Shown here: one piece after another, positions 1 through 64,000 of the stretch | How the letters are laid out: every line of letters begins with the position of its first letter | Position numbering within the stretch: position 1 is the stretch's first letter | Virus record (IMG/VR): IMGVR_UViG_3300034166_000560 | Length of the DNA stretch: 64,000 bases | Reading direction: 5' to 3' (one strand) | DNA from: a virus | The notes under the pieces: model-generated | The model's database searches: none | The model's input: the letters and a program-made list of their open reading frames with translations, nothing else | What the model was told of the DNA's origin: nothing | Made by a program: the position numbers and the translations under genes

Positions 1-452
1 GTATGTTCCCTAAAGATATTGTTGGTGGTGGTACTGGTGGAGTATACTCTGCGGATAACATTTGGATTCTAGGAAGGCAGCAGGATAAAGATGGCACAGA
101 GATTCAGGGCTACCATTTTGTCATTAATGTTGAGAAATCCCGTTACGTTCGTGAAAAATCTAAGATACCGATTACCGTTAATTATGAGGGTGGCATTAAT
201 CGTTGGAGCGGTTTGCTCGATATTGCCCTCGAAGGCGGTTACGTGGCTAAACCAAAGGTGGGTTGGTATGCCAAGGTGGATCGTACGACTGGGGAAGTGG
301 ATGGAAAGAACTTCCGAGCGAATGATATCGTGGACAGTAAAGAATTTTGGATGACACTATTCCAGGAAACAGACTTTGCTGCATACATCAAGCGCAAGTA
401 TTCGCTTGACACTGAAGGCAGTTTAGTTTATGATGACGAGGACGAAGAATGA
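1..452 (+). CDS. uvsX: RecA-like recombinase UvsX (C-terminal part, 5' end outside window)
   Basis: GGGTGGVYSADNIWILGRQQ, VEKSRYVREKSKIPI and GGINRWSGLLD match T4-like UvsX; lies upstream of the gp41 helicase. Confidence 0.93.
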   Translation, partial: MFPKDIVGGGTGGVYSADNIWILGRQQDKDGTEIQGYHFVINVEKSRYVREKSKIPITVNYEGGINRWSGLLDIALEGGYVAKPKVGWYAKVDRTTGEVDGKNFRANDIVDSKEFWMTLFQETDFAAYIKRKYSLDTEGSLVYDDEDEE

Positions 453-481
453 AAGTTTATATCGGTTAAAAGATGAAAGTT

Positions 482-505
482 TATAAATACTCCAAAAGGA
501 GTATT
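482..505 (+). promoter_or_regulatory. T4-type late promoter overlapping an RBS-sequestering hairpin
   Basis: TATAAATA at 482-489; AATACTCC-AAAA-GGAGTATT hairpin (486-505) contains the GGAG SD of the HNH gene. Confidence 0.75.
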
Positions 506-507
506 AA

Positions 508-999
508 ATGGGTAAACACATTCATCATATTATACCAAGATATATGGGAGGTACTAACGATCCTTCAAACCTTATAGAACTTTCGGTCGAAGAACACGCC
601 GAAGCCCATAAAAAATTATGGGAAGAGAATGGTAACTGGCAAGATCTCATAGCTTGGAAATCTCTTTCTGGACAAATAAGTGGAGATGATCTGAGACGTG
701 AAATAACAAGATTGACTTGGCTTGGCAGGAACCATTCTCCAGAATCTATTGAAAAGATAAAAAAGGCTCGTTCTAAGCAGATTACTACAGAAGAGACTAG
801 AAAGAAAATGTCTTTGGCCAGAAAAGGTAAAAAATTAAATTGGGAAACTAATACAACCACCCCAGAGGCTAATGCTAAGAGAAGTGAAACGATGAAAGGT
901 CGTCCAAAAGAAAAAATACAATGCCCACACTGTAAAAAGGTTGGAGGCAAACCACAAATGATTCAATGGCATTTTGATAATTGTAAGGAAAGAATTTAA
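508..999 (+). CDS. HNH homing endonuclease with NUMOD3-like repeats
   Basis: HHIIPRYMGGTNDPSNLIELSVEEHAEAH HNH motif; HSPESIEK and TEETRKKMS repeats; C-terminal CPHC. Confidence 0.85.
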   Translation: MGKHIHHIIPRYMGGTNDPSNLIELSVEEHAEAHKKLWEENGNWQDLIAWKSLSGQISGDDLRREITRLTWLGRNHSPESIEKIKKARSKQITTEETRKKMSLARKGKKLNWETNTTTPEANAKRSETMKGRPKEKIQCPHCKKVGGKPQMIQWHFDNCKERI

Positions 1000-1631
1000 T
1001 GCGTGTATATATCGGGCCATACACTACATGGCTAGGACCATACCAGATCGCTGACAAGATTCCTTTTGTCAGCGAGGAAACCAGAGACAAGATTGGCGAA
1101 TGGCTTGCCAATACTTGGGTTGCTGATGTTTGTAGCTGGATTGATAGCAAGAAAGAACGTAAGATAAAGATTCGTATTGACAAGTATGATACTTGGAATA
1201 TGGATAGCACTCTTGCTTTGATTATCGTTCCAATGTTAAAGCAGCTAAGAGAGACCAAGCATGGTGCTCCGATGGTTGACAACGACGACGTTCCAGTGCA
1301 TATGCGTTATGATGATGCTGCTCCTGTCTATAATGAGAACGACGAATACATTTATCCTACAACTCAGTGGTTTATGCATAAGTGGGATTGGGTTCTTAAT
1401 GAAATGATCTGGGCGTTCGAGCAGTATGACACTGACTGGGAACAACAGTATGTCATCCAAAAGGGTGAGATTGATTGGGAAGACTATCCTGAAGACGAAG
1501 GTAAAGATGCTATTCCTCTTCGTTGGAAAAAAGAATGCATAATTAATTTCGAAGGTCGTCAGGCTCATCAAGAACGAATTGCCAATGGCATTAGACTGTT
1601 CGGTAAGTATTATCAAAATCTGTGGGACTGA
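999..1631 (+). CDS. hypothetical T4-like phage protein
   Basis: 210-aa ORF coupled to the previous stop; ends LFGKYYQNLWD, a motif common in phage hypotheticals. Confidence 0.7.
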   Translation: MRVYIGPYTTWLGPYQIADKIPFVSEETRDKIGEWLANTWVADVCSWIDSKKERKIKIRIDKYDTWNMDSTLALIIVPMLKQLRETKHGAPMVDNDDVPVHMRYDDAAPVYNENDEYIYPTTQWFMHKWDWVLNEMIWAFEQYDTDWEQQYVIQKGEIDWEDYPEDEGKDAIPLRWKKECIINFEGRQAHQERIANGIRLFGKYYQNLWD

Positions 1632-1632
1632 A

Positions 1633-2217
1633 ATGAAAGAACATTTTATCAATCAACTTGACAATTTTATTTGTGGGTGGTATATTGATAAGAATGTTTG
1701 TGGTGATATGATTGAATATCATCGTAATTGTGAACATAAACGTCCTGGAGCTTATGGCAAAAATAAACAAATTGATAAATCTATTAAAGATAGTATCGAT
1801 TGCGTATTAGAAGATAATAATCTCTGTAAAAGATATTATTCTGAATTACAAAATTGCGTTGATTTGTATGTCAAAAAATATCCAGGTTGTAACGTTGGAC
1901 CTGCATGGAGAAATACTGAGAATGCAAATCTTCAGTATTATCCTCCAGGCGGTGGGTATCACGTTTGGCACACTGAAAGATATTCAATGAAACCGCCTAT
2001 CGTTTATCGTCATTTAGTATTTTTGACTTATTTGAATGACGTAAACGATGGTGGCGAAACAGAATTCATGCACCAAAAAATAAAAATAAAACCAGAAACT
2101 GGGTTGACATTAATATGGCCAGTTGATTGGACTTACGTTCATAGAGGTGTTGCTTCTTTGACTGAAGAAAAGTATATTTACACTGGTTGGTTTAATTTTT
2201 ACGAGGAGAACGTATGA
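1633..2217 (+). CDS. 2OG-Fe(II) oxygenase
   Basis: QYYPPGGGYHVWHTE (HxE), TYLNDVNDGGETEF, THRG-like YVHRG, KYIYTGW; ATG at 1633 chosen as start. Confidence 0.85.
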   Translation: MKEHFINQLDNFICGWYIDKNVCGDMIEYHRNCEHKRPGAYGKNKQIDKSIKDSIDCVLEDNNLCKRYYSELQNCVDLYVKKYPGCNVGPAWRNTENANLQYYPPGGGYHVWHTERYSMKPPIVYRHLVFLTYLNDVNDGGETEFMHQKIKIKPETGLTLIWPVDWTYVHRGVASLTEEKYIYTGWFNFYEENV

Positions 2218-3620
2218 GCATTGAGAGAATAATCCTTTCCAATTTAATTCATAATGATAAATATAACAGAAAGGTCATTCCCTTTCTGAAGAGCGATTAT
2301 TTCCAGGATTATTCTGAGCGTGTTGTTTTTGATCTCATCGACGAATATGTAAAGAAATATAACTCTTTCCCTTCTACAGAAGCGTTAGCAATAGACCTGT
2401 CTAATAAAGAAGGACTAAACGATCAGACATTCAAGAACAGCAAGGATATTATTGCGGGACTCGAATCTGATTCTAACACGAAACTAGATTGGCTCTTGGA
2501 TAATACAGAGAAGTTCTGTCAGGATAAAGCGCTTTATCTTGCTATCATGAAGTCGATCAAAATAATGGATGAAAAAGATGGACAAATCTCCAAAGGTTCA
2601 ATCCCAACTATTCTTACCGATGCTCTTGCTGTGTCTTTTGATACCAGCATTGGTCATGATTTTCTGGATGACAGTGATGAACGATTTGAGTTCTACCACC
2701 GTAAAGAGAAAAGAATTCCCTTCGACCTTGACTTCTTTAACGCAATTACAAATGGTGGCTTGCCCGAAAAAACCCTCAACATTGCCTTGGCTGGGACAGG
2801 AGTTGGTAAATCCATGTTCATGTGCCACTGCGCAGCAGGTAATCTCACGAGGGGCCATAACGTACTGTATATCACGCTAGAGATGTCAGAGGAACGCATC
2901 GCTGAACGTATCGATGCGAACCTTCTTGATGTTTCTATCGAAGAACTAGAACTATTACCAAAGCAATCTTATGATGCTAAGATTAATAGACTAAAAGAAA
3001 AATATACTAGTAAGTTAATTGTTAAGGAATATCCAACAGCTGGCGCTGGATCTGCCAATTTCCGTCACCTGTTGAATGAATTGAGAATTAAGAAAAACTT
3101 TGTTCCAGATATTATCTATATTGATTATCTGAATATTTGTATGTCATCGAGGCTAAAGTATGGATCCAACGTCAATTCTTATACCCTTATCAAATCCATC
3201 GCAGAAGAACTCCGTGGGTTGGCCGTTGAGTTCAGCGTCCCTATCGTCAGTGCAACTCAAACAACTCGAAGCGGATATTCGAACAGCGACGTGGGATTGG
3301 AGGATACATCGGAATCCTTTGGACTCCCAGCCACAGCTGATTTTATGTTTGCCCTCATTGGATCAGAGGAACTTGAAAGTCTCAACCAGATCATGGTTAA
3401 GCAACTCAAGAATCGTTATTCCGATCCTAGCACTAATCGTAGGTTTATTGTTGGGATTGACCGTAGCAAAATGCGACTATATGACGTGGATCAATCTGCT
3501 CAAGAAGGACTTGTTGACGATCGTCCAGTAATGGACAAGGGCAAGTTCATGGAGGAAGAGAATGAGCGACACAGACCAAAGACGAAATTCGATAGAAGCA
3601 AGTTTGATGGTTTTAAATGA
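2214..3620 (+). CDS. 41: replicative DNA helicase (T4 gp41-like, DnaB family)
   Basis: Walker A AGTGVGKS, LEMSEE, IYIDYLN, SATQTTRSG, SESFGLPATAD, KQLKNRY. Confidence 0.96.
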   Translation: MSIERIILSNLIHNDKYNRKVIPFLKSDYFQDYSERVVFDLIDEYVKKYNSFPSTEALAIDLSNKEGLNDQTFKNSKDIIAGLESDSNTKLDWLLDNTEKFCQDKALYLAIMKSIKIMDEKDGQISKGSIPTILTDALAVSFDTSIGHDFLDDSDERFEFYHRKEKRIPFDLDFFNAITNGGLPEKTLNIALAGTGVGKSMFMCHCAAGNLTRGHNVLYITLEMSEERIAERIDANLLDVSIEELELLPKQSYDAKINRLKEKYTSKLIVKEYPTAGAGSANFRHLLNELRIKKNFVPDIIYIDYLNICMSSRLKYGSNVNSYTLIKSIAEELRGLAVEFSVPIVSATQTTRSGYSNSDVGLEDTSESFGLPATADFMFALIGSEELESLNQIMVKQLKNRYSDPSTNRRFIVGIDRSKMRLYDVDQSAQEGLVDDRPVMDKGKFMEEENERHRPKTKFDRSKFDGFK

Positions 3621-3813
3621 GTTGCACAAAGAAACTTTACAAGCATTAGCTGAAAGCGAAAAGAAAGAACTCGAGTTTCAGTTAGCTATGGCAGAAGATG
3701 TCTGGTTGAAAGTAAAAGGATATCCTATCCCAGATAGTTATTCCATAAAAGATAGACTAGAAATCTTCGAGAGATATTATCATCGTGCAGTTTCTCAGTC
3801 GCAAGGCGAATGA
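3607..3813 (+). CDS. small hypothetical protein, paralogous to the N-terminus of the next gene
   Basis: MAEDVWLKVKGYPIPDSYS resembles MAEELWLKVEGYPMPDTFS in 3814-4557; start uncertain. Confidence 0.6.
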   Translation: MVLNELHKETLQALAESEKKELEFQLAMAEDVWLKVKGYPIPDSYSIKDRLEIFERYYHRAVSQSQGE

Positions 3814-4557
3814 ATGATAGATACGCAAAATTACACACAAGGTTTGGAAACTATACCTGACAGAACCAAACAAATAATTTGTGTTATGGCAGAAGAATTA
3901 TGGCTAAAAGTGGAAGGTTATCCGATGCCTGATACTTTTAGCGATAAAGAAAAGAGATTATATTATCAAGATAATCATTTAAAGTATTTGCAATCCTTGG
4001 CGAAAACTGCTTCCAATTCTATTCTGTATCATAAAAACTATGACATTACTTTTTTAAAGGCTATGGTTCTACAACTACCAGAGGAATTGTGGTTTTCGGA
4101 TACAGAAAGACAGAAAGCGTATATTGTTCATCGCCAAACTCAAAGTATCATTAATACTGATGTTTCAATTTTTTATAAATCTAATGATCCGTTTGAACCA
4201 AAAGAGTCAAATATACTTCCTCATTATTTAAAAGAATATACTAACGAAATTATAAAAGATTTAGAAAGAACTTTTGATGGAAAGGTTGGTAAATCAAGCT
4301 ACGTTAGATTAAACGCAGGTTGTTTCATTCCAGAACATTCTGATAATTTCGAATATCTTAGAATGGTTCATCGTTTTCATATTCCTATCGTTACTAATCC
4401 AGATGTATTATTTAAAGTTGGAGAAGAAAGCGTGAATATGAAAGAAGGAGAGTGTTACGAAATTGATGTTAGTCTGTTACACTCAGTTTGGAACAACGGC
4501 GACACACCAAGAGTCCATTTGATAGTGGACATTATGCCGAATGAGTTAATAAAATGA
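3814..4557 (+). CDS. aspartyl/asparaginyl beta-hydroxylase-like 2OG-Fe(II) oxygenase
   Basis: IPEHSD, HRFHIPIVTN, GECYEID, HSVWNNGDTPRVHLIVD. Confidence 0.85.
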   Translation: MIDTQNYTQGLETIPDRTKQIICVMAEELWLKVEGYPMPDTFSDKEKRLYYQDNHLKYLQSLAKTASNSILYHKNYDITFLKAMVLQLPEELWFSDTERQKAYIVHRQTQSIINTDVSIFYKSNDPFEPKESNILPHYLKEYTNEIIKDLERTFDGKVGKSSYVRLNAGCFIPEHSDNFEYLRMVHRFHIPIVTNPDVLFKVGEESVNMKEGECYEIDVSLLHSVWNNGDTPRVHLIVDIMPNELIK

Positions 4558-4736
4558 TTCCTAATTGGGTAAGAATATTGGTACCTGCAGTATTGTTTGC
4601 AGGTTTATTCAGAGTCATTTTGGCTCATTTCGTTCCGTTGTTTTTTTATGAATAACCCTATCGCAGTAGCTGCAGTGAAAGCAGCAATCATAGCAAATAT
4701 ATTTTATGTTCTCTTGAAAGCAGCAGTGGAGTATAG

Positions 4737-4937
4737 ATGGTAATATGTTCTTGTAACGTCGTAACGACTGAAGATATTCGAGCGGTGCTGACATATGCGA
4801 CAGCAGCGAACGAAAGACAGGTTCTCAATATGCTTGGTTGGGAATCCGATTGTGCAGTCTGCGCCAATAATCTGGTGACAGAAATTCGTAAGGTGATGAA
4901 GGAGTTTGAACATGGCGATGAATTACAAGGTTGTTGA
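4737..4937 (+). CDS. Bfd-like [2Fe-2S] protein
   Basis: MVICSCNVVTTEDIR...DCAVC has the C-x-C...C-x2-C pattern of bacterioferritin-associated ferredoxin. Confidence 0.75.
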   Translation: MVICSCNVVTTEDIRAVLTYATAANERQVLNMLGWESDCAVCANNLVTEIRKVMKEFEHGDELQGC

Positions 4938-5124
4938 GATTGGTGGTTCTTATTGCGTCGAGGAAAAGACCACAGGATATATCATCGAGGCATATAATAC
5001 CCCAGAAGAAGCCAAGAAAAAGATGAAATTTTTGAATTTAGGCGGTGGATTTGATGGTTTTACACCCTCTTTTGTGCTTAGTGAGAATACCAAAAACCTA
5101 AATAAAAGCAGCAAAAATATGTAG
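4912..5124 (+). CDS. hypothetical protein
   Basis: ORF with GGAG SD; LNLGGGFDGFTPSF motif. Confidence 0.65.
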   Translation: MAMNYKVVEIGGSYCVEEKTTGYIIEAYNTPEEAKKKMKFLNLGGGFDGFTPSFVLSENTKNLNKSSKNM

Positions 5125-5210
5125 GACGCCTTGAGCGTCAGCGGCACGAGCCACAATAGAAGGGCCACGGAATAGTCGGGAGTAAATGGTGGGGTTCCAC
5201 CCGACCGTAT
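5125..5210 (+). ncRNA. putative structured RNA element
   Basis: GC-rich intergenic stretch with stems GACGC/GCGTC, GTCGGG/CCCGAC and ACG/CGT, just before a terminator. Confidence 0.35.
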
Positions 5211-5228
5211 TTTTGTTAGAATTTATCG

Positions 5229-5254
5229 GGGCGAGTCGAAAGGCTCGCCCTTTT
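5229..5254 (+). terminator. intrinsic terminator
   Basis: GGGCGAGTC-GAAA-GGCTCGCCC followed by TTTT. Confidence 0.85.
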
Positions 5255-5271
5255 GTCTTTTAAATAAATGC

Positions 5272-5300
5272 TTGACATAAGGCTCCCCATTCCGTAAGAT
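5272..5300 (+). promoter_or_regulatory. sigma70-like promoter
   Basis: TTGACA-17 nt-TAAGAT, followed by an ATAAATA late-like element. Confidence 0.55.
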
Positions 5301-5332
5301 AAATATCTTAAAACTTAACTCTGGGGATAATA

Positions 5333-6805
5333 ATGTTTACATTCTCGCAATATTTGACAGAAAGAAAAGATCTCGGTGGCCTTTCTACAAACGAGGCAGG
5401 CAAATTACACGAGGTTCTTCTTGGCGGTCTAGTTCATCATTACGCTCAAGAATATCAGAAGAATAAAAATTTCGGACATAAAAAAGCTCATGAGCTTGCA
5501 ATGGCCGCCATCAGTAACCCCAAAAAGGTTAGAGGTGGGCATATGTATAACATCAACCATATGCCTCAGTTTAAGAATATTGATAACAAGTCTGCTAAAC
5601 AATTGCATGACGAATTCGGGGCTAAACTCTCACCAGAAAATTATCATGAAAGCTATCTACATGCGCTTCACGGCGCATCAGCTTTGATAGATCATCTTCA
5701 TAATAATGGCATCAAAGATATTAAAGGCGCACACTTTACCGCCAATAAAAACGACATCAACAGATTGCCTGGTTATGAAACCATTTCTGACGAAAAGAAT
5801 AATTCAGACATCGTTGTTGAACATGGTCACAAAGGAAAATATTTCGGCGTTAGTTTAAAATCTGGTAAAGAGTCTAAACTAAACAATCCTGGTATGGGAA
5901 CTGTTAGAGATCTTATTGACCAGTATCATCAAAAGATAACAGGTAAAAAAGGAACATTTAGTTCTGATGCCTCGAAAGCAGAAGCTGCAGCCAAACAAGC
6001 TCACCTAGACATTCTTAACAAGAATAAGTCATTCTTGAATAAGCATTTTGGTGAAAATGGTATAACATTGGCTGGCGGATTAAAGAAAAACAAAGACGGT
6101 AATCTAGAATTAAACAAAGAAGCATTTAGATATCTCGAAAAAGCCGAGCCAACAAAAGACGACAAATATGGTCATATGTATTCTGATGCTAAAACAAGAA
6201 AGCAGTTTCAAGATATATATGCAAATCTGAGAGATTCTAGAACAGAGACAGCCAAAAGAGCCACAAACGCTTCTATGTCAAAACACATTCAGAATATTAT
6301 GGCTCAACAAAAAGATCCTTCTAAACATGAAATGATTAGAGAATTTATGAAAAAATTCTATAACATTGGCAGACAAGAAGGACAAATGCCAGTTGTTAGA
6401 TTGAATACTGCTAAAAATACAGCGGGCGCTGTTAAGAAAGGAGCTCCAGAAAGAGTTTCTACAGTATCAGATGCAGAGTCTGATTTTGACAAGGGATTCA
6501 ATTCTTCGATTGGTAACTATAAAGTTACTAGTAATCCAGGAACTATCAACACTACCATAACTTCGCCATCAGGTCATAACGCTAGTTTGGTAGTTGATTC
6601 TTCGCCAGCTGGTGGTGGTAGTATGGTAAACAGGGCGGGAGTTCACGTTTGGGATAAATCAGTCCATGGTGAAGAACCAGCCCCTGCACCTGCTCCAACA
6701 AAAAGAACCAAAGCAGTAAGCACTAGAGTTGCACCAAACGGGTTTCCAGAGCATATGCACCAAGCGCATAAAGATACAACATACATGGGACACCAAGACA
6801 TATGA
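5333..6805 (+). CDS. putative capsid-packaged protein with a PD-(D/E)xK-like motif
   Basis: N-terminus MFTFSQYLTE resembles the T4 internal-protein targeting sequence; GKLHEVL...NSDIVV...GVSLK fits a restriction-like nuclease core. Confidence 0.5.
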   Translation: MFTFSQYLTERKDLGGLSTNEAGKLHEVLLGGLVHHYAQEYQKNKNFGHKKAHELAMAAISNPKKVRGGHMYNINHMPQFKNIDNKSAKQLHDEFGAKLSPENYHESYLHALHGASALIDHLHNNGIKDIKGAHFTANKNDINRLPGYETISDEKNNSDIVVEHGHKGKYFGVSLKSGKESKLNNPGMGTVRDLIDQYHQKITGKKGTFSSDASKAEAAAKQAHLDILNKNKSFLNKHFGENGITLAGGLKKNKDGNLELNKEAFRYLEKAEPTKDDKYGHMYSDAKTRKQFQDIYANLRDSRTETAKRATNASMSKHIQNIMAQQKDPSKHEMIREFMKKFYNIGRQEGQMPVVRLNTAKNTAGAVKKGAPERVSTVSDAESDFDKGFNSSIGNYKVTSNPGTINTTITSPSGHNASLVVDSSPAGGGSMVNRAGVHVWDKSVHGEEPAPAPAPTKRTKAVSTRVAPNGFPEHMHQAHKDTTYMGHQDI

Positions 6806-8031
6806 GAATAGATTTCAAAACCTTTCTTTCAGAACAAGCAGCTGCCCCAGAAGGAAAAGCGCTAAAACACTTAACTCATGTCGAAGATCATGTCATTCAC
6901 AATGGTCATGATGGTGTTGCTACTGCCGACGAACATCTTCGTGGTATGCACGATATGTTACTTGGTAAAAGATCAAGTTTGCACGCTTCTACGAAATACG
7001 ATGGTGCACCATCAATTGTATTTGGACAGCATCCAGAAACTGGTCAGTTCTTCGTAGCATCAAAATCAGCGTTTAACAAAACGCCAAAGATTAATTATAC
7101 TGAAGAAGATATTGAACGTAATCATGGCCATGCTCCTGGATTAGTTGAAAAGCTAAAACATGCATTGCGTCATCTTCCTGGTATTATGCCACGTGAAGGC
7201 GGGATATATCAGGGCGACCTAATGCATACAGAGGGTGATGCAGTAACAAAAGACGGCAAAACTTCTATAACTCCAAATACATTATCATATTCTGCTGCAA
7301 GCGATTCGCCAGAAGGCAGAAATATGGCAAAGAAACTCGGTGTTGTCGTTCATACAAAGTATACTGGGCGTGGTGGTTTAGGTAGTATGTCAGCGCAGCC
7401 ACTAGATGATAAAACACGTGCTAAATTCAGAGATCATCCAGACGTTAATAATATTGATCCAACAATAGACGTTAATCCTTCTAATTATTCTCCAGAAGAT
7501 CAGAAGGCATTTCTTAATCATATGGATAAAGCTAAAAGAGTTTATGCTTCTATGAAACCAGAAGCAATGGACGCTGTTGCTGGACATGGAGCTAATCTAG
7601 AAGGCCATATTAATAATATGATTAGAACTGGCGGAACTGCATCAGTTCAGGGTTATATGGATCATTTAACTGCAAGACATCAGAAAGATCTAGAAAAAGT
7701 CAAGACAGACGCTTCCAAGCAAAAGAAAATACAAGCACATGGTGAATTGCTTTCTCACATCAGCAATAACAGAGAGCATTTCGAAAAGCTATTACAACTT
7801 CATGGTCATCTACAAGATGCCAAAAACGTTCTAGTTGGCGTTTTGGCTAAGAATGCTCCATACGAGCATAGCGTTGCTGGTGAGCACACTGGTCCAGAGG
7901 GAACAGTTGTTGTTGATAAAAAGGGTAATGCTTCGAAATTCAATAACAGAAGAGAATTCAATCGCCTAAATTTCTTGAAAGGCGCATTCCAGAAACAGCA
8001 GGTAGCAAATGCAGAAGCACAACTTCAGTAA
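6802..8031 (+). CDS. DUF6267-like protein with covalent nucleotidyltransferase (ligase-like) motifs
   Basis: KHLTHVED, TKYDGAPSIVFG (KxDG), YQGDLM, PEGTVV, and KF near the C-terminus. Confidence 0.65.
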   Translation: MRIDFKTFLSEQAAAPEGKALKHLTHVEDHVIHNGHDGVATADEHLRGMHDMLLGKRSSLHASTKYDGAPSIVFGQHPETGQFFVASKSAFNKTPKINYTEEDIERNHGHAPGLVEKLKHALRHLPGIMPREGGIYQGDLMHTEGDAVTKDGKTSITPNTLSYSAASDSPEGRNMAKKLGVVVHTKYTGRGGLGSMSAQPLDDKTRAKFRDHPDVNNIDPTIDVNPSNYSPEDQKAFLNHMDKAKRVYASMKPEAMDAVAGHGANLEGHINNMIRTGGTASVQGYMDHLTARHQKDLEKVKTDASKQKKIQAHGELLSHISNNREHFEKLLQLHGHLQDAKNVLVGVLAKNAPYEHSVAGEHTGPEGTVVVDKKGNASKFNNRREFNRLNFLKGAFQKQQVANAEAQLQ

Positions 8032-8926
8032 TTATTTTTTAGCAGAAGCAGATAAAACAACTCATGTAATGACATTCATGAGAGCCAATCCACCAACTAT
8101 TGGTCATGAGCGAGTTGTCAATCATGTTATGGATCTCGCTAAAAATTTAGATGCAAATCATAGCATAGTTCTATCTCATTCTTTTGATGGCGATAAGAAC
8201 CCATTAACTGCTGAACAGAAATTAAGACATGCACAGATAGCATTTCCTGGCGCTAATGTAACAACTTCATCGCCAGAATCTCCAACATTGTTACACCACG
8301 CTTCAGAATTACATAAGAAGGGCGTAAAGAATTTACACCTTGTTGTTGGGCAGGACAGAGTGGAACAGTTCCAACAACTATTATCTAGATATAACGGTCA
8401 AGAAGGACCACATGGATTCTTTAATTTCGATAATATTACTGTTCACTCTGCTGGTGGGCGTGATCCAGACGCTGAGGGCGTTGAAGGCGTTTCAGGAACA
8501 AGCCAAAGAAACCACGCAAGACTAGGAAACTTTGAAGGTTTCCGTGCAGGCGCTCCAAGTCGTATGACAGACGAACAAGCCGCTTCTCTAATGAATGATA
8601 TTCGTAACGCTAAAGCTCCAGAGAAACCAAAGAAGCCAGCAGCAAAGAAAAAACTTAAAGAAGATACAACAACTGCAGTAGATGTTAGAGGACTAGGATA
8701 TATAACTGGAGATCCAGCAGTCGATAGTTCTGTTACAACAAACGATGTTGATTCTAATTTCTTCAGAGGAGGATTAACTTCTTCGATAAAGAAAAGCGAT
8801 AATCCTTTGGCTGCTAGAATAGGTTTTAAATCGTTTAACCCTAATATGATCTCAAGAGATAAAACTCTACAATACTGGGACACAGACGAGAATGGTGACC
8901 CATTAAAGGGTAGAAGGAAGAAATAA
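8009..8926 (+). CDS. cytidyltransferase-like (HIGH-family) protein
   Basis: RANPPTIGHE, KNPL, LVVGQDRV, SAGGRDPDAEGVEGVSGT. Confidence 0.8.
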   Translation: MQKHNFSNYFLAEADKTTHVMTFMRANPPTIGHERVVNHVMDLAKNLDANHSIVLSHSFDGDKNPLTAEQKLRHAQIAFPGANVTTSSPESPTLLHHASELHKKGVKNLHLVVGQDRVEQFQQLLSRYNGQEGPHGFFNFDNITVHSAGGRDPDAEGVEGVSGTSQRNHARLGNFEGFRAGAPSRMTDEQAASLMNDIRNAKAPEKPKKPAAKKKLKEDTTTAVDVRGLGYITGDPAVDSSVTTNDVDSNFFRGGLTSSIKKSDNPLAARIGFKSFNPNMISRDKTLQYWDTDENGDPLKGRRKK

Positions 8927-10233
8927 TGGCACAGTTTCGTAAAGACACTCATCAATATTTACCAGACGGTAAGACTATATTTGAAGTTGTTATGCTCGCC
9001 GATCAGTTTGGTAATCAAGTTGGTCCAGCAAATCCAACAGGAACTGCTGTTGATGCTTTTGGAAGAGCGAGAGTTTCGAGCCCATTAACTCTTTTTGATT
9101 CCTCTCATCGTTACCGTGATAACAATTTATGGTCCACTTCAAACACTGCCGGTGGAACTTATGCCTTTTCTACCAACGAAGGTCTTGTTAATCTAAACGT
9201 ATCTACTGCAACAGATGCAGAAGTTGTTCGTGAAACAACTAAAGTATTTTCTTATCAGCCTGGTAAATCCCTTCAGATTATGAACACTTTTGCTTTCAAT
9301 ACTGCAAAAGCTAATTTAAGACAACGTGTTGGATACTACGGCGCCAAAAATGGTTTTTATTTAGAATTAGATGGCACAACTCTTTCTTTTGTTGAAAGAA
9401 CTTATGTATCTGGTGGTTTACAAGAAACGAGAGTTTCTCAGGCAAATTGGAATATTGACAAATTAGACGGCGTTGGCGCTTCTCTGTTAACATTAGATAT
9501 CACAAAAGCTCAAATTCTGTGGATGGATATTGAATGGCTTGGTGTTGGTTGCGTTAGACTTGGGTTTGTTATTGATGGTAAATTTATTCATTGTCATACA
9601 TTCTATCATTCAAATTTGGTAACAACAACTTATATTACAACAGCTTCATTACCATGCCGTTATGAAATTAAAAATACTGGAACTACTTCTGGTTCAAGCA
9701 CCTTAAAACAAATTTGCACCTCTGTTATTTCAGAAGGTGGTTACGAACTAAGAGGATTACAACAAGCCATTGGAACAGCTATTGGCGCTCCTAGAGATTT
9801 AACAACAGTTAATACATATTATCCAGTTGTCTCAATTAGATTGAAGGCTTCTCCTGATAGACTGGATGCTATTGTTATTCTTACTGCTTTATCGATACTA
9901 GGAATAACCAACAATGCTAATTATAATTGGAGAGTAGTAGCTTCTGGTACAACTACAGGCGGAACATGGACTACTGCAGGAGATGATTCTGCTGTTGAAT
10001 ATAATCTTACAGGAACAAGTTTTGCTGGTGGAAGAATTTTGGCGTCCGGATGGACCAGTGGTTCTAATCAGGGTTCAAGTCCTGTTGATATTCTAAAAGA
10101 AGCACTATTTAAGTTTCAGCTGGAAAGAAATGGACTTACTTCCTCTCCTTATGAGTTAACATTAGTTGCTGCATCCGATGCTGGTGCTGCTGATATATAC
10201 GCTTCTATGGACTGGGAAGAAGTATCAAGATAA
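8926..10233 (+). CDS. putative virion structural protein
   Basis: DAFGRARVSSPLTLFD, YQPGKS, WLGVGCVRLGF; beta-rich and Thr/Ser-rich. Confidence 0.6.
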   Translation: MAQFRKDTHQYLPDGKTIFEVVMLADQFGNQVGPANPTGTAVDAFGRARVSSPLTLFDSSHRYRDNNLWSTSNTAGGTYAFSTNEGLVNLNVSTATDAEVVRETTKVFSYQPGKSLQIMNTFAFNTAKANLRQRVGYYGAKNGFYLELDGTTLSFVERTYVSGGLQETRVSQANWNIDKLDGVGASLLTLDITKAQILWMDIEWLGVGCVRLGFVIDGKFIHCHTFYHSNLVTTTYITTASLPCRYEIKNTGTTSGSSTLKQICTSVISEGGYELRGLQQAIGTAIGAPRDLTTVNTYYPVVSIRLKASPDRLDAIVILTALSILGITNNANYNWRVVASGTTTGGTWTTAGDDSAVEYNLTGTSFAGGRILASGWTSGSNQGSSPVDILKEALFKFQLERNGLTSSPYELTLVAASDAGAADIYASMDWEEVSR

Positions 10234-10240
10234 TATCTTT

Positions 10241-10248
10241 TATAAATA
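10241..10248 (+). promoter_or_regulatory. T4-type late promoter
   Basis: TATAAATA in an intergenic gap. Confidence 0.7.
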
Positions 10249-10313
10249 GAACGTCAGTGCGATAAGGCTATGGGCAGACTCGCATATATTAGGAAAACCC
10301 AAGGGAAACTCCG

Positions 10314-11255
10314 ATGAAAAAATACTCTACTTTTGGAACTCAGCTAGGCGAGTCTGCTCTAGATCTCACTGACAGAGCCAAGCTATCTCTCTATAAAAAA
10401 TCCCAAAATTCAGGCATCTCGACCGATATTCTTGAAGAAGTATATCGTAGGGGTTATCGTTGCTGGACCGAAGCATTCGGTGGCACACCAGAACAATTCG
10501 CATTCGATCGAGTTAATTCGTTTATTGCTGATGGATTTGCTGCACAACTCGATGAAGATCTCAAAAAGGCATGTTGGAAGGGCTACGAAGCCATTGGAAT
10601 GAAGAAAAAGAACGGTAAGACCGTTCCTAATTGCGTTCCAGTCAAAGAACAGTTGAACGCTCCGCTCCCACCAATCGAAACTATTGCCAAGAAATTCGAA
10701 AAGCCAGTTGAAACTATCAAGAGAGCTATCAAATCTGGTTCTAAGGTCGAAAAAGAACACACCAAAGATCAAACAACAGCCGAAAAAATCGCCAAAGCTC
10801 ATGTCAATGAGCGTCCAGATTATTACAAGAAACTCGATAAGGCTGGATTGGAAGAACAAGAAGAAGCAAGATCAAAAGATCCAAATAAGCCATGTTCAAG
10901 ATTTATTGGTTCTGACGAGCTAGTAACAATCTATAAGTCGCAGACTCCAGGTCAGATTGTTAAGAAAGTTGTTCGTGAAAATCTCGATGAAGCAACATAC
11001 AAGGGCAAAACTGTTCCCCTTAACAAGCCAATGAAGGGCGACGTTAAGAAATCAAAAGTTTTCGTTGACCCTGATGGCGACGGCAAAGCCAAGAAGGTAA
11101 ACTTCGGAGATAAGAAACTATCCATCAAGAAACATATTCCAGATCGTAAAAAGTCATATTGCGCTCGTTCATCAGGACAGGGTAATTTAACTGATAAGTC
11201 ATCAGCAAATTACTGGTCGAGACGTGCATGGAACTGCGAAGAGACCGAGGAATAA
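10314..11255 (+). CDS. modular putative internal head protein
   Basis: short modules (GISTDILEEVYRRG; CWKGY..VPNCVP; EKEHT..PDYYKKL; KKVNFGD..SANYWS) separated by L-x-E sites. Confidence 0.6.
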   Translation: MKKYSTFGTQLGESALDLTDRAKLSLYKKSQNSGISTDILEEVYRRGYRCWTEAFGGTPEQFAFDRVNSFIADGFAAQLDEDLKKACWKGYEAIGMKKKNGKTVPNCVPVKEQLNAPLPPIETIAKKFEKPVETIKRAIKSGSKVEKEHTKDQTTAEKIAKAHVNERPDYYKKLDKAGLEEQEEARSKDPNKPCSRFIGSDELVTIYKSQTPGQIVKKVVRENLDEATYKGKTVPLNKPMKGDVKKSKVFVDPDGDGKAKKVNFGDKKLSIKKHIPDRKKSYCARSSGQGNLTDKSSANYWSRRAWNCEETEE

Positions 11256-11257
11256 TC

Positions 11258-11704
11258 ATGATTGGTAAAATAGAACCATACGACGCAATTAAAGTTGCAT
11301 TAGCAGACACTTACGTTTTCAGCGTCAAGGTTCAAGGCTATCATTGGAATGTAACTGGTCCTCATTTCTCAGAATATCATAAGTTTTTTGGTGAATTGTA
11401 TGAAGAATTGTCTGGCGCTATTGATGTAATAGCAGAAGGTATTAGAACCTTAGATGCATTTGCTCCAGGTTCTATGAAAAGATATCTCGAGTTAACAACT
11501 ATCGATGAAGCAACTAATATTCCTGATGGTCTAGTTATGATGAGCAAACTATCTTCTGATAATGAAAGAGTTATTGCTTCTCTTACCTCTGCTTACGAAC
11601 TTTGCGAAAAGCATAAGCATTATGGTGTATCAAACATGTTACAAGACCGCATCCAGGCTCACCAGAAGCATGGTTGGATGCTACGTTCTTTCATAAAGGC
11701 ATAA
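11258..11704 (+). CDS. dps: Dps family ferritin-like DNA protection protein
   Basis: YHWNVTGPHFSEYHKFFGELYEE, DVIAE, HQKHGWMLRS. Confidence 0.92.
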   Translation: MIGKIEPYDAIKVALADTYVFSVKVQGYHWNVTGPHFSEYHKFFGELYEELSGAIDVIAEGIRTLDAFAPGSMKRYLELTTIDEATNIPDGLVMMSKLSSDNERVIASLTSAYELCEKHKHYGVSNMLQDRIQAHQKHGWMLRSFIKA

Positions 11705-11707
11705 CAA

Positions 11708-13093
11708 ATGAAAAGTTTAGAACATCTTATCAGAGAGATTCAAGAAGGTAAGGCTGAAAAGTCTGAAAAGAAAACTCTCGAAGGTTCAATCAGAAACGTC
11801 ATGAGCAAAGAGTCTTCATACGCTGCTAAGGATAGCAAGCCAGTTGATGAACATTGCGGTTGCGAAGACGAGAAGAAAAAGAAAATAAGCAAGGAAGATG
11901 GAGATAAACTTCCTGGCTCTGAAGATAAGATGGACGAAGCTATCGGAACTCTTGGTACTGACAAGTATCAGGGAACAGAATTTAAATCAATCAGAACAGC
12001 AACTCCACATATTCAGCCTCCAAAGGGCGATGAAACTCATTCACAGGCTCCAGAGAATGCTTCACGCCTAAGAAATATTGCTAAAGAAAAAGGCGGTATC
12101 AATAGAGTTAGTGAAGAATCAGGATTACAAGAATTAGTAAAAACCAAAGGGTTTGGTATTGATACTCTTTTGAATTTAGTTCCTGCAGGAAGAGCTTTAA
12201 CTGTTGCTAAGAGAGTGTTAGAACCAACAACTCTTGGTGCAGAAAATGAATTTGCCAGACAAGCTGCTCAAGGCTTAAAGGCTCCTCCAAAAACTCCAGA
12301 ATTACCTGCACCTACACCAACAAAGGTTGCGCCAGAAGCAAAACCACCAGCAGTTGTTCCTGCTAAACCATCTACTGTGCCTGCAAAGGTTCCAGAGACC
12401 ACGCCAGCTAAAGTTCCAGAACTACCAACACAAGTTCCAGCTAAAGCTCCAGTGAAAACTCCAGAACTTCCAGCAGAAATTCCAGCCAAAGCACCAGTAA
12501 AGGCTCCTGAAGCTCCTAAAGTTGATACTGCAACTTTAACTAAAACAGCAACTGCAACTAAGCCAGCCGAAGAAGTTAAAACAAAATCAAAAGAGCAGCC
12601 AGCAAAAGCTCCATCTGCTCCACCTCCTCCACCACCACAAGACAAAAAAGGTGAGAAGCCTTCAAGAAAAAGAGATATTTCTCTTGGACTTGGTGGTATG
12701 GCTGATGCAACTCAATATGTTGGTAAACCGCACATTCAAGCTCCATGGAAAATTCATGGAACAAAACCACATAGAGTGCACGAAAGTTCTGGTACTGATG
12801 TAAGAAAGAAAATTTACGATATGCCAATCGGTGGTGAACGTAAAGAAACTTCTTATGTTGGTAGACCAAACGATGATGTAAAGGGAACATCAGAAAAACT
12901 TTCAAGACAGGCACAATATAAAATTAAGATTATTGACGAAAGCAAGAAACTTGCTGGAATTGTTAAAGAAGCCATCAAAGAGAAAAAAGAGATTTTGGAT
13001 AAGCCTACAAAAGTTTTCGACTACGGTAAGGGCGATCTTGTTGTTATCAATCCAGATCCTAAGAAAAATACTCTAGATGTCAAAGATCAATAA
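11708..13093 (+). CDS. Pro/Ala/Lys-rich hypothetical protein (putative internal virion protein)
   Basis: 461 aa with PAK(V/A)P repeats in the centre. Confidence 0.65.
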   Translation: MKSLEHLIREIQEGKAEKSEKKTLEGSIRNVMSKESSYAAKDSKPVDEHCGCEDEKKKKISKEDGDKLPGSEDKMDEAIGTLGTDKYQGTEFKSIRTATPHIQPPKGDETHSQAPENASRLRNIAKEKGGINRVSEESGLQELVKTKGFGIDTLLNLVPAGRALTVAKRVLEPTTLGAENEFARQAAQGLKAPPKTPELPAPTPTKVAPEAKPPAVVPAKPSTVPAKVPETTPAKVPELPTQVPAKAPVKTPELPAEIPAKAPVKAPEAPKVDTATLTKTATATKPAEEVKTKSKEQPAKAPSAPPPPPPQDKKGEKPSRKRDISLGLGGMADATQYVGKPHIQAPWKIHGTKPHRVHESSGTDVRKKIYDMPIGGERKETSYVGRPNDDVKGTSEKLSRQAQYKIKIIDESKKLAGIVKEAIKEKKEILDKPTKVFDYGKGDLVVINPDPKKNTLDVKDQ

Positions 13094-13125
13094 ATATATT
13101 AAAACTTTTTTAAAGGAACCAAAAG

Positions 13126-15483
13126 ATGTCTGAAGATAAGAAAACAATCCAGGAAGCTCTTGCTGAAGTTCAGAAAAACGCAGAGTTAAAAAGAGTAGAA
13201 GAAGCCAAAAAGGTTTGGGGCGAAGCATTGCAAATTGATGAAGCCATGGCTGCTGCACCACCACCATCTTTTGATCCACCAGCAATCAGTGGTCAAAGAA
13301 TGGCTGGAACTGTAAAACGTAGTGGAACTGCTACTGGTAGATTTGTTCAGCCACAGAGAGTTACCGCTAGTGCACCTGGAAAGACTCCAAGTAGAGCATT
13401 AGTTCCAACAGGCGGTAGAACTCCTGTTGCTAGTTCTTCATCAACTCCAAGCGCTCCAAGTGGATCAAAAGGATTAACTACAACTGGCAGCACTTCTGTC
13501 GCTCCTTCAGCAGCTAGTGCTCCAAAAACAGGTTTTGCAGGTAAGCTACCAACTGAACATGGATTCCGTGCTCATAGCATTCCAGGTTCTGGTGGTGCTG
13601 CTAGTGCTGGCGATAAAGTAAGAAATGTTACAAAATATCTTGGACCTATCGGCGCTGCAGCTATTGGTGGCGCTCAGGCAAGTAATATTCTTGGTGGTCT
13701 TGCTACTGGTACAGAAACTGGACGTAATATTGGTAAAGCTATTGGCGAATTACCAGGCGCACAGACAGCTGCTAATCTTATGAGAAAAGCTGGCGAAGCA
13801 ATTGGCGTAAGACCAAAAGCAGAACCAGAAACACCAACTCCTGCACCTTCAGCAGCACCAAAGGCAGAAACAACTCCAAAGGTTGCTGCCCCAACTCCTG
13901 CACCATCAGCTGCTCCAAAGGTAGCAACTTCTACATCTACTGCTACTGCTGCCCCAAAGGCAGCGCCATCAACTGCAAAAGAAGTTCCAACTATTAAGGC
14001 TCCTTCTGAGCCAGCTAAAGTTGCTCCTTCTGCTGCACCAAAAACAGCTGATACTTCTGCTACAACAACTAAGGGTGGTTATTTTACTAAGTCACCAAAT
14101 GTATCAAAGGGCGACTATACTATTAAATCAGGTGATACGCTTTCCGATATCGCAAAGACTCATGGCACATCAGTTGGCGCTATCCAGTCAATGAACAAAG
14201 GTTTGACTGACGTTAATAAGATTGCTGCTGGCGGTTCACTAAATCTGCCAACTACTACAAAATCACCAGAAACAGAATCAGGAAAGAAAAAGAAAATGTC
14301 AGAAGATACAAACCCACTAATTGCAGCATTCTTAGACCTACAGGCTAAGAATCCAGAAAACATGTTCGTTGAAGCTAAAAAGCTATCAAAGAAGCAGGAT
14401 GAAAAGCTAGACGTTGTTGATGACGACAAGATTGATGCTAAGGATCTTGCTGCTCTACGTGCTGGTAAGAAGAAGGTTGATGAAGCTAATATTGATCCAG
14501 TTGTAACTGGTTCTTCTTCAGTCACAAAAGATAAAAAAGGCTACGTTGATCCATCAACACCAAAGGTTCCTTATTCAGAACTACCAAAGCCAGGTAACGC
14601 TGCTGGTGATGTTCTTTCAAAGGCAAAGAACGCTCTTGATAAAACAGGCGTTAAGGAAGAAGTCGAGATTGACGAAATGCGTGACCGTCCAAAGAAGGAC
14701 GATGTAAATCGTCGTAAACGTGATGCTGTTGCTATGAAATTGGGGCATGATAATCCAGAAGGTCGTAATAATAATTACAACGCTCCTGTCAGCATGCTTA
14801 AACACGGTCGCAAACTTATGAAGCAAGGTGTTACTAAAGAAGAAACTGAAGTAACTTTCTCTCAGGCAGAAATCGACCATATTAACTCTTTTTTTCTTGA
14901 AGCCTCTGTAGCACCAGTAGATCCAGAAACTACAGAGGCCAAACCTACTTCTGAAAAACTTTCACAGAATGATCTTACTGCGACAGCTGAAAGTGGAAAA
15001 AGAAAACTAAAAGAAGGAACTTGGAGCAGTTCAAGAATGTCTCATCCAAGACCAATGAGCTTATCATCCGGTGGTGGATTAGATTCAGAAAAAAGAAAAG
15101 CTCTTGCGGCTAGTATGGCCAAATATAAGCCTAATATGAAAGCTGGTGAATCGGACGAAGAATATAAAGCCAGAACTACAAAAAACGCTGCAAGTCAAAG
15201 AGCAGCAGTTGGAATGAAAGAGGAAACTCTTGAAGAAGGTCGTCCAAAGAAGAACCCAGAACCTGAAACAACTGAACGTGATCCACGTAAGCATATTCAG
15301 GTAGAGGCAGGACGTGCTGCTGCTGGTAATGTTGTTGACTTCCATCACAATGATGGTACAACTTCAAAGATTACACCAGGTATGGGTAGAAGAATTACTT
15401 CTCACCTTAATGGTCTAAAGCCAGCTGATCGTCAAGCTGCTGTTAATAAAATGCATGACAGTGCAGAAGGACTAAAGGTTTAA
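13126..15483 (+). CDS. large low-complexity protein with a LysM domain
   Basis: YTIKSGDTLSDIAKTHGTSVGAIQSMNKGLTDVNKIAAGGSLNLP is a LysM; PTPAPSAAPK repeats; many x-x-E segment boundaries. Confidence 0.75.
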   Translation: MSEDKKTIQEALAEVQKNAELKRVEEAKKVWGEALQIDEAMAAAPPPSFDPPAISGQRMAGTVKRSGTATGRFVQPQRVTASAPGKTPSRALVPTGGRTPVASSSSTPSAPSGSKGLTTTGSTSVAPSAASAPKTGFAGKLPTEHGFRAHSIPGSGGAASAGDKVRNVTKYLGPIGAAAIGGAQASNILGGLATGTETGRNIGKAIGELPGAQTAANLMRKAGEAIGVRPKAEPETPTPAPSAAPKAETTPKVAAPTPAPSAAPKVATSTSTATAAPKAAPSTAKEVPTIKAPSEPAKVAPSAAPKTADTSATTTKGGYFTKSPNVSKGDYTIKSGDTLSDIAKTHGTSVGAIQSMNKGLTDVNKIAAGGSLNLPTTTKSPETESGKKKKMSEDTNPLIAAFLDLQAKNPENMFVEAKKLSKKQDEKLDVVDDDKIDAKDLAALRAGKKKVDEANIDPVVTGSSSVTKDKKGYVDPSTPKVPYSELPKPGNAAGDVLSKAKNALDKTGVKEEVEIDEMRDRPKKDDVNRRKRDAVAMKLGHDNPEGRNNNYNAPVSMLKHGRKLMKQGVTKEETEVTFSQAEIDHINSFFLEASVAPVDPETTEAKPTSEKLSQNDLTATAESGKRKLKEGTWSSSRMSHPRPMSLSSGGGLDSEKRKALAASMAKYKPNMKAGESDEEYKARTTKNAASQRAAVGMKEETLEEGRPKKNPEPETTERDPRKHIQVEAGRAAAGNVVDFHHNDGTTSKITPGMGRRITSHLNGLKPADRQAAVNKMHDSAEGLKV

Positions 15484-15731
15484 TGGCCGTTATTGCTAAG
15501 AATATCGTTCTAGGAGAGGTTGCTAAACCAGCAGCCCCTCCGGAACCACCAAAACATGTTAGTATTTTTGAAAAACTTAGACAACATTCAGTTGTAGAAG
15601 AAAAACCAAAACCTGTTATTGAAGAAGCCCCAGAAAAGTATCATCATATTAAAGACGGAGAGCTTCATAAAATGATTAATAAAAAGTCAGAATATCTTAA
15701 TGATATGTTGGCTCTCGAAAAAAATAAATAG
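15483..15731 (+). CDS. hypothetical protein
   Basis: 82-aa ORF coupled to the previous stop. Confidence 0.6.
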   Translation: MAVIAKNIVLGEVAKPAAPPEPPKHVSIFEKLRQHSVVEEKPKPVIEEAPEKYHHIKDGELHKMINKKSEYLNDMLALEKNK

Positions 15732-15762
15732 AGAAATAGAATTCTTTTAGGAGGAATATCAA

Positions 15763-16392
15763 ATGCCATTATGGGGTAAAAACGACGCTGCTTCTAATTC
15801 AACTATCTACGCACCAGCGCAGATGAAGCAGGCACCAAACACAGCCAATAGAGATCTTCTATTCGGTAATACAACAGCTAATGCTTATTTCGACGGCGTA
15901 ACTGTCGGACAGTATGCAGTTGACTCAAACGAAATCGCAGCTGGTGGTGGCAAGGTTGCTCACACTGGCTGGGTTCTAAGAACTGTTGGTCAGGGAGGAC
16001 GTGCTGGCCGTGTAATGACAGAAGTTCTAGTTGCTGGTGGTATCACTGGTGATGCTTCTGATGATACGCCATTCCCAGATTATACTTTAACAATTACAAC
16101 CAATCCATTAGCCAATAGTGGCAGTATTTCTGGTAATATAACAAGAACATTTACTGTTGCTGCTGCTTCAACACCATCAGGAGCCTCATTAAGCTACCTT
16201 TGGTACTATTCAACAGACAACGTAACATTCAACACTACAGCCGCTGTATCTGGCTTCTCAAACCAGACAACTGCAACTCTAAGCGCAAACGTAGCAACTC
16301 TTGGTGCCAACGTTTGGGTCAAGGCTGTCGTTTCTGCTACAGGCGCTGCAAGCGTCAATTCTACAGCAGCCAAGTTTACTGCTACAGCTTAA
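15763..16392 (+). CDS. putative virion protein with a C-terminal Ig-like domain
   Basis: MPLWGKND, HTGWV, GRAGRVMTEVLVA, LSYLWYYS..TATLS; AGGAGG SD after an AATAAATA element. Confidence 0.65.
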   Translation: MPLWGKNDAASNSTIYAPAQMKQAPNTANRDLLFGNTTANAYFDGVTVGQYAVDSNEIAAGGGKVAHTGWVLRTVGQGGRAGRVMTEVLVAGGITGDASDDTPFPDYTLTITTNPLANSGSISGNITRTFTVAAASTPSGASLSYLWYYSTDNVTFNTTAAVSGFSNQTTATLSANVATLGANVWVKAVVSATGAASVNSTAAKFTATA

Positions 16393-16402
16393 TAGGTGAT
16401 AG

Positions 16403-16678
16403 ATGACAGATAACAGCAAAAAAGTTTCTGAATTACCAACAGCTGCTAATGTGACGTCAACTGATAGGGTCTTAGTCCTCCGAGACCCTTCAGGGACTCC
16501 ATCAGTAAGAACTGTTAATGTGAGCATTTTTGCTGCTAATCTAATCATATCAAATACTGTTCCAGGCACTGCAGACGCTTCTGGTTTGCCTGGAACGATT
16601 CGTTACGATTCTTCTTACATCTATGTCTGTGTGGCCAATAACACATGGAAACGAGCACAACTTAGCACTTGGTCGTAA
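16403..16678 (+). CDS. small virion/fibre-associated protein
   Basis: KKVSELPTA; GTIRYDSSYIYVCVANNTWKR. Confidence 0.6.
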   Translation: MTDNSKKVSELPTAANVTSTDRVLVLRDPSGTPSVRTVNVSIFAANLIISNTVPGTADASGLPGTIRYDSSYIYVCVANNTWKRAQLSTWS

Positions 16679-17067
16679 TGAATGATATTTTGAATGATAA
16701 AAACTTTTTGTTATTTTGCGCTCATCATTATGATAATGCAAAGTATGTATCGACTGAAGATTTTTTAGAAGATCTTAACAGAATTAAATATATTAAAAAA
16801 CTTATTACTAGATATGTTGAGTATGGGGAACTGAAAGAGCGACTTATACTCAACCATATTATTGTTCTGAATAATTGTTTTGGAGCTGATGCTTGTTGTA
16901 AAATACTTTATTTCAAGTTAAAGCCTCAAATGAAATACATAAAACCATTTCTTATATTATTGAATATATTGCCTGATAGAATTTTTAATGTTGGTGGTGA
17001 AACCGTTGTTGACACAGACTTGATAGAAATGGACGAAGAAATCGTAGCAAGGTTAAGGAAAGTTTAA
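16678..17067 (+). CDS. conserved T4-like hypothetical protein
   Basis: FLEDLNRIKYIKKL..GELKERLILNHII. Confidence 0.7.
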   Translation: MNDILNDKNFLLFCAHHYDNAKYVSTEDFLEDLNRIKYIKKLITRYVEYGELKERLILNHIIVLNNCFGADACCKILYFKLKPQMKYIKPFLILLNILPDRIFNVGGETVVDTDLIEMDEEIVARLRKV

Positions 17068-17618
17068 TGGAAAACATTAACAAATTTATTAAATTTGCTG
17101 CGAAAGAGTTACAGTTACCTTCGTTACCAAAAATACATTTGGTTGGTAAAGAAGAGGACAAATATTCAGCCTTTGGTCATTCTAAAGGCGATGCAATCTG
17201 GGTGAGAGTTACTGGTAGACATCCAGGGGATATTATGAGAACTATTGCACACGAATTAACACATTATAGTCAGAATCACAGAGGAGCAAAGGGCGAGAAA
17301 ATGAGAGAAGATCAAGCTAATGCTCTTGCTGGCAGACTAATGAGAAAATTCAATACAGAAAATCCAGAAGTTTTTAAAGATTCTCCTATTCCAGAAGAAG
17401 TCGCATCAAACGTTCCAAACAATTTGATGGGCGCTTCTAGTTCCGCCTCTGACAGTAAAGGCGGCATTGCAACTTTTGAACCTTTATTGGGAAAAAAGAA
17501 AAACACTCAGAACACATTCCTTACTCAACGTGTTCATGATATGAAAAAACTATCCGACATTATTGGTAGTAATTCTACTCTGAAAAAGTTAAACACTAAA
17601 TTCAAGAGAACTCAATAA
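17067..17618 (+). CDS. HExxH zinc-metallopeptidase-like protein
   Basis: DIMRTIAHELTHYSQ...EDQANALAG. Confidence 0.6.
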   Translation: MENINKFIKFAAKELQLPSLPKIHLVGKEEDKYSAFGHSKGDAIWVRVTGRHPGDIMRTIAHELTHYSQNHRGAKGEKMREDQANALAGRLMRKFNTENPEVFKDSPIPEEVASNVPNNLMGASSSASDSKGGIATFEPLLGKKKNTQNTFLTQRVHDMKKLSDIIGSNSTLKKLNTKFKRTQ

Positions 17619-17992
17619 TGGCAGACCTAGAATTCAGACAAGCTAAAATCGAAGATGCTATAACTAAACTTACTGAGATCTCTGCAGACCTCAACAAGAT
17701 GGTTGCAGTGCACGAACTACGTATAACTCAACAAGAGAAAATGACCGATAGCATCGAGATCATTCTTGAAAAAAGAAGAGATGAAGTAGAAGCTAAAGAA
17801 GAAGCTATTTACGAAACTATTGAAAAAGAAAAAAATGAATTCACTAGAAAAATGGATGAATCTTTTGAAAGCGTTTCGAAAAAGATAGATGCTCTTGAGA
17901 AGATGATGTGGGTGTATGGTGGTGGATTTGCTCTTGCTGCATTCATTATCGCAAACTGGGGCGATGTAGCCAAACTTCTCCTAAAAAATTAA
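17618..17992 (+). CDS. coiled-coil protein with a C-terminal membrane segment (possible holin-like)
   Basis: MVAVHELRI coiled coil; WVYGGGFALAAFII hydrophobic tail; lies before the primase. Confidence 0.5.
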   Translation: MADLEFRQAKIEDAITKLTEISADLNKMVAVHELRITQQEKMTDSIEIILEKRRDEVEAKEEAIYETIEKEKNEFTRKMDESFESVSKKIDALEKMMWVYGGGFALAAFIIANWGDVAKLLLKN

Positions 17993-18050
17993 TTTGTCTT
18001 TTTTGAAAAACCCAGTATAATCATATTTGAGGTTATATTATGGAGTTGTT

Positions 18051-19076
18051 ATGGATTGGCTTGTTCACAAGTATATTGGTATTGTTTCTACACGTCTAGA
18101 GAAATTCAAACGTAAAAGTTCGAACCTTTACAATTTCCGTTGCCCTATCTGCGGAGATTCAGAATCACATCAAAATAAAGCACGAGGATACATCTACCAG
18201 AAAGACGGTAAGATGATGTTCCATTGTCATAATTGTAATGCGACGATGGGTATTCCAAACTTCATTAAGATGCTAGACGTCAACCTATATAATGAATATC
18301 AGCTGGAGAGGCTGCAGGATAAAAAGCCTCCAGAACAAGATGAATACGAAAAGTTCGTTGAGAAGATGCGTAAGCCAGTGTTTATGACATCTGGTCCATT
18401 GAAAGGTCTTAAGAAGGTTAGCCAACTTTCTCCTGATCATCCTATTAAGAAATTCGTAGTTGAGAGAAAGATCCCTAATGTTTACCATGCCAAGTTATTC
18501 GCATGTCCTAATTTTAAGCATTATGTTAATAATTTGGTTCCCAACAAGTTTCCAGTTGAGTCTTTGGCTCGGGATGAGACAAGGTTGCTTATCCCTTTTC
18601 TGGATTCTGATAAGAGCGTGCATGCCTTCCAAGGTAGATCCCTCAAATCGTCTAATGGAATTAAATATATTACAATTATACTTAATGAGTCAGTACCTAA
18701 ACTTTATGGCTTGGACACTGTGGATCGTAACCGTATTATACCAGTCCTTGAAGGTCCGATTGATAGTATGTTCGTTCCTAATAGTATTGCTACTGCTGGA
18801 GGTGATCTGGTTAGCGCAATTAGAGATTTTGACAAATCAGGACTTACGATCGTATATGACAACGAGCCTCGGTCTGTAGAGACTAAAAAGAAACTTGACA
18901 AAGCTATCATGAATGGTTATAATGTCTGTATTTGGCCGGAAACAATGGAACACAAAGACGTTAATGATATGGTCCTAGCAGGATTATCTCCGGAGTTTAT
19001 CGAACATATTATTAAAACGAATACATATAGAGATTTGTCAGCGAAACTGGCATTACAGAAATGGAGTAAGGTATGA
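18051..19076 (+). CDS. 61: DNA primase (T4 gp61-like)
   Basis: NFRCPICGDS..FHCHNC zinc finger, EGPIDSMF and YDNEPR TOPRIM motifs, KDVNDM. Confidence 0.95.
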   Translation: MDWLVHKYIGIVSTRLEKFKRKSSNLYNFRCPICGDSESHQNKARGYIYQKDGKMMFHCHNCNATMGIPNFIKMLDVNLYNEYQLERLQDKKPPEQDEYEKFVEKMRKPVFMTSGPLKGLKKVSQLSPDHPIKKFVVERKIPNVYHAKLFACPNFKHYVNNLVPNKFPVESLARDETRLLIPFLDSDKSVHAFQGRSLKSSNGIKYITIILNESVPKLYGLDTVDRNRIIPVLEGPIDSMFVPNSIATAGGDLVSAIRDFDKSGLTIVYDNEPRSVETKKKLDKAIMNGYNVCIWPETMEHKDVNDMVLAGLSPEFIEHIIKTNTYRDLSAKLALQKWSKV

Positions 19077-19285
19077 AGTTTGTTAAACTTTCTAATACTG
19101 GTAAGTATAGGGGCGATCCGATTTATATTAACATTGATTGGATTACCAGCGTTTTCGAAGAATCCAGCGAACAGTATGGTTCATTATCGACTATCGTTTT
19201 TGGTGGTCCAGGAAATGGCACACGGTGGATTGTAGAAGAATCTGCTAAAGAAGTTTTGCGTAAAATTGAAGAGGCAAGTAAATGA
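19073..19285 (+). CDS. FlbD-like small protein
   Basis: MKFVKLS..PIYINIDWITSV..IVEESAKEVLRKI resembles the FlbD family pattern. Confidence 0.5.
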   Translation: MKFVKLSNTGKYRGDPIYINIDWITSVFEESSEQYGSLSTIVFGGPGNGTRWIVEESAKEVLRKIEEASK

Positions 19286-19536
19286 TCGTTCGTAAGAAGC
19301 CAGTTGAAGTGGAAGCATTTCTTTTTACTGAGAAGAAAGCAAAAGAAATCTCTGATTGGTGTAATGGTTTGTTAATCTCTCGTGGAGAAAACACAGAACC
19401 ATTTATTCAGATCATGACTCTAGAGGGTATGATGACTGCTCGTCTTAATGATTATATTATTAAGGGAGTTGCCGGAGAGTTTTATCCATGCGCTCCTGCT
19501 ATCTTTGAAAAGACTTATGAGGTAATTTCGGAATGA
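19282..19536 (+). CDS. PGDYG-like phage protein
   Basis: RKKPVEVEA, TLEG, DYIIKGVAGEFYPC..IFEKTYE. Confidence 0.75.
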   Translation: MIVRKKPVEVEAFLFTEKKAKEISDWCNGLLISRGENTEPFIQIMTLEGMMTARLNDYIIKGVAGEFYPCAPAIFEKTYEVISE

Positions 19537-19686
19537 AAGGATCAAAAGAATATAAAGATTATGTCAAAAAGCATCGCAAATATCTAAAAGCGATTCATTG
19601 GGATAGTCTTATGATTCTTTTGAAGTTTCCTAACTGTAAAAAATGGCGCAAGATAAAACGCCGACCAAGAGATGGATATTTAAAAG

Positions 19687-19917
19687 ATGATCAAGGTTAA
19701 AGGATATGTCATCTGCATGCCCAGCAGCGTTTGGGCCAAGAGCGATGACAAGTTTCCGTGGATTCCTCGTGAACATTCTTTTGGTAAGACTGCAACAGAA
19801 GCATGGATTCGATTTATGAATATTCATCCTAATGATTATGAATGGGATAGGAAACAGACATATTGGATCGATCGTGGTTATTGCGTAAAAGAAGCTACAT
19901 TGGAGATTAAAATATGA
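19687..19917 (+). CDS. hypothetical protein
   Basis: 76-aa ORF in a co-directional run. Confidence 0.5.
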   Translation: MIKVKGYVICMPSSVWAKSDDKFPWIPREHSFGKTATEAWIRFMNIHPNDYEWDRKQTYWIDRGYCVKEATLEIKI

Positions 19918-20089
19918 ACAAGATTGATATAGCATATGTAGTTAGAAATGAATTGCATCGACTTGAAAAGTATGAGAAGCTGGTTCAGTTCATCGCTAAT
20001 GATTATCATGAACTGTCGCACGACAAAGCACAATGGCAACGTGACGATTGGAAGAAGCGTTGTAAGAAACTGATAGAGGAAGATAACAA

Positions 20090-20311
20090 ATGACTATGAC
20101 TTGGAGAGGAATGGACCTCAACTATGTTAGCAAAGACGTTGCTAACCGTTTCTTTGGTGACGTTATTAATATGTCAAGAGAAGAACTTGTAAAGCAGATT
20201 GTGGAATCGCCCATATATAATCTTCTTCCTAAAGATACTGCTGAAAAACTCAAGTATGAGAGAGTGATTGAATTTCTTGATATGAAGAAAAAACTGGAAG
20301 AAGCACGATGA
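20090..20311 (+). CDS. hypothetical protein
   Basis: 73-aa ORF overlapping the thyX start. Confidence 0.55.
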   Translation: MTMTWRGMDLNYVSKDVANRFFGDVINMSREELVKQIVESPIYNLLPKDTAEKLKYERVIEFLDMKKKLEEAR

Positions 20312-21072
20312 ACGACGCTAAGATTATTGCAGTAACACAACCGCTTATTGAAAACAAAAACGATGTTGGGCAAATTCGTTGTGATAAGATGACACCCAAC
20401 GAATTTATCGCATACACCGCCCGAGTATCTAATCCATCCAATCAGCATAACACACTAACATCAGAAAAACTCCTCAAGTATCTAATCGAACATAAGCACT
20501 GGTCTCCGTTTGAGATGGTTTCTATCACAATGGAAATCAATACAACTCGTGATATCTCTCACCAGATCATTCGCCATCGTTCTTTTTCGTTTCAGGAATT
20601 TAGCCAGCGTTATGCCGATCCCACTAAGGACATGCAGTTTGTAACGAGAGAAGCAAGACTACAGGACGCCAAGAACCGTCAGAATAGTATTGAGGTTGAT
20701 GATAAAGATTTGGAAGAAGAATGGGATGTTCATCAACACCTAGTAAAAAGTCAGGCAGAATATTCTTATAAAAAGGCTATTGAACTTGGCATAGCAAAGG
20801 AACAAGCAAGAGCAATTCTACCAGAAGGTCTAACCACAACCCGTCTATATATGTCAGGGACGCTTCGTTCTTGGATTCATTACATTGACGTTAGAGCCGA
20901 AGAAGGCACACAGAAAGAACACCGTCAGGTTGCTCTTGCTGCACAGGAAGAGATTCTAAAACACTTCCCGTCATTGAAAGAATATTGGTTTCCAGAGCCT
21001 TGGTTTCATGGTGTTCCTGTGAATAAGTCGGAAGAAGAACCTAAATCATGGTGGTGGAGATTTTGGTCATGA
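20308..21072 (+). CDS. thyX: flavin-dependent thymidylate synthase
   Basis: HWSPFEM, QIIRHRSFSFQEFSQRY, KEQARAILP, TQKEHR. Confidence 0.96.
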   Translation: MNDAKIIAVTQPLIENKNDVGQIRCDKMTPNEFIAYTARVSNPSNQHNTLTSEKLLKYLIEHKHWSPFEMVSITMEINTTRDISHQIIRHRSFSFQEFSQRYADPTKDMQFVTREARLQDAKNRQNSIEVDDKDLEEEWDVHQHLVKSQAEYSYKKAIELGIAKEQARAILPEGLTTTRLYMSGTLRSWIHYIDVRAEEGTQKEHRQVALAAQEEILKHFPSLKEYWFPEPWFHGVPVNKSEEEPKSWWWRFWS

Positions 21073-21475
21073 CACACGAAGATGCAATGCTTATTGTCAC
21101 AGCAATTCATGACATATATAAGATTCTTTATCTAATTTGCATAGGTGTATTTTCACTGGTAGTTGCCACGGTTGCTACATGGAAGTTCTGGTCATGAATA
21201 GAATCGTAACGATGATCAATATCCATGGAGAAACAATCAGGTCTATAAAGGCGCTTGATGATGGCAGGTGGTTTATCTGGCACGACGAATATCATAATTT
21301 TCCGTGGTCAAGAAAGAAGTTTGGTTTATAATGCTGTTCGATAGATATGACTTTAAGAAATTCGCCAGAGCCGTTCGCAAAGTGAATAGCAGGTTCATGG
21401 GTAGAGAAATCAGACAGCTATATTCTGGTTATCTATATCCAGAGCTACCTTTATATTTGAAAATCACGGAGATTC

Positions 21476-21787
21476 TTGATGCCTAAAATCGTATTAGTTG
21501 AAACCGTCTCCACGTTCAGGCATATATACGCTGTAGAACTTGAAGATGACCAACCAGCAGATTATGCTGTAGAAGATGTTATGTATTTTACTACTGGTGG
21601 TGAAACAGAATTTGATGAAGTAGCACAAGAACATGTTGGTGAAAACATCTTATCACATCGTGTAGTAACTGAAGAAGAATACTTAGAACTTTTTGATCAA
21701 CATAATCCATATGCCGCTCCTATATGGACAGTAGACGAAAAGAAGAGATATATATACAAGGCTAAAGAGAACAAAGAGGCAAAATAA
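21476..21787 (+). CDS. hypothetical protein
   Basis: 103-aa acidic ORF upstream of nrdJ. Confidence 0.6.
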   Translation: MMPKIVLVETVSTFRHIYAVELEDDQPADYAVEDVMYFTTGGETEFDEVAQEHVGENILSHRVVTEEEYLELFDQHNPYAAPIWTVDEKKRYIYKAKENKEAK

Positions 21788-23688
21788 TGACAGACTTTAC
21801 AGTTTACCAGCAGTACATCCACAAATCCCGTTATGCACGTTTCCTTCCAGAGAAGAATCGTCGTGAACACTGGAATGAAACGGTCCAGCGTTATGTGGAT
21901 TATATGTTCACAAAAGTTTCAACAGGCCAGGGATGGACGGTTGATCAAAAGCTAAAGCAAGAAGTATTTGACGCAATTTATAATCTTGAAGTAATGCCAT
22001 CAATGAGAGCATTGATGACTGCTGGTAAGGCTCTAGATCGTGATAACGTCGCTGGCTACAATTGTTCTTATCTTCCTATTGACGATCCAAAGGCTTTTGA
22101 TGAAGCCATGTGCATTCTTATGAATGGCACTGGTGTTGGCTTCTCTGTTGAGCGTCAGTATGTGAATAAGCTACCAGAAATTCCAGAACAGCTTTTTGAC
22201 TGTGATACCATGATCACAGTACGTGACAGCAAGGAAGGTTGGGCAAAAGCATTACGTATGCTTATTTCACTCCTTTACGCTGGTGAAGTTCCAAAGTGGG
22301 ATTTATCAAACCTTCGTCCTGCTGGTGCACCACTAAAGGTGTTTGGTGGCCGTTCTTCTGGTCCAGATCCATTGAACGATCTATTCAAGTTCGTTATTCG
22401 TGTTTTCAAGAATGCACATGGTCGTAAACTAACATCGTTAGAATGCCATGACATTATGTGTAAAATTGGTGAAGTTGTTGTAGTTGGTGGAGTGCGACGT
22501 TCAGCAATGATCTCCCTATCTAACTTATCAGATGATCGCATGCGCCATGCAAAAGCAGGACAGTGGTGGGAAGCAAATGTTCAAAGAGCTCTTTCAAACA
22601 ACTCAGCAGTCTATACAGAAAAGCCAGAAGTCGGGCAGTTTATGTCTGAATGGCTTGCAATCTATGAATCTAAGTCGGGCGAGCGTGGAATCTTTTCCAG
22701 AGAAGCAAGCCAAAAAGTTGCTAAAAGAAGTGGTCGCAGAGATTCATCGTTTGAATTCGGAACTAACCCCTGCTCAGAGATTATCCTTCGACCCTACCAA
22801 TTTTGCAATCTTACAGAGGTCGTTATTCGAAGCACTGATAGTGAGAAATCTCTTGCTAGAAAGATTAGAGTCGCAACGATATTGGGAACTTTCCAATCGA
22901 CTATGACTTATTTCCCATATCTACGTAAGATTTGGCAGAAGAATACAGAAGAAGAAAGATTGCTCGGTGTATCATTCACTGGCATCTATGATTGCCCAAT
23001 CATGAACGACTATAATGATCCAGAGTTACCTGCACGCCTAGAACGTCTACGACAGGTCGCTATTGATACAAATAAGGAATGGAGCGAGAAACTTGGTATT
23101 AATCAATCAGTCGCCATTACTTGCGTTAAGCCAAGTGGAACAGTCAGTCAATTGGTCCTTAGTCCTTCTGGTATTCATCCAGGTCATGATAGGCACTATA
23201 TCCGCCGTGTTCGTAGCGACAACAAGGATCCCCTTACAAAGCATCTTATTGATGCTGGCGTTCCTCATGAGCCAGACGTTACTAAACCTCATTCTACTAC
23301 TGTCTTTAGTTTCCCAATGAGACTACCAGAAACTTCAATCACAAGAGAGAATGTATCTGCTATTGATCATCTAGAACTTTGGTTGAAGTATCAGCGTCAT
23401 TGGTGCGAGCATAAGCCATCAGTAACAATTAACGTAACTGAAGACGAATGGCCACGTGTTGGTGCTTGGGTTTATGATCACTTTGACGAAATGTCAGGTG
23501 TTTCGTTCCTACCTTATGATGGTGGAACTTATCGTCAGGCTCCATATGAAACCATTACCGAAGCCGATTACGAAGATCTAAATAAAACTATTCCAACTTC
23601 TGTGGATTGGGATGCTCTTGTCGAGATGGATGATAATGTAGAAGGAGTTCAAACTCTCGCATGTACATCAGGCAATTGCGAAATCTAA
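21787..23688 (+). CDS. nrdJ: class II (B12-dependent) ribonucleotide reductase
   Basis: MPSMR, YNCSY, GGVRRSA, TNPCSEI, FCNLTE, TCVKPSGT, C-terminal ACTSGNCEI; no nrdB nearby. Confidence 0.93.
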   Translation: MTDFTVYQQYIHKSRYARFLPEKNRREHWNETVQRYVDYMFTKVSTGQGWTVDQKLKQEVFDAIYNLEVMPSMRALMTAGKALDRDNVAGYNCSYLPIDDPKAFDEAMCILMNGTGVGFSVERQYVNKLPEIPEQLFDCDTMITVRDSKEGWAKALRMLISLLYAGEVPKWDLSNLRPAGAPLKVFGGRSSGPDPLNDLFKFVIRVFKNAHGRKLTSLECHDIMCKIGEVVVVGGVRRSAMISLSNLSDDRMRHAKAGQWWEANVQRALSNNSAVYTEKPEVGQFMSEWLAIYESKSGERGIFSREASQKVAKRSGRRDSSFEFGTNPCSEIILRPYQFCNLTEVVIRSTDSEKSLARKIRVATILGTFQSTMTYFPYLRKIWQKNTEEERLLGVSFTGIYDCPIMNDYNDPELPARLERLRQVAIDTNKEWSEKLGINQSVAITCVKPSGTVSQLVLSPSGIHPGHDRHYIRRVRSDNKDPLTKHLIDAGVPHEPDVTKPHSTTVFSFPMRLPETSITRENVSAIDHLELWLKYQRHWCEHKPSVTINVTEDEWPRVGAWVYDHFDEMSGVSFLPYDGGTYRQAPYETITEADYEDLNKTIPTSVDWDALVEMDDNVEGVQTLACTSGNCEI

Positions 23689-23700
23689 GAAGGAAAACTA

Positions 23701-23886
23701 ATGAGAATAGATTCAGAACTATTTGATTTATGTAAGGACTTTATAAGAGAAAACGAAATTTCTTGTCCAGAAACGATTTACGATAGAGATTCTCTTCAAC
23801 TACAGTGTTTAGAATTACTAGAGCAAATTTGTGATCTTATTGGTTATCATGAAGACGAAGAAGAACTAGACTTCGAAGACGACTAA
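23701..23886 (+). CDS. small acidic hypothetical protein
   Basis: 61-aa ORF with AAGGA SD. Confidence 0.55.
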   Translation: MRIDSELFDLCKDFIRENEISCPETIYDRDSLQLQCLELLEQICDLIGYHEDEEELDFEDD

Positions 23887-23912
23887 TAAATATCCCGAAG
23901 GAGATTCGGGAT
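23884..23912 (+). promoter_or_regulatory. late-like promoter with an RBS-sequestering hairpin
   Basis: AATAAATA at 23885-23892; ATCCCGAA-GGAGA-TTCGGGAT hairpin covers the SD and the start codon. Confidence 0.65.
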
Positions 23913-24315
23913 GTGGACATATAAAGGTGAAATCGTAGAAGATATTGGTAATTATATTGGATTCGTCTATATAATTACCAATCTTCGCACCGAAAGAAAA
24001 TATATCGGTAAGAAAAATTTCTATTTCTCAAAGACTAAGCAAGTCAAAGGTAAGAAAAAGAAATACAAAGTAGAGTCTGATTGGAAAGACTACTTTGGTT
24101 CCAACGAAGAATTAAATCATCACGTAAATATTTTTGGCAAAGATGCTTTTAGAAGAGAGATTCTTAGATTCTGTTCTTCGAAAGGCGAGATGTCATATTT
24201 TGAAGCGAAACTTCAATTCCAGTATGATGTTTTAGAATCAGATCAGTGGTATAATTCTTGGATCTCTTGTAAGATCCATAAGAAACATTTGACTTTTCTG
24301 AAAAAGAAGGTATAA
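23911..24315 (+). CDS. GIY-YIG endonuclease
   Basis: GFVYIITN..KYIGKK, SDWKDYFGS, FRREIL, SYFE, WYN. Confidence 0.88.
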   Translation: MWTYKGEIVEDIGNYIGFVYIITNLRTERKYIGKKNFYFSKTKQVKGKKKKYKVESDWKDYFGSNEELNHHVNIFGKDAFRREILRFCSSKGEMSYFEAKLQFQYDVLESDQWYNSWISCKIHKKHLTFLKKKV

Positions 24316-24316
24316 T

Positions 24317-24985
24317 ATGGATATATTAAATGGTAGTCCTTCGCTTGTCTGTGATAACGCAATAGATAACCTATCTTTTAAAAAGATATGCGAACACGTG
24401 CGTAAGCCCGAATTTAGGTGGGATTATTGGCCTGTCGGAAAACGATACATAGATTATGATCCAAACTATCCATGGTTCTTAGACCCAGATACTGGAAAAT
24501 ACACCAATCAGAATAAATATAAAGATAGTTTCTCGAGTATGGGTCTAGTAGACAATAGAGTTGTCTCAGAAATTGGTGGATTGTGCAAAGATGCTTTACT
24601 GCAAGTTGCATCGAGATTAAATCTAAAAATCAAAAATATCTATAGAGTAAGATTAGGGTTGATTTTACCCAAAGAAGATGGTAAGATCATTAATATGCCT
24701 CATGTGGATAATGAAATACCTCACTACACAGGATTACTTTATCTAACAAACAATGATGGCGAAACAGTATTATACAATGAAATGTATAATTTAGACCGTA
24801 AAATTAATAGTGCCGAGCGCTATAAACAAATTATGGATAATGGCGGATTTACGGTCGCCGATAAAGTAGAGTCTAAAGAAAATCGTTTCATGATATTCCA
24901 AGGTAATAGGTATCATTCGAGCACCTGCCCTACTAATATCAAGGAGAGGATAACTGTAAACTACAATTTTGATTTGGAGGTATAA
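24317..24985 (+). CDS. 2OG-Fe(II) oxygenase-like protein
   Basis: PHVD, LLYLTNNDGET, YHSS, RITVNYN. Confidence 0.75.
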   Translation: MDILNGSPSLVCDNAIDNLSFKKICEHVRKPEFRWDYWPVGKRYIDYDPNYPWFLDPDTGKYTNQNKYKDSFSSMGLVDNRVVSEIGGLCKDALLQVASRLNLKIKNIYRVRLGLILPKEDGKIINMPHVDNEIPHYTGLLYLTNNDGETVLYNEMYNLDRKINSAERYKQIMDNGGFTVADKVESKENRFMIFQGNRYHSSTCPTNIKERITVNYNFDLEV

Positions 24986-24986
24986 T

Positions 24987-25085
24987 ATGCCATGGCCAAG
25001 TAAGAATCGACCACGCAAGGGTCGCCGTAAAGTCGGCAGTCAGAAGCGCAAGGCTCGTCGTTTGAAGGGTCGTAAGCGTAAGTAA
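24987..25085 (+). CDS. 32-aa highly basic peptide MPWPSKNRPRKGRRKVGSQKRKARRLKGRKRK
   Basis: GGAGG SD at 24976-24980, ATG 24987, TAA 25083-25085; below the ORF-track length cut-off. Confidence 0.7.
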   Translation: MPWPSKNRPRKGRRKVGSQKRKARRLKGRKRK

Positions 25086-25109
25086 TTTTAATCAGAAAGG
25101 TGAATAAGT

Positions 25110-25391
25110 ATGAATAAGTTTTTTCTAGCAGCAGCAATCGTTCTGGGTCTAACAGTTTCCGCTGGTGCATATCAGGACGAGACACATAACGGAACAACCG
25201 TTGCTGTTCCAGGCGCTGCTAAGAGCAAGGGCGTGTTCGCTCCAGCTATTCAGCTAACTCCACATGGCACCGTCGTAACTGCTCCTCCAGGTGCAGATGT
25301 TGACGTTGATAACGATGGTGATGATGTCTCTGTTGACATTACTCCAAAGGGTAAGCGTGGCCTTCTAGGTCTCGGCATTCTAGGAATGTAA
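25110..25391 (+). CDS. secreted hypothetical protein
   Basis: signal peptide MNKFFLAAAIVLGLTVSAGA. Confidence 0.65.
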   Translation: MNKFFLAAAIVLGLTVSAGAYQDETHNGTTVAVPGAAKSKGVFAPAIQLTPHGTVVTAPPGADVDVDNDGDDVSVDITPKGKRGLLGLGILGM

Positions 25392-25393
25392 CA

Positions 25394-25852
25394 ATGAAAA
25401 AGCTGAATCTGGACGAAGTCAGAGAGTTCATTGTCAACACATCATTGTCAACAAAGATCTACATCGGTTCAGATTCAGCCCGTTACCGTAAGGGTGAAGT
25501 TTGGTTTGCTGAATACTGTACTGTAGTTGTTGTTCACTATGATGGCAACCGTGGATGTAAAGTTTTTGGTCATTTAGAATCTGAAAGAGACTATGACCAG
25601 AAGATGAATCGCCCACGTATGCGTTTGATGAATGAAGTGCAGCGTACTGCGCAGATGTATTTGGATCTAGCAGAAGCTATTGGTCAAAGAAAAACAGAAA
25701 TACATCTGGACATCAACCCTGACGAAAAGCATGGATCTTCATGCGTTATTTTAGAAGCAGTTGGATACATCAAGGGAATGTGTAATGTCATTCCTTTTGT
25801 AAAACCAAACGCCTTCGCAGCTTCTATTGCTGCAGATAGATTGCTGGCGTAA
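25394..25852 (+). CDS. RNase H-like YkuK family protein
   Basis: KIYIGSDS, RLMNEV, EIHLDINP, VKPNAFAASIAAD. Confidence 0.82.
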   Translation: MKKLNLDEVREFIVNTSLSTKIYIGSDSARYRKGEVWFAEYCTVVVVHYDGNRGCKVFGHLESERDYDQKMNRPRMRLMNEVQRTAQMYLDLAEAIGQRKTEIHLDINPDEKHGSSCVILEAVGYIKGMCNVIPFVKPNAFAASIAADRLLA

Positions 25853-25858
25853 TAATAA

Positions 25859-25934
25859 ACTCCGGTAGCCAAGTGGTTAAGGCCAGCCGCTCATAACGGT
25901 TCCATCGGGGGTTCGAATCCCTCCCGGAGTACCA
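25859..25934 (+). tRNA. tRNA with CAT anticodon, probably tRNA-Ile2
   Basis: ACTCCGG/CCGGAGT acceptor stem, GCTCATAAC anticodon region typical of Ile2, GGTTCGAATCC, encoded CCA. Confidence 0.88.
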
Positions 25935-25948
25935 CCAAAGGTTTGATA

Positions 25949-26539
25949 ATGCAATCGATCAATAATTATATTTTCAAAAAACAATTATCTTTAGATCTTA
26001 ACCTTATCAAACAAGAATGTTGGTCTGCATACGATATAATCAAAGAAAATTATATAGATAAAAATTCTAAACACAACAGACAGTGGTCTTTAGGATATGT
26101 CAGTTACAAATATAATTTATTCAGGTTAGGGTATCCAGGGTTTAGTTTATTACATGAACAAATTAGAGATATGTTCTTTGAAATAAATCCTAATTCCCGA
26201 GAGCAACATTATATACATTGTTGGTTAAACCTTTGCGATCAAAATGGTAATTTTCCATGGCATAACCATTCGTATAGATTTGCTATGCTTCTTGGTATGC
26301 ATGGTTTCTTTTGCGTAGACGTTGAACCTTCTTCGACATACTATAAATTCTTGGACACAGAAGATATTTACGAATTAGAAGACAAAGATAATCTTCTGAT
26401 TATGGCCAAAAACGATAACGATGAACATAGAACTTATCCTTGGCCATACAATAGAACCAGAATAACTATTCCTTTTAACATAGTTTCATCTAAGTATACA
26501 GGTGTTTTGCCTTGTACTGCTTCCTGGTTCCCTTTATAA
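25949..26539 (+). CDS. 2OG-Fe(II) oxygenase-like/cupin hypothetical protein
   Basis: CWLN..PWHNH..EHRT..RITIPFNI. Confidence 0.55.
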   Translation: MQSINNYIFKKQLSLDLNLIKQECWSAYDIIKENYIDKNSKHNRQWSLGYVSYKYNLFRLGYPGFSLLHEQIRDMFFEINPNSREQHYIHCWLNLCDQNGNFPWHNHSYRFAMLLGMHGFFCVDVEPSSTYYKFLDTEDIYELEDKDNLLIMAKNDNDEHRTYPWPYNRTRITIPFNIVSSKYTGVLPCTASWFPL

Positions 26540-26555
26540 TCTGAAAGGATATATT

Positions 26556-26963
26556 ATGCGTTATATTATTGTGCTAGCATTTGCGCTTTTCTCTACAACA
26601 GCAAACGCTGGCTTCTTGGATGATCTATTTGGTGGTTGGAATCAACACCAGCAAGTCGCCTATGGCAAGCATTCCAAGCATATAAATACCTATTCCACTG
26701 GTGGCGGACATAACGCCTCGTGGTATAACGACCGGAGCGGACGGACAGCATCCGGTATGCGTCATCACTATGGGGTGGCGCATAGAACCTTACCATTTGG
26801 AACAACGGTTTGTATCCACAACCCGTCGAATGGTAGGCAAGTAGAAGCCGTTGTAACCGATAGAGGGCCATTCGTCAGAGGAAGAACAATTGACGTCAAT
26901 CAAAACGTGGCTCGTGCCCTTGGTTTCCGAGGAACCGCACATCTAAATTACCATCCGTGTTAA
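26556..26963 (+). CDS. RlpA-like double-psi beta-barrel lytic transglycosylase
   Basis: signal peptide; ASWY..RTASG..AHRTLPFGT..VTDRGPFVRGRTIDV. Confidence 0.9.
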   Translation: MRYIIVLAFALFSTTANAGFLDDLFGGWNQHQQVAYGKHSKHINTYSTGGGHNASWYNDRSGRTASGMRHHYGVAHRTLPFGTTVCIHNPSNGRQVEAVVTDRGPFVRGRTIDVNQNVARALGFRGTAHLNYHPC

Positions 26964-26998
26964 GGGTCGGTTGCACATAACAGAAAGGTAAATCCCAA

Positions 26999-27526
26999 AT
27001 GAAGAAGATTATTCTAGCTGCGATGACAGCAGCTGCTGTGCTTGCGTATGCAAGTGTGGCAGAAGCAAAAGTTCATCCTGGCAAACATAGTCAGTATTCA
27101 GCAAATCTCGAAGAACCAGATCCGATTGGATCGATCTTCGATGGTTGGGGAGACGTTACTCCTCAGCTACGTTTTAAAAACAAACGACAGGCTCGCATTT
27201 ACAGCGAGCGTAGAGAAGCAACTTATGGCTTTGAGCGTGCGGACGATGGATACTCAGGTTCGATCGTAGCTCTTGGTCATCAGCTTCAGCATCAGGGTCT
27301 CCGTGTGTCTGAGCATCCATCATTCGGTGGAGTGCACCATGTTCATCATGGTTGGGCACACTACGCAGGGCGTGCGATCGACGTAAATGTTGGTCGTGGC
27401 GTTTTCGAGGCTCACTCAGCGTATGCACACAATTTTGATCACCTTGCTGCTCAGTTAAGATCAGAAGGTTACACAGTGCTCTGGAGAGTTCCAGGTCACT
27501 ATAATCATATGCATATTCAAAAATAA
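26999..27526 (+). CDS. secreted M15-like zinc peptidase
   Basis: signal peptide; AHYAGRAIDV (H-x6-D) and GHYNHMHI (HxH). Confidence 0.65.
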   Translation: MKKIILAAMTAAAVLAYASVAEAKVHPGKHSQYSANLEEPDPIGSIFDGWGDVTPQLRFKNKRQARIYSERREATYGFERADDGYSGSIVALGHQLQHQGLRVSEHPSFGGVHHVHHGWAHYAGRAIDVNVGRGVFEAHSAYAHNFDHLAAQLRSEGYTVLWRVPGHYNHMHIQK

Positions 27527-27531
27527 CAACG

Positions 27532-27561
27532 AGGGTGGCAATGTCCGTGCCACCCTTTTTT
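27532..27561 (+). terminator. intrinsic terminator
   Basis: AGGGTGGCA/TGCCACCCT stem followed by a T-run. Confidence 0.75.
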
Positions 27562-27574
27562 CTTGGAGGCTATT

Positions 27575-28141
27575 TTGAATTTAGAAAAAGAAGACAAAAC
27601 AATAGACATTCCGAATATCGAAGACCACCACTATTATCTATTCAACTCAACATTCGACGCAAGTTCTACGGGCGAAGCATTAAAGTTTATTCTTGCCCGT
27701 AACCTAATGAAAAAAGACCGCCCGAAGTTTATGAAATTTATTATTAACTCTCCTGGCGGCGAAGTTCCCTCAGCCTTTTCTCTCATCGATACGATGAAGG
27801 GTTCAAAGATTCCGGTATATACATATGGACTTGGTGAAATTGCTTCTTGTGGTCTACTTACGTTTATGGCGGGAGCAAAAGGACATCGTTACATTACTAG
27901 AAATACCGCAATTCTATCCCACCAGTTCTCATGGGGATCTATGGGTAAAGAACATGAATTGATGGCATCAGTCAAAGAATTTAATAATACCAGTCAGCGC
28001 ATTGTAGATCATTATAAGAAGTGCACTGGTCAAACCGAAGCAACTATTAAGAAGTATCTACTACCACCAGAAGATGTTTGGTTAACTCCAAAGGAAGCAG
28101 TGAAATATGGAATCGCAGACGAAATTGTGGATTTTTATTGA
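27575..28141 (+). CDS. clpP: ClpP-family protease subunit
   Basis: INSPGG, GEIASCG (Ser), LSHQ (His), DVWLTPKEAVKYGIAD; TTG start chosen after GGAGG. Confidence 0.88.
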   Translation: MNLEKEDKTIDIPNIEDHHYYLFNSTFDASSTGEALKFILARNLMKKDRPKFMKFIINSPGGEVPSAFSLIDTMKGSKIPVYTYGLGEIASCGLLTFMAGAKGHRYITRNTAILSHQFSWGSMGKEHELMASVKEFNNTSQRIVDHYKKCTGQTEATIKKYLLPPEDVWLTPKEAVKYGIADEIVDFY

Positions 28142-28343
28142 GTGGGTAGCAACTGTTGTTCTAATCGTAGGTGTTGCTCTGACTTCATGGAATATCTATC
28201 CAGCTAATATATACGTAAGTGCTGCTGGTAATCTATTGTGGTTTGTGATAGGTTGGCACTGGAGAAAATTGTCTCTAATCACAATCCAAATTATAGTTAC
28301 TGGTATATATGCAGTTGGGTTGTGGAAGTATTGGTTCTTATAA
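28107..28343 (+). CDS. small membrane protein
   Basis: three hydrophobic segments, NIYPAN motif. Confidence 0.65.
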   Translation: MESQTKLWIFIEWVATVVLIVGVALTSWNIYPANIYVSAAGNLLWFVIGWHWRKLSLITIQIIVTGIYAVGLWKYWFL

Positions 28344-28346
28344 ATA
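28339..28346 (+). promoter_or_regulatory. T4-type late promoter
   Basis: TATAAATA 18 nt upstream of the 28365 ATG. Confidence 0.7.
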
Positions 28347-28364
28347 ATCCAAAAAGGAATCAAT

Positions 28365-29087
28365 ATGCAGAACTTCTCAGAATTTATTGCCGAGTTAAAA
28401 ATAACTCTAAAATGTCACGAAGAGCTTAATGAGAAGCTCTGGGATGGCGATAAAATAAAGCCAGAAGTTCGTAAGGCTCTTATAAAATTCGGCGAGACTT
28501 GGGCTGACTTTGCTAAGATTCCCAAGAGTATGATTGAAGATATCGTAATGACAGGTGGTAACACTAACTTCAATTACACTTCTAAATCTGATATTGATGT
28601 TCATCTTATCGTCGACCGTTCTAAATTGTTTAGCGATCCAAAATTCGTAGAGGAATATCTCCAGGATAAAAAATCTCTCTGGACTCTATCTCACGATGTT
28701 AATGTATATGGATATCCGCTAGAACCTTACGCTCAAGATAATAGTATTAAATATCCGAAAGATCAGGGCGTCTATTCTCTTAAAAACGATGAATGGTTAA
28801 AGAAACCTGGTAAGTGCGACTACGATTATCAGAACGATCACCTTCTTAAACAGAAGGTTAAGCACTATATGCACGCCATTGACCATCTAATCAAAAATAA
28901 GATGGGCGAGGGTGCAGTCAATGTTTTGAAAACAAAACTAAAGAACATGCGAGCCGCTGGCATCCAGCAGTATGGTGAATATTCCAGAGAGAACCTAGTA
29001 TTCAAAGAGCTACGTAACAGAGGATATCTGGATAAGATGAATGCCTATGATAAGGGCGTCCAAGATCAAGAGCTCTCGCTAAAATAA
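28365..29087 (+). CDS. Pol-beta-superfamily nucleotidyltransferase, putatively capsid-packaged
   Basis: MTGGNTNFNYTSKSDIDVH (hG[GS]..DxD), LEPY, ENLVFKELR; N-terminus MQNFSEFIAE. Confidence 0.75.
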   Translation: MQNFSEFIAELKITLKCHEELNEKLWDGDKIKPEVRKALIKFGETWADFAKIPKSMIEDIVMTGGNTNFNYTSKSDIDVHLIVDRSKLFSDPKFVEEYLQDKKSLWTLSHDVNVYGYPLEPYAQDNSIKYPKDQGVYSLKNDEWLKKPGKCDYDYQNDHLLKQKVKHYMHAIDHLIKNKMGEGAVNVLKTKLKNMRAAGIQQYGEYSRENLVFKELRNRGYLDKMNAYDKGVQDQELSLK

Positions 29088-29253
29088 ATATTGCTTTCCA
29101 CTAAAAAATAAGTTATAATGTTCTGATCTAACTTGGAGGTTGTCATGAATATGAGCAGTGATCTAGAATTTATGGTTGAGACGGACATGATTTTGCTGGG
29201 CTATAATCCGTATAACCCTGCTGATGTCAATTTGTATTGGGAGGATTACTTTA

Positions 29254-29529
29254 ATGGCCATTGAGATTTATTCAAAGACTAATTGTGTGCATTGCGATCA
29301 AGCAAAGCAAATCCTACGCACACACGGTAAAGATTTCATTGAGTATAAGTTAGACGAAGACTTTACTCGTGAGATTCTACTATCAAAGTTTCCAGAAGCT
29401 AAGACTTTTCCTGTCGTAGTCGTTGATGGTTTTAACATCGGCGGATATGAGCAGCTAAAGCAGCATCTTGTTGAAGAAACTTCAGACACTCGCAAGGTTC
29501 TATTGGAAAATAATTACCACGGAGCATAA
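29254..29529 (+). CDS. nrdC: glutaredoxin
   Basis: CVHC, KTFPVV, IGGYEQL. Confidence 0.9.
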   Translation: MAIEIYSKTNCVHCDQAKQILRTHGKDFIEYKLDEDFTREILLSKFPEAKTFPVVVVDGFNIGGYEQLKQHLVEETSDTRKVLLENNYHGA

Positions 29530-29532
29530 ATT

Positions 29533-29814
29533 ATGGCTACCTACGATCGTGACACTCTGCTAGAAGACCTACGCAAGAATGTTGTTGCAGTTTATTTCAC
29601 AAAGGTTAATGGCGAAAAGCGAGAGATGCGTTGCACTCTCATGCCAGGTCTACTTCCTCCGACATATGTCGAAGAAGAAAAAGACGTAAAGAAATTCCAT
29701 GACGAGAACAAAGAAGTTCTTGCTGTATGGGACGTGATGAAGGGTGGATGGCGTTCATTCCGTATCGACTCTATTGAATATGTTCAAGTTTTAGATCCAT
29801 ATCAATATTTTTAG
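29533..29814 (+). CDS. SH3/WYL-like small protein (DUF2693-type)
   Basis: FTKVNGEKREMRCTL..VWDV..GWRSFR. Confidence 0.75.
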   Translation: MATYDRDTLLEDLRKNVVAVYFTKVNGEKREMRCTLMPGLLPPTYVEEEKDVKKFHDENKEVLAVWDVMKGGWRSFRIDSIEYVQVLDPYQYF

Positions 29815-29823
29815 GAGTCAAGA

Positions 29824-30186
29824 ATGAACGAAAAGACCTACTGGGGTTATCACCTAATCATCAATGCGGGCGATTGCGATAGAGCAGCAGTAACAAGTCC
29901 AGCAACAATTTACGAATTCGTTACCGATCTAGTTGAGAAGATTGACATGGTTGCTTATGGCGAACCACAGATCGTTCACTTTGGCGACGGTAATAAGTCT
30001 GGATATACTCTTGTCCAGCTAATCGAAACAAGTAACATTTGTGCACATTTCTGCGACGATTCAGGTGATATGTACCTAGACGTCTTTTCGTGCAAGCCTT
30101 TTGATAAAAACGTAGTTGCTCAACTTGTTGATGACTATTTCCTACCTACTAGATCAAATACTACATATCTAGAAAGACAAGCATAA
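29824..30186 (+). CDS. speD: S-adenosylmethionine decarboxylase proenzyme
   Basis: GYHLII, LIETSNICAH cleavage region, LDVFSCKPFD. Confidence 0.82.
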   Translation: MNEKTYWGYHLIINAGDCDRAAVTSPATIYEFVTDLVEKIDMVAYGEPQIVHFGDGNKSGYTLVQLIETSNICAHFCDDSGDMYLDVFSCKPFDKNVVAQLVDDYFLPTRSNTTYLERQA

Positions 30187-30204
30187 CATAATTGGAGTTT
30201 GGTA

Positions 30205-31035
30205 ATGAATATTATTTGGTCGGACTTTGATCCGAATTCAGAATGGTCTGTGAAGCAGCGTGAAGCTAAAGCGGTAAACGGGTCAGATTATTGGCCAACG
30301 ATGCGGGAAGTGTTCAAGCATGATTGTGCTACACTCCCGCTCAATCGTTTTCGTTTGTGGGCTAGTATCCACAACGTTCCTCTTGTAACACAGTACAGAA
30401 CATCTCGTTTCTTTGGCGAAGCATTCTATCATGCTTATCGTGACGAAGAAATCTATAATGCTCTGCTAGAAAACTGGATTGGTATTCCAGAAGGTATGGC
30501 AGAAGCACTTCGCCCAACTAATGATTTTGATACATCAACGCAGCGTATCCAGAACCTTGGTCATCTTATGATTACTGGGTTCGGTAAGGAGAAGCTACGT
30601 TCTATCAAGTCAATTGTTGAAATTGGTGCTGGCTATGGTGACATGTGTTCACTAATCCACGACCTTGGTTTCGAGGGCGAATATACTATCGTTGATATTC
30701 CAGAGACTCAGCCAATTCAGGAATTCTATCTTGGTAAGCAGGGCATTACTCCAAAGTGGTCTTTCGAAGACGACAACGTCTCTCATGCTGATCTTGTAAT
30801 TGCTACTTGGTCTCTATCAGAAACGCCACTCGAATATCGTGCGCAGCTAATGCCAAAGATCGACCAGTCAAAGAACTGGCTAATCATGGCACAGTCTGAA
30901 ATCTTTGGACAGAAGGTAAATGACGAATATTTTACTAACTTCTTCAAAGATAAGAACATGACAAAGATTCCACTTGGTTCAGAGCAGATGAAGCAGTGGG
31001 ATGGTGATAACAATTATTATGTTGTGAGGGATTAA
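30205..31035 (+). CDS. putative sugar O-methyltransferase
   Basis: IVEIGAGYG, YTIVDIP, ATWSLSE. Confidence 0.75.
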   Translation: MNIIWSDFDPNSEWSVKQREAKAVNGSDYWPTMREVFKHDCATLPLNRFRLWASIHNVPLVTQYRTSRFFGEAFYHAYRDEEIYNALLENWIGIPEGMAEALRPTNDFDTSTQRIQNLGHLMITGFGKEKLRSIKSIVEIGAGYGDMCSLIHDLGFEGEYTIVDIPETQPIQEFYLGKQGITPKWSFEDDNVSHADLVIATWSLSETPLEYRAQLMPKIDQSKNWLIMAQSEIFGQKVNDEYFTNFFKDKNMTKIPLGSEQMKQWDGDNNYYVVRD

Positions 31036-31541
31036 TGCTTAACGTTCGTTCAACTTATCCTATGGCAGAACCTTGTTATAACCATGCAGAAAAGTGGCGT
31101 CCTAATAATGGTATTACATTCGGAACGTTTGATCTGATGCATGCTGGCCATGTTACAATGCTCGAGGTATGTCGAGCGCAGTGTGATCATCTAATCGTTG
31201 GGTTGCAGTCTGACCCAACGATCGACCGTCCAGATACAAAGAACAAGCCAGTTCAATCTCTTTTTGAAAGATATGCGCAGTTATCTGCTTGTCGGTTCGT
31301 AGACCAGATCATTCCCTACGACACAGAAGAGGATTTAGCAAATATGCTAAGTATCCTGGACGTTAAAAAGAGATTCCTTGGCGAAGAATATAAGGGACAA
31401 TTCGTATATGCCGCTGATGTCTGCAGACAGCGAGAGATTGAAGTCGTATATATTGATCGCAAACACTATTATTCTTCATCAAATTTAAGAGGCAAAGTAT
31501 ATGCTAGAGAGTTGTCTAAACGCTCCAATAATCCATCTTGA
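31035..31541 (+). CDS. TagD/HldC-like cytidylyl/adenylyltransferase
   Basis: GTFDLMHAGH, GLQSDP, KNKPVQSLFER, YSSS. Confidence 0.85.
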   Translation: MLNVRSTYPMAEPCYNHAEKWRPNNGITFGTFDLMHAGHVTMLEVCRAQCDHLIVGLQSDPTIDRPDTKNKPVQSLFERYAQLSACRFVDQIIPYDTEEDLANMLSILDVKKRFLGEEYKGQFVYAADVCRQREIEVVYIDRKHYYSSSNLRGKVYARELSKRSNNPS

Positions 31542-32055
31542 ATATTTCGCACAACAAGCTCAGAACCTTGATGGTTTGGTTCTAGAGTTTGGTGTAGCTA
31601 CAGGCGGAACTATCAAAAGAATTGCATCAACATTACCAGACAGAACTGTGTATGGATTTGATTGGTTCCAAGGTTTGCCAGAAGATTGGACTAACGGTTA
31701 CAACGCTGGGCATTTTTCTTGTGAGAAACCATCAGACCTACCAGAGAATGTAGTAATCGTAGAAGGTCTATTCAAGAAAACTGTTCCAGGATTTATCAAA
31801 CAACACAAAGAAGAAAAAGTTGCATTCATGCATGTTGATTGCGATATCTATTCTTCTGCAAAATATGTTCTTGATAAGTTCGAAAAGAAGTTCCAAGATG
31901 GTTCTGTTATTGTCTTTGACGAATTTATCATATATAATAATTATCAGCATCATGAATGGAAAGCATGGAATGAATTCTTAGAAAAGACTAAGTATAAGTA
32001 TGAAGTGCTCGGTAGAGCTCATGCAGAAAGCGTGGCGTTTAGAATTTATAAGTGA
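31501..32055 (+). CDS. TylF/MycF-family O-methyltransferase
   Basis: LEFGVATG, FDWFQGLPE, HVDCDIYSS, IVFDEF. Confidence 0.85.
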   Translation: MLESCLNAPIIHLEYFAQQAQNLDGLVLEFGVATGGTIKRIASTLPDRTVYGFDWFQGLPEDWTNGYNAGHFSCEKPSDLPENVVIVEGLFKKTVPGFIKQHKEEKVAFMHVDCDIYSSAKYVLDKFEKKFQDGSVIVFDEFIIYNNYQHHEWKAWNEFLEKTKYKYEVLGRAHAESVAFRIYK

Positions 32056-32061
32056 GGCATA

Positions 32062-32646
32062 ATGACATTTAGTGATCAATATTTTAACGAAGTAGTAGAC
32101 ATCGCAAATGCAATCGATAAGAACAAAATTGATAAGCTGGCTAAAGCTGTTGCAGATGTCGGTGCGCATGCTGGTCGTGTGTTTGTTCTTGGCGTTGGTG
32201 GTAGCGCTGGCAACGCTTCCCATATGGTTAATGATCTACGTAAACTATGCGGAATCGAATCATACTCTCCAACAGACAACGTGTCGGAACTTACCGCAAG
32301 GACTAACGATGAGGGCTTCGACACCATCTTTACAGAATACCTCAAAGTCAGCAATTTTTCTTCACGTGATGCGCTGTTCGTCTTATCAGTAGGCGGTGGT
32401 AATAAAGAGAAGAATGTATCAGTTGGTCTAGTTAATGCCATTGATCTAGCAAAAGAATACGGTGCGAAGGTATTCGGTATTGTTGGTAAGAAAGATGGTT
32501 ATGCTGCTAAGAATGGTGACATTGTTGTAGTTGTCCCGCAACTATCTCCTGATAGAGTTACTCCTCACTCCGAAGCATTCCAGGGCGTAGTCTGGCATTG
32601 CTTAGTTTCTAATCCTGTCCTACAGAAGAACAAAACCAAATGGTAA
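32062..32646 (+). CDS. gmhA: phosphoheptose isomerase (SIS domain)
   Basis: GVGGSAGNASH, TARTNDEG, SVGGG, HSEAFQ. Confidence 0.82.
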   Translation: MTFSDQYFNEVVDIANAIDKNKIDKLAKAVADVGAHAGRVFVLGVGGSAGNASHMVNDLRKLCGIESYSPTDNVSELTARTNDEGFDTIFTEYLKVSNFSSRDALFVLSVGGGNKEKNVSVGLVNAIDLAKEYGAKVFGIVGKKDGYAAKNGDIVVVVPQLSPDRVTPHSEAFQGVVWHCLVSNPVLQKNKTKW

Positions 32647-33182
32647 AAGCAGTATTCCTTGATCGTGATGGCACGCTCAACGAGCTAGTCCATGGTAGAG
32701 ATAATCCAAAGCACGTTTGTCCTTGGTATTTCTCTGAGTTCAATTACATCAATGGTGTAGAGGAAGCAATTAAGGGATTGAGATCTCTTGGATTTTCTCT
32801 ACACGTTGTGACCAATCAGCCAGACGTTGATGATGGATACACAACCGAAGAAACTATGAATGTCATTCATGATTGTTTAAAGAACGACTTAAAGGTTGAT
32901 ACAATTCAGGCAGCAAGAACACGTGGTACTGAAGAGTATAAACCTAATCCTGGTATGTTGAATAAGATCATCAAAGAATGGATGGTAAGTAAGGAACGTA
33001 GCTGGATGATTGGTGATACATGGCGTGACGTTGTTGCAGGAAATCGTGCTGGCGTCAAGACTATATACCTTGGTGATATATACAATGCGCCTCAAGAATA
33101 TTTGCATATTACTCCAGATTTCTATGCCAAAAACCTTCTTGAAGCAGTAACAATTATTCAACAAAATGTAGGTGGACAATGA
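32640..33182 (+). CDS. gmhB: heptose-1,7-bisphosphate phosphatase (HAD family)
   Basis: FLDRDGTLN, VVTNQ, KPNPGML, MIGD..DVVAG. Confidence 0.87.
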   Translation: MVKAVFLDRDGTLNELVHGRDNPKHVCPWYFSEFNYINGVEEAIKGLRSLGFSLHVVTNQPDVDDGYTTEETMNVIHDCLKNDLKVDTIQAARTRGTEEYKPNPGMLNKIIKEWMVSKERSWMIGDTWRDVVAGNRAGVKTIYLGDIYNAPQEYLHITPDFYAKNLLEAVTIIQQNVGGQ

Positions 33183-33919
33183 TTGAGATTTATGCAGACG
33201 GTGCAGACTTTGATGGTATTATGAAGGCTGCTGAGAATCCAAGAGTTACAGGATTTACTACTAACCCAACACTAATGAAGCAAGCTGGTATTACAGACTA
33301 TGAATTATTCGCAAAGAATACAATTCGTTCTCTTGCTGAAAAGCGCCCAGGAACTAATATCTCTCTTGAAGTATTCGCTGACGATACAAATAATATGTAT
33401 CTACAGGCAAAAAAGATTGCTTCGTGGGGAGCAGAATGTAACTACGATGTGTTCGTAAAGATTCCAGTTATGAATACAAAGGGCGAACCAAATTATGGTT
33501 TAATTAGATTGCTTAACGAAGAAGGCGTAAAGGTAAACGTTACTGCGGTCTTTACTCCTAACCAAACTCACAATATTATAGAGAACATTACTAACCCAGA
33601 TGTTCCCGTTATTATCTCTATTTTCTCTGGCCGTGTTGCTGATACTCTACGCAATCCTATTACTTGGACTAAGCAGTGTATTGGTGAATCAAACAACAAG
33701 CCAGCAGAGTTCGATAAGATTAAGTTCCTTTGGGCTTCTTGTAGAGAAATCTATCATCTGCAGATGGCAGAAGCTGCTGGTTGTGATATCATTACCATGC
33801 TTCATGATCAGATCAAGAAGTTAAACCTACAAGGTAAAGATCTAACAAAGTTTTCTCAGGAAACTGTTGAAATGTTTTATAATGATGCTGTTGCATCTGG
33901 ATATAGGATTGAAGTATAA
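33179..33919 (+). CDS. tal: transaldolase (short TalC-like form)
   Basis: IYADGAD, GFTTNPTLM, VKIP, VNVTAVF, SIFSGRVAD, WASCRE. Confidence 0.9.
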   Translation: MIEIYADGADFDGIMKAAENPRVTGFTTNPTLMKQAGITDYELFAKNTIRSLAEKRPGTNISLEVFADDTNNMYLQAKKIASWGAECNYDVFVKIPVMNTKGEPNYGLIRLLNEEGVKVNVTAVFTPNQTHNIIENITNPDVPVIISIFSGRVADTLRNPITWTKQCIGESNNKPAEFDKIKFLWASCREIYHLQMAEAAGCDIITMLHDQIKKLNLQGKDLTKFSQETVEMFYNDAVASGYRIEV

Positions 33920-34920
33920 TGAAGGGGTTTGAAGAAAACGAAATTTCCGAAAAGGCGTTTGGTGGTACAGAGATTGCCAAGCGTAAGTTGGCAGAGATTC
34001 TACCAGAAGATTTGCTCGAGAATTTCCAGATTATCTGTTCACGTCCTCGTGATCTAGACGAAAGCAAGATTCGTTTATTCTGGTGTCATGATCTTCCAGA
34101 AGATCCAGAGTCTGCTAAGTTCCGTGACGCTAATTGGCGTTCTAAGTTTCATAAGTTTATCTTTATTTCTAACTGGCAGTATCAACGCTATCAGTTAGTG
34201 CATGGACTACCTTATGATCAGAATTCTCTAATTCTAGAATCAGGTATTGTTCCTGCTCCTGAAACTTGTTTTGATAAGCCAGACGACAAGATTCGTTTAG
34301 TATACACATCAACTCCACAACGTGGTCTTGATATTCTTGTTCATGTATTCAAGGAGCTAGCAGAGAAGCATCCAGATATTCACCTTGATGTATTCTCTTC
34401 GTTTAAGATTTATGGTTGGGATGATGCTGACAAGCAGTTCGAACCGTTGTACGACGAGATTCGTAATCATCCACAAATGACATATCATGGATTCGTTCCG
34501 AATGAACAACTCAAAGAGCACCTTAACAAGTCTCATATCTTCGCTTACCCCTCTATTTGGACAGAGACATCCTGCCGAGCCATGCTCGAAGCTATGTCCG
34601 CTGGTTTGGTTTGTGTTCATCCTAATCTTGGCGCTCTACCGGAATCTTCCGGTGGGTTAAACGTAATGTTCCAGGGTGATCTTACTAACATTAATAATCA
34701 TGCAGCTGCCTTTGCTGGTAATCTAAACGCTGCTATTGATTTTGTTAGAACAAAGAACCACGACAAGATGATTCGCTTTAACAAAATCTTTGTTGACAGC
34801 CGTTACAATATCGATTATGTTAAGACTCGTTGGCAAGCAAATCTAGAAAAGCTACTTGCTCATTATCCCGACGAGGAATCAAGAAAGTTTCCAAAGGAAA
34901 TGTTTACTTACAAGGCATAA
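33919..34920 (+). CDS. GT-B (GT4-like) glycosyltransferase
   Basis: GGTE, YTSTPQRGL, AYPSIWTETSCRAMLEAM..GALPE. Confidence 0.85.
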   Translation: MKGFEENEISEKAFGGTEIAKRKLAEILPEDLLENFQIICSRPRDLDESKIRLFWCHDLPEDPESAKFRDANWRSKFHKFIFISNWQYQRYQLVHGLPYDQNSLILESGIVPAPETCFDKPDDKIRLVYTSTPQRGLDILVHVFKELAEKHPDIHLDVFSSFKIYGWDDADKQFEPLYDEIRNHPQMTYHGFVPNEQLKEHLNKSHIFAYPSIWTETSCRAMLEAMSAGLVCVHPNLGALPESSGGLNVMFQGDLTNINNHAAAFAGNLNAAIDFVRTKNHDKMIRFNKIFVDSRYNIDYVKTRWQANLEKLLAHYPDEESRKFPKEMFTYKA

Positions 34921-34924
34921 TGAA

Positions 34925-35914
34925 ATGATTCTAACAAAGACTCCGCTACGTGTATCGTTCTTTAGTGGAGGAAGTGATATGCCGTCCTTCTATGAACAGG
35001 AGGACGGCGCTGCTCTCTCCGTCACCATCAACAAATTCATTTACGTATTTGCTCATAAGGTTCCACATATGGGAGTGCGTTGTATGTATGATGACGTTGA
35101 AGAGCAACATGATATCGAACAGATGCAGCATGCAATCACTCGTGAGACTTTGAAGTATTATGACATCAAAAAGGAGATGACCGTTGCTTCAATATCTGAT
35201 ATTGTTACTAAGGGTTCTGGCCTTGGTAGCTCTTCTGCTTTTACAGTGGGTCTTGTTAAAGCATTATCTACCACAAAATACGATAACAGCACACGTAAAT
35301 ATGTTGCCGACATTGCATGTCAGATAGAAATGGAAAGGTGTGGCTATCCTGTTGGTAAGCAGGATCAGTACGCTGCAGCTTGGGGTGGGTTTAATCTATT
35401 CCGTTTCCGTAAGAATGGTGAAGTAGAAGTTGAAGAACTTAGACTAACCAATCCTAATGTAATGGCTCTTGAAAAGAATCTAATGCTTGTTTATTCTGGC
35501 AGAAGTAGAAATGCTAATAACATTCTACAGAAGCAACAGAAGGCGATGCTAGATGCAGATAAGTTCAACAAGGTTAAACGATCAAAGGATAAAGCATTCG
35601 AAGCATTGAACTTAATCCACAAGGGAAAGATCGATGACTTCGGTAGACTGTTACACGAGTCTTGGATTGATAAGAAGGGTGTCTGTGAAGAAATTACGCA
35701 GGACTATTTCGACGAGATCTATCAGACAGCTATAGATGCAGGCGCTCTTGGTGGTAAGCTACTCGGTGCTGGTGGTGGAGGATTCTTTATCTTCTACGTT
35801 CCAGAAAAAAGTAGAACAAAGGTTGAGGGAGCGATCTCTACCAAACACAAAGATTGTAGGATCTATGACTTCGAGTTCTACGGGTCTGGATCTCATATGG
35901 TCTATACTAATTAA
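34925..35914 (+). CDS. hddA: D-glycero-alpha-D-manno-heptose-7-phosphate kinase (GHMP family)
   Basis: TPLRVSFFSGGSD, GSGLGSSS, GKQDQYAAAWGG, GGKLLGAGGGGF. Confidence 0.88.
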   Translation: MILTKTPLRVSFFSGGSDMPSFYEQEDGAALSVTINKFIYVFAHKVPHMGVRCMYDDVEEQHDIEQMQHAITRETLKYYDIKKEMTVASISDIVTKGSGLGSSSAFTVGLVKALSTTKYDNSTRKYVADIACQIEMERCGYPVGKQDQYAAAWGGFNLFRFRKNGEVEVEELRLTNPNVMALEKNLMLVYSGRSRNANNILQKQQKAMLDADKFNKVKRSKDKAFEALNLIHKGKIDDFGRLLHESWIDKKGVCEEITQDYFDEIYQTAIDAGALGGKLLGAGGGGFFIFYVPEKSRTKVEGAISTKHKDCRIYDFEFYGSGSHMVYTN

Positions 35915-35923
35915 TAAATACTG

Positions 35924-35952
35924 TTGACATTTTAGTCAAGATAAGGTATTAT
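35924..35952 (+). promoter_or_regulatory. sigma70-like promoter
   Basis: TTGACA-17 nt-TATTAT. Confidence 0.6.
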
Positions 35953-35955
35953 AAT

Positions 35956-36357
35956 TTGTCTGATAGTTCGAACAACGTTATATCTTTTCCAAAGTCTAAC
36001 AAGAAGATTGTTATGGCAGCGGAGACTGTAGAACATATTCATAACAATCTCGAGATGATGAAACATTATCACATTCAAGAGACAATTCTTAATATGGCGC
36101 CAATCCTTTTCAACCAGTTAGACATCGCAGGTTTTGGAATGACCGACGATGAAGACGAGGATGTAAGGGATGGCGCTTTTATTGTTGAAGCATTAAGAGC
36201 AGTTATGTGTAAGTATTATGGTATCTACCATCCGTTCCAAACAATCATCGAGAATATCTTCGAAGATAAATTAACCGAAGAAGGTTCTTATAAGATTGTG
36301 GATTATCTAGAATTAGATCTAACTGAACCAGAAGAAACAGAAACTGAAACCGAATAG
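35956..36357 (+). CDS. hypothetical protein
   Basis: NVISFP N-terminal motif; upstream of rnh. Confidence 0.6.
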   Translation: MSDSSNNVISFPKSNKKIVMAAETVEHIHNNLEMMKHYHIQETILNMAPILFNQLDIAGFGMTDDEDEDVRDGAFIVEALRAVMCKYYGIYHPFQTIIENIFEDKLTEEGSYKIVDYLELDLTEPEETETETE

Positions 36358-36364
36358 GTGATTT

Positions 36365-37222
36365 GTGATTATTGTTGACTTGAATCAGGTTATGTTATCC
36401 AATCTACTCATGCAGCTTGGTAATCATACCAATGCTCAAGTAGAAGAAAATATGGTTCGCCATATGATCTTAAACTCTCTCCGTTCTTATAAGGTAAAGT
36501 TCGGCGACGAATATGGCGAGATGGTTATCGCTTGCGACAATACCAACTACTGGCGTAAGCAGCGCTTCCCTTACTATAAAGCTAATCGTAAAAAGAATAT
36601 TGAGGCTTCTGAGCTTAATTGGAAGAGCATTTTCGAATGCATGAATAAGATTCGTGCAGAGCTAAAAGAGTATTTCCCCTACCGAGTTCTTGATGTAGAG
36701 TCCGCAGAGGCTGACGATATTATCGCAACTCTTGTCTCTAAATTCGGTACAGAACTAAATACTGGCGAGAAGATTCTAATTCTTTCTGGTGACAAGGACT
36801 TCATTCAGTTGCATGTTTATGCCAACGTAGAACAGTATGACCCCACCCGTAAGAAGTGGATTAAACATGATGATCCAGAACGATATCTACACGAACATAT
36901 TCTAAAGGGAGATGCAGGAGATGGTATTCCTAATGTTCTTTCTCCTGATAATGTTTTTGTTGTGGGTGATCGCCAGCGACCCCTGACAGCAAAGAAGCTA
37001 GAAAAGATTATGGGCACAGACCTAGAAGAAATGGATACTACTCTTGCCCGAAATTATTCTCGTAATGCTAACCTTATTGATCTCAGTTTTACCCCAGATA
37101 CTATTCGTGAGAAAGTTATGGAACAATACAATGCTCAAGAAGGACGTGATCGCAGTAAACTACTAAATTACTTTATCGCAAACAAACTAAAAAATCTAAC
37201 TGACCACTTGAGTGAGTTCTAA
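36365..37222 (+). CDS. rnh: RNase H / 5'-3' exonuclease (T4 rnh-like)
   Basis: YWRK..YYKANR, EADDII, SGDKDF, GDAGDGIPN. Confidence 0.94.
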   Translation: MIIVDLNQVMLSNLLMQLGNHTNAQVEENMVRHMILNSLRSYKVKFGDEYGEMVIACDNTNYWRKQRFPYYKANRKKNIEASELNWKSIFECMNKIRAELKEYFPYRVLDVESAEADDIIATLVSKFGTELNTGEKILILSGDKDFIQLHVYANVEQYDPTRKKWIKHDDPERYLHEHILKGDAGDGIPNVLSPDNVFVVGDRQRPLTAKKLEKIMGTDLEEMDTTLARNYSRNANLIDLSFTPDTIREKVMEQYNAQEGRDRSKLLNYFIANKLKNLTDHLSEF

Positions 37223-37232
37223 GGAGAAAATA

Positions 37233-37652
37233 ATGGCTGTTCTCGGCATGTATGAATTTTTACATCGTGTATCTAAACTAAAAAAGACACAAGAAAAAGT
37301 AGACAATCTAAAAGCTAATGATACATTCGCACTAAGAATTATTCTTCAAGCTGCGTTTGACCCATCTATTAAGTTCCTTCTCCCAGAAGGCGAGCCTCCA
37401 TATAAGCCAACCGAAGTAGTTGATCAGCAGCATGTGCTCCACAGAGAAGCAGAAAAGCTACGTTACTTCGTAGAAGGTTTCTATCCAGACCTCAACCAGA
37501 ATAAGCGAGAGATGATGTTCATTGAAATGCTTGAACGTGTAGATCCTCTCGATGCAAAACTTCTAGTCGCAATCAAGGACAAGAAGATGCCATTCCCTGG
37601 CATTACAATCGGACATGTTAAAGAAGCACTACCAGGATTAATCGCAGAATGA
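37233..37652 (+). CDS. conserved T4-like hypothetical protein (DUF6433-like)
   Basis: FDPSIKFLLPEGEPPY, KREMMFIEMLE..KDK. Confidence 0.7.
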   Translation: MAVLGMYEFLHRVSKLKKTQEKVDNLKANDTFALRIILQAAFDPSIKFLLPEGEPPYKPTEVVDQQHVLHREAEKLRYFVEGFYPDLNQNKREMMFIEMLERVDPLDAKLLVAIKDKKMPFPGITIGHVKEALPGLIAE

Positions 37653-37855
37653 GTAAGTCAGCATTAAAGAAGTTCAAGAAGAATGATTATTCAGACCGTG
37701 ACGAGTATCATGATGATCCTCGTGAACGTGAGAACAAGCGCAAGGCAAAGCGTGAACAACGTGCGCTAAAGACAAAAGATATTTCTTCTCTTGTCGAGGA
37801 AGATTATGAATCTGGTGATGATTACCAGTTTATTTGGAATCAGGAAACTGACTAA
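37649..37855 (+). CDS. hypothetical protein
   Basis: 68-aa charged ORF coupled to its neighbours. Confidence 0.55.
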   Translation: MSKSALKKFKKNDYSDRDEYHDDPRERENKRKAKREQRALKTKDISSLVEEDYESGDDYQFIWNQETD

Positions 37856-38088
37856 TGCCTATCTATAAGCTACGCAATACGCAGACTGAAGAAGAATGGG
37901 AAGAGCTAATTTCTATCTCTGAGATGGAACAGAAGTTAGCCGATCATCCTCATGTCGAACTTCTTATCAATGGAGCACCTATGGTTACTGGAACCATGGG
38001 AAAGAACACTCCCATGAAGACTAAGTATAAGGACTCTACTTCAGTAAAGAAACCTGTTCTAGATGCTACAAGTTATTCAGGAAACTAA
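37855..38088 (+). CDS. FmdB-like small protein (no Cys)
   Basis: MPIYKLRNTQTEEEWE; paralog of 38413-38655. Confidence 0.6.
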   Translation: MPIYKLRNTQTEEEWEELISISEMEQKLADHPHVELLINGAPMVTGTMGKNTPMKTKYKDSTSVKKPVLDATSYSGN

Positions 38089-38092
38089 ATCA

Positions 38093-38413
38093 ATGGATCC
38101 TTTACAGTTTTGTTATTGGCTGCAAGGTTTTGCAGAATTAAACAGTGGCACACCACCAAACGATATGCAGTGGAAAGCTATTAGAGATCATCTAGCAACA
38201 GTCTTTAATAAGGTTACTCCATCATATCCTGGACTTGGTCCTGATTGGCAAAAGGAAATCATTAAAGATTGGAAGCCTAATCCAAGTTCTGCTCCAGAAA
38301 ATCCATATCCAAATAGAATAAATTTGCCACCTGTTTGGTATGGTCCAAATGTATCGCCTCCAACTACCCCATATACGGTTACTTGTAATAACTCAACAAT
38401 GAGTATTTGCTAA
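38093..38413 (+). CDS. hypothetical protein
   Basis: QFCYWLQGFAE..IRDHLATVFNKVTP. Confidence 0.6.
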   Translation: MDPLQFCYWLQGFAELNSGTPPNDMQWKAIRDHLATVFNKVTPSYPGLGPDWQKEIIKDWKPNPSSAPENPYPNRINLPPVWYGPNVSPPTTPYTVTCNNSTMSIC

Positions 38414-38655
38414 TGCCTACATATAAGTTTTTAAATAATGAGACTGGCGAAGAATATGAGGACTTCATGAGCATCAGTGCACTTGAAGTTTACCTTGAAG
38501 AGAATCCAAATGTAACACAACTCGTAAATGGCGCTCCTATGATCCATTCTGGCAGAGGCATGGGTAAACCCGATCAGGGTTTCCGTGATCTGCTTAAACA
38601 TATGAAGAAGGGAAACCAAAAAGGTATTTCGAGGAGCACTATTAACACATTCTAG
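38413..38655 (+). CDS. FmdB-like small protein
   Basis: MPTYKFLNNETGEEYE..GFRDLL; typical position before phoH. Confidence 0.65.
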   Translation: MPTYKFLNNETGEEYEDFMSISALEVYLEENPNVTQLVNGAPMIHSGRGMGKPDQGFRDLLKHMKKGNQKGISRSTINTF

Positions 38656-38665
38656 TAGAGGAAAA

Positions 38666-39427
38666 ATGGAAGAAGAAACAAGAACACGTCGATTAACTCG
38701 CAAAGAAAAAAGACTTCTTCGTCAACAAGGTAAAGAACCAAAGGAAAATTACCAAGAGAAATTAAATTTTAATCTAAAACATTTTCATCCTCTTACAGAG
38801 AATCAGAAATTAGCATTTGATTCTTTTGATGACGATAAAAATCTAATGCTACATGGTATTGCTGGTACTGGTAAATCCTTTATGGCATTATACCTTTCTT
38901 TGAAACAGATCCTCAGCGATCCAGAATGTATCTATAAGAAAGTTGTTATTGTAAGATCTGTTGTTCCTACTAGAGATATGGGATTCCTTCCTGGTAGTGA
39001 CAGAGAAAAGACTAAAGTTTATGAAGCGCCTTACTATGCCATCTGTACCGAGTTGTTCGGTAGAGGTGATGCATACGAGTATCTAAAGAAGAGAAACGTA
39101 GTTGAGTTTATCTCTACTTCTTTTATCAGAGGCATTACACTCAACGATTGTATTGTCGTTGTTGATGAGATGCAGAATGCTACTCTTCACGAGTTGGATT
39201 CTGTTATTACTCGTATTGGTCACAACTGTAAGGTAGTATTCTGCGGAGACTTCAGACAGTCAGACTTCACAAGAGAACACGAGAAGAGCGGTCTAACCGA
39301 CTTCATGAGAGTGGTTCGCTCTATGAAATCTTTTGATCTAGTAGAATTCGAAGCCAAAGATATTGTTCGTTCTGCTCTTGTTAAAGAATACATCATCCTT
39401 AAAGACAAGATGAGAATTATAACGTAG
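38666..39427 (+). CDS. phoH: PhoH family ATPase
   Basis: PLTENQ, GIAGTGKS, GFLPG, RGITL, DEMQN, TRIG, GDFRQSD, DIVRS. Confidence 0.95.
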   Translation: MEEETRTRRLTRKEKRLLRQQGKEPKENYQEKLNFNLKHFHPLTENQKLAFDSFDDDKNLMLHGIAGTGKSFMALYLSLKQILSDPECIYKKVVIVRSVVPTRDMGFLPGSDREKTKVYEAPYYAICTELFGRGDAYEYLKKRNVVEFISTSFIRGITLNDCIVVVDEMQNATLHELDSVITRIGHNCKVVFCGDFRQSDFTREHEKSGLTDFMRVVRSMKSFDLVEFEAKDIVRSALVKEYIILKDKMRIIT

Positions 39428-39435
39428 GAGGAGTT

Positions 39436-40179
39436 GTGTCAAAAGATAAAAAGAAAAGTTATCGTTCGATCTTTATATCTGATGTGCACCTTGGAACCCG
39501 TCACTCTAACGCAAAATTGTTATTAGAATTTTTAAAAGAAACAGAAGCCGACAGATATTATCTTGTTGGTGATATCATTGATGGCTGGATGATGCGCAAA
39601 AACGTTTACTGGCCACAAGAACATAACGAAGTCGTGCAATTCTTTTTAAAACAGTCAAAGAAATCTGTTGAAGTTATTTTTGTCATAGGTAACCATGATG
39701 AGTTCCTTCGTGAATATTCGGGAACCGAGATGGGTAATATTAAACTGGTTAACGAAGTAATACATCATGGAGAAAATAATAAAAAATATCTAGTCATACA
39801 TGGCGATCAGTTCGACCTTGTCACTAAAAACGCAAGATGGTTAGCATATATTGGCGGCTGGATGTATGATCGAATGATTGACATAAACCGTTATTTACAA
39901 TGGGTTTATAATGCTCTTAACATAAATGGTTTCTCTCTATCTGCTTGGGCGAAATCTAATGTCAAAGAAGCAGTAAACTTCATTGGAGACTACGAAAAGG
40001 TAGTTGCCGATGCAGCCAAAAGGAGATGCGTCGATGGGGTTATTTGCGGTCATATACATTCTGTTAATATATCTACTATTGATGGTATTGAATACGTAAA
40101 CTGCGGTGACTGGGTGGAATCCTGCACTGCCATTGTTGAACATTACAATGGTAAATTTGAGATCATAAGGAAACTATAA
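39436..40179 (+). CDS. PlcP/LpxH-like metallophosphoesterase (candidate phospholipase C PlcP)
   Basis: ISDVHLG, GDIIDGW, GNHDE, HGDQFD, CGHIH, NCGDWVESCTA. Confidence 0.8.
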   Translation: MSKDKKKSYRSIFISDVHLGTRHSNAKLLLEFLKETEADRYYLVGDIIDGWMMRKNVYWPQEHNEVVQFFLKQSKKSVEVIFVIGNHDEFLREYSGTEMGNIKLVNEVIHHGENNKKYLVIHGDQFDLVTKNARWLAYIGGWMYDRMIDINRYLQWVYNALNINGFSLSAWAKSNVKEAVNFIGDYEKVVADAAKRRCVDGVICGHIHSVNISTIDGIEYVNCGDWVESCTAIVEHYNGKFEIIRKL

Positions 40180-41165
40180 TGAATATTACTATTTTTACTG
40201 ATGCTTGGGATCCGCAGATCAATGGCGTTGTCACTACGCTGAAGACAACGATCAAGCATCTCGAATCACGAGGTCACGTAGTGAAGGTGATTCATCCTGG
40301 TCTCTATAAACTAACGATACCACTACAACCATCTACTGGCATTTTTATGCCAGTTTTGCCCATGGGTATTGCTGATGAAGAAGTAAAGAATGCTGACAAG
40401 ATTCACATCTCAACAGAAGGAGCCATAGGTCTTGCCGCTAGATATAGCTGTAAAAAATACAAGAAGTCTTTTACAACTTCCTTTCACACTAAGTATCCGG
40501 AATACGTTAAGATACATACTGGTATTTCACCAAGAGTTAGCGGTGAGTATTTTCGTTGGTTCCATAGAGACAGCAGTGCTGTTATGGTTACAACCCCCAG
40601 TATGGTTGATTACTGTAAAGAATTGGGTATCAAACATCTAAAGATTTGGTCACGTGGCGTTGATACAAAACTGTTCCATCCAATTTACCCAAAGCCAAAG
40701 TCCGAACATATCTCGGCTGTATATTGCGGTAGAATATCAGCCGAGAAAAATTTAGAAGCATTTCTTTCTATCAATAATCCGTCAATCAGCAAAACTCTTA
40801 TTGGCGATGGACCACAATTAGAAGAATACAAATCTAAATATCCAGAAGCTATCTTTCTCGGTAAGATGAACGCTAAACAAATTGCTGCAGAACTACCAAA
40901 GCATGACGTGTTTGCTTGGCCTTCTCTAACAGACACTTTTGGTTTAGTGGTGTTAGAAGGAATGGCATGCGGATTACCTGTAGCAGCATTTAGAAATGAT
41001 GTCAACGAATATATCATAGACGAAAAGTCAGGTGCGTTGATGGATTGGGATTTTGAAGAAGGTATATTGGTCGCCAAAACACTAAAACCAGAGGACGCTG
41101 TTGCTCGTGCAGCTAAATTCTCTTGGGAAGCGGCGACAGATCAGTTCTTGGAGAACCTATCATGA
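40179..41165 (+). CDS. GT4 glycosyltransferase, Agt-like (diacylglycerol glycosyltransferase candidate)
   Basis: TDAWDPQINGVVTTL, STEG, SFHTKYPEY, WSRGVD, PSLTDTFGLVVLEGMACG. Confidence 0.8.
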   Translation: MNITIFTDAWDPQINGVVTTLKTTIKHLESRGHVVKVIHPGLYKLTIPLQPSTGIFMPVLPMGIADEEVKNADKIHISTEGAIGLAARYSCKKYKKSFTTSFHTKYPEYVKIHTGISPRVSGEYFRWFHRDSSAVMVTTPSMVDYCKELGIKHLKIWSRGVDTKLFHPIYPKPKSEHISAVYCGRISAEKNLEAFLSINNPSISKTLIGDGPQLEEYKSKYPEAIFLGKMNAKQIAAELPKHDVFAWPSLTDTFGLVVLEGMACGLPVAAFRNDVNEYIIDEKSGALMDWDFEEGILVAKTLKPEDAVARAAKFSWEAATDQFLENLS

Positions 41166-41872
41166 CAGAAGCAAAAGACATTATCAAAGCATGGGACTAT
41201 TGGCCAGCGCCGCCAATAGATAAGATTGCTAAGTTCCATTACATCGATGTCGGTAGAGAACCAGACACCAATCTAACTGCTACAATGCCAGATATGCATT
41301 CTTGGTTTGCTTGGGATCAGAGCAGTCAGTCTATTTTATATGTCGATTATGACAAGGATATGAAATGGAAAGACACTTGGTATCTACGTTACAAACTTGG
41401 TTATGGTATTGCTGAATGGCGAGACGATAATATCGTTGATAAAGAAAGTATCTTTACTAAGATCTTTGGAAACAGAAACAAGATTGTATTCCAAGATAAG
41501 AATCCTATATGGTGGGGCAACTATTGCGAGATTGGTAAAGAATATGAGAACAATCCTAGGTCAGACTTCTTTGCTTGTTCGCCACCACAGTTACTAAATG
41601 GTATACAGTCTTTCGTTTATGAGAGAAAGATTGATAAGTGGACCAATGCATTCGGCGAAACATATAAAGACGTCGTCACATTAGTGTATCAACAAGCATG
41701 GGGATCTAAGGTTGGTGGTGCCAGATATTGGATGGCCAGAGGTATTGGCCCCGTAGCAGTTCAGTGGATCTCAACCGTTAAAGAAGCGTCTGGAAATAAG
41801 ATATATATAACTAATAGAATGGATGCGAAATATAGAATGGAAAACGGATTTGCGAAAGATATTCAAACATAA
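41162..41872 (+). CDS. hypothetical protein
   Basis: Trp-rich ORF, YWMARGIGPV. Confidence 0.6.
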   Translation: MTEAKDIIKAWDYWPAPPIDKIAKFHYIDVGREPDTNLTATMPDMHSWFAWDQSSQSILYVDYDKDMKWKDTWYLRYKLGYGIAEWRDDNIVDKESIFTKIFGNRNKIVFQDKNPIWWGNYCEIGKEYENNPRSDFFACSPPQLLNGIQSFVYERKIDKWTNAFGETYKDVVTLVYQQAWGSKVGGARYWMARGIGPVAVQWISTVKEASGNKIYITNRMDAKYRMENGFAKDIQT

Positions 41873-42509
41873 TATAGTCCCAGAAGTAGATATTACTACT
41901 GAGACTATTGACGGTAAAAGATATTATGTGTTACCGAATGGACAAAAGTTTCGTTCGGTAACTACTGTATTAGATTCAGCCCTAGACAAAACTGCACTAA
42001 TGGAGTGGAAGAAACGTGTCGGTCACGAAGAAGCTCAAAAGATTACTGTCCAAGCTGCTCGTCGTGGAACCGCCGTACATTCCATCGCAGAGCGTTATGT
42101 CCTCAATGAAGAGAATTATCTTCGGGGTGCTATGCCTTCTGGAATTGATTCTTTTAAAGGTATTCAATCGCTCTTAGACAAACACGTCGATAACATTCTT
42201 GGTATCGAGTTGCCTTTATATTCTGTTGCCATGAGAACTGCTGGGCGCTGCGATCTTATTGCAGAGTTTAATGGTATACCTTCTGTGATTGATTTCAAAA
42301 CAAGTCGTAAAACAAAAAAGGAGGAGTGGATTGAATCCTACTTCCTCCAGACAACTTGTTACTCGATGATGTTCGAATGGATCTATAAAATAAAAATCCC
42401 GCAGATCGCAATACTAATAGCAGTGGACAACGAGCAGCCACAACTATTTGTAAAGGATCGTGCGGAATATGTTAATAGAGTATTAGAGATCTTTACACAA
42501 CCTACATAG
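41823..42509 (+). CDS. PD-(D/E)xK (Cas4-like) exonuclease of T4-like phages
   Basis: SVTTVL, RGTAVH, AGRCDLI, IDFKTS, YFLQ; start uncertain. Confidence 0.85.
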   Translation: MRNIEWKTDLRKIFKHNIVPEVDITTETIDGKRYYVLPNGQKFRSVTTVLDSALDKTALMEWKKRVGHEEAQKITVQAARRGTAVHSIAERYVLNEENYLRGAMPSGIDSFKGIQSLLDKHVDNILGIELPLYSVAMRTAGRCDLIAEFNGIPSVIDFKTSRKTKKEEWIESYFLQTTCYSMMFEWIYKIKIPQIAILIAVDNEQPQLFVKDRAEYVNRVLEIFTQPT

Positions 42510-42912
42510 AGCCGTAGGCGTTTTCTTCTTCGAGAGAGAATACTGTTCTCTTAATACCAAAGTGTTCGATCGCTTTCTGGCACCCCGGACAAGGTTCGGC
42601 CAGTCCACTTACCCACCCAGTGTCTCCCTTGTTTTGTTTCTTAACACGGTAGACATATAGGGTGGCATCTTTTAGATCATCTTCTTCGACAACTTTCAAT
42701 GCTTTGATAATACAATCCACCTCTGCGTGTTTAAAGATCGCATCGATATTCTTTGCGAACCTTTTCTGCAGAGGATGGGATTTATCTGAGTTGAAACCGA
42801 CAGAGATAATCTCGTTACGAAGAACGAGACACGCTGCCAGTTTCATCTTCATATTATTGGAAGTAGCTAGTCTACGGACAAAGTCCATATATTTCTTATC
42901 ACGAGAACTCAT
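42502..42912 (-). CDS. zinc-dependent cytidine/deoxycytidylate deaminase family protein
   Basis: HAE..PCPGC. Confidence 0.82.
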   Translation of the reverse strand: MSSRDKKYMDFVRRLATSNNMKMKLAACLVLRNEIISVGFNSDKSHPLQKRFAKNIDAIFKHAEVDCIIKALKVVEEDDLKDATLYVYRVKKQNKGDTGWVSGLAEPCPGCQKAIEHFGIKRTVFSLEEENAYGSM

Positions 42913-43459
42913 CTGAGTATCCTAGATTACGAAAGTCTCGGGCGTAGATCTTTCGAACCATATCCACGCTTTCCGAATCATAATCATTATTATACTCTTC
43001 TTTTGAATAAGAGCCAACGTTTATTTTTGGTATACGAATGTTTAGATCTACCTCGAGCTCCCAGAGCTCTTCGTATCTGTAGATCTTATCCATCTCTGTT
43101 ATATCTTCTTCAAAGATATAAAAAGATTGATCGTATTTCATAAGAGGAGTTTTCTCGGTAACTTCTCCTACCATAATCATGGACAAAAAGTTTTTAAAAG
43201 ATATTTGTATTTGATTGAATCGCAAAAAATGATGATAATAACTATACGCTCTTGTGAAGGGATTTCTTACGACAGAGAACTTGAAGACTTCTGGAGTAAT
43301 GTTATTATTAAGTTTGAGAACATGATAAGGATCGTGACCGATATGCCATGTTCTTAACCATGGTTGTTCTCTAAGTTGAGACCTGATAGCGATGCCACCA
43401 GTCTTAGGTATATGAACAAAGAGAAGAGGGGGAAGATCCCCCTCTACATTAGTAATCAT
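42899..43459 (-). CDS. sulfotransferase family 2 protein
   Basis: FVHIPKTGG (5'-PSB), VRNPFTRAYS (3'-PB), IYARDF..GY. Confidence 0.8.
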   Translation of the reverse strand: MITNVEGDLPPLLFVHIPKTGGIAIRSQLREQPWLRTWHIGHDPYHVLKLNNNITPEVFKFSVVRNPFTRAYSYYHHFLRFNQIQISFKNFLSMIMVGEVTEKTPLMKYDQSFYIFEEDITEMDKIYRYEELWELEVDLNIRIPKINVGSYSKEEYNNDYDSESVDMVRKIYARDFRNLGYSDEFS

Positions 43460-44873
43460 AACGCTCGTTCATGATAGTGTCGAGCATAATCGATTCGGGA
43501 GTAAAGGTCTCTACGTTAGCCAAACCCTTCACCAGTGCTGGCGAGAATCCAGAAACAAGAGCAACTCCAGAAGTATCATACTTCACAGGCTGATTACCAT
43601 ACGCAGCATTTAGATTCCAGAACACGATCTTTGGTAGATCATAACCAGCATCCTGATACTTACGAGCAATCATCTGTAATGCGCTATCGTCGAAACGAGT
43701 GCACTGGTTGAACTGCATGTCTGATAGAATAAGCAGCATGTCAGGCATTTCTTCCTGAGGCACATTACCCTTCTTAGCTACATCAAGAACCTTATCCAGA
43801 GCACGGTGCAGATCAGTAGACATAGCCCACTTAGACTGAACCATCTGCTGGCACTTCTGAACGATATTACCGTTTAGGTGCAGCAACTGTGGGTTGTCGC
43901 TGAAAGTCAAGAAGGTATCCTTGAACGCTCCAGTGTTCTTGTCTGCAAGATACAGACCAAGAGACACAGCAACGTCAATGCAAGTAGTACCACTCTTTGA
44001 GTTGTATCCACCAGCAGGAGTGGTCATTGAACCAGAAACGTCAACCAAAGGTAGGATACGGGCATCCCCAACGAAGTTAGGAAGAGCATCCCACTGAGCC
44101 TGAAGATGTCCAAGTTCAGTGGCATCATAGTCGTTTGACCAACGATATGAACATAGACCCTTTAGAACATCGTAAGGATACACAGCACCAGCGTTCACCT
44201 TTACGCCAGCTTCGCCCTTTACGAGCTTCTGAACATACTCAGCAAACTTTACAGAGTGCTTGTTGAATGCCTTCTTGTAACGAGAAGCAGCAAGAGAAGG
44301 AACCTTGTTGTAGTCGATCTCTTCCCACTGCTTTGCGCACATCTGAGTTTCAACAACGTTGGTTAGATTAACCAAAGTCTTACGATACTGCTTTGGAGTC
44401 ATACCAAGGAATGCACGTAGCTCTGCAGCCACTTCACCCTTACGAGGCATCCACTTAGCAACTAGACCAGCAGTATTCTGGTTAGACAATCCTTCACGGA
44501 TAAACTCGAACGCTTCCTTACGGACATCGCCCTTTGCAGTTAGGAGATCATCCCAACGACCAAGTTCCGGAACCTTATGCACGATACGAGCAGCAAGTGC
44601 AGGATCGTTGTCGCATAGGTACTGGAAAATATCACGGAAGATCTTACGTTCACCAGATCCACCACGAGCATCACGTGCCCATAGAGCAATACGAGTTGCA
44701 AGTTCCTTGTTGGTAACATATGCAGCTACGAAAGCAGGGATGATATCCTTACCACGAGAAGCACCAATGTTGAAGTATAGATCAACTAGCGGAGACGCAG
44801 TTGACTTCAGAGCCTTCATACCATTTTCAGTACGTGCTTCCTGATTCTTCACGGCATTAACAAAAGTAGACAT
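43449..44873 (-). CDS. DUF2828-type helical domain plus vWA protein (Ro60/TROVE-like by inference)
   Basis: RTENG, RDARGGSGER, GRWDDL, AKWMPR; vWA MIDAS DVSGS..T..SDMQF; FWNL, VSGFS. Confidence 0.82.
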   Translation of the reverse strand: MSTFVNAVKNQEARTENGMKALKSTASPLVDLYFNIGASRGKDIIPAFVAAYVTNKELATRIALWARDARGGSGERKIFRDIFQYLCDNDPALAARIVHKVPELGRWDDLLTAKGDVRKEAFEFIREGLSNQNTAGLVAKWMPRKGEVAAELRAFLGMTPKQYRKTLVNLTNVVETQMCAKQWEEIDYNKVPSLAASRYKKAFNKHSVKFAEYVQKLVKGEAGVKVNAGAVYPYDVLKGLCSYRWSNDYDATELGHLQAQWDALPNFVGDARILPLVDVSGSMTTPAGGYNSKSGTTCIDVAVSLGLYLADKNTGAFKDTFLTFSDNPQLLHLNGNIVQKCQQMVQSKWAMSTDLHRALDKVLDVAKKGNVPQEEMPDMLLILSDMQFNQCTRFDDSALQMIARKYQDAGYDLPKIVFWNLNAAYGNQPVKYDTSGVALVSGFSPALVKGLANVETFTPESIMLDTIMNERYDY

Positions 44874-44889
44874 TTCACTTTCCTTTTCT

Positions 44890-44950
44890 ACAGATTGAAC
44901 TTTGAGTCAAATTATCAGTTTGATTTTCATTGGATTGCTGAACTCAATCT
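44890..44950 (-). ncRNA. array unit 1: module with an Ile(GAU) anticodon stem-loop
   Basis: AGATTGA-GTTCAGCAA...TCAAA-CTGATAA-TTTGA...TCAATCT-GT. Confidence 0.7.
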
Positions 44951-44957
44951 AAAATTA

Positions 44958-45068
44958 ACAGGATAGATTTTACGTGCTCTACCGACTGAGCTACTCCCCC
45001 ATAGGGAAGGTGGGGCTCGAACCCACGACCACGGCTGTGTAAAAGCAAAACATTGCGGAAACTATCCT
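44958..45068 (-). ncRNA. array unit 2: YrlA-like RNA with a permuted tRNA domain
   Basis: AGGATAG-TTTCCGCAA...T arm GTGGG-TTCGAGC-CCCAC, closed acceptor-like hairpin CTTCCC-TATG-GGGGAG, D arm TAGCTCAGTCGGTAGAGCA...CTATCCT-GT. Confidence 0.8.
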
Positions 45069-45084
45069 AAAACTCTATATTACT

Positions 45085-45112
45085 ATTATACTACACTTTG
45101 CTTAGAAGTCAA
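45085..45112 (-). promoter_or_regulatory. sigma70-like promoter inside the RNA array
   Basis: TTGACT-16 nt-TATAAT on the - strand between units 3 and 2. Confidence 0.6.
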
Positions 45113-45121
45113 GCAAAAATA

Positions 45122-45189
45122 ACAGGATAACATCTTTCTTCGATTACAAGTCGAGTGCTTATTCAGCGATGGTTTGCTGTAGTTATCCT
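45122..45189 (-). ncRNA. array unit 3: module with a Thr(UGU) anticodon stem-loop
   Basis: AGGATAA-CTACAGCAAA...TCGA-CTTGTAA-TCGA...TTATCCT-GT. Confidence 0.7.
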
Positions 45190-45196
45190 AGAACTA

Positions 45197-45249
45197 ACGG
45201 GATCAACTTGGCTTGTTTGTGAGCAACAGTTGAATGCTGAACTGATCCC
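45197..45249 (-). ncRNA. array unit 4: minimal module
   Basis: GGGATCA-GTTCAGCAT...TGATCCC-GT; small internal hairpin containing CTCACAA. Confidence 0.65.
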
Positions 45250-45262
45250 AAAACTTTATACA

Positions 45263-45371
45263 ACAGGATATATTTTTTAGCTCCATGGCTATTAACCACG
45301 ATAGGATTTGAACCTATTATCTTCTGTAATAATACAGATGCTTCGACCGAAGTGTTTGCTGAAAATATCCT
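45263..45371 (-). ncRNA. array unit 5: module with a T-arm and three other hairpins
   Basis: AGGATAT-TTTCAGCAAA...ATAGG-TTCAAAT-CCTAT...ATATCCT-GT. Confidence 0.7.
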
Positions 45372-45379
45372 AAAACTAA

Positions 45380-45582
45380 ACTGGATGGTTGAAGGAATTT
45401 TTATTATTGTTCTGGAGAGACCGATTAACTCGTACGAGTATATCCTTCAACTCTCCCTATCTAATGATTCTCACTAGCAATATTTTCTCTCACCGTAGTG
45501 GAGAAACTCTCTGAACAGTAAGAACCAAAGTTCTTACATCGGAGGAGCCTTACGACTCCGAGTGGTTTGCTGTATCCATCCA
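45380..45582 (-). ncRNA. array unit 6: 203-nt multi-hairpin module
   Basis: TGGATGG-ATACAGCAAA...CCATCCA-GT enclosing several hairpins. Confidence 0.65.
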
Positions 45583-45589
45583 CAATAAA

Positions 45590-45646
45590 ACAGGATCAAC
45601 TTGCATTTTTCGTTCAAAGAAAAGTAGTTATTGCTGAACTGATCCT
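45590..45646 (-). ncRNA. array unit 7: module with an anticodon-like stem-loop (UGA)
   Basis: AGGATCA-GTTCAGCAA...TTTTC-TTTGAAC-GAAAA...TGATCCT-GT; begins 6 nt after the tRNA-Gly CCA. Confidence 0.7.
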
Positions 45647-45652
45647 AAAATT

Positions 45653-45727
45653 TGGAGCGGGCGACCAGAATCGAACTGGCGACCAACAGTTTGGAAGACT
45701 GTGACTCTACCCCTGAGTTACACCCGC
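45653..45727 (-). tRNA. tRNA-Gly(TCC)
   Basis: cloverleaf, loop CTTCCAA, CCA end. Confidence 0.93.
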
Positions 45728-45927
45728 AAACCCCATTTAATTTTCAACCAAATCCTTTCATGAATATAATAATCTATACTAAGAAGAAGATGAAGTATTG
45801 TAGCAAATCCTGTAGACTTGCCAATGTCACCAGTAAAAACGAAAGTCCAGAATATCGTAAACACCCATGCGGTTAAACGATAACTAATCATTCTTACTAC
45901 TGTACGTTTATGAGTTTCTTGTATCAT
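45718..45927 (-). CDS. DUF2061-like small membrane protein
   Basis: ETHKRTVVRMISYR..YYIHERIW; stop overlaps the tRNA-Gly 5' end; TATAAATA at 45938-45945 upstream. Confidence 0.65.
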   Translation of the reverse strand: MIQETHKRTVVRMISYRLTAWVFTIFWTFVFTGDIGKSTGFATILHLLLSIDYYIHERIWLKIKWGLRV

Positions 45928-46039
45928 TGAGATAACATATTTATATCAGAAAGAATAAAACCAGCGACTATCATCAGTCCAAAGAAACAAATAATTTTGA
46001 TTATTGCGCTCAATTTATGATTCATAATATATCCTCGAT

Positions 46040-46114
46040 TGGATCAGGAACCTGGACTCGAACCAAGATTAACGGAGTCAGAGTCCGTGGTTTTACCGAT
46101 TAAACTATTCCTGA
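46040..46114 (-). tRNA. tRNA-Gln(CTG)
   Basis: cloverleaf, loop CTCTGAC, CCA. Confidence 0.92.
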
Positions 46115-46115
46115 A

Positions 46116-46191
46116 TGGTGCTGGCAGAAGGAATCGAACCCTCGACCTGATGCTTACAAGGCAACTGCTCTACCGTCTGAGCTATACCAGC
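46116..46191 (-). tRNA. tRNA-Thr(TGT)
   Basis: cloverleaf, loop CTTGTAA, CCA. Confidence 0.93.
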
Positions 46192-46192
46192 G

Positions 46193-46552
46193 TTATTGAC
46201 ACACGGTGATCATAATAGGATCACCAAAAATATATCCCAGCGTATCCCATGGATCAGGATATGAAGTGCAAACTGGTTGAACAGGAACTTGCTGAACAAC
46301 TACCGTTGGCGTAACTGGCATCATGTAAACTTGATTACTGACAATGCCAACTCCATTGGGAACGTATTGTGGAGGAATAACCTGCACAACTGGTGCTGGA
46401 GCAACTACAACAGGAGCAGGTCTTACGACCTTCTTAACAACTCGAGTTGTCTTGTATGTGATAGTGCAACCATTACATACATCGATCTCTTGACCTGCAT
46501 AAGCAGGAGTAGCGAAGAGAATAAGAGCGAGAGCGAGCTTCTTAATATCCAT
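46193..46552 (-). CDS. secreted Pro/Val-rich hypothetical protein
   Basis: signal peptide MDIKKLALALILFATPAYA. Confidence 0.6.
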   Translation of the reverse strand: MDIKKLALALILFATPAYAGQEIDVCNGCTITYKTTRVVKKVVRPAPVVVAPAPVVQVIPPQYVPNGVGIVSNQVYMMPVTPTVVVQQVPVQPVCTSYPDPWDTLGYIFGDPIMITVCQ

Positions 46553-46826
46553 AGTAGTATCCTGACGGACCAGAGTAATACTGATAGCGAACTCCCGGAT
46601 AGGGACCATACGCATAGCCTGGACCAGTCGAGTAATATGGATACGGAGCGCCACGATAATACGGACCAGAAGCTAGACCACCAATGAGACCACCAAGAGC
46701 AAAACCAGCAATGGCAGCACCACCGTAACCCCATCCTCCGCCATAGCCCCATCCGCCACGATACCAGGCATTAGCAGGAGTAGTAAGTATACCTAAAACA
46801 GCGGCAATAGCAACAATCTTTTTCAT
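46542..46826 (-). CDS. secreted Gly/Tyr-rich protein (rhizobial BA14K-like architecture)
   Basis: signal peptide, then WYRGGWGYGGG, AAIAGFALGGLIGGLAS and a Tyr/Pro-rich tail. Confidence 0.65.
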   Translation of the reverse strand: MKKIVAIAAVLGILTTPANAWYRGGWGYGGGWGYGGAAIAGFALGGLIGGLASGPYYRGAPYPYYSTGPGYAYGPYPGVRYQYYSGPSGYYYGY

Positions 46827-46904
46827 CTTCATCTCCATAAGATAGCAGATTAACCTTTGATCTACACGAGACTATTTCTGGCGTCCATCCCAATCTATAA
46901 TTCT

Positions 46905-46932
46905 ATTATACCCTATTTATCCTACTAGTCAA
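46905..46932 (-). promoter_or_regulatory. sigma70-like promoter
   Basis: TTGACT-16 nt-TATAAT. Confidence 0.55.
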
Positions 46933-47857
46933 CAAGTAACTGTCTTTTTGTCTGAAAAAGATACTGCTCTCTAATTTTATCGCCAAGTTCTATATAACAA
47001 CAATCGCCGCAATTCCTACCAGTAACGAGATAGTTAAGGACAGCATTTTTATAATTTGCTATGCGGTCTCCAACATTAAGAGCTCTCACATCAACCCCAA
47101 ACCGATGTAACAAAGATATAGAGTTATCAATGTAATACATATCTGAGTTATGGTCAAGTTTACATTCTCGGAGAAACTCTGCGTATTTATCAGGAGATAA
47201 CTTACCAAGACTATAAAGAACAGAATAAACGGTACCAAGTTTATTACCAAGGTTTCCGGATTTAAAAATGTCGCCCACATCCGATACAAGGCCATTGTAT
47301 GAGATATCCTCTATAGAAGTCTTGTCCCAGATAAAGTTCCAATCGTTCTTGATCATATACTCTAGTAACATATACAAACAGCTTGGTTCGCCCAGTTCTA
47401 GATATTTAATCCTATCACATTTATAATTTAAAACAAAATAGTATTGCTGATTATCTTTATCGTAATTTACTGCTTTGATAACTTTAACAGAAGACAAATC
47501 AAATTCTTCTGAGTTTTCAATAATAGATAATTCTTTTACGCCACAAGAGCCAATGAAGTCTGTAAACTGTGGCTGATATTTCTCTTGAAAGATACCACTC
47601 TTATTATTGAACGCCCACTTACGAGCGTATGGTCCCATATAAAAAACGTCAGAGAAATCTACAACATCATAACCGTAAGTATTTACGATTGGATTACTAT
47701 CCAAAAACTGGCCATGATATGGAGCACCAGCGCCTTTGTAATAATACTCTTTACCTTTCGACACTCTTCCATTTACATGCTGCAGGTCATCATCAATCTC
47801 TAGTTTGTCTACTACTTGGCCAACAGAATTATAAATTGGAACAGTTGTCATAATCAC
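46925..47857 (-). CDS. hypothetical protein
   Basis: 310-aa ORF, no recognised motif. Confidence 0.65.
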   Translation of the reverse strand: MIMTTVPIYNSVGQVVDKLEIDDDLQHVNGRVSKGKEYYYKGAGAPYHGQFLDSNPIVNTYGYDVVDFSDVFYMGPYARKWAFNNKSGIFQEKYQPQFTDFIGSCGVKELSIIENSEEFDLSSVKVIKAVNYDKDNQQYYFVLNYKCDRIKYLELGEPSCLYMLLEYMIKNDWNFIWDKTSIEDISYNGLVSDVGDIFKSGNLGNKLGTVYSVLYSLGKLSPDKYAEFLRECKLDHNSDMYYIDNSISLLHRFGVDVRALNVGDRIANYKNAVLNYLVTGRNCGDCCYIELGDKIREQYLFQTKRQLLVD

Positions 47858-48438
47858 TCGCTGTAATGCATATACGAACTTAGTAAATACTTATCGCCTC
47901 TTAATACTGCCTCGCCTGCATGCGGATACATCCAGAAAGGAGGGAACATTAACAGCTTACCTTTTGCTGGTTCGTAATGCAGATTGATATTCGTTATACA
48001 GGTATTTCCGCCACTCTCTGGTCTGTTTAGATACCAAAAGAAAATCATAAACCGTTTGCCAGAAATAAGATCATTCGAATCGATATGTTCATCGAACCGA
48101 TCTATTGACTGTCTGTTAGGATACTCTCTGCCATCCGAATAATGTTTGATTCTAAACTCTTCGAATGCGAAATTCTTTGGCCAGAACCTAGTCTCCGGAA
48201 CTTCCTTACGATATCTCTCGATACCATCGAATGCACGTTCAACTAGATGCTGATGTAGTGTAGGATGTATTAGTTTATGACGACTAAAATTCATCTGCGT
48301 CATATTCGGAAAACCGTCATCATCATATCTGATATGAAGATCTGGTTTCCATTTAAACATCGCAATCAATTCATCGCAAATATCTTCTCCCAAATGATTG
48401 GGATAGACCTTGCAATAATCATGTATGAAGGCAGACAT
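47854..48438 (-). CDS. 2OG-Fe(II) oxygenase
   Basis: FDEHID, WYLN..GGNT, FPPFWMYPHAG, KYLLS. Confidence 0.85.
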   Translation of the reverse strand: MSAFIHDYCKVYPNHLGEDICDELIAMFKWKPDLHIRYDDDGFPNMTQMNFSRHKLIHPTLHQHLVERAFDGIERYRKEVPETRFWPKNFAFEEFRIKHYSDGREYPNRQSIDRFDEHIDSNDLISGKRFMIFFWYLNRPESGGNTCITNINLHYEPAKGKLLMFPPFWMYPHAGEAVLRGDKYLLSSYMHYSE

Positions 48439-48453
48439 ACAACATCCTAAAAA

Positions 48454-48528
48454 TGGCTCCCTGAGAAGGATTCGAACCTCCGGCCAAGTCGTTAACAGCG
48501 ACCTGCTCTACCACTGAGCTACCAGGGA
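48454..48528 (-). tRNA. tRNA-Asn(GTT)
   Basis: cloverleaf, loop CTGTTAA, CCA. Confidence 0.93.
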
Positions 48529-48532
48529 ATAT

Positions 48533-49267
48533 TCATTCTAAGAGATTATCTAAAACCTCTTCCATAAACTGTTTTCTAAGTTTTGATTTTCTAAACAAGT
48601 CATAATAATATTCTAAAGGACTAATCAAAGGATATTTATTATTTCTTGCAGACAAATTTCGTTGCATCAAATGTAAAATTTTCTCTGATGGATAGAACTT
48701 TACCAGTTCTACATTTTCATCGGTCATAAACTTTACATTAAGATAAGGATCTCCACGTTTTAAAGTTACCTCATTATATCCGTTCCTCACGAAAAAGGCA
48801 AACTCTATGTTTCTAATCCATTCATATATATTAAACTGTCCTGGCATACCAATGGTTGTTTTACCAAACTCGGTATCGCCGAGATACGTAGGAGTCGTCT
48901 GAATCTCTACGCTTTGTTCTGGAATAAACCAATAGTATAAATTAAGAGAGATCAATCTCTCTTTTGCCATTCTAACTCTAACAACATCATCAAAAAATTT
49001 CTGATCATACATATCAGAATAGACATCGCCATCGTCAGTAAATTTTAAAGTGTAATCAATAGGAAATCTTAACTCATACGAATTATGAATTCTTCTTTTC
49101 ATACTAGGACAATACTTAAAATTGTCCAACGGTTTTAGATCGTTCGAAGGTAATTTATTAAACAGTTCCGAAGTTTTCATCGGTTCGTAATAATTCAAAA
49201 ACTGGAGCGAATGATTATCACTCTCATTTACATTGAATGTATTTACTGCTGTCCAATAAACTTTCAT
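48533..49267 (-). CDS. hypothetical protein
   Basis: FKYCPS..PGQFNIYEWIR..KRGDP; 244 aa. Confidence 0.65.
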   Translation of the reverse strand: MKVYWTAVNTFNVNESDNHSLQFLNYYEPMKTSELFNKLPSNDLKPLDNFKYCPSMKRRIHNSYELRFPIDYTLKFTDDGDVYSDMYDQKFFDDVVRVRMAKERLISLNLYYWFIPEQSVEIQTTPTYLGDTEFGKTTIGMPGQFNIYEWIRNIEFAFFVRNGYNEVTLKRGDPYLNVKFMTDENVELVKFYPSEKILHLMQRNLSARNNKYPLISPLEYYYDLFRKSKLRKQFMEEVLDNLLE

Positions 49268-49278
49268 AACAACCTCAA

Positions 49279-49352
49279 TGGTACTGGGACCAGGTATCGA
49301 TCCTGAACTACAAGCTCCACAAACTCGTGTGCTACCACTACACTATCCCAGC
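49279..49352 (-). tRNA. tRNA-His(GTG), no encoded G-1, A73
   Basis: GCTGGGA/TCCCAGT-A-CCA, loop TTGTGGA. Confidence 0.88.
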
Positions 49353-49356
49353 AAAC

Positions 49357-49431
49357 TGGATCGGGGACAAGGACTCGAACCCTGATAGACAGAACCAAAA
49401 TCTGCCGTTCTACCAATTAAACTATCCCCGA
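49357..49431 (-). tRNA. tRNA-Gln(TTG)
   Basis: cloverleaf, loop TTTTGGT, CCA. Confidence 0.9.
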
Positions 49432-49438
49432 ACAAAAA

Positions 49439-49522
49439 TGGTGCCGAGAGTAGGGTTCGAACCTACCGTGCTATAAGCGTCCGATTTACAGTCGGGTGCC
49501 CGTCCACTCAGGCGGTCTCGGC
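49439..49522 (-). tRNA. tRNA-Tyr(GTA)
   Basis: loop CTGTAAA, long variable arm, CCA. Confidence 0.9.
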
Positions 49523-49527
49523 ATTAA

Positions 49528-49604
49528 TGGAGTCCCGAACAGGATTCAAACCTGTAGCCTTCGGTTTCGTAGACCGATGCTCTATTCAGTTGAGCTATCG
49601 AGAC
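49528..49604 (-). tRNA. tRNA-Arg(ACG)
   Basis: loop CTACGAA, CCA. Confidence 0.9.
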
Positions 49605-50082
49605 AATCCAGTAATGGAACAGGTGTGTAATCAATTACCTCAACGGAAACATTCTTATATGCTTCATCGGGCAAACTATTACGATGCACATGTCCATGAA
49701 CATTATACTTTGTTTTATACAGACTAGAAACATGCAATGGAATATGCGACAGAGTAGCATTGTATTCCGGAAACATTCTCCAGACCATAATCTTTTGAAA
49801 GACATTCTGTATGTGTTCGTTCTTAGCATTATCATGGTTGCCAAGAATAAGACGCTTACGCCCTTTCAATCTGTAAAGATGCTGATGACCTTTACCAAAA
49901 TAAACATCACCTAGATGATACACAATGTCAGAGTCAGAAACAACACTGTTCCAACGTTCAACCATATGCTCATCCATTTCTTCAACAGAAGAAAAGTTTC
50001 TAACAGGAGAACCATCTGCCTGTTTGAAGTTGAGTATATTAGCATGACCAAAGTGCGTATCACTAACAACAAAGATAGTCAT
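49582..50082 (-). CDS. calcineurin-like metallophosphoesterase
   Basis: SDTHFGH, HLGD, GNHD, SHIP, HGHVH; stop codon lies inside the tRNA-Arg gene. Confidence 0.87.
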   Translation of the reverse strand: MTIFVVSDTHFGHANILNFKQADGSPVRNFSSVEEMDEHMVERWNSVVSDSDIVYHLGDVYFGKGHQHLYRLKGRKRLILGNHDNAKNEHIQNVFQKIMVWRMFPEYNATLSHIPLHVSSLYKTKYNVHGHVHRNSLPDEAYKNVSVEVIDYTPVPLLDCLDSSTE

Positions 50083-50086
50083 AATA

Positions 50087-50164
50087 TGGTACTCCTAGTC
50101 AGATTCGAACTGACACTAGCGATGATTTTGAGTCAACGTCCTCTACCAGTTGGGATATAGGAGC
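50087..50164 (-). tRNA. tRNA-Leu(CAA), short variable region
   Basis: loop CTCAAAA, CCA, 78 nt. Confidence 0.8.
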
Positions 50165-50170
50165 ATTATA

Positions 50171-50272
50171 TGGTAGGCCAGGTAGGAGTTGCACCTACAC
50201 GTTATCCATTATCCGGATAATAGACAACAGCGCCCAGCGTTAGCGCCACGGTTACTATTACGTCACTGACCT
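50171..50272 (-). ncRNA. atypical tRNA-like RNA (non-canonical anticodon loop, very long variable arm)
   Basis: AGGTCAG/CTGGCCT-A-CCA acceptor stem, T arm GTAGG-TGCAACT-CCTAC, GCGCT-AACGCTG-GGCGC arm, long extra hairpin of about 12 bp. Confidence 0.7.
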
Positions 50273-50276
50273 ATAA

Positions 50277-50352
50277 TGGTGCTTCCCCTCAGAATCAAAC
50301 AGAGTCCTCTCGTTCTTCAGACGAGCGTGCGCATCAGCTACACCAGAGAAGC
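50277..50352 (-). tRNA. tRNA-Phe(GAA)
   Basis: loop CTGAAGA, CCA. Confidence 0.85.
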
Positions 50353-50353
50353 A

Positions 50354-50430
50354 TGGTGCCCCAGGAGAGATTCGAACTCCCAACCTTCGGTTCCTAAGAC
50401 CGACGCCTCTACCAATTGGGCTATTGGGGC
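50354..50430 (-). tRNA. tRNA-Leu(TAG), short variable region
   Basis: loop CTTAGGA, CCA, 77 nt. Confidence 0.85.
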
Positions 50431-50519
50431 ATAAACTTACGGGTCTGTGATAGTTACGAGCTAACCAGCACCCTGCCAGAGACTAAGCCATACGTCTATG
50501 ACCGTCCTACTGGAACATA

Positions 50520-50595
50520 TGGTAGGGGATGACAGGATTGAACTGCCGACCTTCGCCGTGTAAAAGCGTTGCTCTCCCAGCTGAGCTAATCCCCC
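50520..50595 (-). tRNA. tRNA-Val(TAC)
   Basis: loop TTTACAC, CCA. Confidence 0.92.
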
Positions 50596-50724
50596 AAAAT
50601 TCCCTGGACCGAAGACTCGTCCGCCTTCCTGCTACTAGTGCACTTTCGCAGTATGGCTCAAATTGTGTCCTGTCTGCACTCGGTCCTACATGCGCTCTAT
50701 TTTTCTACGCCGAAGCGGGCGAAT

Positions 50725-50801
<77 letters not shown>

Positions 50802-50808
50802 ATTATAC

Positions 50809-50884
50809 TGGATGCGATGCGTTGGAATTGCACCAACTTCTACTGGTTTATGAGACCAGCGAGATACTATACCTCCCGCCCGCA
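50809..50884 (-). tRNA. tRNA-Met(CAT), atypical acceptor stem
   Basis: CTGGT-CTCATAA-ACCAG, T arm GTTGG-TGCAATT-CCAAC, bulged acceptor stem, CCA. Confidence 0.7.
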
Positions 50885-50966
50885 AAACTCGCTGTCCCTC
50901 ACGCCTTGGGACGAATGTTGTCTAGTATTACGACACTCCATAAAGGCTGTGTATCTAGATCAAACC

Positions 50967-51041
50967 TGGTGCTGATAGTTGGAATCAAACCAACCTTTAA
51001 AGCCTTATGAGGACTCCTCGACATCTTGCCGACCTACCAGC
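50967..51041 (-). tRNA. tRNA-Met(CAT)
   Basis: GAGTC-CTCATAA-GGCTT, CCA. Confidence 0.8.
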
Positions 51042-51183
51042 GAAATAGCTTCCCTGTTATTATAGAGGTATCGGGACCCTCTACTGGTAAACACCTCGAC
51101 AGACCTAGGAACCATCGATTAGCAGTCCAGCGAAAAATAGAGTCAGGGCACAAATTGTGTCATACATCCCCGACTCATTAAAT

Positions 51184-51257
51184 TGGCACCAGTGGAAGGA
51201 GTCGAACCCTCGCCTAGAGTTTTGGAGACTCCCGTGCTACCGTAACACTTCACTGAT
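51184..51257 (-). tRNA. tRNA-Trp(CCA)
   Basis: loop CTCCAAA, CCA. Confidence 0.9.
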
Positions 51258-51259
51258 AC

Positions 51260-51343
51260 TGGCGGAGGATGAAGGAATCGAACCATCAACCTTTCGGTGG
51301 CGGAGTTTTCAAGACTCTGTGTGCCCCAGGCACGCCATCCTCC
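51260..51343 (-). tRNA. tRNA-Ser(TGA)
   Basis: loop CTTGAAA, variable arm, G73-CCA. Confidence 0.88.
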
Positions 51344-51346
51344 AAT

Positions 51347-51422
51347 TGGTGGAAGTGACAGGCATCGAACCTGCAACCTGCTGCGTGCAAGGCAGCTGCT
51401 CTCCCAGTTGAGCTACACCCCC
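51347..51422 (-). tRNA. tRNA-Ala(TGC)
   Basis: loop CTTGCAC, G3:U70, CCA. Confidence 0.92.
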
Positions 51423-51423
51423 A

Positions 51424-51588
51424 TTGATAATACGCCAACGGACCAACAATGACCAATAGGTAGCCTTATCACCGTTTGCTATTACACCCTCATCGGGTGC
51501 TAACCATCGCAGGTTAGTCTGGATCAATTCTTACCGTATCATTTGTCAACGTTTCGAACCGTAGTCTGATCCGTTGGCGTATTATCAA
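51424..51588 (-). ncRNA. 165-nt structured RNA closed by a perfect 19-bp stem
   Basis: TTGATAATACGCCAACGGA (51424-51442) is the reverse complement of 51570-51588; internal hairpins; directly downstream of a promoter. Confidence 0.65.
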
Positions 51589-51603
51589 GTATTCTATTTA
51601 GTC

Positions 51604-51632
51604 ATAATACTATAAATTTTCTAACAAGTCAA
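51604..51632 (-). promoter_or_regulatory. sigma70-like promoter
   Basis: TTGACT-17 nt-TATTAT. Confidence 0.6.
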
Positions 51633-51641
51633 TAACTTTTT

Positions 51642-51731
51642 TGGCGGAGAGTGAGAGATTCGAACTCTCGGAAGACTTTCGCCCTCGCTTCGTTAGCAGT
51701 GAAGTGCCTTCGACCACTCGGCCAACTCTCC
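51642..51731 (-). tRNA. tRNA-Ser(GCT)
   Basis: loop CTGCTAA, long variable arm, G73-CCA. Confidence 0.93.
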
Positions 51732-51734
51732 AAT

Positions 51735-51826
51735 TGGTAGGGGATCCCGGATTCGAACCGAGTCGAGAACGCTAATCGGGCGCTGAAAGGTTTATAAAAC
51801 CTCCCTGTGTACCAACACCATCCCCC
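51735..51826 (-). tRNA. tRNA with TAT anticodon (Ile-decoding) and a long variable arm
   Basis: GAGGT-TTTATAA-ACCTT, variable hairpin AGCGC-CCGATTA-GCGTT, A73-CCA, 92 nt. Confidence 0.75.
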
Positions 51827-51831
51827 ATATA

Positions 51832-51907
51832 TGGCGGGAGCGACGAGTTTCGATCTCGCTACCTCAGCAGTGACAGTGCTGCGCTCTCCCAATTGAGCTA
51901 CGCCCCC
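51832..51907 (-). tRNA. tRNA-Asp(GTC)
   Basis: loop CTGTCAC, CCA. Confidence 0.9.
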
Positions 51908-51908
51908 A

Positions 51909-52301
51909 TTAAATCAATTTAGAATACTTGTGTCTTTCTTTGTTACCATTGCCTTTATTTAAGGCTTTCCAAGTTGGAGTTAAAGAATGACAATTAGGAC
52001 AAAGAACTTTTAAATTCTCTTCTTTACAGTTAGCACAATCTCCATCTATATGATCTATTTCTAGAGGAGAATTACCAGTCACTGGATTTATTTTATTCCA
52101 TCCACATTCAGAACAACTATAATTAGATTTCTCTAACATATATCTTCTGATATGAGACTTAACTCTTAATCCAGCTTTATATCCTTTGTCATTACCATCA
52201 AACCATTCTTGTAATAGTTTCTTGGTTCTTAACTCTCCCTGGCATTTATTATTACAATACTTACCAGCTTTTATTTCTTTACCGCAATTTAAGCAATGCA
52301 T
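51909..52301 (-). CDS. HNH endonuclease inserted in the tRNA cluster
   Basis: CSECG, LEIDHIDGD..NLKVLCPNCH; TATAAATA at 52333-52340 upstream. Confidence 0.88.
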   Translation of the reverse strand: MHCLNCGKEIKAGKYCNNKCQGELRTKKLLQEWFDGNDKGYKAGLRVKSHIRRYMLEKSNYSCSECGWNKINPVTGNSPLEIDHIDGDCANCKEENLKVLCPNCHSLTPTWKALNKGNGNKERHKYSKLI

Positions 52302-52356
52302 CTAATACCTCATAAACTGACGCCTTTTGCTTTATTTATAAAACCACGGTGTTTAA

Positions 52357-52433
52357 TGGAGGATCCTCTGGGATTCGAACCCAGGACATACCGATTAAAA
52401 GTCGGATGTTCTAACCTACTGAACTAAGGATCC
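52357..52433 (-). tRNA. tRNA-Lys(TTT)
   Basis: loop CTTTTAA, CCA. Confidence 0.92.
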
Positions 52434-52436
52434 AAA

Positions 52437-52512
52437 TGGTAGACCTGGAGGGATTCGAACCCCCGTCAAGAGATTAAGAGTCTCCTGCTAAAACCAACTC
52501 AGCTACAGGTCC
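52437..52512 (-). tRNA. tRNA-Lys(CTT)
   Basis: loop CTCTTAA, CCA. Confidence 0.9.
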
Positions 52513-52637
52513 ATAAATTCCTTGTACCGTTTCCATCTTACCCTTCCATGGCGAGAAAAGACAGCGCCCTTGCGGGTTATTTTAATTCGGACACTCCTCC
52601 ATCGAGGATTCGCACGGTACCACACGGACCGAATATA

Positions 52638-52712
52638 TGGTGACTCCTGGGGGAATCGAACCCCCCTACCAAGATTGAAAGTCTTGTGTCCTAACCGATA
52701 GACGAAGGAGCC
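52638..52712 (-). tRNA. tRNA-Glu(TTC)
   Basis: loop CTTTCAA, CCA. Confidence 0.9.
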
Positions 52713-52785
52713 ATAAACTCTCGGGTTGCTACCACCCAACCCTTCCCGAGACCATTAAAATGGTAGTTGTAGCCTCGGAGTATTC

Positions 52786-52860
52786 TGGTTGTTCCACCAA
52801 GAATCGAACTTGGATCTAACGATTATCAGTCGTTTGCACTAACCGTTGTGCTATGGAACA
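52786..52860 (-). tRNA. tRNA-Ile(GAT)
   Basis: loop CTGATAA, CCA. Confidence 0.9.
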
Positions 52861-52869
52861 ATAATAACA

Positions 52870-52998
52870 CTTAGAAAGATACAGGTTTACTATATCTCGG
52901 ACGGAGATGGTTGCAACCAGAGCCCACGGATAAAGATACAAGGTTTGAGCATCAGTATTTACTGGCGCCTTGCTCGCACGAGCCTGTACCTATCTAAG
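52870..52998 (-). ncRNA. putative 129-nt structured RNA
   Basis: terminal pairing CTTAGA/TCTAAG plus TACAGG/CCTGTA; first element after the 53011-53039 promoter. Confidence 0.5.
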
Positions 52999-53010
52999 CA
53001 TTATATATTC

Positions 53011-53039
53011 ATTATAACCTAAACTTCCGAAGAAGTCAA
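53011..53039 (-). promoter_or_regulatory. sigma70-like promoter for the tRNA cluster
   Basis: TTGACT-17 nt-TATAAT. Confidence 0.7.
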
Positions 53040-53047
53040 CAACTTTT

Positions 53048-53127
53048 TGGAGGGAGTGATGGGACTCGAACCCACATATTTTAGGTTTTGCAGACCTTGC
53101 CGTAACCAATTCCGGACACACACTCCC
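53048..53127 (-). tRNA. tRNA-Cys(GCA)
   Basis: loop CTGCAAA, U73-CCA. Confidence 0.85.
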
Positions 53128-53129
53128 AT

Positions 53130-53154
53130 AAAAAAGGCGGCCACTAGGACCGCC
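53130..53154 (-). terminator. intrinsic terminator
   Basis: GGCGGTC-CTAGT-GGCCGCC followed by TTTTTT on the - strand. Confidence 0.75.
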
Positions 53155-53164
53155 CCTCTATTAA

Positions 53165-53428
53165 TCAGAGACCAGCGGCCAACGCTCGATAACCAGCAGC
53201 GATAATCTTGCGGCTTGGTTTACCACAGCGATACTTAGCGACAGTTTCGCCCTTTGAATTCTTCGATTCGTTTAGATAGATAGCATAACCCATCTGACGA
53301 ATCTTATAGACAAGATCGTGCGGATTGCCTGCACCATAACGAGCCTTAATCTGCGCTGCAGTAAGTTCCTCGCCACGATTAACAAGAGCCTCGAAAACCT
53401 TATCTAGCTGAGTTGCATTCTGAACCAT
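53165..53428 (-). CDS. conserved T4-like winged-HTH-like protein
   Basis: GEELTAAQIKARYG..NPH..IRQMGYAIYLN..YRCGKPSRKIIAAGYRA. Confidence 0.7.
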   Translation of the reverse strand: MVQNATQLDKVFEALVNRGEELTAAQIKARYGAGNPHDLVYKIRQMGYAIYLNESKNSKGETVAKYRCGKPSRKIIAAGYRALAAGL

Positions 53429-53451
53429 TATATACCTCTTTCTTTCTCAAG

Positions 53452-53634
53452 TCAAATTATGTTAACTAACATACCCTTCTCATCGATAGCACGGACACGA
53501 CTGTCCGGAAACTGATCTTTGAGGCTTTTCATTGCCGAAATAATCAGCAAATCATTATTAGATGTAACAGTATAGGTTCTCCAGTTACCAGTATCATCTT
53601 GTCTCTGGATGTAGATATTTCCCATACCACTCAT
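53452..53634 (-). CDS. hypothetical protein
   Basis: 60-aa ORF with GGAG SD. Confidence 0.6.
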   Translation of the reverse strand: MSGMGNIYIQRQDDTGNWRTYTVTSNNDLLIISAMKSLKDQFPDSRVRAIDEKGMLVNII

Positions 53635-53646
53635 CGTTTTCTCCTC

Positions 53647-53847
53647 TTAGGATAGATTAATCTTACTATATTCTTCCACAAAAGTCAACACTGATTTTAG
53701 ATCAGAGAAGATAAACTTTTTATTCTGCCACCGATCGTCGTGATCGTTGCCAGAGACCTCCACCATCCAACCGTTCTCATAACGATTGAGTGTGATACCC
53801 TCTGAAACATTCATGAATACTTCTGAAAGTTTAATATTCGTAGCCAT
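53647..53847 (-). CDS. hypothetical protein
   Basis: 66-aa ORF, RYENGWMVEV. Confidence 0.6.
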   Translation of the reverse strand: MATNIKLSEVFMNVSEGITLNRYENGWMVEVSGNDHDDRWQNKKFIFSDLKSVLTFVEEYSKINLS

Positions 53848-53855
53848 CTATTTAG

Positions 53856-54287
53856 TCATCCTCTTCGAGATTTTGATCCAACAGTAGTAAGATCTACGTC
53901 TGGACCAGCATACTGCAGACCGCCCTTGTTATAGAGCGGCATAACTAGACTAGCCTTCTTCAGAATTTCCTTCTGAACATGCTCTGGTTCTTTATGAAGG
54001 TTGGTCATGATGTCCCGTTTAGCACAGGCAGACTTAGAACCTGACAAACCTGAGGAAACGTAACCCTCACGATCAACCTTCATATCCTCAGTATACTTCT
54101 TTTTCCAGTTTTTGTCAACACCTTTTTTCAACTTTATCTGATCGGGATGAAGACCCTTCGATAACAACCACCTATCGTGGTCAGAGACTAGCTTAGTCTT
54201 AGCCTTACTCTTACGGTTGAGCTTACGTTTACTAACAGTCGTGGTATAATAAGCAGGTAAGATATGCATAGACATAGAAATCTCCAA
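53856..54287 (-). CDS. conserved hypothetical protein
   Basis: PLYNKGGLQY motif. Confidence 0.65.
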   Translation of the reverse strand: MEISMSMHILPAYYTTTVSKRKLNRKSKAKTKLVSDHDRWLLSKGLHPDQIKLKKGVDKNWKKKYTEDMKVDREGYVSSGLSGSKSACAKRDIMTNLHKEPEHVQKEILKKASLVMPLYNKGGLQYAGPDVDLTTVGSKSRRG

Positions 54288-54319
54288 TCGAATTTCTATT
54301 CTACTACAAAATTAGAAAA

Positions 54320-55048
54320 TTACAATCTTTCAAACAAGAAAAAAGATTGTCCTAATTGGTATCGAAAAACGTTTATTTGTTTGAATTTCCAAAGCCCATC
54401 GCAACTTTTTTCAATATCCGAAATCTTTGTATAATATGGTGGTCTGTTATAATATGTTGTTCTTGAGAAATAGTTCTCTTCTGAAAACTCAAAAGGTTTA
54501 GATGTATCAAAAGAATCTTCAACGATCCAAAAAGATATAATGATTTTAGATTTTTCGTTAAAGCTATTATAAGAATCTTTCAAAAACATTTTTAATTTTT
54601 CTATAGGCAAAAAAGTGAAAACCGAATTTGCCAGAGCCATGTCAAATTTTATATCGAAATTGTTGATATGAAAATTATCAGTAGCTAAAAAATTGTTTTC
54701 TGTTATTTTATCTATTAAACCTTTTTTATATAACTCGTTGTTCACACCTATTATTAGAGATTTTTTATTTACGTCTATTCCATAATATTTAAACGGATCT
54801 AAAAAATTTATTATGTGAGATCCTGCCCTCATATACCCGCAGCCAATCTCCAAAAAATTCATATCTTTTTTCAGGCCATTATCTATCAACATATTTAATT
54901 GTTTTTCGCCATCTAAATCCCAATGGTTCCCCATTTCATTTCTATATTGATCGCCGAATAATTCTTTTTCATATATCTGTTCGTCAAAAACATAATATTT
55001 GTTATATGTTTTCGATTTGTCATCGAACGATTCTTTTATTTTTATCAC
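54320..55048 (-). CDS. class I SAM-dependent methyltransferase
   Basis: FLEIGCGYMRAG, YYGID, FDMALANSVFTFL; visibly AT-rich. Confidence 0.8.
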   Translation of the reverse strand: MIKIKESFDDKSKTYNKYYVFDEQIYEKELFGDQYRNEMGNHWDLDGEKQLNMLIDNGLKKDMNFLEIGCGYMRAGSHIINFLDPFKYYGIDVNKKSLIIGVNNELYKKGLIDKITENNFLATDNFHINNFDIKFDMALANSVFTFLPIEKLKMFLKDSYNSFNEKSKIIISFWIVEDSFDTSKPFEFSEENYFSRTTYYNRPPYYTKISDIEKSCDGLWKFKQINVFRYQLGQSFFLFERL

Positions 55049-55254
55049 GTCAATATTTCTATGATCTGTTTTAATTTTTCAACAGCTGGTTTATATTCTT
55101 CGTCGAGAATTTTTCTCGCATGACGATGATTTTCGTATTCTAATTCTTTAAGATATTTAAATCTAGAATCGACAACAGCCTCTATCACTAACGGAAGTAG
55201 ATCCGACATTTTCACAAATGTTTCGCCGTTGCTGAATACTTTGTCACTCATCAA
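55045..55254 (-). CDS. hypothetical protein
   Basis: 69-aa ORF. Confidence 0.5.
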   Translation of the reverse strand: MMSDKVFSNGETFVKMSDLLPLVIEAVVDSRFKYLKELEYENHRHARKILDEEYKPAVEKLKQIIEILT

Positions 55255-55582
55255 CCTCTTCCTTCAAGTTCTCTACGACAATATATTCTGCTTCTTTACT
55301 TATCTGCATATGCTCGTCGAGAATATCCCTGACTTTAATAAGACGATCTTCAATATCAGTAATGGTATTGTGAACCGCCTTATCATTATGACCTTCTTGA
55401 AGATCGATCAAAGCAGCATTTAAATTTAAATCAGCAGAGTAATCCACTTGCCATTTATGAAACTCTCCGCCTTCATCCATATCTTCCATAAGTTTACATG
55501 GAGGAAATAGAATCTGTTTAATTTGCTCGAGCTTTTCTTCTGCCGGAGTGTTTGGTCTTTTCTCAATTTTAAACGGCCACAT
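55244..55582 (-). CDS. hypothetical protein
   Basis: 112-aa ORF downstream of regA. Confidence 0.6.
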   Translation of the reverse strand: MWPFKIEKRPNTPAEEKLEQIKQILFPPCKLMEDMDEGGEFHKWQVDYSADLNLNAALIDLQEGHNDKAVHNTITDIEDRLIKVRDILDEHMQISKEAEYIVVENLKEEVDE

Positions 55583-55598
55583 AATATAATCCCTTCAA

Positions 55599-56000
55599 TT
55601 ACTTTTTCTTACGACCCATGTTATACTTGGCTTCTAGAGTCCAATCATGCTTTTCTTTATGATTGATAATCTTAATCTGACTCATCGATGCTTGTGGTTC
55701 GCCTATGCGATCTGGTTCTACTACTTTAAGTAGTCCCCAGTCCTGTAGTAACATGGCAATTTTATTACGACGACCTTTATCTTCTTCTGAGAAGTCTGAT
55801 GGTTTACCGTCGATCAAAAACATTTCCTTAAAGTGCACAATGTAATATCTACCTTGCTTATGAAAAATATGACAAGATTGATATAGTTTTCTTTCCTTGC
55901 GAGAAGCGACACCAATACGAGTGAGCGTCTCTTTAATCTTCAAGAAGTCTTCTTCTTCTGCAATTTTGACTTCTACAAGAGAGTCTAAGAGTTCGTTCAT
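55599..56000 (-). CDS. regA: translational repressor RegA
   Basis: DFLKIKETLTRIGVAS..LYQSCHI..YYIVHFKEMF. Confidence 0.95.
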   Translation of the reverse strand: MNELLDSLVEVKIAEEEDFLKIKETLTRIGVASRKERKLYQSCHIFHKQGRYYIVHFKEMFLIDGKPSDFSEEDKGRRNKIAMLLQDWGLLKVVEPDRIGEPQASMSQIKIINHKEKHDWTLEAKYNMGRKKK

Positions 56001-56494
56001 TTCATTCCACCTTTTTCTTGTTTTTTCTTTATTTCATTAATTTGCGCCTCCGTTAAAACTTTCAATGCTTCTTTTGCACGGATTGCGTTATATTTATAAT
56101 GGGTGGAAATAAGGTCTATTAGTGCTTCTTTCTTCTCTCTGGCTTTCTTTTCTTCCTTGGTTTCTGCTTTTGACCAACGTTTTGTTTTACGAATACTATT
56201 ATACAAGTAGTCATAATGCATTTGATCTGTTACGCCATAATGACAATTCATTTCATTGGTGTAAAATATTAACTCCTTGTAATTAGAAAGTATGTTATTG
56301 GTTCTCCATTGACTATAATCACCGTCAAGTTCGACCTTCTTCCCACTCGTAATTGAATTTTCATAACGCCAATCATACCTCGGTTTGGGTTGCTTCTGTT
56401 CCTCTGCCCATTTGGCCCAATTACCAAAGAATCCTACTGCTTCTTTCTCGAAATCTCTTTCTTCTCCCAATACGTTGACGAACTTCTTAGACAT
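55997..56494 (-). CDS. 62: clamp loader small subunit (gp62)
   Basis: NEMN..MHYDYLYNSIRK..W; lies between gp44 and regA. Confidence 0.85.
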   Translation of the reverse strand: MSKKFVNVLGEERDFEKEAVGFFGNWAKWAEEQKQPKPRYDWRYENSITSGKKVELDGDYSQWRTNNILSNYKELIFYTNEMNCHYGVTDQMHYDYLYNSIRKTKRWSKAETKEEKKAREKKEALIDLISTHYKYNAIRAKEALKVLTEAQINEIKKKQEKGGMK

Positions 56495-57432
56495 TACACA
56501 AACTCGCAGTTGATCATTATTTCAACTAAGAATGCTACGAAGTTAATTTCTGGATTGGCAGCGAAAGCGTTCTGATACTGATACTTGGCAAGATTAAGCA
56601 CAAGAACAGGCGCTGTATTCTTTGAACAAATATCAGAAGAGATCTCATAGAACTGATTATAGAGAGCATTAACATCTGTATCGATGTTGTTCTTCGCCCA
56701 CTTACGGATCTCAGTATAGTTCTGTTCCTTTAGAAGCCCAACCAATTCCTTGATTGAAGTTTCTTGAAGGTTTACAAGAATACCAGAATCAATCTTACCT
56801 GTTGCTGAATAACGCTGAAGCTCGTTAAGAACACGACGCCAATCTGGGAAGTGCTTATTGATTACTTCGGCAACAACCTTCTGATCGAATTCAATGCCTT
56901 CTGATTCTAGAATAAAAGTAACACGCTTGAAGAACTGCGTGGCAAGTTTAGCAATAGCTTTCTTGCTGATCTTAAAATCAATTACCGAGCATCTGGAATG
57001 GAGAGGGTCAATGATGCGGTTTTTAAAATTACAGGTGAGAATGAAGCCGCAATTCCTCGAGAATTCCTCCATAAAATTTCGAAGTGCGGGTTGAGTAGAA
57101 TTGGCATTAAGATAATCCGCTTCGTCAAGGATGACATATTTCCTTCCACCTGAAAGAGATACGCTGCTGGCAAAGTTAAGGATTTCGTTTCTGAGTGTGT
57201 CGATGTTTCCATTCATAGATCCATTAATTACGATATAATCACAACCCAATTGTTCAAGCATGGCACGTGCAACAGTTGTCTTACCAACACCTGCTGTACC
57301 AGACAAAATCAAATTGGGGATATTCTTTTGATCAACAAACTGTTGGAATGTTGCTTTCAAGTCACATGGAAGAATAGTATCTTCGATAGTTTTTGGACGA
57401 TACTTTTCAACCCAAAGAAATTCTTCGTTCAT
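56494..57432 (-). CDS. 44: clamp loader large subunit (gp44)
   Basis: WVEKYRP, GTAGVGKT, DEAD, LHSRC, PDWRR. Confidence 0.95.
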   Translation of the reverse strand: MNEEFLWVEKYRPKTIEDTILPCDLKATFQQFVDQKNIPNLILSGTAGVGKTTVARAMLEQLGCDYIVINGSMNGNIDTLRNEILNFASSVSLSGGRKYVILDEADYLNANSTQPALRNFMEEFSRNCGFILTCNFKNRIIDPLHSRCSVIDFKISKKAIAKLATQFFKRVTFILESEGIEFDQKVVAEVINKHFPDWRRVLNELQRYSATGKIDSGILVNLQETSIKELVGLLKEQNYTEIRKWAKNNIDTDVNALYNQFYEISSDICSKNTAPVLVLNLAKYQYQNAFAANPEINFVAFLVEIMINCEFV

Positions 57433-57722
57433 TACTTTACCTCTTCACAAAACATAACAATAGTATTACCAGAAACATTTCTCGGAGCGCCCATATAACC
57501 ATTATGTTCGTCCCAACAAATCACGCACTGCTTTCTAACTTGATTTTCGTATTTTCTTTTACTCTTTGATTCAAGATAGAATTCTGATTTTAATTTCAAT
57601 TTCCCACAAGTGACACATCTCAACTTTACAACTTCTTTAGTTCCAAAGATAGTCGTGGTAGCTAGATCATCAGCAGTCTTTCTAGTAACAACGCCGTTCT
57701 TTGGGCGTTTTGGCATTTTCAT
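57432..57722 (-). CDS. zinc-finger hypothetical protein
   Basis: CVTC..EFY..CVIC. Confidence 0.55.
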   Translation of the reverse strand: MKMPKRPKNGVVTRKTADDLATTTIFGTKEVVKLRCVTCGKLKLKSEFYLESKSKRKYENQVRKQCVICWDEHNGYMGAPRNVSGNTIVMFCEEVK

Positions 57723-57741
57723 AATATAACTCCATCATATC

Positions 57742-57766
57742 AAAAAGAGGGGAGCCGAAGCTCCCC
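57742..57766 (-). terminator. intrinsic terminator with a UUCG loop
   Basis: GGGGAGC-TTCG-GCTCCCC followed by TCTTTTT. Confidence 0.85.
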
Positions 57767-57773
57767 ATTCAAA

Positions 57774-58427
57774 TTAGAATGTTGAGTGCTGCTCAACTGC
57801 AATAAAGTATTCCACGTCCTTACCAATGAACTTAGAAATACCTCGTGCTGAAATGGTGACCTCATAATCACCAGGAAGAATCTTAATGTTCTCAAACTTA
57901 AAGACTGCGTTAAAAGTCTTTGTAGTTTCTCCAATTGGTAGAGAAAACTCATTACCTGGATTCTTTGAGTTAGCTGCCTTTAGGAAAACAGTCTTGCCGT
58001 CACCAGCAACAACGATTTCTGGCAGACTCAAAACACCAGCAGCCTTCTCGACCTTATTAAGATCTTCGTTCTTTAGAGTAAAGGTAACATCCGTTGATGG
58101 AATGTTAATATCCTTCTCTGGAGCCTTAGTGATTGTGCTCTCGTCAGCAAGAAGGAACTTGCCCTGTTCCGAAGAAGAGTCCTTCATATAAACAAAAGTC
58201 TCATCGATTTCTAGATCTGGGTCATTGTATAGACTCAGGCTAGAAAGGAACTGGTTAAGATCATAGATGGCAAACTTCTTAGTAAACTCTGTCGGAACAG
58301 TAGCCTTTGCCATAATGGTCTTATTTGGGGAAATGGTCTTAAGAACATTACCCTGCTGAACAACAATCGAAGGATTAATCTTTGAGAAGTTCTTCAAAAC
58401 ATTTACTGTATTAGTATCAATCTTCAT
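57774..58427 (-). CDS. 45: sliding clamp (gp45)
   Basis: LKNFSKINPSI, FAIYDLNQFL, ENIKILPGDYEV, YFIAVE. Confidence 0.95.
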   Translation of the reverse strand: MKIDTNTVNVLKNFSKINPSIVVQQGNVLKTISPNKTIMAKATVPTEFTKKFAIYDLNQFLSSLSLYNDPDLEIDETFVYMKDSSSEQGKFLLADESTITKAPEKDINIPSTDVTFTLKNEDLNKVEKAAGVLSLPEIVVAGDGKTVFLKAANSKNPGNEFSLPIGETTKTFNAVFKFENIKILPGDYEVTISARGISKFIGKDVEYFIAVEQHSTF

Positions 58428-58441
58428 TATATAATCTCCAC

Positions 58442-59308
58442 TTACTTCTTTTTGCCTTTGTCTTTATACTTACCAAGTGCACCTGGATCGGCGGTCGCAG
58501 AAGCACCAACTGAAGCAAGATCAGCCAACGAACCACCAAAGATATAGGTGCCTACGTGCTGCATCTTCATCCATGGACAGAACCATGTACGCAGTCCAAT
58601 TTCCTGAGCCTTCTGACAGAACCAATAATCTTCTGAAAGATAACGCTTAGACTTAGGATCGATCTCTGCCTGAAAGAACATCATGATTTCACGAGTGCCA
58701 TCAAAGTGTTCAGTACGGACATGATCTGGTTTATAATTATATTCTGGATAAGAATCGACAAACTTCTGCATTGCCTTCTTAGAAACCATCATGAAGCCAG
58801 TTCCAATTTCAAGAACTTCTACTGGTTCGCTAAGAGGAATAGACTGCTGCCCACCCTTTGGATTGAAGACATAATCGCCAACGAACTTTTCAAGGACGTT
58901 TGGATCTTCGTCAGCAACACCCTTATCAACAGCGTGCTTAACCTTTTCCCAAGAAATACACTTCTTTGGATATGGTCCGCCAATGATGTCATACTTATCT
59001 TCTTCCTGAACCTGAAGAGCCATAAGCGCAATGACGTCCTGTGGATTGAATCCGATGTCAGCATCAATAAACATCATGTGCTGCATATTGGAACGCATAA
59101 ACTCGTCACAACAATAGTTACGTGCACGAGGAATTAGTGATTCATTAAACAAATAATAAAACTGTAGAGGAATACCATACTGTGTGCACAAAGCAGACAA
59201 GTCAGCTGACGACTTTGCGAACATACCTGCACACTGTCCACCATACATTGGCGTGGCGACGAATAGACCACGCTCTCTCAATTTTTCAATAGGGATCTGA
59301 ATTTCCAT
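58442..59308 (-). CDS. GT-A fold glycosyltransferase-like protein
   Basis: VATPMYGG, NESLIPRARN, FIDAD (DxD), GTGFMM, YLSEDYWFC. Confidence 0.8.
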   Translation of the reverse strand: MEIQIPIEKLRERGLFVATPMYGGQCAGMFAKSSADLSALCTQYGIPLQFYYLFNESLIPRARNYCCDEFMRSNMQHMMFIDADIGFNPQDVIALMALQVQEEDKYDIIGGPYPKKCISWEKVKHAVDKGVADEDPNVLEKFVGDYVFNPKGGQQSIPLSEPVEVLEIGTGFMMVSKKAMQKFVDSYPEYNYKPDHVRTEHFDGTREIMMFFQAEIDPKSKRYLSEDYWFCQKAQEIGLRTWFCPWMKMQHVGTYIFGGSLADLASVGASATADPGALGKYKDKGKKK

Positions 59309-59320
59309 TATATACCTTTC

Positions 59321-59530
59321 TTATGCTACTATAAAACTTTTAAACTTACAAGTATTACAATGAACTGCTTTTTGTGGAGGAAGCGAAGTTGTTACTACTG
59401 AGGGATTTGTATCTTGTAATTCATCTCCACAATGAGGACAAGCAATGCCTGTTCCTAGATTAATAAAATGAGACATATATTCTCTATGTCTACGCTCGTT
59501 ATGATCATGAAAATCTTTCAATTCTTTCAT
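59321..59530 (-). CDS. zinc-ribbon small protein
   Basis: CPHC..CNTC. Confidence 0.55.
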   Translation of the reverse strand: MKELKDFHDHNERRHREYMSHFINLGTGIACPHCGDELQDTNPSVVTTSLPPQKAVHCNTCKFKSFIVA

Positions 59531-59970
59531 TTCTTATCCTTATAATGATCGTTGTATAACATCATAAGAGTGTAATGAAGAACCTTCATAAGATCTGCTT
59601 TGTTGCTACCGTTCTTCTTACCGTAGCGCCAGAGATACTTAATAGCTGTGTTTCGGAAGGTAGGCATAGAATCACCGAGGGCGAGCCACACGTCGAAACA
59701 TTCTATATTTTGCTCTTCAGTCATATAATGTTGCCCATATGTCTTGTCGATATAGGCGTGGAAGTCACGAATAATTTCGTCTTCCTTATATTTATATTTA
59801 GGCGGCCAAGTTGAAGCAATTGGCGGATCCATGCTCATTCCAACATAAGGATCTTCTTGTCGCTTTGAACCAACAGCACCAGTAGGACCAGTTGCACCAA
59901 TTGCCTGCGCTGACGCAGAAAGCGGTTGACCATAATAATCGCCATTCTCAAATCTATAAGTTTTGGTCAT
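59527..59970 (-). CDS. DUF3310-like protein
   Basis: QHY..IECFD..AIKYLWRYGKK..DLMKVLHY. Confidence 0.75.
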   Translation of the reverse strand: MTKTYRFENGDYYGQPLSASAQAIGATGPTGAVGSKRQEDPYVGMSMDPPIASTWPPKYKYKEDEIIRDFHAYIDKTYGQHYMTEEQNIECFDVWLALGDSMPTFRNTAIKYLWRYGKKNGSNKADLMKVLHYTLMMLYNDHYKDKK

Positions 59971-60506
59971 GAGTTCTCCAATTTATTCATAATATCTTCA
60001 ATAATAAATTTCTGATCGTCTTTGTTATTATTTTTATATCTATTAGTGTTAAACATCAGAGTCATGTTTGTCATAATATTAGCAATCTTAGTTTCACGAC
60101 CCTGCAACCAAGTTTCGTTCTGATTGCTACCACGTTCCTTGTATCGCTCTTGGCGAACTTCCTTATCAGTTTCTAGATAAATGATTTCAGTATCGTAATT
60201 CTCAACACAATGTTCTAGGAACGTTGACGTGAAAAGACGATCGCCTTCGAAAAGAACGACCGCATCTTTATCTAAACTTGCTAGGAATTTAATTGCTTCT
60301 GGCTGAACCGCCATTGACATACGGTCTGTACCCGAGAAGGTTTCGCCTTCGTCATACTTACCAAGAATATAATATTTTCCATACTGAAGATAGGGAACGA
60401 GCTTCACGCTATCATAAATCTTAGACCAAACAAACTTAGTAAGAATTTCTTTCATTAACGTAGACTTGCCAGCACCTGGCTCACCACCAATCGCAATCAC
60501 TTTCAT
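59967..60506 (-). CDS. P-loop nucleotide kinase (DNA-modification associated)
   Basis: GGEPGAGKST, GTDRMS, FEGDRL, RYKERGS. Confidence 0.75.
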   Translation of the reverse strand: MKVIAIGGEPGAGKSTLMKEILTKFVWSKIYDSVKLVPYLQYGKYYILGKYDEGETFSGTDRMSMAVQPEAIKFLASLDKDAVVLFEGDRLFTSTFLEHCVENYDTEIIYLETDKEVRQERYKERGSNQNETWLQGRETKIANIMTNMTLMFNTNRYKNNNKDDQKFIIEDIMNKLENS

Positions 60507-61483
60507 TACATAAACCTTTCAATACCGACACTCTCAGGTTCAACAAACAAACCTGTGCAATCTAGAACGCCATTCTCAATATATAAAGCCATTTTACTAT
60601 TGTCAATCTTGTTTGTCAACAGTTTATTATTTAGAGTTTCATTTCGAGCGTCCCACATTGGTTGCCAATCAATACCATCCCAGCCATCCTTTTCACATTG
60701 AGCAATTTCTTCTGCCTGACGATCAAGATAGTAACTCAGGTAACGACCATGTTTTACTCTGAATAACTTTTTAAAAGAACAAAGACACGTTTCCATATCG
60801 AAATAATCAGTGTCAGGAAATTCCTCTTGAACTTCTTTTAGAATATAATATGCCTGACCGTCCAAATAGTTTATCTGTTTGGCATTTAGTTTTTGATCAT
60901 ACCATTGATCTAATCCAACAGCGAGGCATAAACCGTTACGATGAGAACGAGAACCTGAATGATCTTCTAGCATTAGATTACCAGGTTCAATAGGCAGATC
61001 ACAACACTGTTTTAATGTTTGTAAATAGAACCAAGTAGAATATCTACCGAACTTATGGAACTTGGTTTTCACTTCATCCCATAGCATATCAAAGTTTTCT
61101 CTTGGCGTTCCAGTAAGAAACGGACGAAACGCTTCTATCTGGGAACGATCTCCAACCCAGTTCTTATACGATTCAAACTGCGCAGGTAAATGTCCTTTGT
61201 TCCATTTAGTGTCTGTTTGATAACGTAGGCGTTTATAATTCTTATTGTTCCAATCCTTTAGGCGATCAAGACCAACAAGTTCCATATCAGGAAACTCATT
61301 CCATATCACCCATGTTGTTGGAAAATAATACGTTGTGCCGTAGATCCAAGCAATCCAGAGTTTTTGTTCTCTGTTATGCTCAAATCTTTTGAAAAGATAA
61401 TTGGTCATGAATATCGCCGGATCGCAATCCTTAATGGAAAGTGACCACTTATACCAATTAATAAAGTCTTGTTTAACTTTCAA
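60506..61483 (-). CDS. amino acid:DNA transferase-like protein (aGPT-PPlase clade 2)
   Basis: LRYQTDTK, HKFGRYSTWFYLQ, SHRNGL, METCLCSFKK. Confidence 0.7.
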   Translation of the reverse strand: MKVKQDFINWYKWSLSIKDCDPAIFMTNYLFKRFEHNREQKLWIAWIYGTTYYFPTTWVIWNEFPDMELVGLDRLKDWNNKNYKRLRYQTDTKWNKGHLPAQFESYKNWVGDRSQIEAFRPFLTGTPRENFDMLWDEVKTKFHKFGRYSTWFYLQTLKQCCDLPIEPGNLMLEDHSGSRSHRNGLCLAVGLDQWYDQKLNAKQINYLDGQAYYILKEVQEEFPDTDYFDMETCLCSFKKLFRVKHGRYLSYYLDRQAEEIAQCEKDGWDGIDWQPMWDARNETLNNKLLTNKIDNSKMALYIENGVLDCTGLFVEPESVGIERFM

Positions 61484-62121
61484 CTCAAGAAACTTTCAAG
61501 GGACGAATTGTTATATAATGCAGAGCGCAACCAATACTTTCCAACAGAATTTATTGCTTCTTCTACCTTTGTTTTCTTTTTTGTGCCAAAATTATGATTC
61601 TCTAAACCTTCAGAAAGAAATTGTTCGATGACTTTTTCTGGTGGCAACACCTGAGTAGGGTTATTAACTCCATACTGTTGATATTCTAATTGCTCTTTTC
61701 TTGTAGGAAATAATTTTTGATCAGAACGAAGAGAACCAGTAGGATCAACAGCCCAAAATAAAAGACCATTTCTCATATGCCATGTAACAGAAGAAGGCGT
61801 GCAAGATATCTTTAATCTATCAGAACGTTTTTCTTTGACTGCGTATGAGATATATTCTTCCCAAATCTTGGAAGCGTAACCCTTACCTTCTTTACCTTGG
61901 ACAGTTACAATCTCATACAGGTTAGTATATCCAGAACGATTGTATGTTGCAAAGATAATAGAAACTATTTCATTATCTACTTCAAGAGCAACAGGCGGTG
62001 CTTTATCGTAGTTCTTAAACCTGAACCATAGTGAATGTGCAGCTTTTAAAAAGTTTGTGTTTCTACCTTCTGGAGACTTTTCAATTATACCATTAACTTG
62101 ATCTGCTGTTAAAAATATCAC
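61480..62121 (-). CDS. GNAT-like acetyltransferase
   Basis: NLYEIVTVQGKEGKGYAS resembles the acetyl-CoA-binding motif A. Confidence 0.55.
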   Translation of the reverse strand: MIFLTADQVNGIIEKSPEGRNTNFLKAAHSLWFRFKNYDKAPPVALEVDNEIVSIIFATYNRSGYTNLYEIVTVQGKEGKGYASKIWEEYISYAVKEKRSDRLKISCTPSSVTWHMRNGLLFWAVDPTGSLRSDQKLFPTRKEQLEYQQYGVNNPTQVLPPEKVIEQFLSEGLENHNFGTKKKTKVEEAINSVGKYWLRSALYNNSSLESFLS

Positions 62122-62801
62122 TGTAAGTCCTCGATTGATGGAAACTCATACCTATTATAGCTTATAACTTTGAAATTATCAATAATGAAATGTTCAAACA
62201 TAGGAGCAGCTACTTGAATATCTAATCCGCTTCTTTTTAGAATATCTGCTGTTGATGCAAATATAATACCATTTGCTCCATAAGAATAATGCAATGGTCT
62301 GGCTTCGTTACGGAAAGCAGTAATTACTTTATCTTTATCAAGAGTGCAAACCGACATGCTTGCAGGATGGAACTTATGTAAAGGGAGTTCGCCTTTCTCT
62401 AAACAACGAAGAATAAGTTCGCTATCATTCTTTGTGATAACATCATAACCAAATGTTTCTTTCCATTGTTCTGGATTCTCCTGAGAGATAACTCCATTAT
62501 GAACAATAGAAAGTTCTTCGGTTGCCATTGGTTGATTGTAAGCAAGATCGCTAGTTGAGTAACGAACATGACCAATACAATATAGATTGCCATCTTCATT
62601 AACCCAACTAGGAATATCTTGATTGTTTATGAATGTGCAAGCATTAACAGGTTCTTTAATAGTGTGAACCTTGCCATCTTTGACATATGATACACCAGTG
62701 GCATGTTTACCACGGATCATTGACTGAACAAAAAGCCGACGAACAAGTTCGAATTCCTGCTCGCTCGGCTTCTTGATCGCTATTCCTAGCACTCCGCACA
62801 T
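62118..62801 (-). CDS. class II glutamine amidotransferase / Ntn-hydrolase domain protein
   Basis: N-terminal MCG, RGKHATG, GHVRYST, NQP, HNGVI, NDSE, RPL. Confidence 0.85.
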   Translation of the reverse strand: MCGVLGIAIKKPSEQEFELVRRLFVQSMIRGKHATGVSYVKDGKVHTIKEPVNACTFINNQDIPSWVNEDGNLYCIGHVRYSTSDLAYNQPMATEELSIVHNGVISQENPEQWKETFGYDVITKNDSELILRCLEKGELPLHKFHPASMSVCTLDKDKVITAFRNEARPLHYSYGANGIIFASTADILKRSGLDIQVAAPMFEHFIIDNFKVISYNRYEFPSIEDLQ

Positions 62802-64000
62802 TAGAAGAATGACTCCAATGAAGCAGCAGCGTCTTTACCGTATGGATCTTTCATATTATGAGCATGAAGATATTCATACCATTCTTTGTCATCCCACATT
62901 CCAGGAGAGACGCCATTCCATAGTGGACGCTGAAGTGGATGAGCCTTATTCATACGACGTTCTTCGACATATTGTTTACGTAACGCTTCATACTCATAAG
63001 ACTTTAGTTCTAGCATCTTCTCACGGAAGTAACAAATTACTGAGATTCTTTCACAAGTAGAATCATCCGGATTGTTAAGAACAATAGGAGTATTACCATG
63101 AATGATTTCGTGGTTGTTAACAAGGAGCAAATCACCGGGACGAACATTAACAGCAACACGATACTCAGGAAATACGAGATAGCCACCAGTATATTCTCCT
63201 GTGCCTAGAACGAGTAGATTAGAAAGACCAGCATCAAGATCACCAGCGTCTCGATGACAGGCAGTGCGGAAAGTTTTATTAACTGTAATTGTGGTAAATA
63301 CAGTTTCTGGTACAAGGAACCGAGGATCTAACTTATCTGCAGCTGCTCGCTGATTACCCCAACGCCAAGGTAGTAATTCCTTGAAACCCTTATTCAGTGA
63401 TTGGAGGAATGGGTATGCCAGTTCGAAAAGTTCTGGATGCTTTTCAGTGTATGACGTTGCACGCCCGTAAGGAATGCGAGGGTAACGATCGTACCAACCA
63501 GCAACACCTGAGAATACGGATTGTGCGTAATTAGTGGCAGAAGCCCACTTTTCTGCGACCATTCTTGCTTCGGCATGAATTTCCTCCTGTGGTTTATTAC
63601 TTAGGCCATCCACCCATTTATCAAACCAATCATGATATTCTGGATAAACCTTTGTTACCTCTGAACGCAACCAAACAACACCACGTGTTTCTTCAGCACC
63701 TTTTGGACCACCGTTTTTATATTTTTCTCTGATGGATTCGATTGATGTATCATCAATAAGAGATGCACCATCATTCATAAGGAACTCTAGTATCTCCATC
63801 TGATATGGAGTAACCCAATCTCTACCACCACGGCTTTGCGCTGCAAGCATTTCACCACGAGGACCAGCAGCATGGCCACGATTCTGGCTTTCAGTCGCAG
63901 CTTCTCTCAAGCCACGATAAGCCATATCCTGTTCTTCTTGACTGAAATAGTTTTTACGAAACTTGAAAGCAATACGCAATTCGTCATTGCCCTTTTCACA
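62801..64000 (-). CDS. TET/JBP-family 2OG-Fe(II) dioxygenase (5' end outside window)
   Basis: FTTITVN, TACHRDAGD (HxD), GGYLVFPEY, PGDLLL..HEIIHGNT, RISVICYFRE; frame stays open to the window end. Confidence 0.82.
   Translation of the reverse strand, partial: CEKGNDELRIAFKFRKNYFSQEEQDMAYRGLREAATESQNRGHAAGPRGEMLAAQSRGGRDWVTPYQMEILEFLMNDGASLIDDTSIESIREKYKNGGPKGAEETRGVVWLRSEVTKVYPEYHDWFDKWVDGLSNKPQEEIHAEARMVAEKWASATNYAQSVFSGVAGWYDRYPRIPYGRATSYTEKHPELFELAYPFLQSLNKGFKELLPWRWGNQRAAADKLDPRFLVPETVFTTITVNKTFRTACHRDAGDLDAGLSNLLVLGTGEYTGGYLVFPEYRVAVNVRPGDLLLVNNHEIIHGNTPIVLNNPDDSTCERISVICYFREKMLELKSYEYEALRKQYVEERRMNKAHPLQRPLWNGVSPGMWDDKEWYEYLHAHNMKDPYGKDAAASLESFF

What the first reader, a model, noticed from the sequence alone, without database searches (positions are those of the whole stretch)
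43449..45646. Ro60-like (DUF2828/vWA) gene preceded by a seven-unit array of modular Y-RNA-like RNAs
Seen in sequence: the 757 nt between tRNA-Gly and the DUF2828/vWA start codon consist almost entirely of seven units on the - strand (53-203 nt each). Each unit is a 7-bp 5' arm, the motif NTWCMGCA, variable cargo, the complementary 7-bp arm and GT. The arms differ between units but always stay complementary: AGATTGA/TCAATCT, AGGATAG/CTATCCT, AGGATAA/TTATCCT, GGGATCA/TGATCCC, AGGATAT/ATATCCT, TGGATGG/CCATCCA, AGGATCA/TGATCCT. This is covariation that supports RNA structure. The last unit ends 16 nt before the ATG. Established knowledge: Ro60/Rsr proteins have a helical TROVE ring plus a vWA domain, bind a conserved terminal stem of Y RNAs encoded next to them, and bacterial YrlA RNAs carry tRNA-mimic domains. 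Inference: this protein is a Ro60-like scaffold loaded with a panel of RNAs that share one handle but display different tRNA-mimic effectors. Such a modular RNP could act as a decoy against host tRNA-targeting defences or as an adaptor. I do not recognise the handle motif as the canonical Y RNA bulged helix.
Basis: partly seen in the sequence, partly recalled or inferred. Interest (0 to 1): 0.95.

Follow-up and report, generated by a model that had tools for sequence, protein, structure and literature searches.

The report
Phage Ro60-like protein's partner-RNA array
A large tRNA-rich phage places seven small RNA genes in front of the gene for a ring protein that folds like the RNA-surveillance protein Ro60. 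The seven share one short "handle" but carry different tRNA look-alike parts, and this protein-RNA pairing recurs in very different phages yet is absent from Rfam and from the papers I could search.

Summary
Seven head-to-tail units on the minus strand (44890-45646) each have a 7-bp closing stem, the motif NUWCMGCA, a variable cargo, the complementary arm and GU. Chance gives about 0.5 such units per window.

- **Protein:** the downstream 474-aa gene is Pfam DUF2828+DUF7788. It has no Pfam TROVE hit, but its confident model superposes on Ro60 over the whole ring plus vWA domain (Z 21, 401 residues).
- **Association:** the same handle lies beside this gene family, always on the gene's strand, in related metagenomic phage contigs and in the eight isolated phages checked, from hosts as distant as Salmonella, Vibrio, Synechococcus, Listeria, Staphylococcus and Mycobacterium. 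A covariance model found it nowhere else in five complete phage genomes, apart from one extra copy in KVP40's tRNA region.
- **Cargo:** five of the seven cargoes mimic tRNA. One is a circularly permuted tRNA-Val (YrlA-like core). Two are hairpins whose loops equal the phage's own tRNA-Thr and tRNA-Ile anticodon loops.

Most likely these are Y-RNA-type partner RNAs of a divergent Ro60-like protein. Binding and biological role are untested. The handle also resembles Dictyostelium Class I RNAs. This scan has flagged the same system before on many other genomes. I found no publication or Rfam family for it.

The parts
43449..44873 (-). 474-aa Ro60-fold protein gene (Pfam DUF2828 + DUF7788 vWA; PHROG 850 'RNA-binding protein')
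   Evidence: AlphaFold model pLDDT 91, pTM 0.89. Best PDB matches are all Ro60: Foldseek E 6.5e-9, TM 0.63; VIA Z 21.1, 401 residues aligned, rmsd 3.7. MIDAS residues D278, S280, S282, T353 and D385 are invariant in 58 homologues.
44874..44889 (-). 16-nt spacer holding the ribosome-binding site (AGAAAAGGAAAGUGAA) between unit 7 and the ATG
   Evidence: The same 16-nt spacing occurs in L004, L005-L008 and L011 (unit ends, gene starts; L005 read directly).
44890..44950 (-). Unit 7 (61 nt). Arms AGAUUGA/UCAAUCU. Cargo is the hairpin UCAAA-CUGAUAA-UUUGA, whose loop equals the phage's own tRNA-Ile(GAU) anticodon loop.
   Evidence: Best match of Rfam Dicty_Class_I_RNA in the whole record (16.9 bits).
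44958..45068 (-). Unit 6 (111 nt). Arms AGGAUAG/CUAUCCU, motif UUUCCGCA. Cargo is a circularly permuted tRNA-Val-like body: anticodon-type loop UUUACAC, T arm, acceptor stem closed by UAU, D arm.
   Evidence: Rfam YrlA 42 bits, E 1.6e-7, model positions 23-87 only. After joining the halves in tRNA order, ARAGORN calls tRNA-Val(UAC). Covariance model hit E 6.5e-3; this unit was not in the training set.
45085..45112 (-). Sigma-70-type promoter-like site TTGACT-16-TATAAT (11 of 12 positions) between units 5 and 6
   Evidence: The same element stands at the equivalent place in relative L005.
45122..45189 (-). Unit 5 (68 nt). Arms AGGAUAA/UUAUCCU. Cargo is the hairpin UCGA-CUUGUAA-UCGA, whose loop equals the phage's own tRNA-Thr(UGU) anticodon loop.
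   Evidence: The same loop sits on covarying stems in L015, L016 and L005.
45197..45249 (-). Unit 4 (53 nt). Arms GGGAUCA/UGAUCCC. Minimal unit with no tRNA-like part. The same arms recur in relatives L004-L016.
45263..45371 (-). Unit 3 (109 nt). Arms AGGAUAU/AUAUCCU. Four-hairpin cargo including a T-arm-like AUAGG-UUCAAAU-CCUAU.
   Evidence: Fold z-score -3.49. T-loop found. Covariance model hit E 1.6e-5; this unit was not in the training set.
45380..45582 (-). Unit 2 (203 nt). Arms UGGAUGG/CCAUCCA, motif AUACAGCA. Long multi-hairpin cargo of unknown kind.
   Evidence: Fold -63.3 kcal/mol, z-score -3.86, 0 of 200 shuffles as stable. No Rfam match.
45590..45646 (-). Unit 1 (57 nt). Arms AGGAUCA/UGAUCCU. 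Cargo is the hairpin UUUUC-UUUGAAC-GAAAA, which is anticodon-loop-like (U33, UGA, A37) but not identical to any own tRNA loop.
   Evidence: Second-best Dicty_Class_I_RNA match in the record (13.7 bits).
45653..45727 (-). tRNA-Gly(UCC), the last gene of the 24-tRNA cluster (45653-53125). Units 1-5 follow it directly on the same strand.
45797..45824 (-). Promoter-like site TTGGCA-16-TACAAT (10 of 12 positions, TG before the -10 hexamer) upstream of tRNA-Gly
   Evidence: This is a consensus match only; the region's promoter-like count is not above the shuffled expectation.
43425..43445 (-). Terminator-like GC-rich hairpin plus T-rich tail just after the stop codon. It lies inside the first codons of the next ORF.

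Best explanation
The seven units are genes for small non-coding RNAs that are the Y-RNA-type partners of the Ro60-fold protein encoded directly downstream.

**Handle.** Each RNA has a constant handle: a 7-bp stem that joins its two ends (5' RGR.../...YCY 3'), a single-stranded 5'-strand motif N-U-W-C-A/C-G-C-A-A, an A-rich 3' strand and a 3' GU. I take this handle to be the protein's docking site. It would play the role of the GGUCCGA or GNCGAA helix of canonical Y RNAs.

**Cargo.** The variable cargo is presented away from the handle. In this phage it is a whole tRNA-Val body rearranged so that it has no chargeable end (unit 6). It is a bare anticodon arm copying the phage's tRNA-Thr and tRNA-Ile loops (units 5 and 7) and a Ser-like one (unit 1). 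It is a T-arm-containing body (unit 3), a long structured RNA (unit 2) and an almost empty unit (unit 4).

**Expression.** Units 1-5 are probably transcribed with the tRNA cluster. Units 6-7 probably share a conserved internal promoter with the protein's mRNA. All would then be cut out at the short GUUNNNUUU spacers.

**Role.** The resulting particles most likely present tRNA look-alikes to factors that recognise tRNA. They could act as decoys for host tRNA-cutting defences or tRNA-modifying enzymes, or as adaptors that bring such factors, or an RNase as in Ro60-Y RNA-PNPase, to the ring.

**Shown here:** the units, the handle's conservation, its genomic linkage to the gene, the protein's Ro60 fold and the tRNA-like nature of the cargo. 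**Inferred:** expression and processing, binding, and the role. I give the decoy role about 0.3 on its own.
For: 1. Units and chance level: seven units against 0.48 expected per window.
2. Protein fold: Z 21.1 over 401 residues to Xenopus Ro60. All ten best chains are Ro60 proteins, including Thermus phage phiLo Ro60, followed by a drop to Z 11 for vWA-only matches. The MIDAS motif is invariant.
3. Linkage in metagenomic relatives: in 16 loci (129 kb, both strands), all 45 covariance-model hits at E<=0.05 are on the gene's strand and lie beside the gene or in the tRNA cluster next to it. Many of them were not used to build the model.
4. Linkage in isolated phages, by the strict pattern scan: one unit just upstream of the gene in Synechococcus phage BUCT-ZZ01, one just downstream in Cronobacter S13, and one about 3 kb upstream in KVP40. 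By the relaxed scan (any base at three motif positions, tail G): four units in the tRNA cluster just downstream in FelixO1, three just downstream in mycobacteriophage Rumpelstiltskin and in Staphylococcus 6ec, and three just upstream in Listeria LP-048.
5. Genome-wide specificity: in the five complete genomes searched (KVP40, FelixO1, Rumpelstiltskin, LP-048, 6ec; 627 kb) the model hits only these places, plus one further unit in KVP40's tRNA region 7 kb from the gene.
6. The seven stem positions take 2 to 4 different pair types each across units. The motif C-x-G-C-A is invariant across units.
7. Cargo: YrlA core match in unit 6 and tRNA-Val call after un-permuting. Loops of units 5 and 7 are identical to the phage's own tRNA-Thr and tRNA-Ile anticodon loops, where about 0.02 such identities are expected among the 16 hairpins found. 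Of 51 units, 18 carry an anticodon-arm-like hairpin against 2.8 +/- 1.6 in shuffled cargo.
8. Precedent: Ro60 genes of bacteria and phages have Y RNAs with tRNA-like domains encoded next to them (PMC4201824; PMC12135203).
9. In Listeria phage LP-048 the gene lies 1.3-4 kb from an RtcB-like ligase gene and an RNA ligase gene. This echoes the bacterial rsr-yrlA-rtcBA operon (PMC7790460, abstract).
Against: - No experiment or read-level data show that the RNAs exist as discrete species or that the protein binds them.
- The protein has no Pfam TROVE match even at E<=1. A sequence profile reaches Ro60 only marginally, and only in the MIDAS region (E 0.036).
- The canonical Ro60-binding motif is absent from the handle. 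One GUCGAAG inside unit 3's cargo is at chance level (17% of shuffles).
- The units used for the pair counts were picked because their arms pair, so 100% pairing is by construction.
- Short units are not more stable than shuffles (z -0.9 to +0.5 for units 1 and 7).
- Two of seven cargoes, and about two thirds of units family-wide, show no tRNA-like hairpin. tRNA mimicry therefore cannot be the whole story.
- No RNA-repair gene was found in this half-complete record.
Confidence: 0.7

Rival explanations
1. The handle is a processing or stability cassette for small RNAs embedded in tRNA operons. It would be read by a host enzyme (RNase P, RNase E or a tRNA-end processing factor) or by some other protein. 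The Ro60-like gene would sit nearby only because it belongs to the same tRNA-region gene set, or because it acts on these RNAs as substrates rather than using them as partners.
For: - The units sit in or next to tRNA clusters: this window, FelixO1, KVP40.
- The spacers are short and stereotyped, GUUNNNUUU.
- The 7-bp stem has the length of a tRNA acceptor stem.
- M. smegmatis YrlA is cut by RNase P (PMC4201824).
- In Dictyostelium the protein shown to bind the look-alike Class I RNA directly is an RRM protein, not a Ro-like one (PMC7919456).
Against: - In Rumpelstiltskin and Staphylococcus phage 6ec the units adjoin the gene with no tRNA cluster around them: no annotated tRNA within 5 kb in Rumpelstiltskin, and one tRNA 1.4 kb away in 6ec.
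- Linkage to the gene holds across hosts with very different RNA-processing machinery.
- The conserved single-stranded CAGCAA is not a known RNase P or RNase E determinant. This rests on my own knowledge.
Confidence: 0.13
2. The array is mainly a cis-acting leader. The protein, or a tRNA-related signal, binds the handle nearest the start codon and controls translation or stability of the Ro60-like mRNA. The other units would be duplicates with no function in trans.
For: - Unit 7 ends 16 nt before the ATG, with the ribosome-binding site in between.
- The 16-nt spacing is kept in relatives with 64-88% protein identity.
- A conserved promoter places units 6-7 in the mRNA's 5' leader.
Against: - In FelixO1, Rumpelstiltskin, Staphylococcus 6ec and Cronobacter S13 the units lie downstream of the gene. 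In KVP40 they lie 3-7 kb away.
- Units 1-5 stand upstream of the internal promoter.
- The elaborate and conserved cargo (permuted tRNA, anticodon arms) is not needed for an operator.
- Autoregulation could still exist on top of a trans role.
Confidence: 0.05
3. The units are permuted or split tRNA genes that are processed into working tRNAs, as permuted tRNA genes are in some algae.
For: Unit 6 holds every part of a tRNA-Val in permuted order. Relatives carry tRNA-Lys-like and tRNA-Gly-like bodies inside handles.
Against: - Most units have only an anticodon arm or no tRNA part at all.
- The acceptor end of unit 6 is closed by a 3-nt loop with no CCA.
- The phage already has normal tRNA-Val, tRNA-Thr and tRNA-Ile genes.
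- The conserved handle has no role in that pathway.
Confidence: 0.03

Closest known systems
Ro60 (Rsr, TROVE2) with Y RNAs, especially bacterial and phage YrlA (Rfam RF02553; Chen et al. 2014, PMC4201824) and Thermus phage phiLo Ro60 with Yrl1/Yrl2 (PMC12135203)
   Same: - Ring of helical repeats plus a vWA domain with a MIDAS motif.
- Small RNAs are encoded beside the gene.
- The RNA ends are closed by a stem, with a conserved 5'-strand motif next to it.
- The effector module is a tRNA look-alike made of T arm, closed acceptor stem and D arm. Unit 6 matches the YrlA core at 42 bits.
   Different: - The protein belongs to Pfam DUF2828/DUF7788, not TROVE.
- The handle motif is UWCAGCAA rather than GNCGAA or GGUCCGA.
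- There are up to seven or eight RNAs per locus rather than one to four.
- Many cargoes are bare anticodon arms, or are not tRNA-like at all.
- No unit reaches the YrlA gathering score.
Dictyostelium Class I RNAs (Rfam RF01414; Kjellin et al. 2021, PMC7919456)
   Same: - Size 42-65 nt, against 53-68 nt for the short units here.
- A 6-bp stem joins the ends; the structure is kept while the sequence varies.
- A single-stranded motif next to the 5' arm contains UUACAGCAA (Rfam consensus).
- The ends are conserved: the RNA starts AAG and ends CUGU. Five of the seven units here end CUGU.
[quoted passage not shown]
- The two best RF01414 matches in the whole 90-kb record are units 7 and 1, each aligned end to end.
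   Different: - Scores are far below the family cut-off (16.9 and 13.7 bits against 41.5).
- Class I RNAs are eukaryotic genes with their own promoter element and are reported as unique to dictyostelids.
- The shown direct binder is the RRM protein Rnp1A/CIBP.
- Whether dictyostelids have a DUF2828 protein, and whether the unnamed pull-down protein DDB_G0281243 is one, could not be checked here.
Phage-encoded tRNAs that resist or replace tRNAs cut by host defences (T5 tRNA-Lys against PARIS; PMC11455837)
   Same: The elements are phage-borne, lie in tRNA clusters and carry anticodon loops of particular tRNAs.
   Different: The units here cannot be charged: they have no free acceptor end or no acceptor stem at all. 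They could act only as decoys or adaptors, not as replacement tRNAs. No defence system has been linked to them.

Membership tests
Ro60 / TROVE protein family | Match to the Pfam TROVE model (PF05731) | tested here: not met
   Pfam scan of the protein gives only DUF7788 and DUF2828. A six-frame search of the whole record with PF05731 finds nothing at E<=1. A 58-sequence profile reaches phiLo Ro60 at E 0.036 and Xenopus Ro60 at E 0.29, in the MIDAS region only.
Ro60 / TROVE protein family | Helical-repeat ring followed by a vWA domain (overall fold) | tested here: met
   Model pLDDT 91, pTM 0.89. VIA Z 21.1, rmsd 3.7 A, 401 residues aligned, spanning model residues 6-457 and Ro60 residues 12-537. 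Ranks 1-10 are all Ro60. Foldseek TM 0.63-0.64.
Ro60 / TROVE protein family | MIDAS motif (DxSxS...T...D) in the vWA domain | tested here: met
   D278, S280, S282, T353 and D385 are invariant in the 58-sequence alignment.
Ro60 / TROVE protein family | Binds Y RNA on the ring's outer face and single-stranded RNA ends in the hole | not testable with these tools
   No tool here models protein-RNA complexes. It needs gel-shift assays, immunoprecipitation or cryo-EM.
YrlA Y RNA (Rfam RF02553) | Score at or above Rfam's gathering cut-off (69 bits) over the whole model | tested here: not met
   Only unit 6 matches, at 42 bits over model positions 23-87 of 114. The Ro60-binding ends of the model are not matched.
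YrlA Y RNA (Rfam RF02553) | tRNA-like module: T arm, acceptor stem closed by a loop, D arm | tested here: met
   Met for unit 6 only. Relatives have equivalent units in L005 and L016.
YrlA Y RNA (Rfam RF02553) | 5' motif GNCGAAN0-1G next to the closing stem (Chen et al. 2014) | tested here: not met
   The handle carries NUWCAGCAA instead. The single GUCGAAG lies inside unit 3's cargo, and 17% of shuffles contain such a match.
Dictyostelium Class I RNA (Rfam RF01414) | Score at or above Rfam's gathering cut-off (41.5 bits) | tested here: not met
   Unit 7 scores 16.9 bits and unit 1 scores 13.7 bits. These are nevertheless the two best matches in the 90-kb record.
Dictyostelium Class I RNA (Rfam RF01414) | Short stem joining the ends, motif containing UUACAGCAA beside the 5' arm, 3' end CUGU | tested here: met
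   The stem is 7 bp here against 6 bp. U(U/A)CAGCAA is present in units 1, 2, 3, 5 and 7. CUGU ends units 1, 3, 5, 6 and 7. This is a resemblance in form; common descent is not shown.

The most novel reading that the evidence does not exclude
The phage handle RNAs and the Class I RNAs of dictyostelid amoebae are one ancient RNA class whose handle is the docking site of DUF2828-type Ro60-like proteins. Class I RNAs, published as unique to Dictyostelia and of unknown mechanism, would then be the eukaryotic branch of a ribonucleoprotein family that phages use to display exchangeable tRNA parts. The unnamed protein pulled down with Class I RNA (DDB_G0281243) could be the Ro-like partner.
Probability: 0.2. 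Interest if true: 0.9.

Novelty: new variant of a known kind. Interest (0 to 1): 0.8.

Why it matters
Ro60-Y RNA particles are known from animals, some bacteria and a few phages, but their purpose outside animals is still unclear.

- **Scale and novelty.** This is a second, much larger branch. The protein family has more than 6,000 clusters at 50% identity and occurs in 701 deposited phage genomes. It uses a different handle and a modular RNA design in which one docking element carries interchangeable tRNA parts.
- **Annotation.** These small RNA genes are currently unannotated, or possibly mis-called. In Cronobacter phage S13, strict-pattern candidates overlap features annotated as 113-121-nt tRNAs.
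- **A testable idea.** Phages may field panels of uncharged tRNA look-alikes against host factors that act on tRNA.
- **Experimental systems.** Laboratory phages that carry the system are available for genetics: FelixO1, KVP40, Listeria P100-type phages, Staphylococcus 6ec and mycobacteriophage cluster L.
- **Dictyostelium.** It may also explain the orphan Class I RNAs.

Tried and rejected
- **Close DNA relatives.** Megablast of the locus against deposited phages gave no match, so relatives were reached through the protein.
- **Protein names.** NCBIfam gave no family. The ESM Atlas returned only DUF2828 phage clusters and no eukaryotic lead.
- **Rfam.** At E<=10 over the array it gave nothing for the handle beyond the YrlA core of unit 6 and the weak Class I match. 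The other rows (snoRNA, CRISPR-DR19, HrrF and the like) are chance-level.
- **Expression.** Six RNA-library runs hold only 4-8% of the sampled words. When laid, contigs from one study cover 45397-45626 (unit 2 and part of unit 1). A contig from another study covers 45077-45202 and is joined to 45231-45255. All are relatives at 95-99% identity. Contigs show no transcript ends, and DNA carry-over cannot be excluded, so I count this as no evidence either way.
- **RNA-repair neighbours.** No RtcB or RNA-ligase gene lies in this record. The record is about 54% complete, so this is inconclusive.
- **Canonical Ro60 motif.** One GUCGAAG occurs in unit 3's cargo, at chance level.
- **Long cargoes.** An alignment of unit 2 with the long units of BUCT-ZZ01, KVP40, L011 and L014 showed only one possibly shared hairpin and no convincing homology.
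- **Terminators.** No terminator-like site lies inside the array. The only one follows the gene and sits inside the next ORF's first codons.
- **Papers.** Searches for DUF2828, 'Ro-like RNA binding protein', YrlA with phage, TROVE/vWA/bacteriophage/Y RNA, and tRNA mimic/decoy/anticodon nuclease found no description of these RNAs. Avesson et al. 2011 and Sim et al. 2020 are not held, so the identity of DDB_G0281243 could not be checked.
- **Rejected readings.** I rejected chance repeats, mobile-element inverted repeats (the arms differ between units and there is no transposase) and intrinsic terminators (the stems enclose 35-190 nt).

Full report
**Setting.** The window is part of a 90-kb linear IMG/VR virus record estimated at 54% complete. 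It has 39.6% G+C. It carries a replicative helicase, a primase, a ribonucleotide reductase and a virion protein, and 25 tRNA genes. Twenty-four of these form a minus-strand cluster at 45653-53125. It is therefore a large, tRNA-rich tailed phage.

**The observation.** Read on the minus strand, the stretch from the last tRNA (tRNA-Gly, 45653-45727) to the ATG at 44873 is filled by seven units.
Shuffled windows give 0.48 matches.
- Units are separated by 8-15 nt. The exception is a 53-nt gap between units 5 and 6 that holds a near-consensus promoter, TTGACT-16-TATAAT.
- The last unit's GU lies 16 nt before the start codon, and the ribosome-binding site is in between.

**The protein.**
- The 474-aa product matches Pfam DUF7788 and DUF2828 and PHROG 850, 'RNA-binding protein'. 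It matches no NCBIfam model and not Pfam TROVE.
- It belongs to a very large family: 6,259 representatives at 50% identity. Relatives occur in 701 deposited phage genomes. Some are annotated 'Ro-like RNA binding protein' in mycobacteriophages and 'RNA-binding protein' in RefSeq.
- A model built on 58 homologues is confident (pLDDT 91, pTM 0.89).
- Its ten best structural matches in the PDB are all Ro60 proteins: Xenopus, human, Deinococcus and Thermus phage phiLo. They align over the whole chain (Z 21.1, 401 residues, rmsd 3.7 A). The score then drops to Z 11 for proteins that share only the vWA domain.
- The MIDAS residues are invariant. At sequence-profile level the link to Ro60 is marginal.
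- It therefore has the fold of Ro60, but by sequence it is a separate family.

**Linkage of the handle to the gene.**
- In 13 IMG/VR contigs encoding relatives (49-88% identity), arrays of one to eight units stand directly upstream of the gene on its strand.
- The pairing also holds in eight isolated phages from distant hosts. The strict pattern finds one unit just upstream of the gene in Synechococcus phage BUCT-ZZ01, one just downstream in Cronobacter S13, and one about 3 kb upstream in Vibrio KVP40. A relaxed pattern (any base at three motif positions, tail G) finds four units in the tRNA cluster just downstream in Salmonella FelixO1. It finds three just downstream in mycobacteriophage Rumpelstiltskin and in Staphylococcus 6ec, and three just upstream in Listeria LP-048.
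- A covariance model of the handle (27 short units, 7 pairs) gives 45 hits at E<=0.05 in 129 kb of these loci. All are on the gene's strand and lie beside the gene or in the tRNA cluster next to it.
- In five complete genomes (627 kb) it hits only the gene-adjacent units, plus one further unit in KVP40's tRNA region.
- In this record it hits six of the seven units and nothing else.
- The position varies between phages (upstream, downstream, or a few kb away), which argues for a trans-acting partnership rather than a leader.

**The handle.**
- Profiles over 62 pattern matches, roughly ten of them false positives inside coding regions, show a stem whose outer three pairs are mostly R-G-R with Y-C-Y. 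Next comes N-U-(A/U)-C-(A/C)-G-C-A-A, then an A-rich stretch before the 3' arm, then G-U.
- All seven stem positions take several pair types. These units were selected for pairing, so the real support is the chance level and the linkage, not the 100% pairing figure.
- The motif differs from the GNCGAA of YrlA and the GGUCCGA of animal Y RNAs.

**The cargo in this window.**
- Unit 6 is a permuted tRNA. In order it has an anticodon-type loop UUUACAC (identical to the phage's tRNA-Val loop), a T arm, an acceptor stem closed by UAU, and a D arm. Rfam's YrlA model matches this core (42 bits). ARAGORN calls tRNA-Val(UAC) once the halves are rejoined in tRNA order.
- Units 5 and 7 carry 4-5-bp hairpins whose 7-nt loops equal the phage's own tRNA-Thr(UGU) and tRNA-Ile(GAU) anticodon loops. 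About 0.02 such identities are expected by chance.
- Unit 1 has a Ser-like loop, and unit 3 has a T-arm-like hairpin within a stable four-hairpin fold.
- Unit 2 is a long, very stable RNA of unknown kind. Unit 4 is nearly empty.
- In relatives the Thr-type loop CUUGUAA and the Ser-type loop CUUGAAA recur on stems that covary.
- Across 51 units, 18 carry an anticodon-arm-like hairpin against 2.8 in shuffled cargo. The units of FelixO1, Listeria and Staphylococcus phages mostly do not.

**Expression signals.**
- The internal promoter before unit 6 is conserved in relative L005. Units 6-7 therefore probably share a transcript with the protein's mRNA, and units 1-5 with the tRNA cluster.
- The 16-nt distance from the last unit to the ATG is kept in L004, L005-L008 and L011. 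That is compatible with added autoregulation or with processing that defines the mRNA's 5' end.
- Public RNA libraries gave only contig-level matches from relatives, which I do not count as evidence.

**Interpretation.** The best reading (0.7) is a Ro60/Y-RNA-type ribonucleoprotein in which a divergent Ro60-fold protein docks on the stem-CAGCAA handle and the RNA presents a variable module, often a tRNA part.
- The biological role is inferred. Decoys or adaptors for factors that recognise tRNA fit the cargo and the known contest over tRNAs between phages and hosts (PMC11455837). An RNA-repair or decay role fits the RtcB and RNA-ligase neighbours in Listeria phage LP-048 and the Ro60-Y RNA-PNPase precedent.
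- The rivals are a processing cassette unrelated to the protein (0.13), a pure cis leader (0.05) and permuted tRNA genes that mature into working tRNAs (0.03).

**Comparison with known systems.**
- The system works like Ro60 with YrlA. It fails the sequence-level membership tests of both TROVE and RF02553, so I file it as a new variant of that kind.
- Following a lead from earlier notes of this scan, I checked the resemblance to Dictyostelium Class I RNAs. Rfam's consensus is a 6-bp stem, CUUACAGCAAU, a variable part, the stem and UG. The paper describes a stem joining the ends, an unstructured 11-nt motif beside the 5' arm, and conserved AAG and CUGU ends.
- The two best matches of that model in the whole record are units 7 and 1, aligned end to end, but at 16.9 and 13.7 bits against a cut-off of 41.5.
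- The likeness in form is real. Common origin is open, and I could not check whether dictyostelids have the protein.

**Earlier notes of this scan.** The same protein-RNA pairing has been reported by this scan on at least 39 other genomes. My conclusions rest on the tests above and agree with those notes. I found no publication or Rfam family describing the RNAs.

Noticed in passing
L002 (Cronobacter phage S13) 5896-6138 and 6154-6288: Two features annotated as a 121-nt 'tRNA-Ser' and a 113-nt 'tRNA-OTHER' just downstream of the Ro60-like gene overlap strict-pattern handle candidates (AGTTTGT ATTCAGCA ...). A clear unit with a T-arm cargo follows at 6154-6288. The oversized 'tRNAs' may be mis-called handle RNAs with tRNA-like cargo. 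The covariance model did not score them.
   Followed up: partly
L021 (Listeria phage LP-048) 7852-9063 and 10623-11503: An RtcB-like tRNA-splicing ligase gene and a putative RNA ligase gene lie 1.3-4 kb downstream of the Ro60-like gene and its three handle units. This echoes the bacterial rsr-yrlA-rtcBA operon. Neither gene type was found in this window's incomplete record.
   Followed up: partly
NC_005083.2 (Vibrio phage KVP40) 176663-176722, minus strand: A further handle unit (43.5 bits, not used to build the model) lies in KVP40's tRNA region, about 7 kb from the Ro60-like gene. It is additional to the 247-nt unit right after tRNA-Ser-1.
   Followed up: no
window 45380-45582 (-); L001 3651-3830; L003 595-843: The long cargoes of unit 2, BUCT-ZZ01 and KVP40 seem to share one hairpin with covarying stems: CUAGUGA-GAA-UCAUUAG, CAAGUGA-CGA-UUACUUG and a KVP40 version. 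This hints at a conserved 'long-type' cargo of unknown nature.
   Followed up: partly
window 51735-51826 (-): ARAGORN calls a 92-nt tRNA-Ile(UAU) with the anticodon at position 31. This is an unusual length and geometry for a tRNA-Ile. It may hold an insertion or be another odd tRNA-like gene.
   Followed up: no
window 62801-63979 (-): A 392-aa ORF matches PHROG 24024 and, weakly, a queuine tRNA-ribosyltransferase family. It may be a tRNA- or DNA-base-exchange enzyme in the same phage.
   Followed up: no
window 42899-43459 (-) and 43425-43445: A sulfotransferase-like ORF (Pfam Sulfotransfer_2, 2.3e-5) starts 11 nt before the Ro60-like gene's stop. The terminator-like GC hairpin lies inside its first codons, so read-through or an internal start must be at work.
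   Followed up: no
window 45718-45927 (-): A 69-aa DUF2061 (predicted membrane protein) ORF ends inside the first 10 nt of tRNA-Gly. A promoter-like site (45797-45824) lies within it.
   Followed up: no
L005 2437-2504: A unit in a close relative carries the motif variant UUACUGCA (U in place of A before GCA) and is still found by the covariance model (E 1.2e-3). The motif's fifth position therefore tolerates A, C and U.
   Followed up: partly

What the first reader, a model, noticed from the sequence alone, without database searches (positions are those of the whole stretch)
44890..45646. Isolated anticodon stem-loops displayed as cargo: candidate decoys for anticodon nucleases
Unit 1 carries TCAAA-CTGATAA-TTTGA (44907-44923), whose loop is identical to the phage tRNA-Ile(GAU) loop. 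Unit 3 carries TCGA-CTTGTAA-TCGA (45140-45154), whose loop is identical to the tRNA-Thr(UGU) loop. Unit 7 carries TTTTC-TTTGAAC-GAAAA (45607-45623), a UGA-centred 7-nt loop. Unit 4 has a weaker CTCACAA loop. Canonical YU-NNN-RN loops on 4-5 bp stems without the rest of a tRNA are unlikely by chance in three of seven units. Inference: they could titrate host anticodon nucleases (PrrC/RloC, VapC, PARIS-type) or recruit synthetases or modification enzymes.
Basis: partly seen in the sequence, partly recalled or inferred. Interest (0 to 1): 0.8.

Follow-up and report, generated by a model that had tools for sequence, protein, structure and literature searches.

The report
Anticodon-arm mimics on phage Y-like RNAs
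A cyanophage-like virus encodes seven small RNAs in a row in front of its Ro60-like RNA-binding protein, and three of them display a bare copy of a tRNA anticodon hairpin; related phages keep the design but swap the three coding letters, so these are probably baits for proteins that read or cut tRNA anticodons, which nobody has tested.

Summary
Units 1, 3 and 7 carry 4-5 bp stems with 7-nt loops at the stated coordinates on the minus strand. The loops of units 1 and 3 match this phage's own tRNA-Ile(GAU) and tRNA-Thr(UGU) loops. Unit 4 fails: its best fold lacks U33.

Context: the seven units share a covarying closing helix plus a YCAGCAA motif. They lie between a 24-tRNA cluster and a 474-aa DUF2828 protein whose model matches Ro60/Rsr over its full length. 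They look like Y-RNA-like partner RNAs.

In about 80 related loci, 24 of 66 distinct short-cargo units have a stem of at least 4 bp with a CU-NNN-AA loop, against 0.14 expected from shuffles. The usual geometry is 5 bp plus 7 nt. Stems covary. Units with identical handles carry different anticodons.

Mimicry under selection is well supported. The decoy function is untested. One circumstantial link: the Thr(UGU) and Lys(UUU) types match the prime targets of the PARIS nuclease AriB.

This scan has noted the same design on other phage DNA. I found no published description. It is a new variant of Ro60/Y-RNA tRNA mimicry.

The parts
43449..44873 (-). 474-aa Ro60-like protein (Pfam DUF2828 + DUF7788; helical ring part plus vWA domain with an intact MIDAS DxSxS motif)
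   Evidence: ORF. Pfam. PHROG 850 'RNA-binding protein'. AF2 model pLDDT 70. The top 13 Foldseek PDB hits are all Ro60/Rsr/phage phiLo Ro60 over the full length, E 1e-8 to 1e-6. Invariant D278, S280 and S282.
43425..43445 (-). Terminator-like hairpin just after the Ro60-like ORF
   Evidence: Pattern scan.
44892..44950 (-). Unit 1: handle plus a bare anticodon-arm mimic (5-bp stem, loop CUGAUAA at 44907-44923). It ends 18 nt before the ATG of the Ro60-like gene.
   Evidence: CM R1 62.9 bits. Loop equals the phage tRNA-Ile(GAU) loop. Units with the same handle in L018 and L020 carry AUGCAAA and CUUGAAA.
44960..45068 (-). Unit 2: handle plus a circularly permuted tRNA-like body (T arm, closed acceptor stem, D arm), preceded by a 3-bp hairpin with loop UUUACAC at 45034-45046
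   Evidence: Rfam YrlA partial match, 42 bits, E 1e-6, below the gathering score of 69. CM R1 33.9 bits. Loop equals the phage tRNA-Val(UAC) loop.
45085..45112 (-). Sigma-70-like promoter (11 of 12 consensus matches) between units 3 and 2
   Evidence: A similar element sits at the same place in L003.
45124..45189 (-). Unit 3: handle, a small first hairpin, then a bare anticodon-arm mimic (4-bp stem, loop CUUGUAA at 45140-45154)
   Evidence: CM R1 58.5 bits. Loop equals the phage tRNA-Thr(UGU) loop. The same loop occurs on five different fully paired stems in ten distinct units.
45199..45249 (-). Unit 4: handle plus a short cargo with no canonical anticodon loop (best hairpin loop GCUCACA, 45214-45228)
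   Evidence: CM R1 52.2 bits.
45265..45371 (-). Unit 5: handle plus a second tRNA-like body (T arm, closed 7-bp acceptor stem, two further hairpins)
   Evidence: Fold -27.6 kcal/mol, z -4.5. CM R1 42.5 bits.
45382..45582 (-). Unit 6: handle with a 178-nt multi-hairpin cargo of unknown kind
   Evidence: Handle found by my pairing scan. Missed by CM R1. No Rfam match.
45592..45646 (-). Unit 7: handle plus a hairpin of 5 bp with loop UUUGAAC (45607-45623). It starts 6 nt after tRNA-Gly.
   Evidence: The minimum-energy fold contains the hairpin. CM R1 62.4 bits.
45653..53125 (-). Upstream cluster of 24 tRNA genes on the same strand. It includes the Ile(GAU), Thr(UGU), Ser(UGA) and Val(UAC) tRNAs whose loops the units copy.
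   Evidence: ARAGORN. Rfam. Anticodon arms listed.

Best explanation
The hairpins in units 1 and 3, and less surely unit 7, are selected mimics of tRNA anticodon arms. Each sits as the variable module of a Y-RNA-like small RNA. The constant handle of that RNA is a 7-8 bp closing helix plus a YCAGCAA / AAAGU internal loop, and it is the probable docking site for the Ro60-like ring protein encoded immediately downstream.

Units 7 to 3 are probably cut out of the tRNA-cluster transcript. Units 2 and 1 lie in the leader of the Ro60-like mRNA, behind an internal promoter.

In the assembled particle the anticodon arm points away from the protein. There it can be bound by proteins that recognise anticodon loops. 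The leading candidates are host anticodon nucleases of phage-defence systems (PARIS AriB type, PrrC/RloC, VapC and similar), which would be sequestered or competitively inhibited. An array holding several anticodons would act as a panel of baits.

Shown here: the hairpins, their conservation and covariation, the anticodon switching, the shared handle, and the Ro60-like fold. Inferred: expression and processing, binding to the protein, and the bait function.

My odds: selected anticodon-arm mimicry about 0.8; Y-like partner RNA of the Ro60-like protein about 0.8; bait for anticodon nucleases specifically about 0.35.
For: 1. The sequences are at the stated coordinates, and two loops are identical to the phage's own tRNA loops.

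2. Family statistics: 24 of 66 distinct short-cargo units have a stem of at least 4 bp with a CU-NNN-AA loop, against 0.14 in shuffles.

3. Without any filter on loop sequence, the longest-stem hairpin has a 7-nt loop in 32 of 65 units, and 26 of those 32 have exactly 5 bp. The loops show C32 in 22, U33 in 23, A37 in 27 and A38 in 27, while positions 34-36 vary.

4. Covariation on alignment A2: the handle helix is 93% paired with 6 of 8 pairs compensatory. The anticodon-like helix is 79% paired with 4 of 4 compensatory. No shuffle of 500 reaches this, and slid controls drop to 33-47% paired.

5. CUUGUAA sits on five different fully paired stems, and CUUGAAA on six.

6. Units with identical handles differ in the triplet only: CUGAUAA / AUGCAAA / CUUGAAA, CUCAUAA / CUUGAAA, and UUGGAAU / CUGUAAA. 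A single change turns the Thr type into the Lys type in the same frame.

7. Model R1 hits only the array within the 64-kb window. My scan finds 68 short-cargo units on the sense strand against 2 on the antisense strand.

8. The protein folds like Ro60. Units lie beside the homologous gene in cultured phages: Aeromonas LAh_9, Synechococcus BUCT-ZZ01, Ralstonia RSP15, and weakly Felix O1.

9. [quoted passage not shown] Lys-type mimics share 15 contiguous bases with the E. coli tRNA-Lys anticodon arm, and Thr-type mimics share 13 with tRNA-Thr(UGU). That paper itself raises competition by viral tRNAs as a possibility. A Ro60-like protein of Bas63 is reported to counter the ppl defence system (PMC11482910).
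Against: The stems are AU-rich and marginally stable, and the minimum-energy folds of units 1 and 3 differ from the proposed hairpins.

About half of the short cargoes are not anticodon-like, and other units carry whole tRNA bodies or unknown cargo. The scaffold is therefore not dedicated to anticodon arms.

17 of 35 loops are CUUGUAA or CUUGAAA. They could be one binding motif (CUUGWAA) rather than two anticodons.

Ser(UGA) and Ile(GAU) are not known targets of phage-defence nucleases, as far as I know.

The window's own unit 3 reads U36-A-A-U-C-G41, not the AriB determinant.

The host is unknown, probably a cyanobacterium, and its defence systems and tRNAs were not examined.

Cellular tRNAs are abundant, so a simple competitive decoy would need high copy number or extra affinity from the protein.

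Units in related loci share ancestry, so the counts are not independent events.
Confidence: 0.5

Rival explanations
1. Tether rather than decoy. The anticodon arms recruit a tRNA-binding host or phage protein to the Ro60-like particle for RNA processing or quality control. Candidates are a modification enzyme such as MiaA or the t6A, cmo5U or mnm5s2U machinery, an aminoacyl-tRNA synthetase such as ThrRS, RNases, or the ribosomal decoding site. This would parallel the way bacterial Y RNAs tether Rsr to PNPase.
For: This is the established logic of Y RNAs (PMC4201824; PMC12135203). YrlA is a substrate of tRNA enzymes (PMC4201824). All displayed triplets end in A or U and are followed by A37-A38, the context of i6A and t6A modification (that context is from my own knowledge). 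Val(UAC), Thr(UGU) and Ser(UGA) are all xo5U34 tRNAs in Gram-negative bacteria (my own knowledge). The contig holds no RNA ligase or RtcB.
Against: No enzyme partner is identified. The neighbouring genes gave no tRNA-enzyme match above threshold. SerRS does not read the anticodon, so a synthetase reading cannot cover the Ser type. Rapid switching of triplets between close relatives fits an arms race better than housekeeping recruitment.
Confidence: 0.2
2. Structural loops inherited from tRNA. The units descend from tRNA-like Y RNAs, and the 7-nt U-turn loop is kept because it contacts the Ro60-like protein, another unit or another RNA. It is not kept because it imitates an anticodon to a third party.
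For: Full permuted tRNA bodies carrying the same hairpin exist in relatives: L003 has the identical 15-nt hairpin of unit 3 inside a complete tRNA-like unit. This fits reduction from tRNA-like ancestors. The CUUGWAA predominance could reflect one binding motif.
Against: Triplets differ widely among units with the same handle, while positions 32, 33, 37 and 38 stay fixed. That is the pattern of real anticodon loops, not of one fixed contact motif. Many units lack the loop altogether, so it cannot be needed for binding the protein.
Confidence: 0.15
3. Chance or decay. The hairpins are accidental or are decaying remnants of tRNA genes with no function.
For: Weak predicted stability and non-significant z-scores for the short units.
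Against: Enrichment far above shuffles, compensatory changes, conservation down to 49% protein identity and into phages of other hosts, and strand specificity.
Confidence: 0.03

Closest known systems
Bacterial and phage Ro60 (Rsr) with YrlA / YrlB Y RNAs (Rfam RF02553; Chen et al. 2014, PMC4201824; structure preprint 10.1101/312249)
   Same: A small RNA is encoded beside, and on the same strand as, a Ro60-type ring protein. Its 5' and 3' ends close a stem that carries the protein-binding site. The distal module mimics tRNA. Several such RNAs can sit next to one gene.
   Different: The protein belongs to Pfam DUF2828/DUF7788, not TROVE. The handle motif is YCAGCAA, not GNCGAA. There are seven units in tandem. 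The modules include bare anticodon arms and permuted tRNAs that keep an anticodon hairpin, whereas in YrlA the anticodon position is taken by the Ro-binding stem. Only unit 2 touches the Rfam model, and it scores below threshold.
Thermus phage phiLo Ro60 with Yrl1/Yrl2 (PMC12135203; PDB 9KOP, 9L5Y)
   Same: A phage-encoded Ro60 homologue with Y-like RNAs just upstream of the gene. It is the best structural match of the model. A counter-defence role was proposed for it.
   Different: phiLo has two RNAs with a CGAA bulge and no reported anticodon mimicry. Sequence identity to the protein here is about 16%.
Dictyostelid Class I RNAs (Kjellin et al. 2021, PMC7919456)
   Same: RNAs of about 60 nt with a short covarying stem joining the ends, a conserved 5' G, an 11-nt motif next to the 5' strand that ends in C-A-A with a conserved C three bases before, a CUGU tail after the 3' strand, and a variable remainder. 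The phage handle has the same layout.
   Different: Class I RNAs are eukaryotic and nuclear-encoded, with no known Ro-like partner and no reported anticodon mimicry. The full motif string is shown only in a figure that I could not read, so the match is partial.
Phage tRNAs that neutralise tRNA-targeting defences (T5 tRNA-Lys/Thr/Asn against PARIS: PMC11464382, PMC12409363; phage tRNAs against retrons: PMC11555353)
   Same: Phage-encoded RNA with an anticodon arm of the targeted tRNA species. Lys(UUU) and Thr(UGU) recur in both cases.
   Different: Those are complete, functional tRNAs that replace cleaved host tRNAs and carry mutations that resist cleavage. The units here cannot be charged or decode. 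Several relatives keep the sensitive determinant instead of mutating it.
E. coli thrS mRNA operator (anticodon-arm mimic bound by ThrRS; from my own knowledge, not checked here)
   Same: An isolated hairpin that imitates the tRNA-Thr anticodon arm and binds a tRNA-recognising protein.
   Different: That is a cis-regulatory element of a cellular mRNA. It is not a trans-acting RNA on a protein scaffold, and it has no panel of anticodons.

Membership tests
Y RNA (Ro60 partner RNA) | Encoded next to a Ro60-type protein gene on the same strand | tested here: met
   The array ends 18 nt before the ATG of the 474-aa ORF. The ORF's model matches Ro60/Rsr over its full length.
Y RNA (Ro60 partner RNA) | 5' and 3' ends form a conserved stem that carries the protein-binding site | tested here: met
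   The 7-8 bp closing helix is 93% paired, with 6 of 8 pairs compensatory and 0 of 500 shuffles as good. G6, U9, C15, G17, C18 and A19 are invariant in 56 units.
Y RNA (Ro60 partner RNA) | Canonical bacterial Ro-binding motif GNCGAAN0-1G | tested here: not met
   The handle motif is YCAGCAA instead. The canonical motif is as defined in PMC4201824.
Y RNA (Ro60 partner RNA) | Physical binding to the Ro60-type protein | not testable with these tools
YrlA (Rfam RF02553) | Score at or above the Rfam gathering threshold (69 bits) | tested here: not met
   Unit 2 scores 42 bits over model positions 23-87. Units 1, 3, 4 and 7 have no match.
tRNA anticodon stem-loop (as a mimic) | 7-nt loop with Y32, U33 and R37 on a stem of about 5 bp | tested here: met
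   Met by units 1, 3 and 7 and not by unit 4. In the family, 26 of the 32 7-nt-loop hairpins have exactly 5 bp.
tRNA anticodon stem-loop (as a mimic) | Loop frame conserved while the triplet varies, with stems covarying across homologues | tested here: met
tRNA gene | Cloverleaf with acceptor stem, D arm and T arm | tested here: not met
   ARAGORN and Rfam find no tRNA in units 1, 3, 4 or 7. Their cargoes are only 26-42 nt.
Ro60 / TROVE protein family | Ring of helical repeats plus a vWA domain with a MIDAS motif | tested here: met
   Foldseek TM 0.5-0.58 to 9KOP, 2NVO and 1YVP over about 500 columns. Invariant DxSxS, T353 and D385. The model is of moderate quality, pLDDT 70.
Ro60 / TROVE protein family | Match to Pfam TROVE (PF05731) | tested here: not met
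   Pfam reports only DUF2828 and DUF7788. A sequence search of the PDB finds no Ro60.
Decoy or inhibitor of anticodon nucleases | Binds, competes with or is cleaved by a tRNA-targeting nuclease | not testable with these tools
   Sequence resemblance only. The published AriB determinant U36AAUC|A41 (PMC12409363) is present in 5 relatives. The window's unit 3 reads UAAUCG.
Dictyostelid Class I RNA | Short terminal stem, adjacent 11-nt motif (conserved T3, C6, C9, A10, A11) and a CUGU tail | tested here: inconclusive
   The phage handle has C, C, A, A at the matching places and a C-U-G-U tail. T3 is present in only some units. The exact motif could not be read from the text.

The most novel reading that the evidence does not exclude
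Phages carry an RNA-based, re-targetable anti-defence device. It is a Ro60-like ring loaded with a panel of small RNAs, each presenting the anticodon arm of one tRNA species. The panel traps or blocks the tRNA-cutting nucleases of several bacterial immune systems (PARIS-type AriB and others). Changing three loop letters would retarget a unit. The same handle-plus-cargo design would also account for the unexplained Class I RNAs of social amoebae.
Probability: 0.3. Interest if true: 0.9.

Novelty: new variant of a known kind. Interest (0 to 1): 0.7.

Why it matters
tRNA cleavage is now recognised as a common end-point of bacterial immunity (PARIS, retron effectors, PrrC/RloC, OLD, Schlafen-type nucleases). 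The known viral answer is to bring replacement tRNAs.

A particle that displays only the anticodon arm would be a second answer that is independent of translation. The three coding letters change between close relatives. This would give Ro60-like proteins in phages a concrete job.

It would also extend Y-RNA tRNA mimicry from the tRNA body to the anticodon. It offers compact natural inhibitors or probes for anticodon-recognising enzymes.

The design occurs in cultured phages with tractable hosts, so it can be tested directly. Examples are Aeromonas phage LAh_9, Synechococcus phage BUCT-ZZ01 on S. elongatus PCC 7942, and Felix O1-type phages of E. coli and Salmonella.

Tried and rejected
- Tandem Repeats Finder found nothing, because the cargoes differ too much.
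- blastn of the array against phage records matched only the neighbouring tRNA-Gly.
- A sequence search of the PDB with the protein gave no Ro60. Only the fold search did.
- Literature searches for DUF2828 and for Ro60 with phage, Y RNA and anticodon terms returned no description of these RNAs.
- RtcB and the two RNA-ligase families are absent from the 90-kb contig, which is only about 54% complete. The T4 Rnl1 model also gave no hit in any control genome, so its absence here carries no weight.
- NCBIfam gave nothing useful for the neighbouring ORFs. A TadA-like hit scored 19.7 bits against a cut-off of 150.
- Single-sequence folding does not single out the anticodon-like hairpins.
- My early reading paired a UUUUAC stretch of unit 2 with GUAAAA near its 3' end. 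I dropped it because the 3' stretch is part of the conserved A-rich 3' flank of all units.
- Model R1 finds no units in KVP40 and only weak ones in Cronobacter S13.
- The long-cargo units from my scan are noisier: 14 antisense against 144 sense. I did not use them for statistics.
Full report
**What is there**

The interval 44890-45646 lies on the minus strand. It sits between a cluster of 24 tRNA genes (45653-53125) and a 474-aa ORF (43449-44873).

Read on that strand, it holds seven units. Each begins with a U-rich run and a 7-8 nt arm. A YCAGCAA motif follows, then a variable cargo of 26 to 178 nt, then an A-rich stretch, and finally the complementary arm followed by GUU.

The window is part of a 90-kb IMG/VR viral contig, about 54% complete. 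Its structural genes resemble T4-like cyanophages.

**The protein**

- Pfam sees only DUF2828 and DUF7788. PHROGs calls it an RNA-binding protein.
- An AlphaFold model built from eight homologues has moderate quality, pLDDT 70.
- In the PDB, its top 13 matches are all Ro60, Rsr or the Thermus phage phiLo Ro60. They align over about 500 columns at E 1e-8 to 1e-6. vWA/MIDAS domains follow only at E above 1e-3.
- The MIDAS residues are invariant.
- The family occurs in 701 phage records. These include Felix O1-type phages and mycobacteriophages, where it is annotated as Ro-like.

**The scaffold**

An alignment of 56 short units from the window and from related viral contigs shows invariant handle positions.

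- The closing helix is 93% paired, with compensatory changes at six of eight pairs.
- No shuffle of 500 reaches the observed covariation.
- Sliding the partner columns drops pairing to 33-47%.

A covariance model of the unit hits six of the seven units and nothing else in the 64-kb window. My pairing scan finds 68 short-cargo units on the sense strand upstream of the homologous genes, against 2 on the antisense strand.

Unit 2 gives a partial, sub-threshold match to the tRNA-like part of YrlA. Unit 5 is a second tRNA-like body.

I read these as Y-RNA-like partner RNAs of a divergent Ro60-like protein. The handle differs from the published bacterial motif (PMC4201824).

**The observation**

The three hairpins are at exactly the coordinates given.

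- The loops of units 1 and 3 are identical to the loops of this phage's tRNA-Ile(GAU) and tRNA-Thr(UGU). The stems are unrelated.
- Unit 7 has a loop of canonical format that differs at positions 32 and 38 from tRNA-Ser(UGA). Its closest relatives show an 8-nt loop.
- Unit 4 is not anticodon-like.
Another first-stage note had pointed this out.

Single-sequence folding does not favour the hairpins, which are AU-rich. The case therefore rests on comparison.

**Comparison with homologous arrays**

Two scans of viral contigs with the protein gave about 95 loci at 49-88% identity. Nearly all carry units directly upstream of the gene.

Among 66 distinct short-cargo units:

- 45 contain a stem of at least 4 bp with a 7-nt loop.
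- 26 of these loops are Y-U-NNN-R, against 0.5 expected from shuffles.
- 24 are CU-NNN-AA, against 0.14 expected.

Taking the longest-stem hairpin of each unit, with no filter on loop sequence, gives a second measure. The modal loop size is 7 nt (32 of 65 units), and 26 of those 32 have exactly 5 bp. Positions 32, 33, 37 and 38 are C, U, A and A in 22-27 of the 32, while positions 34-36 vary.

The triplets are UGU (10), UGA (7), UUU (3), CAU (2) and GCA (2), plus single cases of GAU, GAA, GUA and others.

- The Thr-type loop sits on five different fully paired stems, and the Ser-type loop on six.
- The four pairs of the anticodon-like helix all show compensatory changes.
- Units with identical handles carry different triplets. 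Across the group, the unit just before the start codon reads GAU here and UGA, GCA, CAU, GUA, GGA or GAA elsewhere.
- The same 15-nt hairpin as unit 3 occurs inside a complete permuted tRNA-like unit in L003. Bare arms and whole mimics are therefore related.

**Cultured phages**

- Aeromonas phage LAh_9 has eight or nine units before the gene. They include a Lys(UUU)-type arm and a CAU-type arm.
- Synechococcus phage BUCT-ZZ01 has a UUU-type arm.
- Ralstonia phage RSP15 has a GUU-type loop with C at position 33.
- Felix O1 has weaker handle units in the spacers between its tRNA genes.

**Function**

Nothing here tests function. Three facts make the nuclease-bait reading the leading one.

[quoted passage not shown] It depends on the sequence U36-A-A-U-C|A41. 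The same paper raises competition by viral tRNAs as a possibility (PMC12409363).
- Thr and Lys types are the commonest U36 mimics. Five of them carry that determinant. Lys-type arms share 15 contiguous bases with the E. coli tRNA-Lys arm, and Thr-type arms share 13 with tRNA-Thr(UGU).
- A Ro60-like protein of the Felix O1-type phage Bas63 is reported to counter a defence system (PMC11482910). That it is the homologue of this protein is my inference, from its described position before the tRNA genes.

Five points count against the bait reading.

- Half of the cargoes are not anticodon-like.
- UGU and UGA may be one motif.
- The window's own unit 3 has G at position 41.
- The host is unknown.
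- A plain competitor would have to outnumber abundant tRNAs.

A tethering role, as in Rsr-Y RNA-PNPase particles, remains a serious rival.

**Known or new**

tRNA mimicry by Y RNAs beside Ro60 genes, including in phages, is published (PMC4201824, PMC12135203). I found no paper describing this handle, tandem arrays of it, or bare anticodon arms with switching triplets. Rfam 15 has no family for it.

Earlier agents of this scan reported the same design in other phage genomes and reached similar readings. Those are unchecked notes, not independent evidence. One of their leads was the likeness of the handle to dictyostelid Class I RNAs. It agrees with the published description of that class as far as the text allows.

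I class the finding as a new variant of a known kind.

Noticed in passing
window 45085-45112 (-): A near-consensus sigma-70-type promoter (11 of 12) lies inside the array, between units 3 and 2. A similar element is at the same place in L003. Units 2 and 1 would then form the leader of the Ro60-like mRNA, and units 7 to 3 would belong to the tRNA transcript.
   Followed up: partly
window 44874-44950 (-); most related loci at -70 to -90 from the ATG: The last unit always ends a few bases before the ribosome-binding site of the Ro60-like gene. Binding of the protein to that handle could feed back on its own translation. In unit 1 and its L002 counterpart, the 5' arm can also pair with a second, nearer complementary stretch, which gives an alternative helix.
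   Followed up: no
L099 4396-4638 (Cronobacter phage S13); L100 5012-5125 (Citrobacter phage Ci1): Features annotated as a 121-nt tRNA-Ser and as 'tRNA-OTHER' lie downstream of the homologous gene. In S13 they are tRNA bodies with CCA ends whose anticodon arm is replaced by a closed hairpin followed by UAUUCAGCA. This is the same handle motif in the circularly opposite arrangement. I read only the S13 sequences.
   Followed up: partly
L097 4255-4322, 4422-4480, 4876-4944 (Salmonella phage Felix O1): Three spacers between annotated tRNA genes downstream of the Ro60-like ORF86 have the layout arm - UACAGCAA - cargo - complementary arm - G. The model scores are weak (E 0.04-1.7). They are candidates for the Y RNAs that PMC11482910 suspected among the tRNA genes of Bas63.
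   Followed up: partly
L103 2875-3000 (Aeromonas phage LAh_9): The annotated start of the RNA-binding protein CDS (2875) overlaps two handle units. The homology begins at 3001, and an ATG with a ribosome-binding site lies near 2980, so the annotated start is probably too early.
   Followed up: partly
window 46116-46191 and 52357-52433 (-): The phage's own tRNA-Thr(UGU) has G39, and its tRNA-Lys(UUU) has G41. E. coli has U39 and A41 at these positions, which are the two positions at which T5 tRNA-Lys escapes AriB (PMC12409363). The host tRNAs are unknown, so this may simply reflect lineage.
   Followed up: partly
window 45382-45582 (-): Unit 6 carries a 178-nt cargo with several hairpins and no Rfam match. 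Large cargoes of 130-170 nt on the same handle also occur in L098 (about 2150-2320), L009 and L012.
   Followed up: no
window 62801-63979 (-): A 392-aa ORF matches PHROG 24024 and, weakly, queuine tRNA-ribosyltransferase (TGT/DpdA-like). It could act on DNA or on tRNA anticodon loops.
   Followed up: no
window 50813-50879 (-) and 51735-51826 (-): Rfam calls a tRNA at 50813-50879 (31.8 bits) that ARAGORN does not list. The tRNA-Ile(UAU) is 92 nt long and has a long extra arm.
   Followed up: no

Follow-up and report, generated by a model that had tools for sequence, protein, structure and literature searches.

The closest described relatives of the locus analysed here are metavirome clusters that pair a TET_JBP/5mYOX dioxygenase with a kinase, an amino acid:DNA transferase (AADT) and a glutamine amidotransferase (GATase), reported by Lee et al. 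(NAR 2021/22, PMC8989533, Fig. 2, sequences 22-25) and by O'Toole et al. (PNAS 2026, PMC13229309, clade C1, 'ParB-dependent' subclass). TET_JBP clusters of this type have been interpreted as makers of 5hmU in situ (PMC8989533), and O'Toole et al. place phage 5mYOX enzymes that are linked to GATase, kinase, and AADT among the T-dioxygenases (PMC13229309). The published clusters have been given neither a function for the GATase nor an assigned product (PMC8989533, PMC13229309). In Pseudomonas phage PaMx11, the pathway to 5-acetylaminomethyl-dU comprises gp46 (AADT), gp47 (FAD lyase), gp48 (GNAT acetyltransferase), and gp49 (5-HMUDK), and the GNAT enzyme acetylates 5-NmdU (PMC8989533). All known chemistry of the kinase and AADT families concerns 5hmU, and the characterised activity of the kinase family is phosphorylation of the 5-hydroxymethyl group (PMC8989533).

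The window, a stretch of 64,000 nucleotides from an uncultured freshwater T4-like phage, contains a cassette of this already known class. A sequence-only reading had called the enzyme set unusual, but TET, GATase, kinase, and AADT together form the published metavirome pattern, and the exact five-gene core is widespread. The new elements are the occurrence of that core in two T4-like lineages, a swappable gene slot, a clade of GATase-linked AADTs, and polymerase-like C-terminal tails. The cassette is best read as one for post-replicative thymine hypermodification, with a probability of roughly 75% for the general pathway from replication with dTTP to transfer of a nitrogen nucleophile. The final side chain on thymine is probably nitrogen-bearing and acetylated.

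Organization of the locus

The cassette is encoded on the minus strand and is listed here in coding order, followed by the distant thyX gene.

62801-64174, minus: TET/JBP (5mYOX) dioxygenase, 457 aa (PF12851, phrog_24024); the window ends inside the gene at 64000
62118-62801, minus: stand-alone class II (Ntn) glutamine amidotransferase domain, 227 aa (GATase_6, GATase_7)
61480-62121, minus: GNAT-fold acyltransferase with a C-terminal helical extension, 213 aa (AF2 and Foldseek)
60506-61483, minus: AADT of the aGPT-Pplase2 type, 325 aa, TTG start (PF18724)
59967-60506, minus: P-loop kinase of the 5-hmdU DNA kinase family, 179 aa (Ploopntkinase3, PF18751)
59527-59970, minus: DUF3310-domain protein, 147 aa (PF11753 borderline, phrog_480)
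59321-59530, minus: zinc-ribbon protein, 69 aa, CxxC...CxxC (phrog_30869 at 3e-7; weak zinc-ribbon Pfam matches)
58442-59308, minus: GT-A fold glycosyltransferase-like protein, 288 aa, DxD motif D82-A-D84, lysine-rich end (AF2 and Foldseek)
57774-58427, minus: gp45 sliding clamp, last gene of the run (gp45-slide_C at 7.4e-18; phrog_223 at 7e-69)
57749-57766, minus: terminator-like GC-rich hairpin of 7 base pairs (6 GC), then the T-run TCTTTTTGAT, directly after gp45
20386-20973, plus: thyX, flavin-dependent thymidylate synthase (PF02511 at 2.5e-45; contig position G000:C1:57455-58042)

Most neighbouring cassette genes overlap by 1-4 bases, the GT-A gene lies 14 nt upstream of gp45, and the cassette appears to be co-transcribed with this sliding-clamp gene. 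Every gene that the sequence-only reading had named between 58442 and 64000 was found on the minus strand, and its thyX call was borne out by the PF02511 match; the zinc-ribbon gene had been overlooked. Profile searches placed TET, GATase, AADT, and kinase above curated cut-offs, with 60506-61483 and 62801-64000 matching PF18724 and PF12851, the families claimed for them. Profile agreement did not extend to the GNAT protein, which stayed below threshold, to the DUF3310 protein, which was borderline (PF11753 at 23.9 bits vs a cut-off of 24; phrog_480 at 2.6e-24), or to the GT-A protein, which had no Pfam match.

The AF2 model of the GT-A protein (pLDDT 75) matched the LH3 GT domain, STIV A197, and GalNAc-T in Foldseek, and D82 and D84 are invariant in its homologs. 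The GT-A and DUF3310 genes, which the sequence-only reading listed with the modification cluster, are not specific to it: both border every cassette type among relatives, the DUF3310 gene being an accessory that accompanies TAGT-type and AADT-type cassettes, and GT-A homologs also occur in Sinorhizobium phiM12-type phages, which have no TET match. The GT-A gene is a lineage gene fixed beside gp45 and probably has no dedicated step in the cassette.

The slot between TET and GT-A/gp45 is swappable, and relatives hold sugar-adding or other AADT cassettes there; sister phages carry TET plus TAGT. The window's exact arrangement recurs in at least 24 independent contigs, and the TET-GATase-GNAT-AADT-kinase core is also found in a second T4-like lineage, at 44-65% identity and a different genome position. 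In relatives, amidoligase-like, radical SAM, and FAD enzymes join this core, and the amidoligase-like gene is present in most GATase-bearing relatives.

Enzymes of the cassette

The TET protein matches PF12851 with an E-value of 1.6e-23 (83 bits, cut-off 34.9) and phrog_24024 at 3e-150, and all 27 orthologs compared retain H307-x-D309, H355/H359, and R376. The 90-kb contig yielded no match to a ThyA-family hydroxymethylase, a C5-methyltransferase (PF00145), or ParB (ParB_N, PF02195); it is ~54% complete, and the rest of the genome could hold a gene for ParB, a C5-methyltransferase, or a dUMP hydroxymethylase. The presence of thyX suggests that the phage makes ordinary dTMP. Given the family assignments, thyX, and a contig lacking detectable ThyA-type hydroxymethylase and C5-methyltransferase genes, TET/JBP most likely converts thymine to 5hmU in DNA after replication, in keeping with the earlier proposal of post-replicative hydroxymethylation followed by kinase and AADT action. 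Clade C1 5mYOXs that lack ParB showed no activity on T or 5mC in E. coli assays (PMC13229309; PMC8256090), and thymine activity of the ParB-less TET subgroup is therefore a prediction.

The GATase matches GATase_6 (E 6.6e-11, 42.8 bits, cut-off 27) and GATase_7 (7.6e-7). Its N-terminus is M-C-G, and C2, R80, N102-G103, and D126 show at least 95% conservation among 16 homologs. In true amidotransferases such as PurF and GlmS, the Arg and Asp hold glutamine by its free alpha-carboxylate and alpha-amino groups.

Pfam matches of the GNAT protein are sub-threshold (E 0.006, 17.3 bits vs 20.7). Its AF2 model (pLDDT 94) has a GNAT fold, and the top Foldseek matches are all GNAT acetyltransferases, such as SpeG and PA4794, with E-values from 7e-6. 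Many of its 519 homologs carry PF00583; across 50,697 phage records it has zero detectable sequence matches.

The AADT matches PF18724 (ADDT) at 8.3e-26, and C235 and further residues are invariant in 28 homologs. Public gene calls give it a later start, for a product of 259 or 300 aa. In the AADT tree, all GATase-linked members (17/17) share one side of a branch (90/89), and those from GATase-less cassettes stand apart; by this sequence phylogeny, the GATase-linked AADTs, the window's included, are one clade. The kinase matches PF18751 (E 5.2e-13, 49.4 bits, cut-off 27) and has the Walker A motif GGEPGAGKST, with G8, G13, K14, and T16 conserved.

A polymerase-like tail and the sliding clamp

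An L[DE]xF[FLM] ending occurs on just three of 381 ORFs, those of the DNA polymerase, TET (...SLESFF), and the GNAT protein (...SLESFLS), against ~0.26 expected (P ~0.002). The three share L-E-x-F-F/L, to which the AADT (...GIERFM) conforms more loosely; the GATase C-terminus has no clamp-like tail. Relatives retain the tail on their polymerase, TET, TAGT, GT-B, F15, AADT, and GNAT proteins, and their GATase, kinase, amidoligase, methyltransferase, DUF3310, and GT-A proteins lack it. The C-terminal tail is the gp45-binding element of the T4/RB69 polymerase, and we consider it an even bet that TET and GNAT, and more loosely the AADT, dock on the clamp in the same manner.

Co-folding of gp45 with the GNAT protein gave an ipSAE of 0.53 vs 0.00 for the best control, graded 'weak support': the benchmark mark was reached by 58/80 solved complexes and 2/110 mismatched pairs, yet the range up to 0.60 held only 7/80 solved complexes and both of those mismatched pairs. 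Runs agreed in at least 65% of contacts, with partner pLDDT of at least 88, and the prediction may echo solved clamp-peptide complexes.

A rather unlikely alternative is that the shared tail marks proteins of this lineage for degradation, assembly, or packaging, or was left behind by gene shuffling, and that the enzymes reach DNA unaided. The weakness of the complex prediction fits this explanation, as does the kinase, which acts on DNA with no tail and makes 'tail means acts on DNA' an imperfect rule. To our knowledge, clamp binding is not an accepted property of any base-modifying enzyme from a phage. The sole such claim for phage DNA-modifying enzymes, an older one that T4 alpha-GT binds gp45, was not reproduced (bioRxiv 10.64898/2025.12.06.692756). 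Against a non-clamp tag stand the fact that the only other contig protein with this ending is the polymerase, whose T4/RB69 counterpart uses its tail for gp45, and the conservation of the tail behind a variable linker across unrelated folds (TET, GT-A-like TAGT, GT-B, GNAT, AADT). Were clamp docking true, modification would trail the replication fork, and the docking may replace the help that other AADT-linked phage T-dioxygenases get from ParB.

Proposed pathway and alternatives

Replication would proceed with ordinary dTTP by way of the thyX gene present in the window, after which TET/JBP, judging by family and context, would hydroxylate thymine in DNA to 5hmU. By homology to 5-HMUDK, the P-loop kinase would phosphorylate the 5-hydroxymethyl group, and the AADT, likewise by homology, would swap the phosphate for a nitrogen nucleophile. 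More tentatively, that nucleophile may be ammonia freed from glutamine by the GATase, yielding 5-aminomethyl-dU, and the GNAT protein may then acylate the amine, most simply to 5-acetylaminomethyl-dU. This base has been rebuilt in vitro with PaMx11 enzymes; the route here would differ.

Because the cassette genes include no ATP-dependent ligase, the phosphate ester would be the sole activated electrophile open to ammonia. For this reason, and because the GATase retains the glutamine-binding residues of amidotransferases, ammonia delivery is more parsimonious than the amino-acid transfer and subsequent amide processing of the sequence-only reading, of which the kinase/AADT hypermodification is kept. 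The GATase may also stem from amide chemistry since lost by the window's cassette, because most GATase-bearing relatives carry the amidoligase-like gene.

It is unlikely that the AADT instead adds a whole amino acid (e.g. Gln, Glu, Gly), which a GATase-like hydrolase deamidates or trims before the GNAT protein acetylates the remainder. Stand-alone Ntn/GATase-like domains can serve as amidohydrolases, and the extra amidoligase-like, radical SAM, and FAD enzymes of relatives suggest a larger side chain. Every characterised AADT, moreover, moves amino acids or polyamines, not ammonia, with the product then tailored (PMC8989533; PMC13458397). Ammonia delivery is favoured over this route by the retained Arg and Asp, by a GATase without the tail of the presumed DNA-acting enzymes, and by the separate clade of GATase-linked AADTs, which fits a distinct nucleophile.

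It is very improbable that TET acts on 5-methylcytosine and the cassette hypermodifies cytosine, with a C5-methyltransferase from the unsampled genome part or the host. Clade A and B phage TETs are 5mC dioxygenases (PMC8256090), but published 5mC-type phage TETs adjoin a C5-methyltransferase, co-occurrence with such a gene is limited to 6% of 5mYOX pathways (PMC13229309), and the kinase and AADT families are limited to known 5hmU chemistry (PMC8989533). The incompleteness of the contig leaves room for such a gene; its 90 kb have no PF00145 match. Least probable of all is over-oxidation by TET to 5-formyl- or 5-carboxy-uracil, kinase activation of the carboxylate (activated carboxylates being what GATases classically amidate), and carboxamide formation with GATase ammonia, the AADT and GNAT proteins acting on a different intermediate: the cassette has no supporting signs of carboxylate chemistry, and the AADT is left without a role. 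The characterised phage T-dioxygenases are reported to support iterative oxidation in vitro (PMC13229309), but the kinase family, again, is one of 5-hydroxymethyl kinases (PMC8989533).

Comparison with known systems

Like the metavirome TET_JBP/5mYOX clusters, the cassette unites PF12851, PF13522, PF18724, and PF18751 in one operon, lacks both a neighbouring C5-methyltransferase and a dUMP hydroxymethylase, and follows the logic proposed for them of in situ thymine oxidation, then hypermodification. It differs in its contig's lack of detected ParB, in the polymerase-like tail of its 457-aa TET, and in a minimal core without amidoligase. With PaMx11 it shares a kinase, an AADT, and a GNAT acetyltransferase acting on a 5hmU-derived base, and the end product is likely identical or similar, an N-acylated aminomethyl-uracil. 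In PaMx11, however, 5hmU comes from a nucleotide-level hydroxymethylase rather than TET, and the amine from glycine and an FAD lyase, whereas the window's cassette has no FAD enzyme and a GATase instead.

Caulobacter phage Cr30 and Stenotrophomonas phage DLP6 are cultured T4-like relatives with TET orthologs of 48-50% identity, GT-A orthologs of 58-65% identity, and the same replication-gene neighbourhood. Neither is among the matches to the window's GATase or GNAT protein. The window's AADT matched Cr30, which encodes an AADT of 30% identity near TET, but not DLP6. The Cr30 cluster has no annotated kinase and contains an inositol-1-phosphate-synthase-like gene, as in the 'AADT-F8-F11-kinase' cassette of relatives.

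Trypanosomatid base J synthesis (JBP1/2 plus a glucosyltransferase) likewise decorates 5hmU made from thymine by TET/JBP after replication, and the sister phages with TET plus TAGT look like its direct analogue; the window's cassette is viral and would decorate the base by way of a phosphate ester and nitrogen chemistry in place of glycosylation. As with the clamp-binding tail of T4/RB69 gp43, the replicative polymerase would have a short hydrophobic C-terminal peptide in common with other proteins that use the clamp. PCNA-tethered DNMT1 in eukaryotes embodies the same idea, a DNA-modifying enzyme that rides the replication clamp, as may happen in the window phage.

Organization of the probable modification locus

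The window corresponds to bases 14428–78427, reverse strand, of a 90,245-bp IMG/VR contig (~54% complete by estimate) from a T4-like phage. Its modification cassette is neighboured by genes for gp47/gp46, peptide deformylase, a MazG-like pyrophosphatase, gp45 (the sliding clamp), gp44, gp55, UvsW, and UvsY, and forms part of a minus-strand gene run that continues without break from 64174 to 57774, with 1–4-base overlaps between most genes. The initial 58 codons of the TET/JBP dioxygenase (TET) gene lie outside the window. A scan for sigma-70-type promoters performed no better than chance, and at the DNA level the region matched none of 50,697 phage records.

Genes and features of the locus (window positions; basis of assignment with E value)
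62801–64174, minus strand: TET/JBP dioxygenase, 457 aa; PF12851, 1.6e-23
62118–62801, minus strand: class II GATase, 227 aa; GATase_6, 6.6e-11
61480–62121, minus strand: GNAT-fold protein, 213 aa; fold
60506–61483, minus strand: amino acid:DNA transferase (AADT), 325 aa; PF18724, 8.3e-26
59967–60506, minus strand: P-loop kinase, 179 aa; Ploopntkinase3, 5.2e-13
59527–59970, minus strand: DUF3310 protein, 147 aa; Pfam borderline, phrog_480, 2.6e-24
59321–59530, minus strand: zinc-ribbon protein, 69 aa; CxxC...CxxC
58442–59308, minus strand: GT-A protein, 288 aa; fold
57774–58427, minus strand: gp45, 217 aa; gp45-slide_C, 7.4e-18
57749–57766: terminator-like hairpin directly after gp45

Past the window end, a MazG/PRA-PH-type pyrophosphatase gene (64171–64551) overlaps the TET start codon and is itself preceded by a gene for a 187-aa DenV-like protein (64544–65107; phrog_624, weak Pyr_excise match). 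Both (together L002:13321-14257) keep their position in most relatives, so a tie to the modification pathway is possible.

Family and fold assignments

HMM searches agree with the sequence-only reading in placing 62801–64000 and 60506–61483 in the expected families, PF12851 (83.2 bits, gathering score 34.9) and PF18724 (91.6 bits, cut-off 26.2). Six TET residues, H307, D309, H355, H359, R376, and R384, are invariant among 27 orthologs, with the HxD...H set and the 2-oxoglutarate-binding Arg assigned by motif. For TET, PDB searches by sequence and by profile yielded only weak NgTET matches. Pfam gave no domain for the N-terminal 239 aa, and an Atlas feature search returned only weak Tet_JBP-like leads (0.83), leaving a fused ParB or SNF2 domain unsupported. 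The TET orthologs of phages Cr30 (KF301602.1 59353-60681) and DLP6 (KU682439.2 27179-28525) are labelled "SNF2 DNA repair protein," a name probably inherited from JBP2, since no SNF2 domain was found in the ortholog in the window.

C235 of the AADT, kept in at least 95% of 28 homologs, is a candidate for the active-site cysteine that in these enzymes attacks pyrimidine C6. Public gene calls for this protein begin at internal ATG codons (259 or 300 aa) and cut into the Pfam domain; starting instead at a TTG that overlaps the GNAT stop codon yields 325 aa and a conserved N-terminus (residue F7 in at least 95% of the 28 homologs). The AADT stop codon is overlapped by the gene for a 5-HMUDK-type kinase, which matches PF18751 (49.4 bits, cut-off 27) with conserved Walker A residues G8, G13, K14, and T16. 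The GATase scores 42.8 bits against a GATase_6 cut-off of 27, begins with M-C-G, and keeps C2, R80, N102-G103, and D126 in at least 95% of 16 homologs. By reference to PurF/GlmS, we take these to be the nucleophile (Cys2), the glutamine carboxylate binder (R80), the oxyanion hole (N102-G103), and the glutamine amino binder (D126). Judged from these residues, the protein looks like a true glutaminase, in the form of a stand-alone 227-aa domain with no fused synthase to accept ammonia.

The two uncertain calls of the sequence-only reading, a GNAT-like and a GT-A protein, were borne out at the level of fold by structure models and Foldseek. The 213-aa protein has a sub-threshold Acetyltransf_1 match (17.3 bits against 20.7, E 0.006), and some of its homologs carry a precomputed PF00583 match. 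Its AF2 model (pLDDT 94, 31 homologs used) gave 196 PDB matches at E ≤ 0.001, the top 50 of which are essentially all GNAT/N-acetyltransferase structures such as SpeG and PA4794; ~70 C-terminal helical residues extend beyond the GNAT core. Public metagenomes contain 519 homologs of this GNAT; the 50,697 deposited phage genomes contain none. The 288-aa protein at 58442–59308 has no Pfam family. Its AF2 model is of moderate quality (pLDDT 75) and matches the LH3 GT domain, STIV A197, and GalNAc-T2 (E from 2e-6); with D82 and D84 invariant across 30 homologs, it is predicted to be a GT-A fold with a DxD motif. The PDB offered no usable match to the GNAT or the GT-A protein, whether searched by sequence or by profile.

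The GT-A protein has a lysine-rich end and a fixed place beside the clamp gene. Homologs at 45–55% identity occur in Sinorhizobium phages phiM12, phiN3, phiM7, and phiM19 and in Ochrobactrum phage vB_OspM_OC, T4-like phages in which no TET match was found.

A swappable slot between TET and the clamp gene

Searching IMG/VR with TET as query recovered 80 loci at 59–87% identity, 61 of which hold both TET and GT-A. In these 61, TET and GT-A (with gp45 just past it) stay in place and the genes between the two are exchanged, making this slot a hot spot for swapping DNA-modification chemistry inside one phage lineage. Across the relatives L007-L086, the slot holds at least six cassette types, one of which consists of the kinase alone.

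Content of the TET–GT-A slot
18 loci: TET-associated glycosyltransferase (PF20691)
~17 loci: GATase, amidoligase-like protein, GNAT (3e-13), optional 490-aa protein, AADT, kinase
8 loci: AADT, inositol-1-phosphate-synthase-like protein, kinase, as in Caulobacter phage Cr30
5 loci: N6/N4 methyltransferase, AADT, kinase
Further loci: GT-B enzyme

The DUF3310 and zinc-ribbon genes accompany several cassette types and GT-A all of them, and these three are therefore not counted as dedicated steps. For GT-A, its presence in phages lacking a TET match also leaves such a role unsupported. In relatives such as L064 (13216–13656), the place of the DUF3310 gene is taken by a dGTP_diPhyd_N protein (PF18909, 3.5e-29), and through this positional replacement the two small proteins may have equivalent nucleotide-related roles.

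The order seen in the window (GATase, 213-aa GNAT, AADT, kinase) was found at none of the 80 loci. That order nevertheless recurs in at least 24 independent contigs, drawn from several JGI samples, which rules out an assembly chimera. A second T4-like lineage has the five-gene core (TET, GATase, GNAT, AADT, kinase) on long contigs, placed after the gp41 helicase gene, with identities to the window of 56–60% for TET, 44–50% for GATase, 62–65% for GNAT, 53% for AADT, and 44% for kinase. In one of these contigs (172 kb, GCA_013558295.1; L087:10073-13047), genes for a radical SAM enzyme and a Trp_halogenase-type FAD protein are inserted before the kinase, which suggests a further tailored product.

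The GATase and AADT of the window are 92–95% identical to their counterparts in the longer GATase cassettes, so the version in the window looks like a longer cassette in which the amidoligase, GNAT, and 490-aa segment were replaced by the 213-aa GNAT. Profile comparison of that protein with the relatives' own GNAT family (F7) aligned the core motif at a probability of only 4%, which does not show shared ancestry. Between GNAT and AADT, some relatives encode a protein of ~430–490 aa (L022:11712-13193 and six homologs) with a weak ParB_N match (E 0.06, residues 208–258). It could be a ParB-like activator of its cassettes; the window has no copy.

Substrate and proposed chemistry

Across a contig whose incompleteness leaves such absences short of proof, Pfam searches found no C5 DNA methyltransferase, no ThyA-family gene, and, over the full 90 kb at E ≤ 1, no ParB_N domain (PF02195). 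Without a ThyA-family gene, the contig also has no classical dUMP or dCMP hydroxymethylase; thyX is present at window positions 20386–20973. These absences are in line with the literature view of such TET_JBP proteins: thymine is oxidised in place, which supplies the adjacent kinase and AADT with substrate (PMC8989533; PMC13229309). Context, namely the lack of a C5-methyltransferase, the presence of thyX, and downstream enzymes specific for 5hmU, points to thymine rather than 5mC as the putative TET substrate. The cassette has no unassigned ORF of ParB size, and the locus does not show the co-located PF02195 homolog that marks the ParB-dependent subclass of O'Toole 2026.

By homology, the kinase forms a 5-phosphomethyl ester that the AADT displaces (PMC8989533). 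As the five-gene core contains no ATP-dependent ligase, this phosphate ester is the sole activated electrophile available. The GATase is always accompanied by AADT, and by GNAT as well except at one locus (L072). A maximum-likelihood tree puts every one of the 17 GATase-linked AADTs on the same side of a branch (90/89), and those from GATase-less cassettes make up four other long-branched groups. Distinct nucleophile specificity would predict this clustering in the AADT sequences, and relatedness alone can yield it too; co-occurrence and clade structure are what point to AADT as the partner of the GATase.

In the simplest scheme that we infer, the kinase would phosphorylate the oxidised base to the 5-phosphomethyl ester, glutamine-derived ammonia would attack that ester on the AADT to give 5-aminomethyl-dU, and the GNAT would acylate the amine, with 5-acetylaminomethyl-dU (5-AcNmdU) as the outcome. 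GATase and AADT would act as a split amidotransferase, producing 5-aminomethyl-uracil with no amino-acid intermediate before the GNAT caps it. A possible variant at the last step is the addition by GNAT of a more elaborate acyl group than acetyl. Also possible is the order put forward in the sequence-only reading, in which a whole amino acid is attached and then trimmed.

A polymerase-like tail and the sliding clamp

The 381 contig ORFs of at least 50 aa were scanned for L-[DE]-x-F-[FLM] inside the final nine residues. Just three carry it: the family B DNA polymerase (841 aa, ...TLEDFFND), TET (...SLESFF), and GNAT (...SLESFLS). About 0.26 such endings are expected, giving a P of about 0.002 that is indicative only, the pattern having been picked once a shared tail was already suspected. 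Relatives keep the tail, behind variable linkers, on the polymerase, TET, TET-associated glycosyltransferases, GT-B, family F15, most AADTs, and both GNAT families. It is missing from GATase, kinase, amidoligase, methyltransferase, DUF3310, and GT-A proteins. The gp55 late sigma homolog (L002:8661-9236) ends ...GVEKFSEVEENEE, a looser L-E-x-F motif with an acidic run behind it; this ending may be a clamp-contact element.

Complex prediction for gp45 with GNAT scored 0.53 (best control 0.00), which the tool rates as "weak support," with contact agreement across runs of at least 65% and partner pLDDT of at least 88. Of 80 solved complexes, 58 reach this rating, as do 2 of 110 mismatched pairs; among these, however, only 7 of the 80 solved complexes scored 0.60 or below, and so did both mismatches. 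The gp45–GNAT score may also echo solved clamp-peptide complexes.

We know of no phage base-modifying enzyme with an accepted clamp interaction, and an old claim for T4 alpha-GT and gp45 was not reproduced (bioRxiv 10.64898/2025.12.06.692756). In O'Toole 2026 (PMC13229309), AADT-linked T-dioxygenases depend on a helper resembling ParB, a protein that clamps DNA in its own right. Clamp docking is attractive here because the published enzymes need the ParB clamp and this phage has the tail and no ParB match in its contig. In T4-like phages, TET, AADT, GNAT, and the alternative glycosyltransferases would dock on gp45 through the C-terminal tail of the polymerase, coupling hypermodification to the fork, and gp45 would take the part that a ParB-type CTP clamp plays for ParB-dependent phage T-dioxygenases. 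To the linked pair of proposals, that base-rewriting enzymes are gp45 clients via the polymerase tail and that GATase–AADT is a split amidotransferase aminating a DNA base, we assign a probability of roughly 0.3. Docking of this kind, if true, would explain how post-replicative enzymes reach each new duplex and might explain the apparent inactivity of ParB-less class members in E. coli.

Comparison with known systems

To our knowledge, TET-initiated thymine hypermodification in phages is known solely from gene neighbourhoods and assays of the dioxygenase alone, with no identified end product and no assigned role for the GATase. The locus offers a compact, recurrent five-gene core for reconstitution, free of the amidoligase and ParB that complicate published cases. 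Its slot between TET and gp45 is a place where one phage lineage trades DNA chemistries, with host nucleases as the presumed selective pressure.

The cassette class itself is already published. Lee 2021 (PMC8989533) described TET_JBP clusters that hold kinase and AADT genes alongside "glutaminotransferase/amidoligase genes of unknown function," and O'Toole 2026 (PMC13229309) described clade C1 of the TET/JBP class (5mYOX) with GATase, kinase, and AADT. Relative to those clusters, the locus has the same downstream set without ParB, and its five-gene core is minimal, lacking the amidoligase; the swappable slot and the polymerase-like tail on TET and GNAT are also distinctive. The nearest isolate is Cr30, with TET plus AADT, and the exact module of the window has no cultured host. 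A chemical parallel to the proposed outcome is PaMx11, for which the same base, 5-AcNmdU, has been reconstituted in vitro from phage enzymes. There, the amine comes from glycine and an FAD lyase (PMC8989533), whereas here it would come as ammonia from the GATase.
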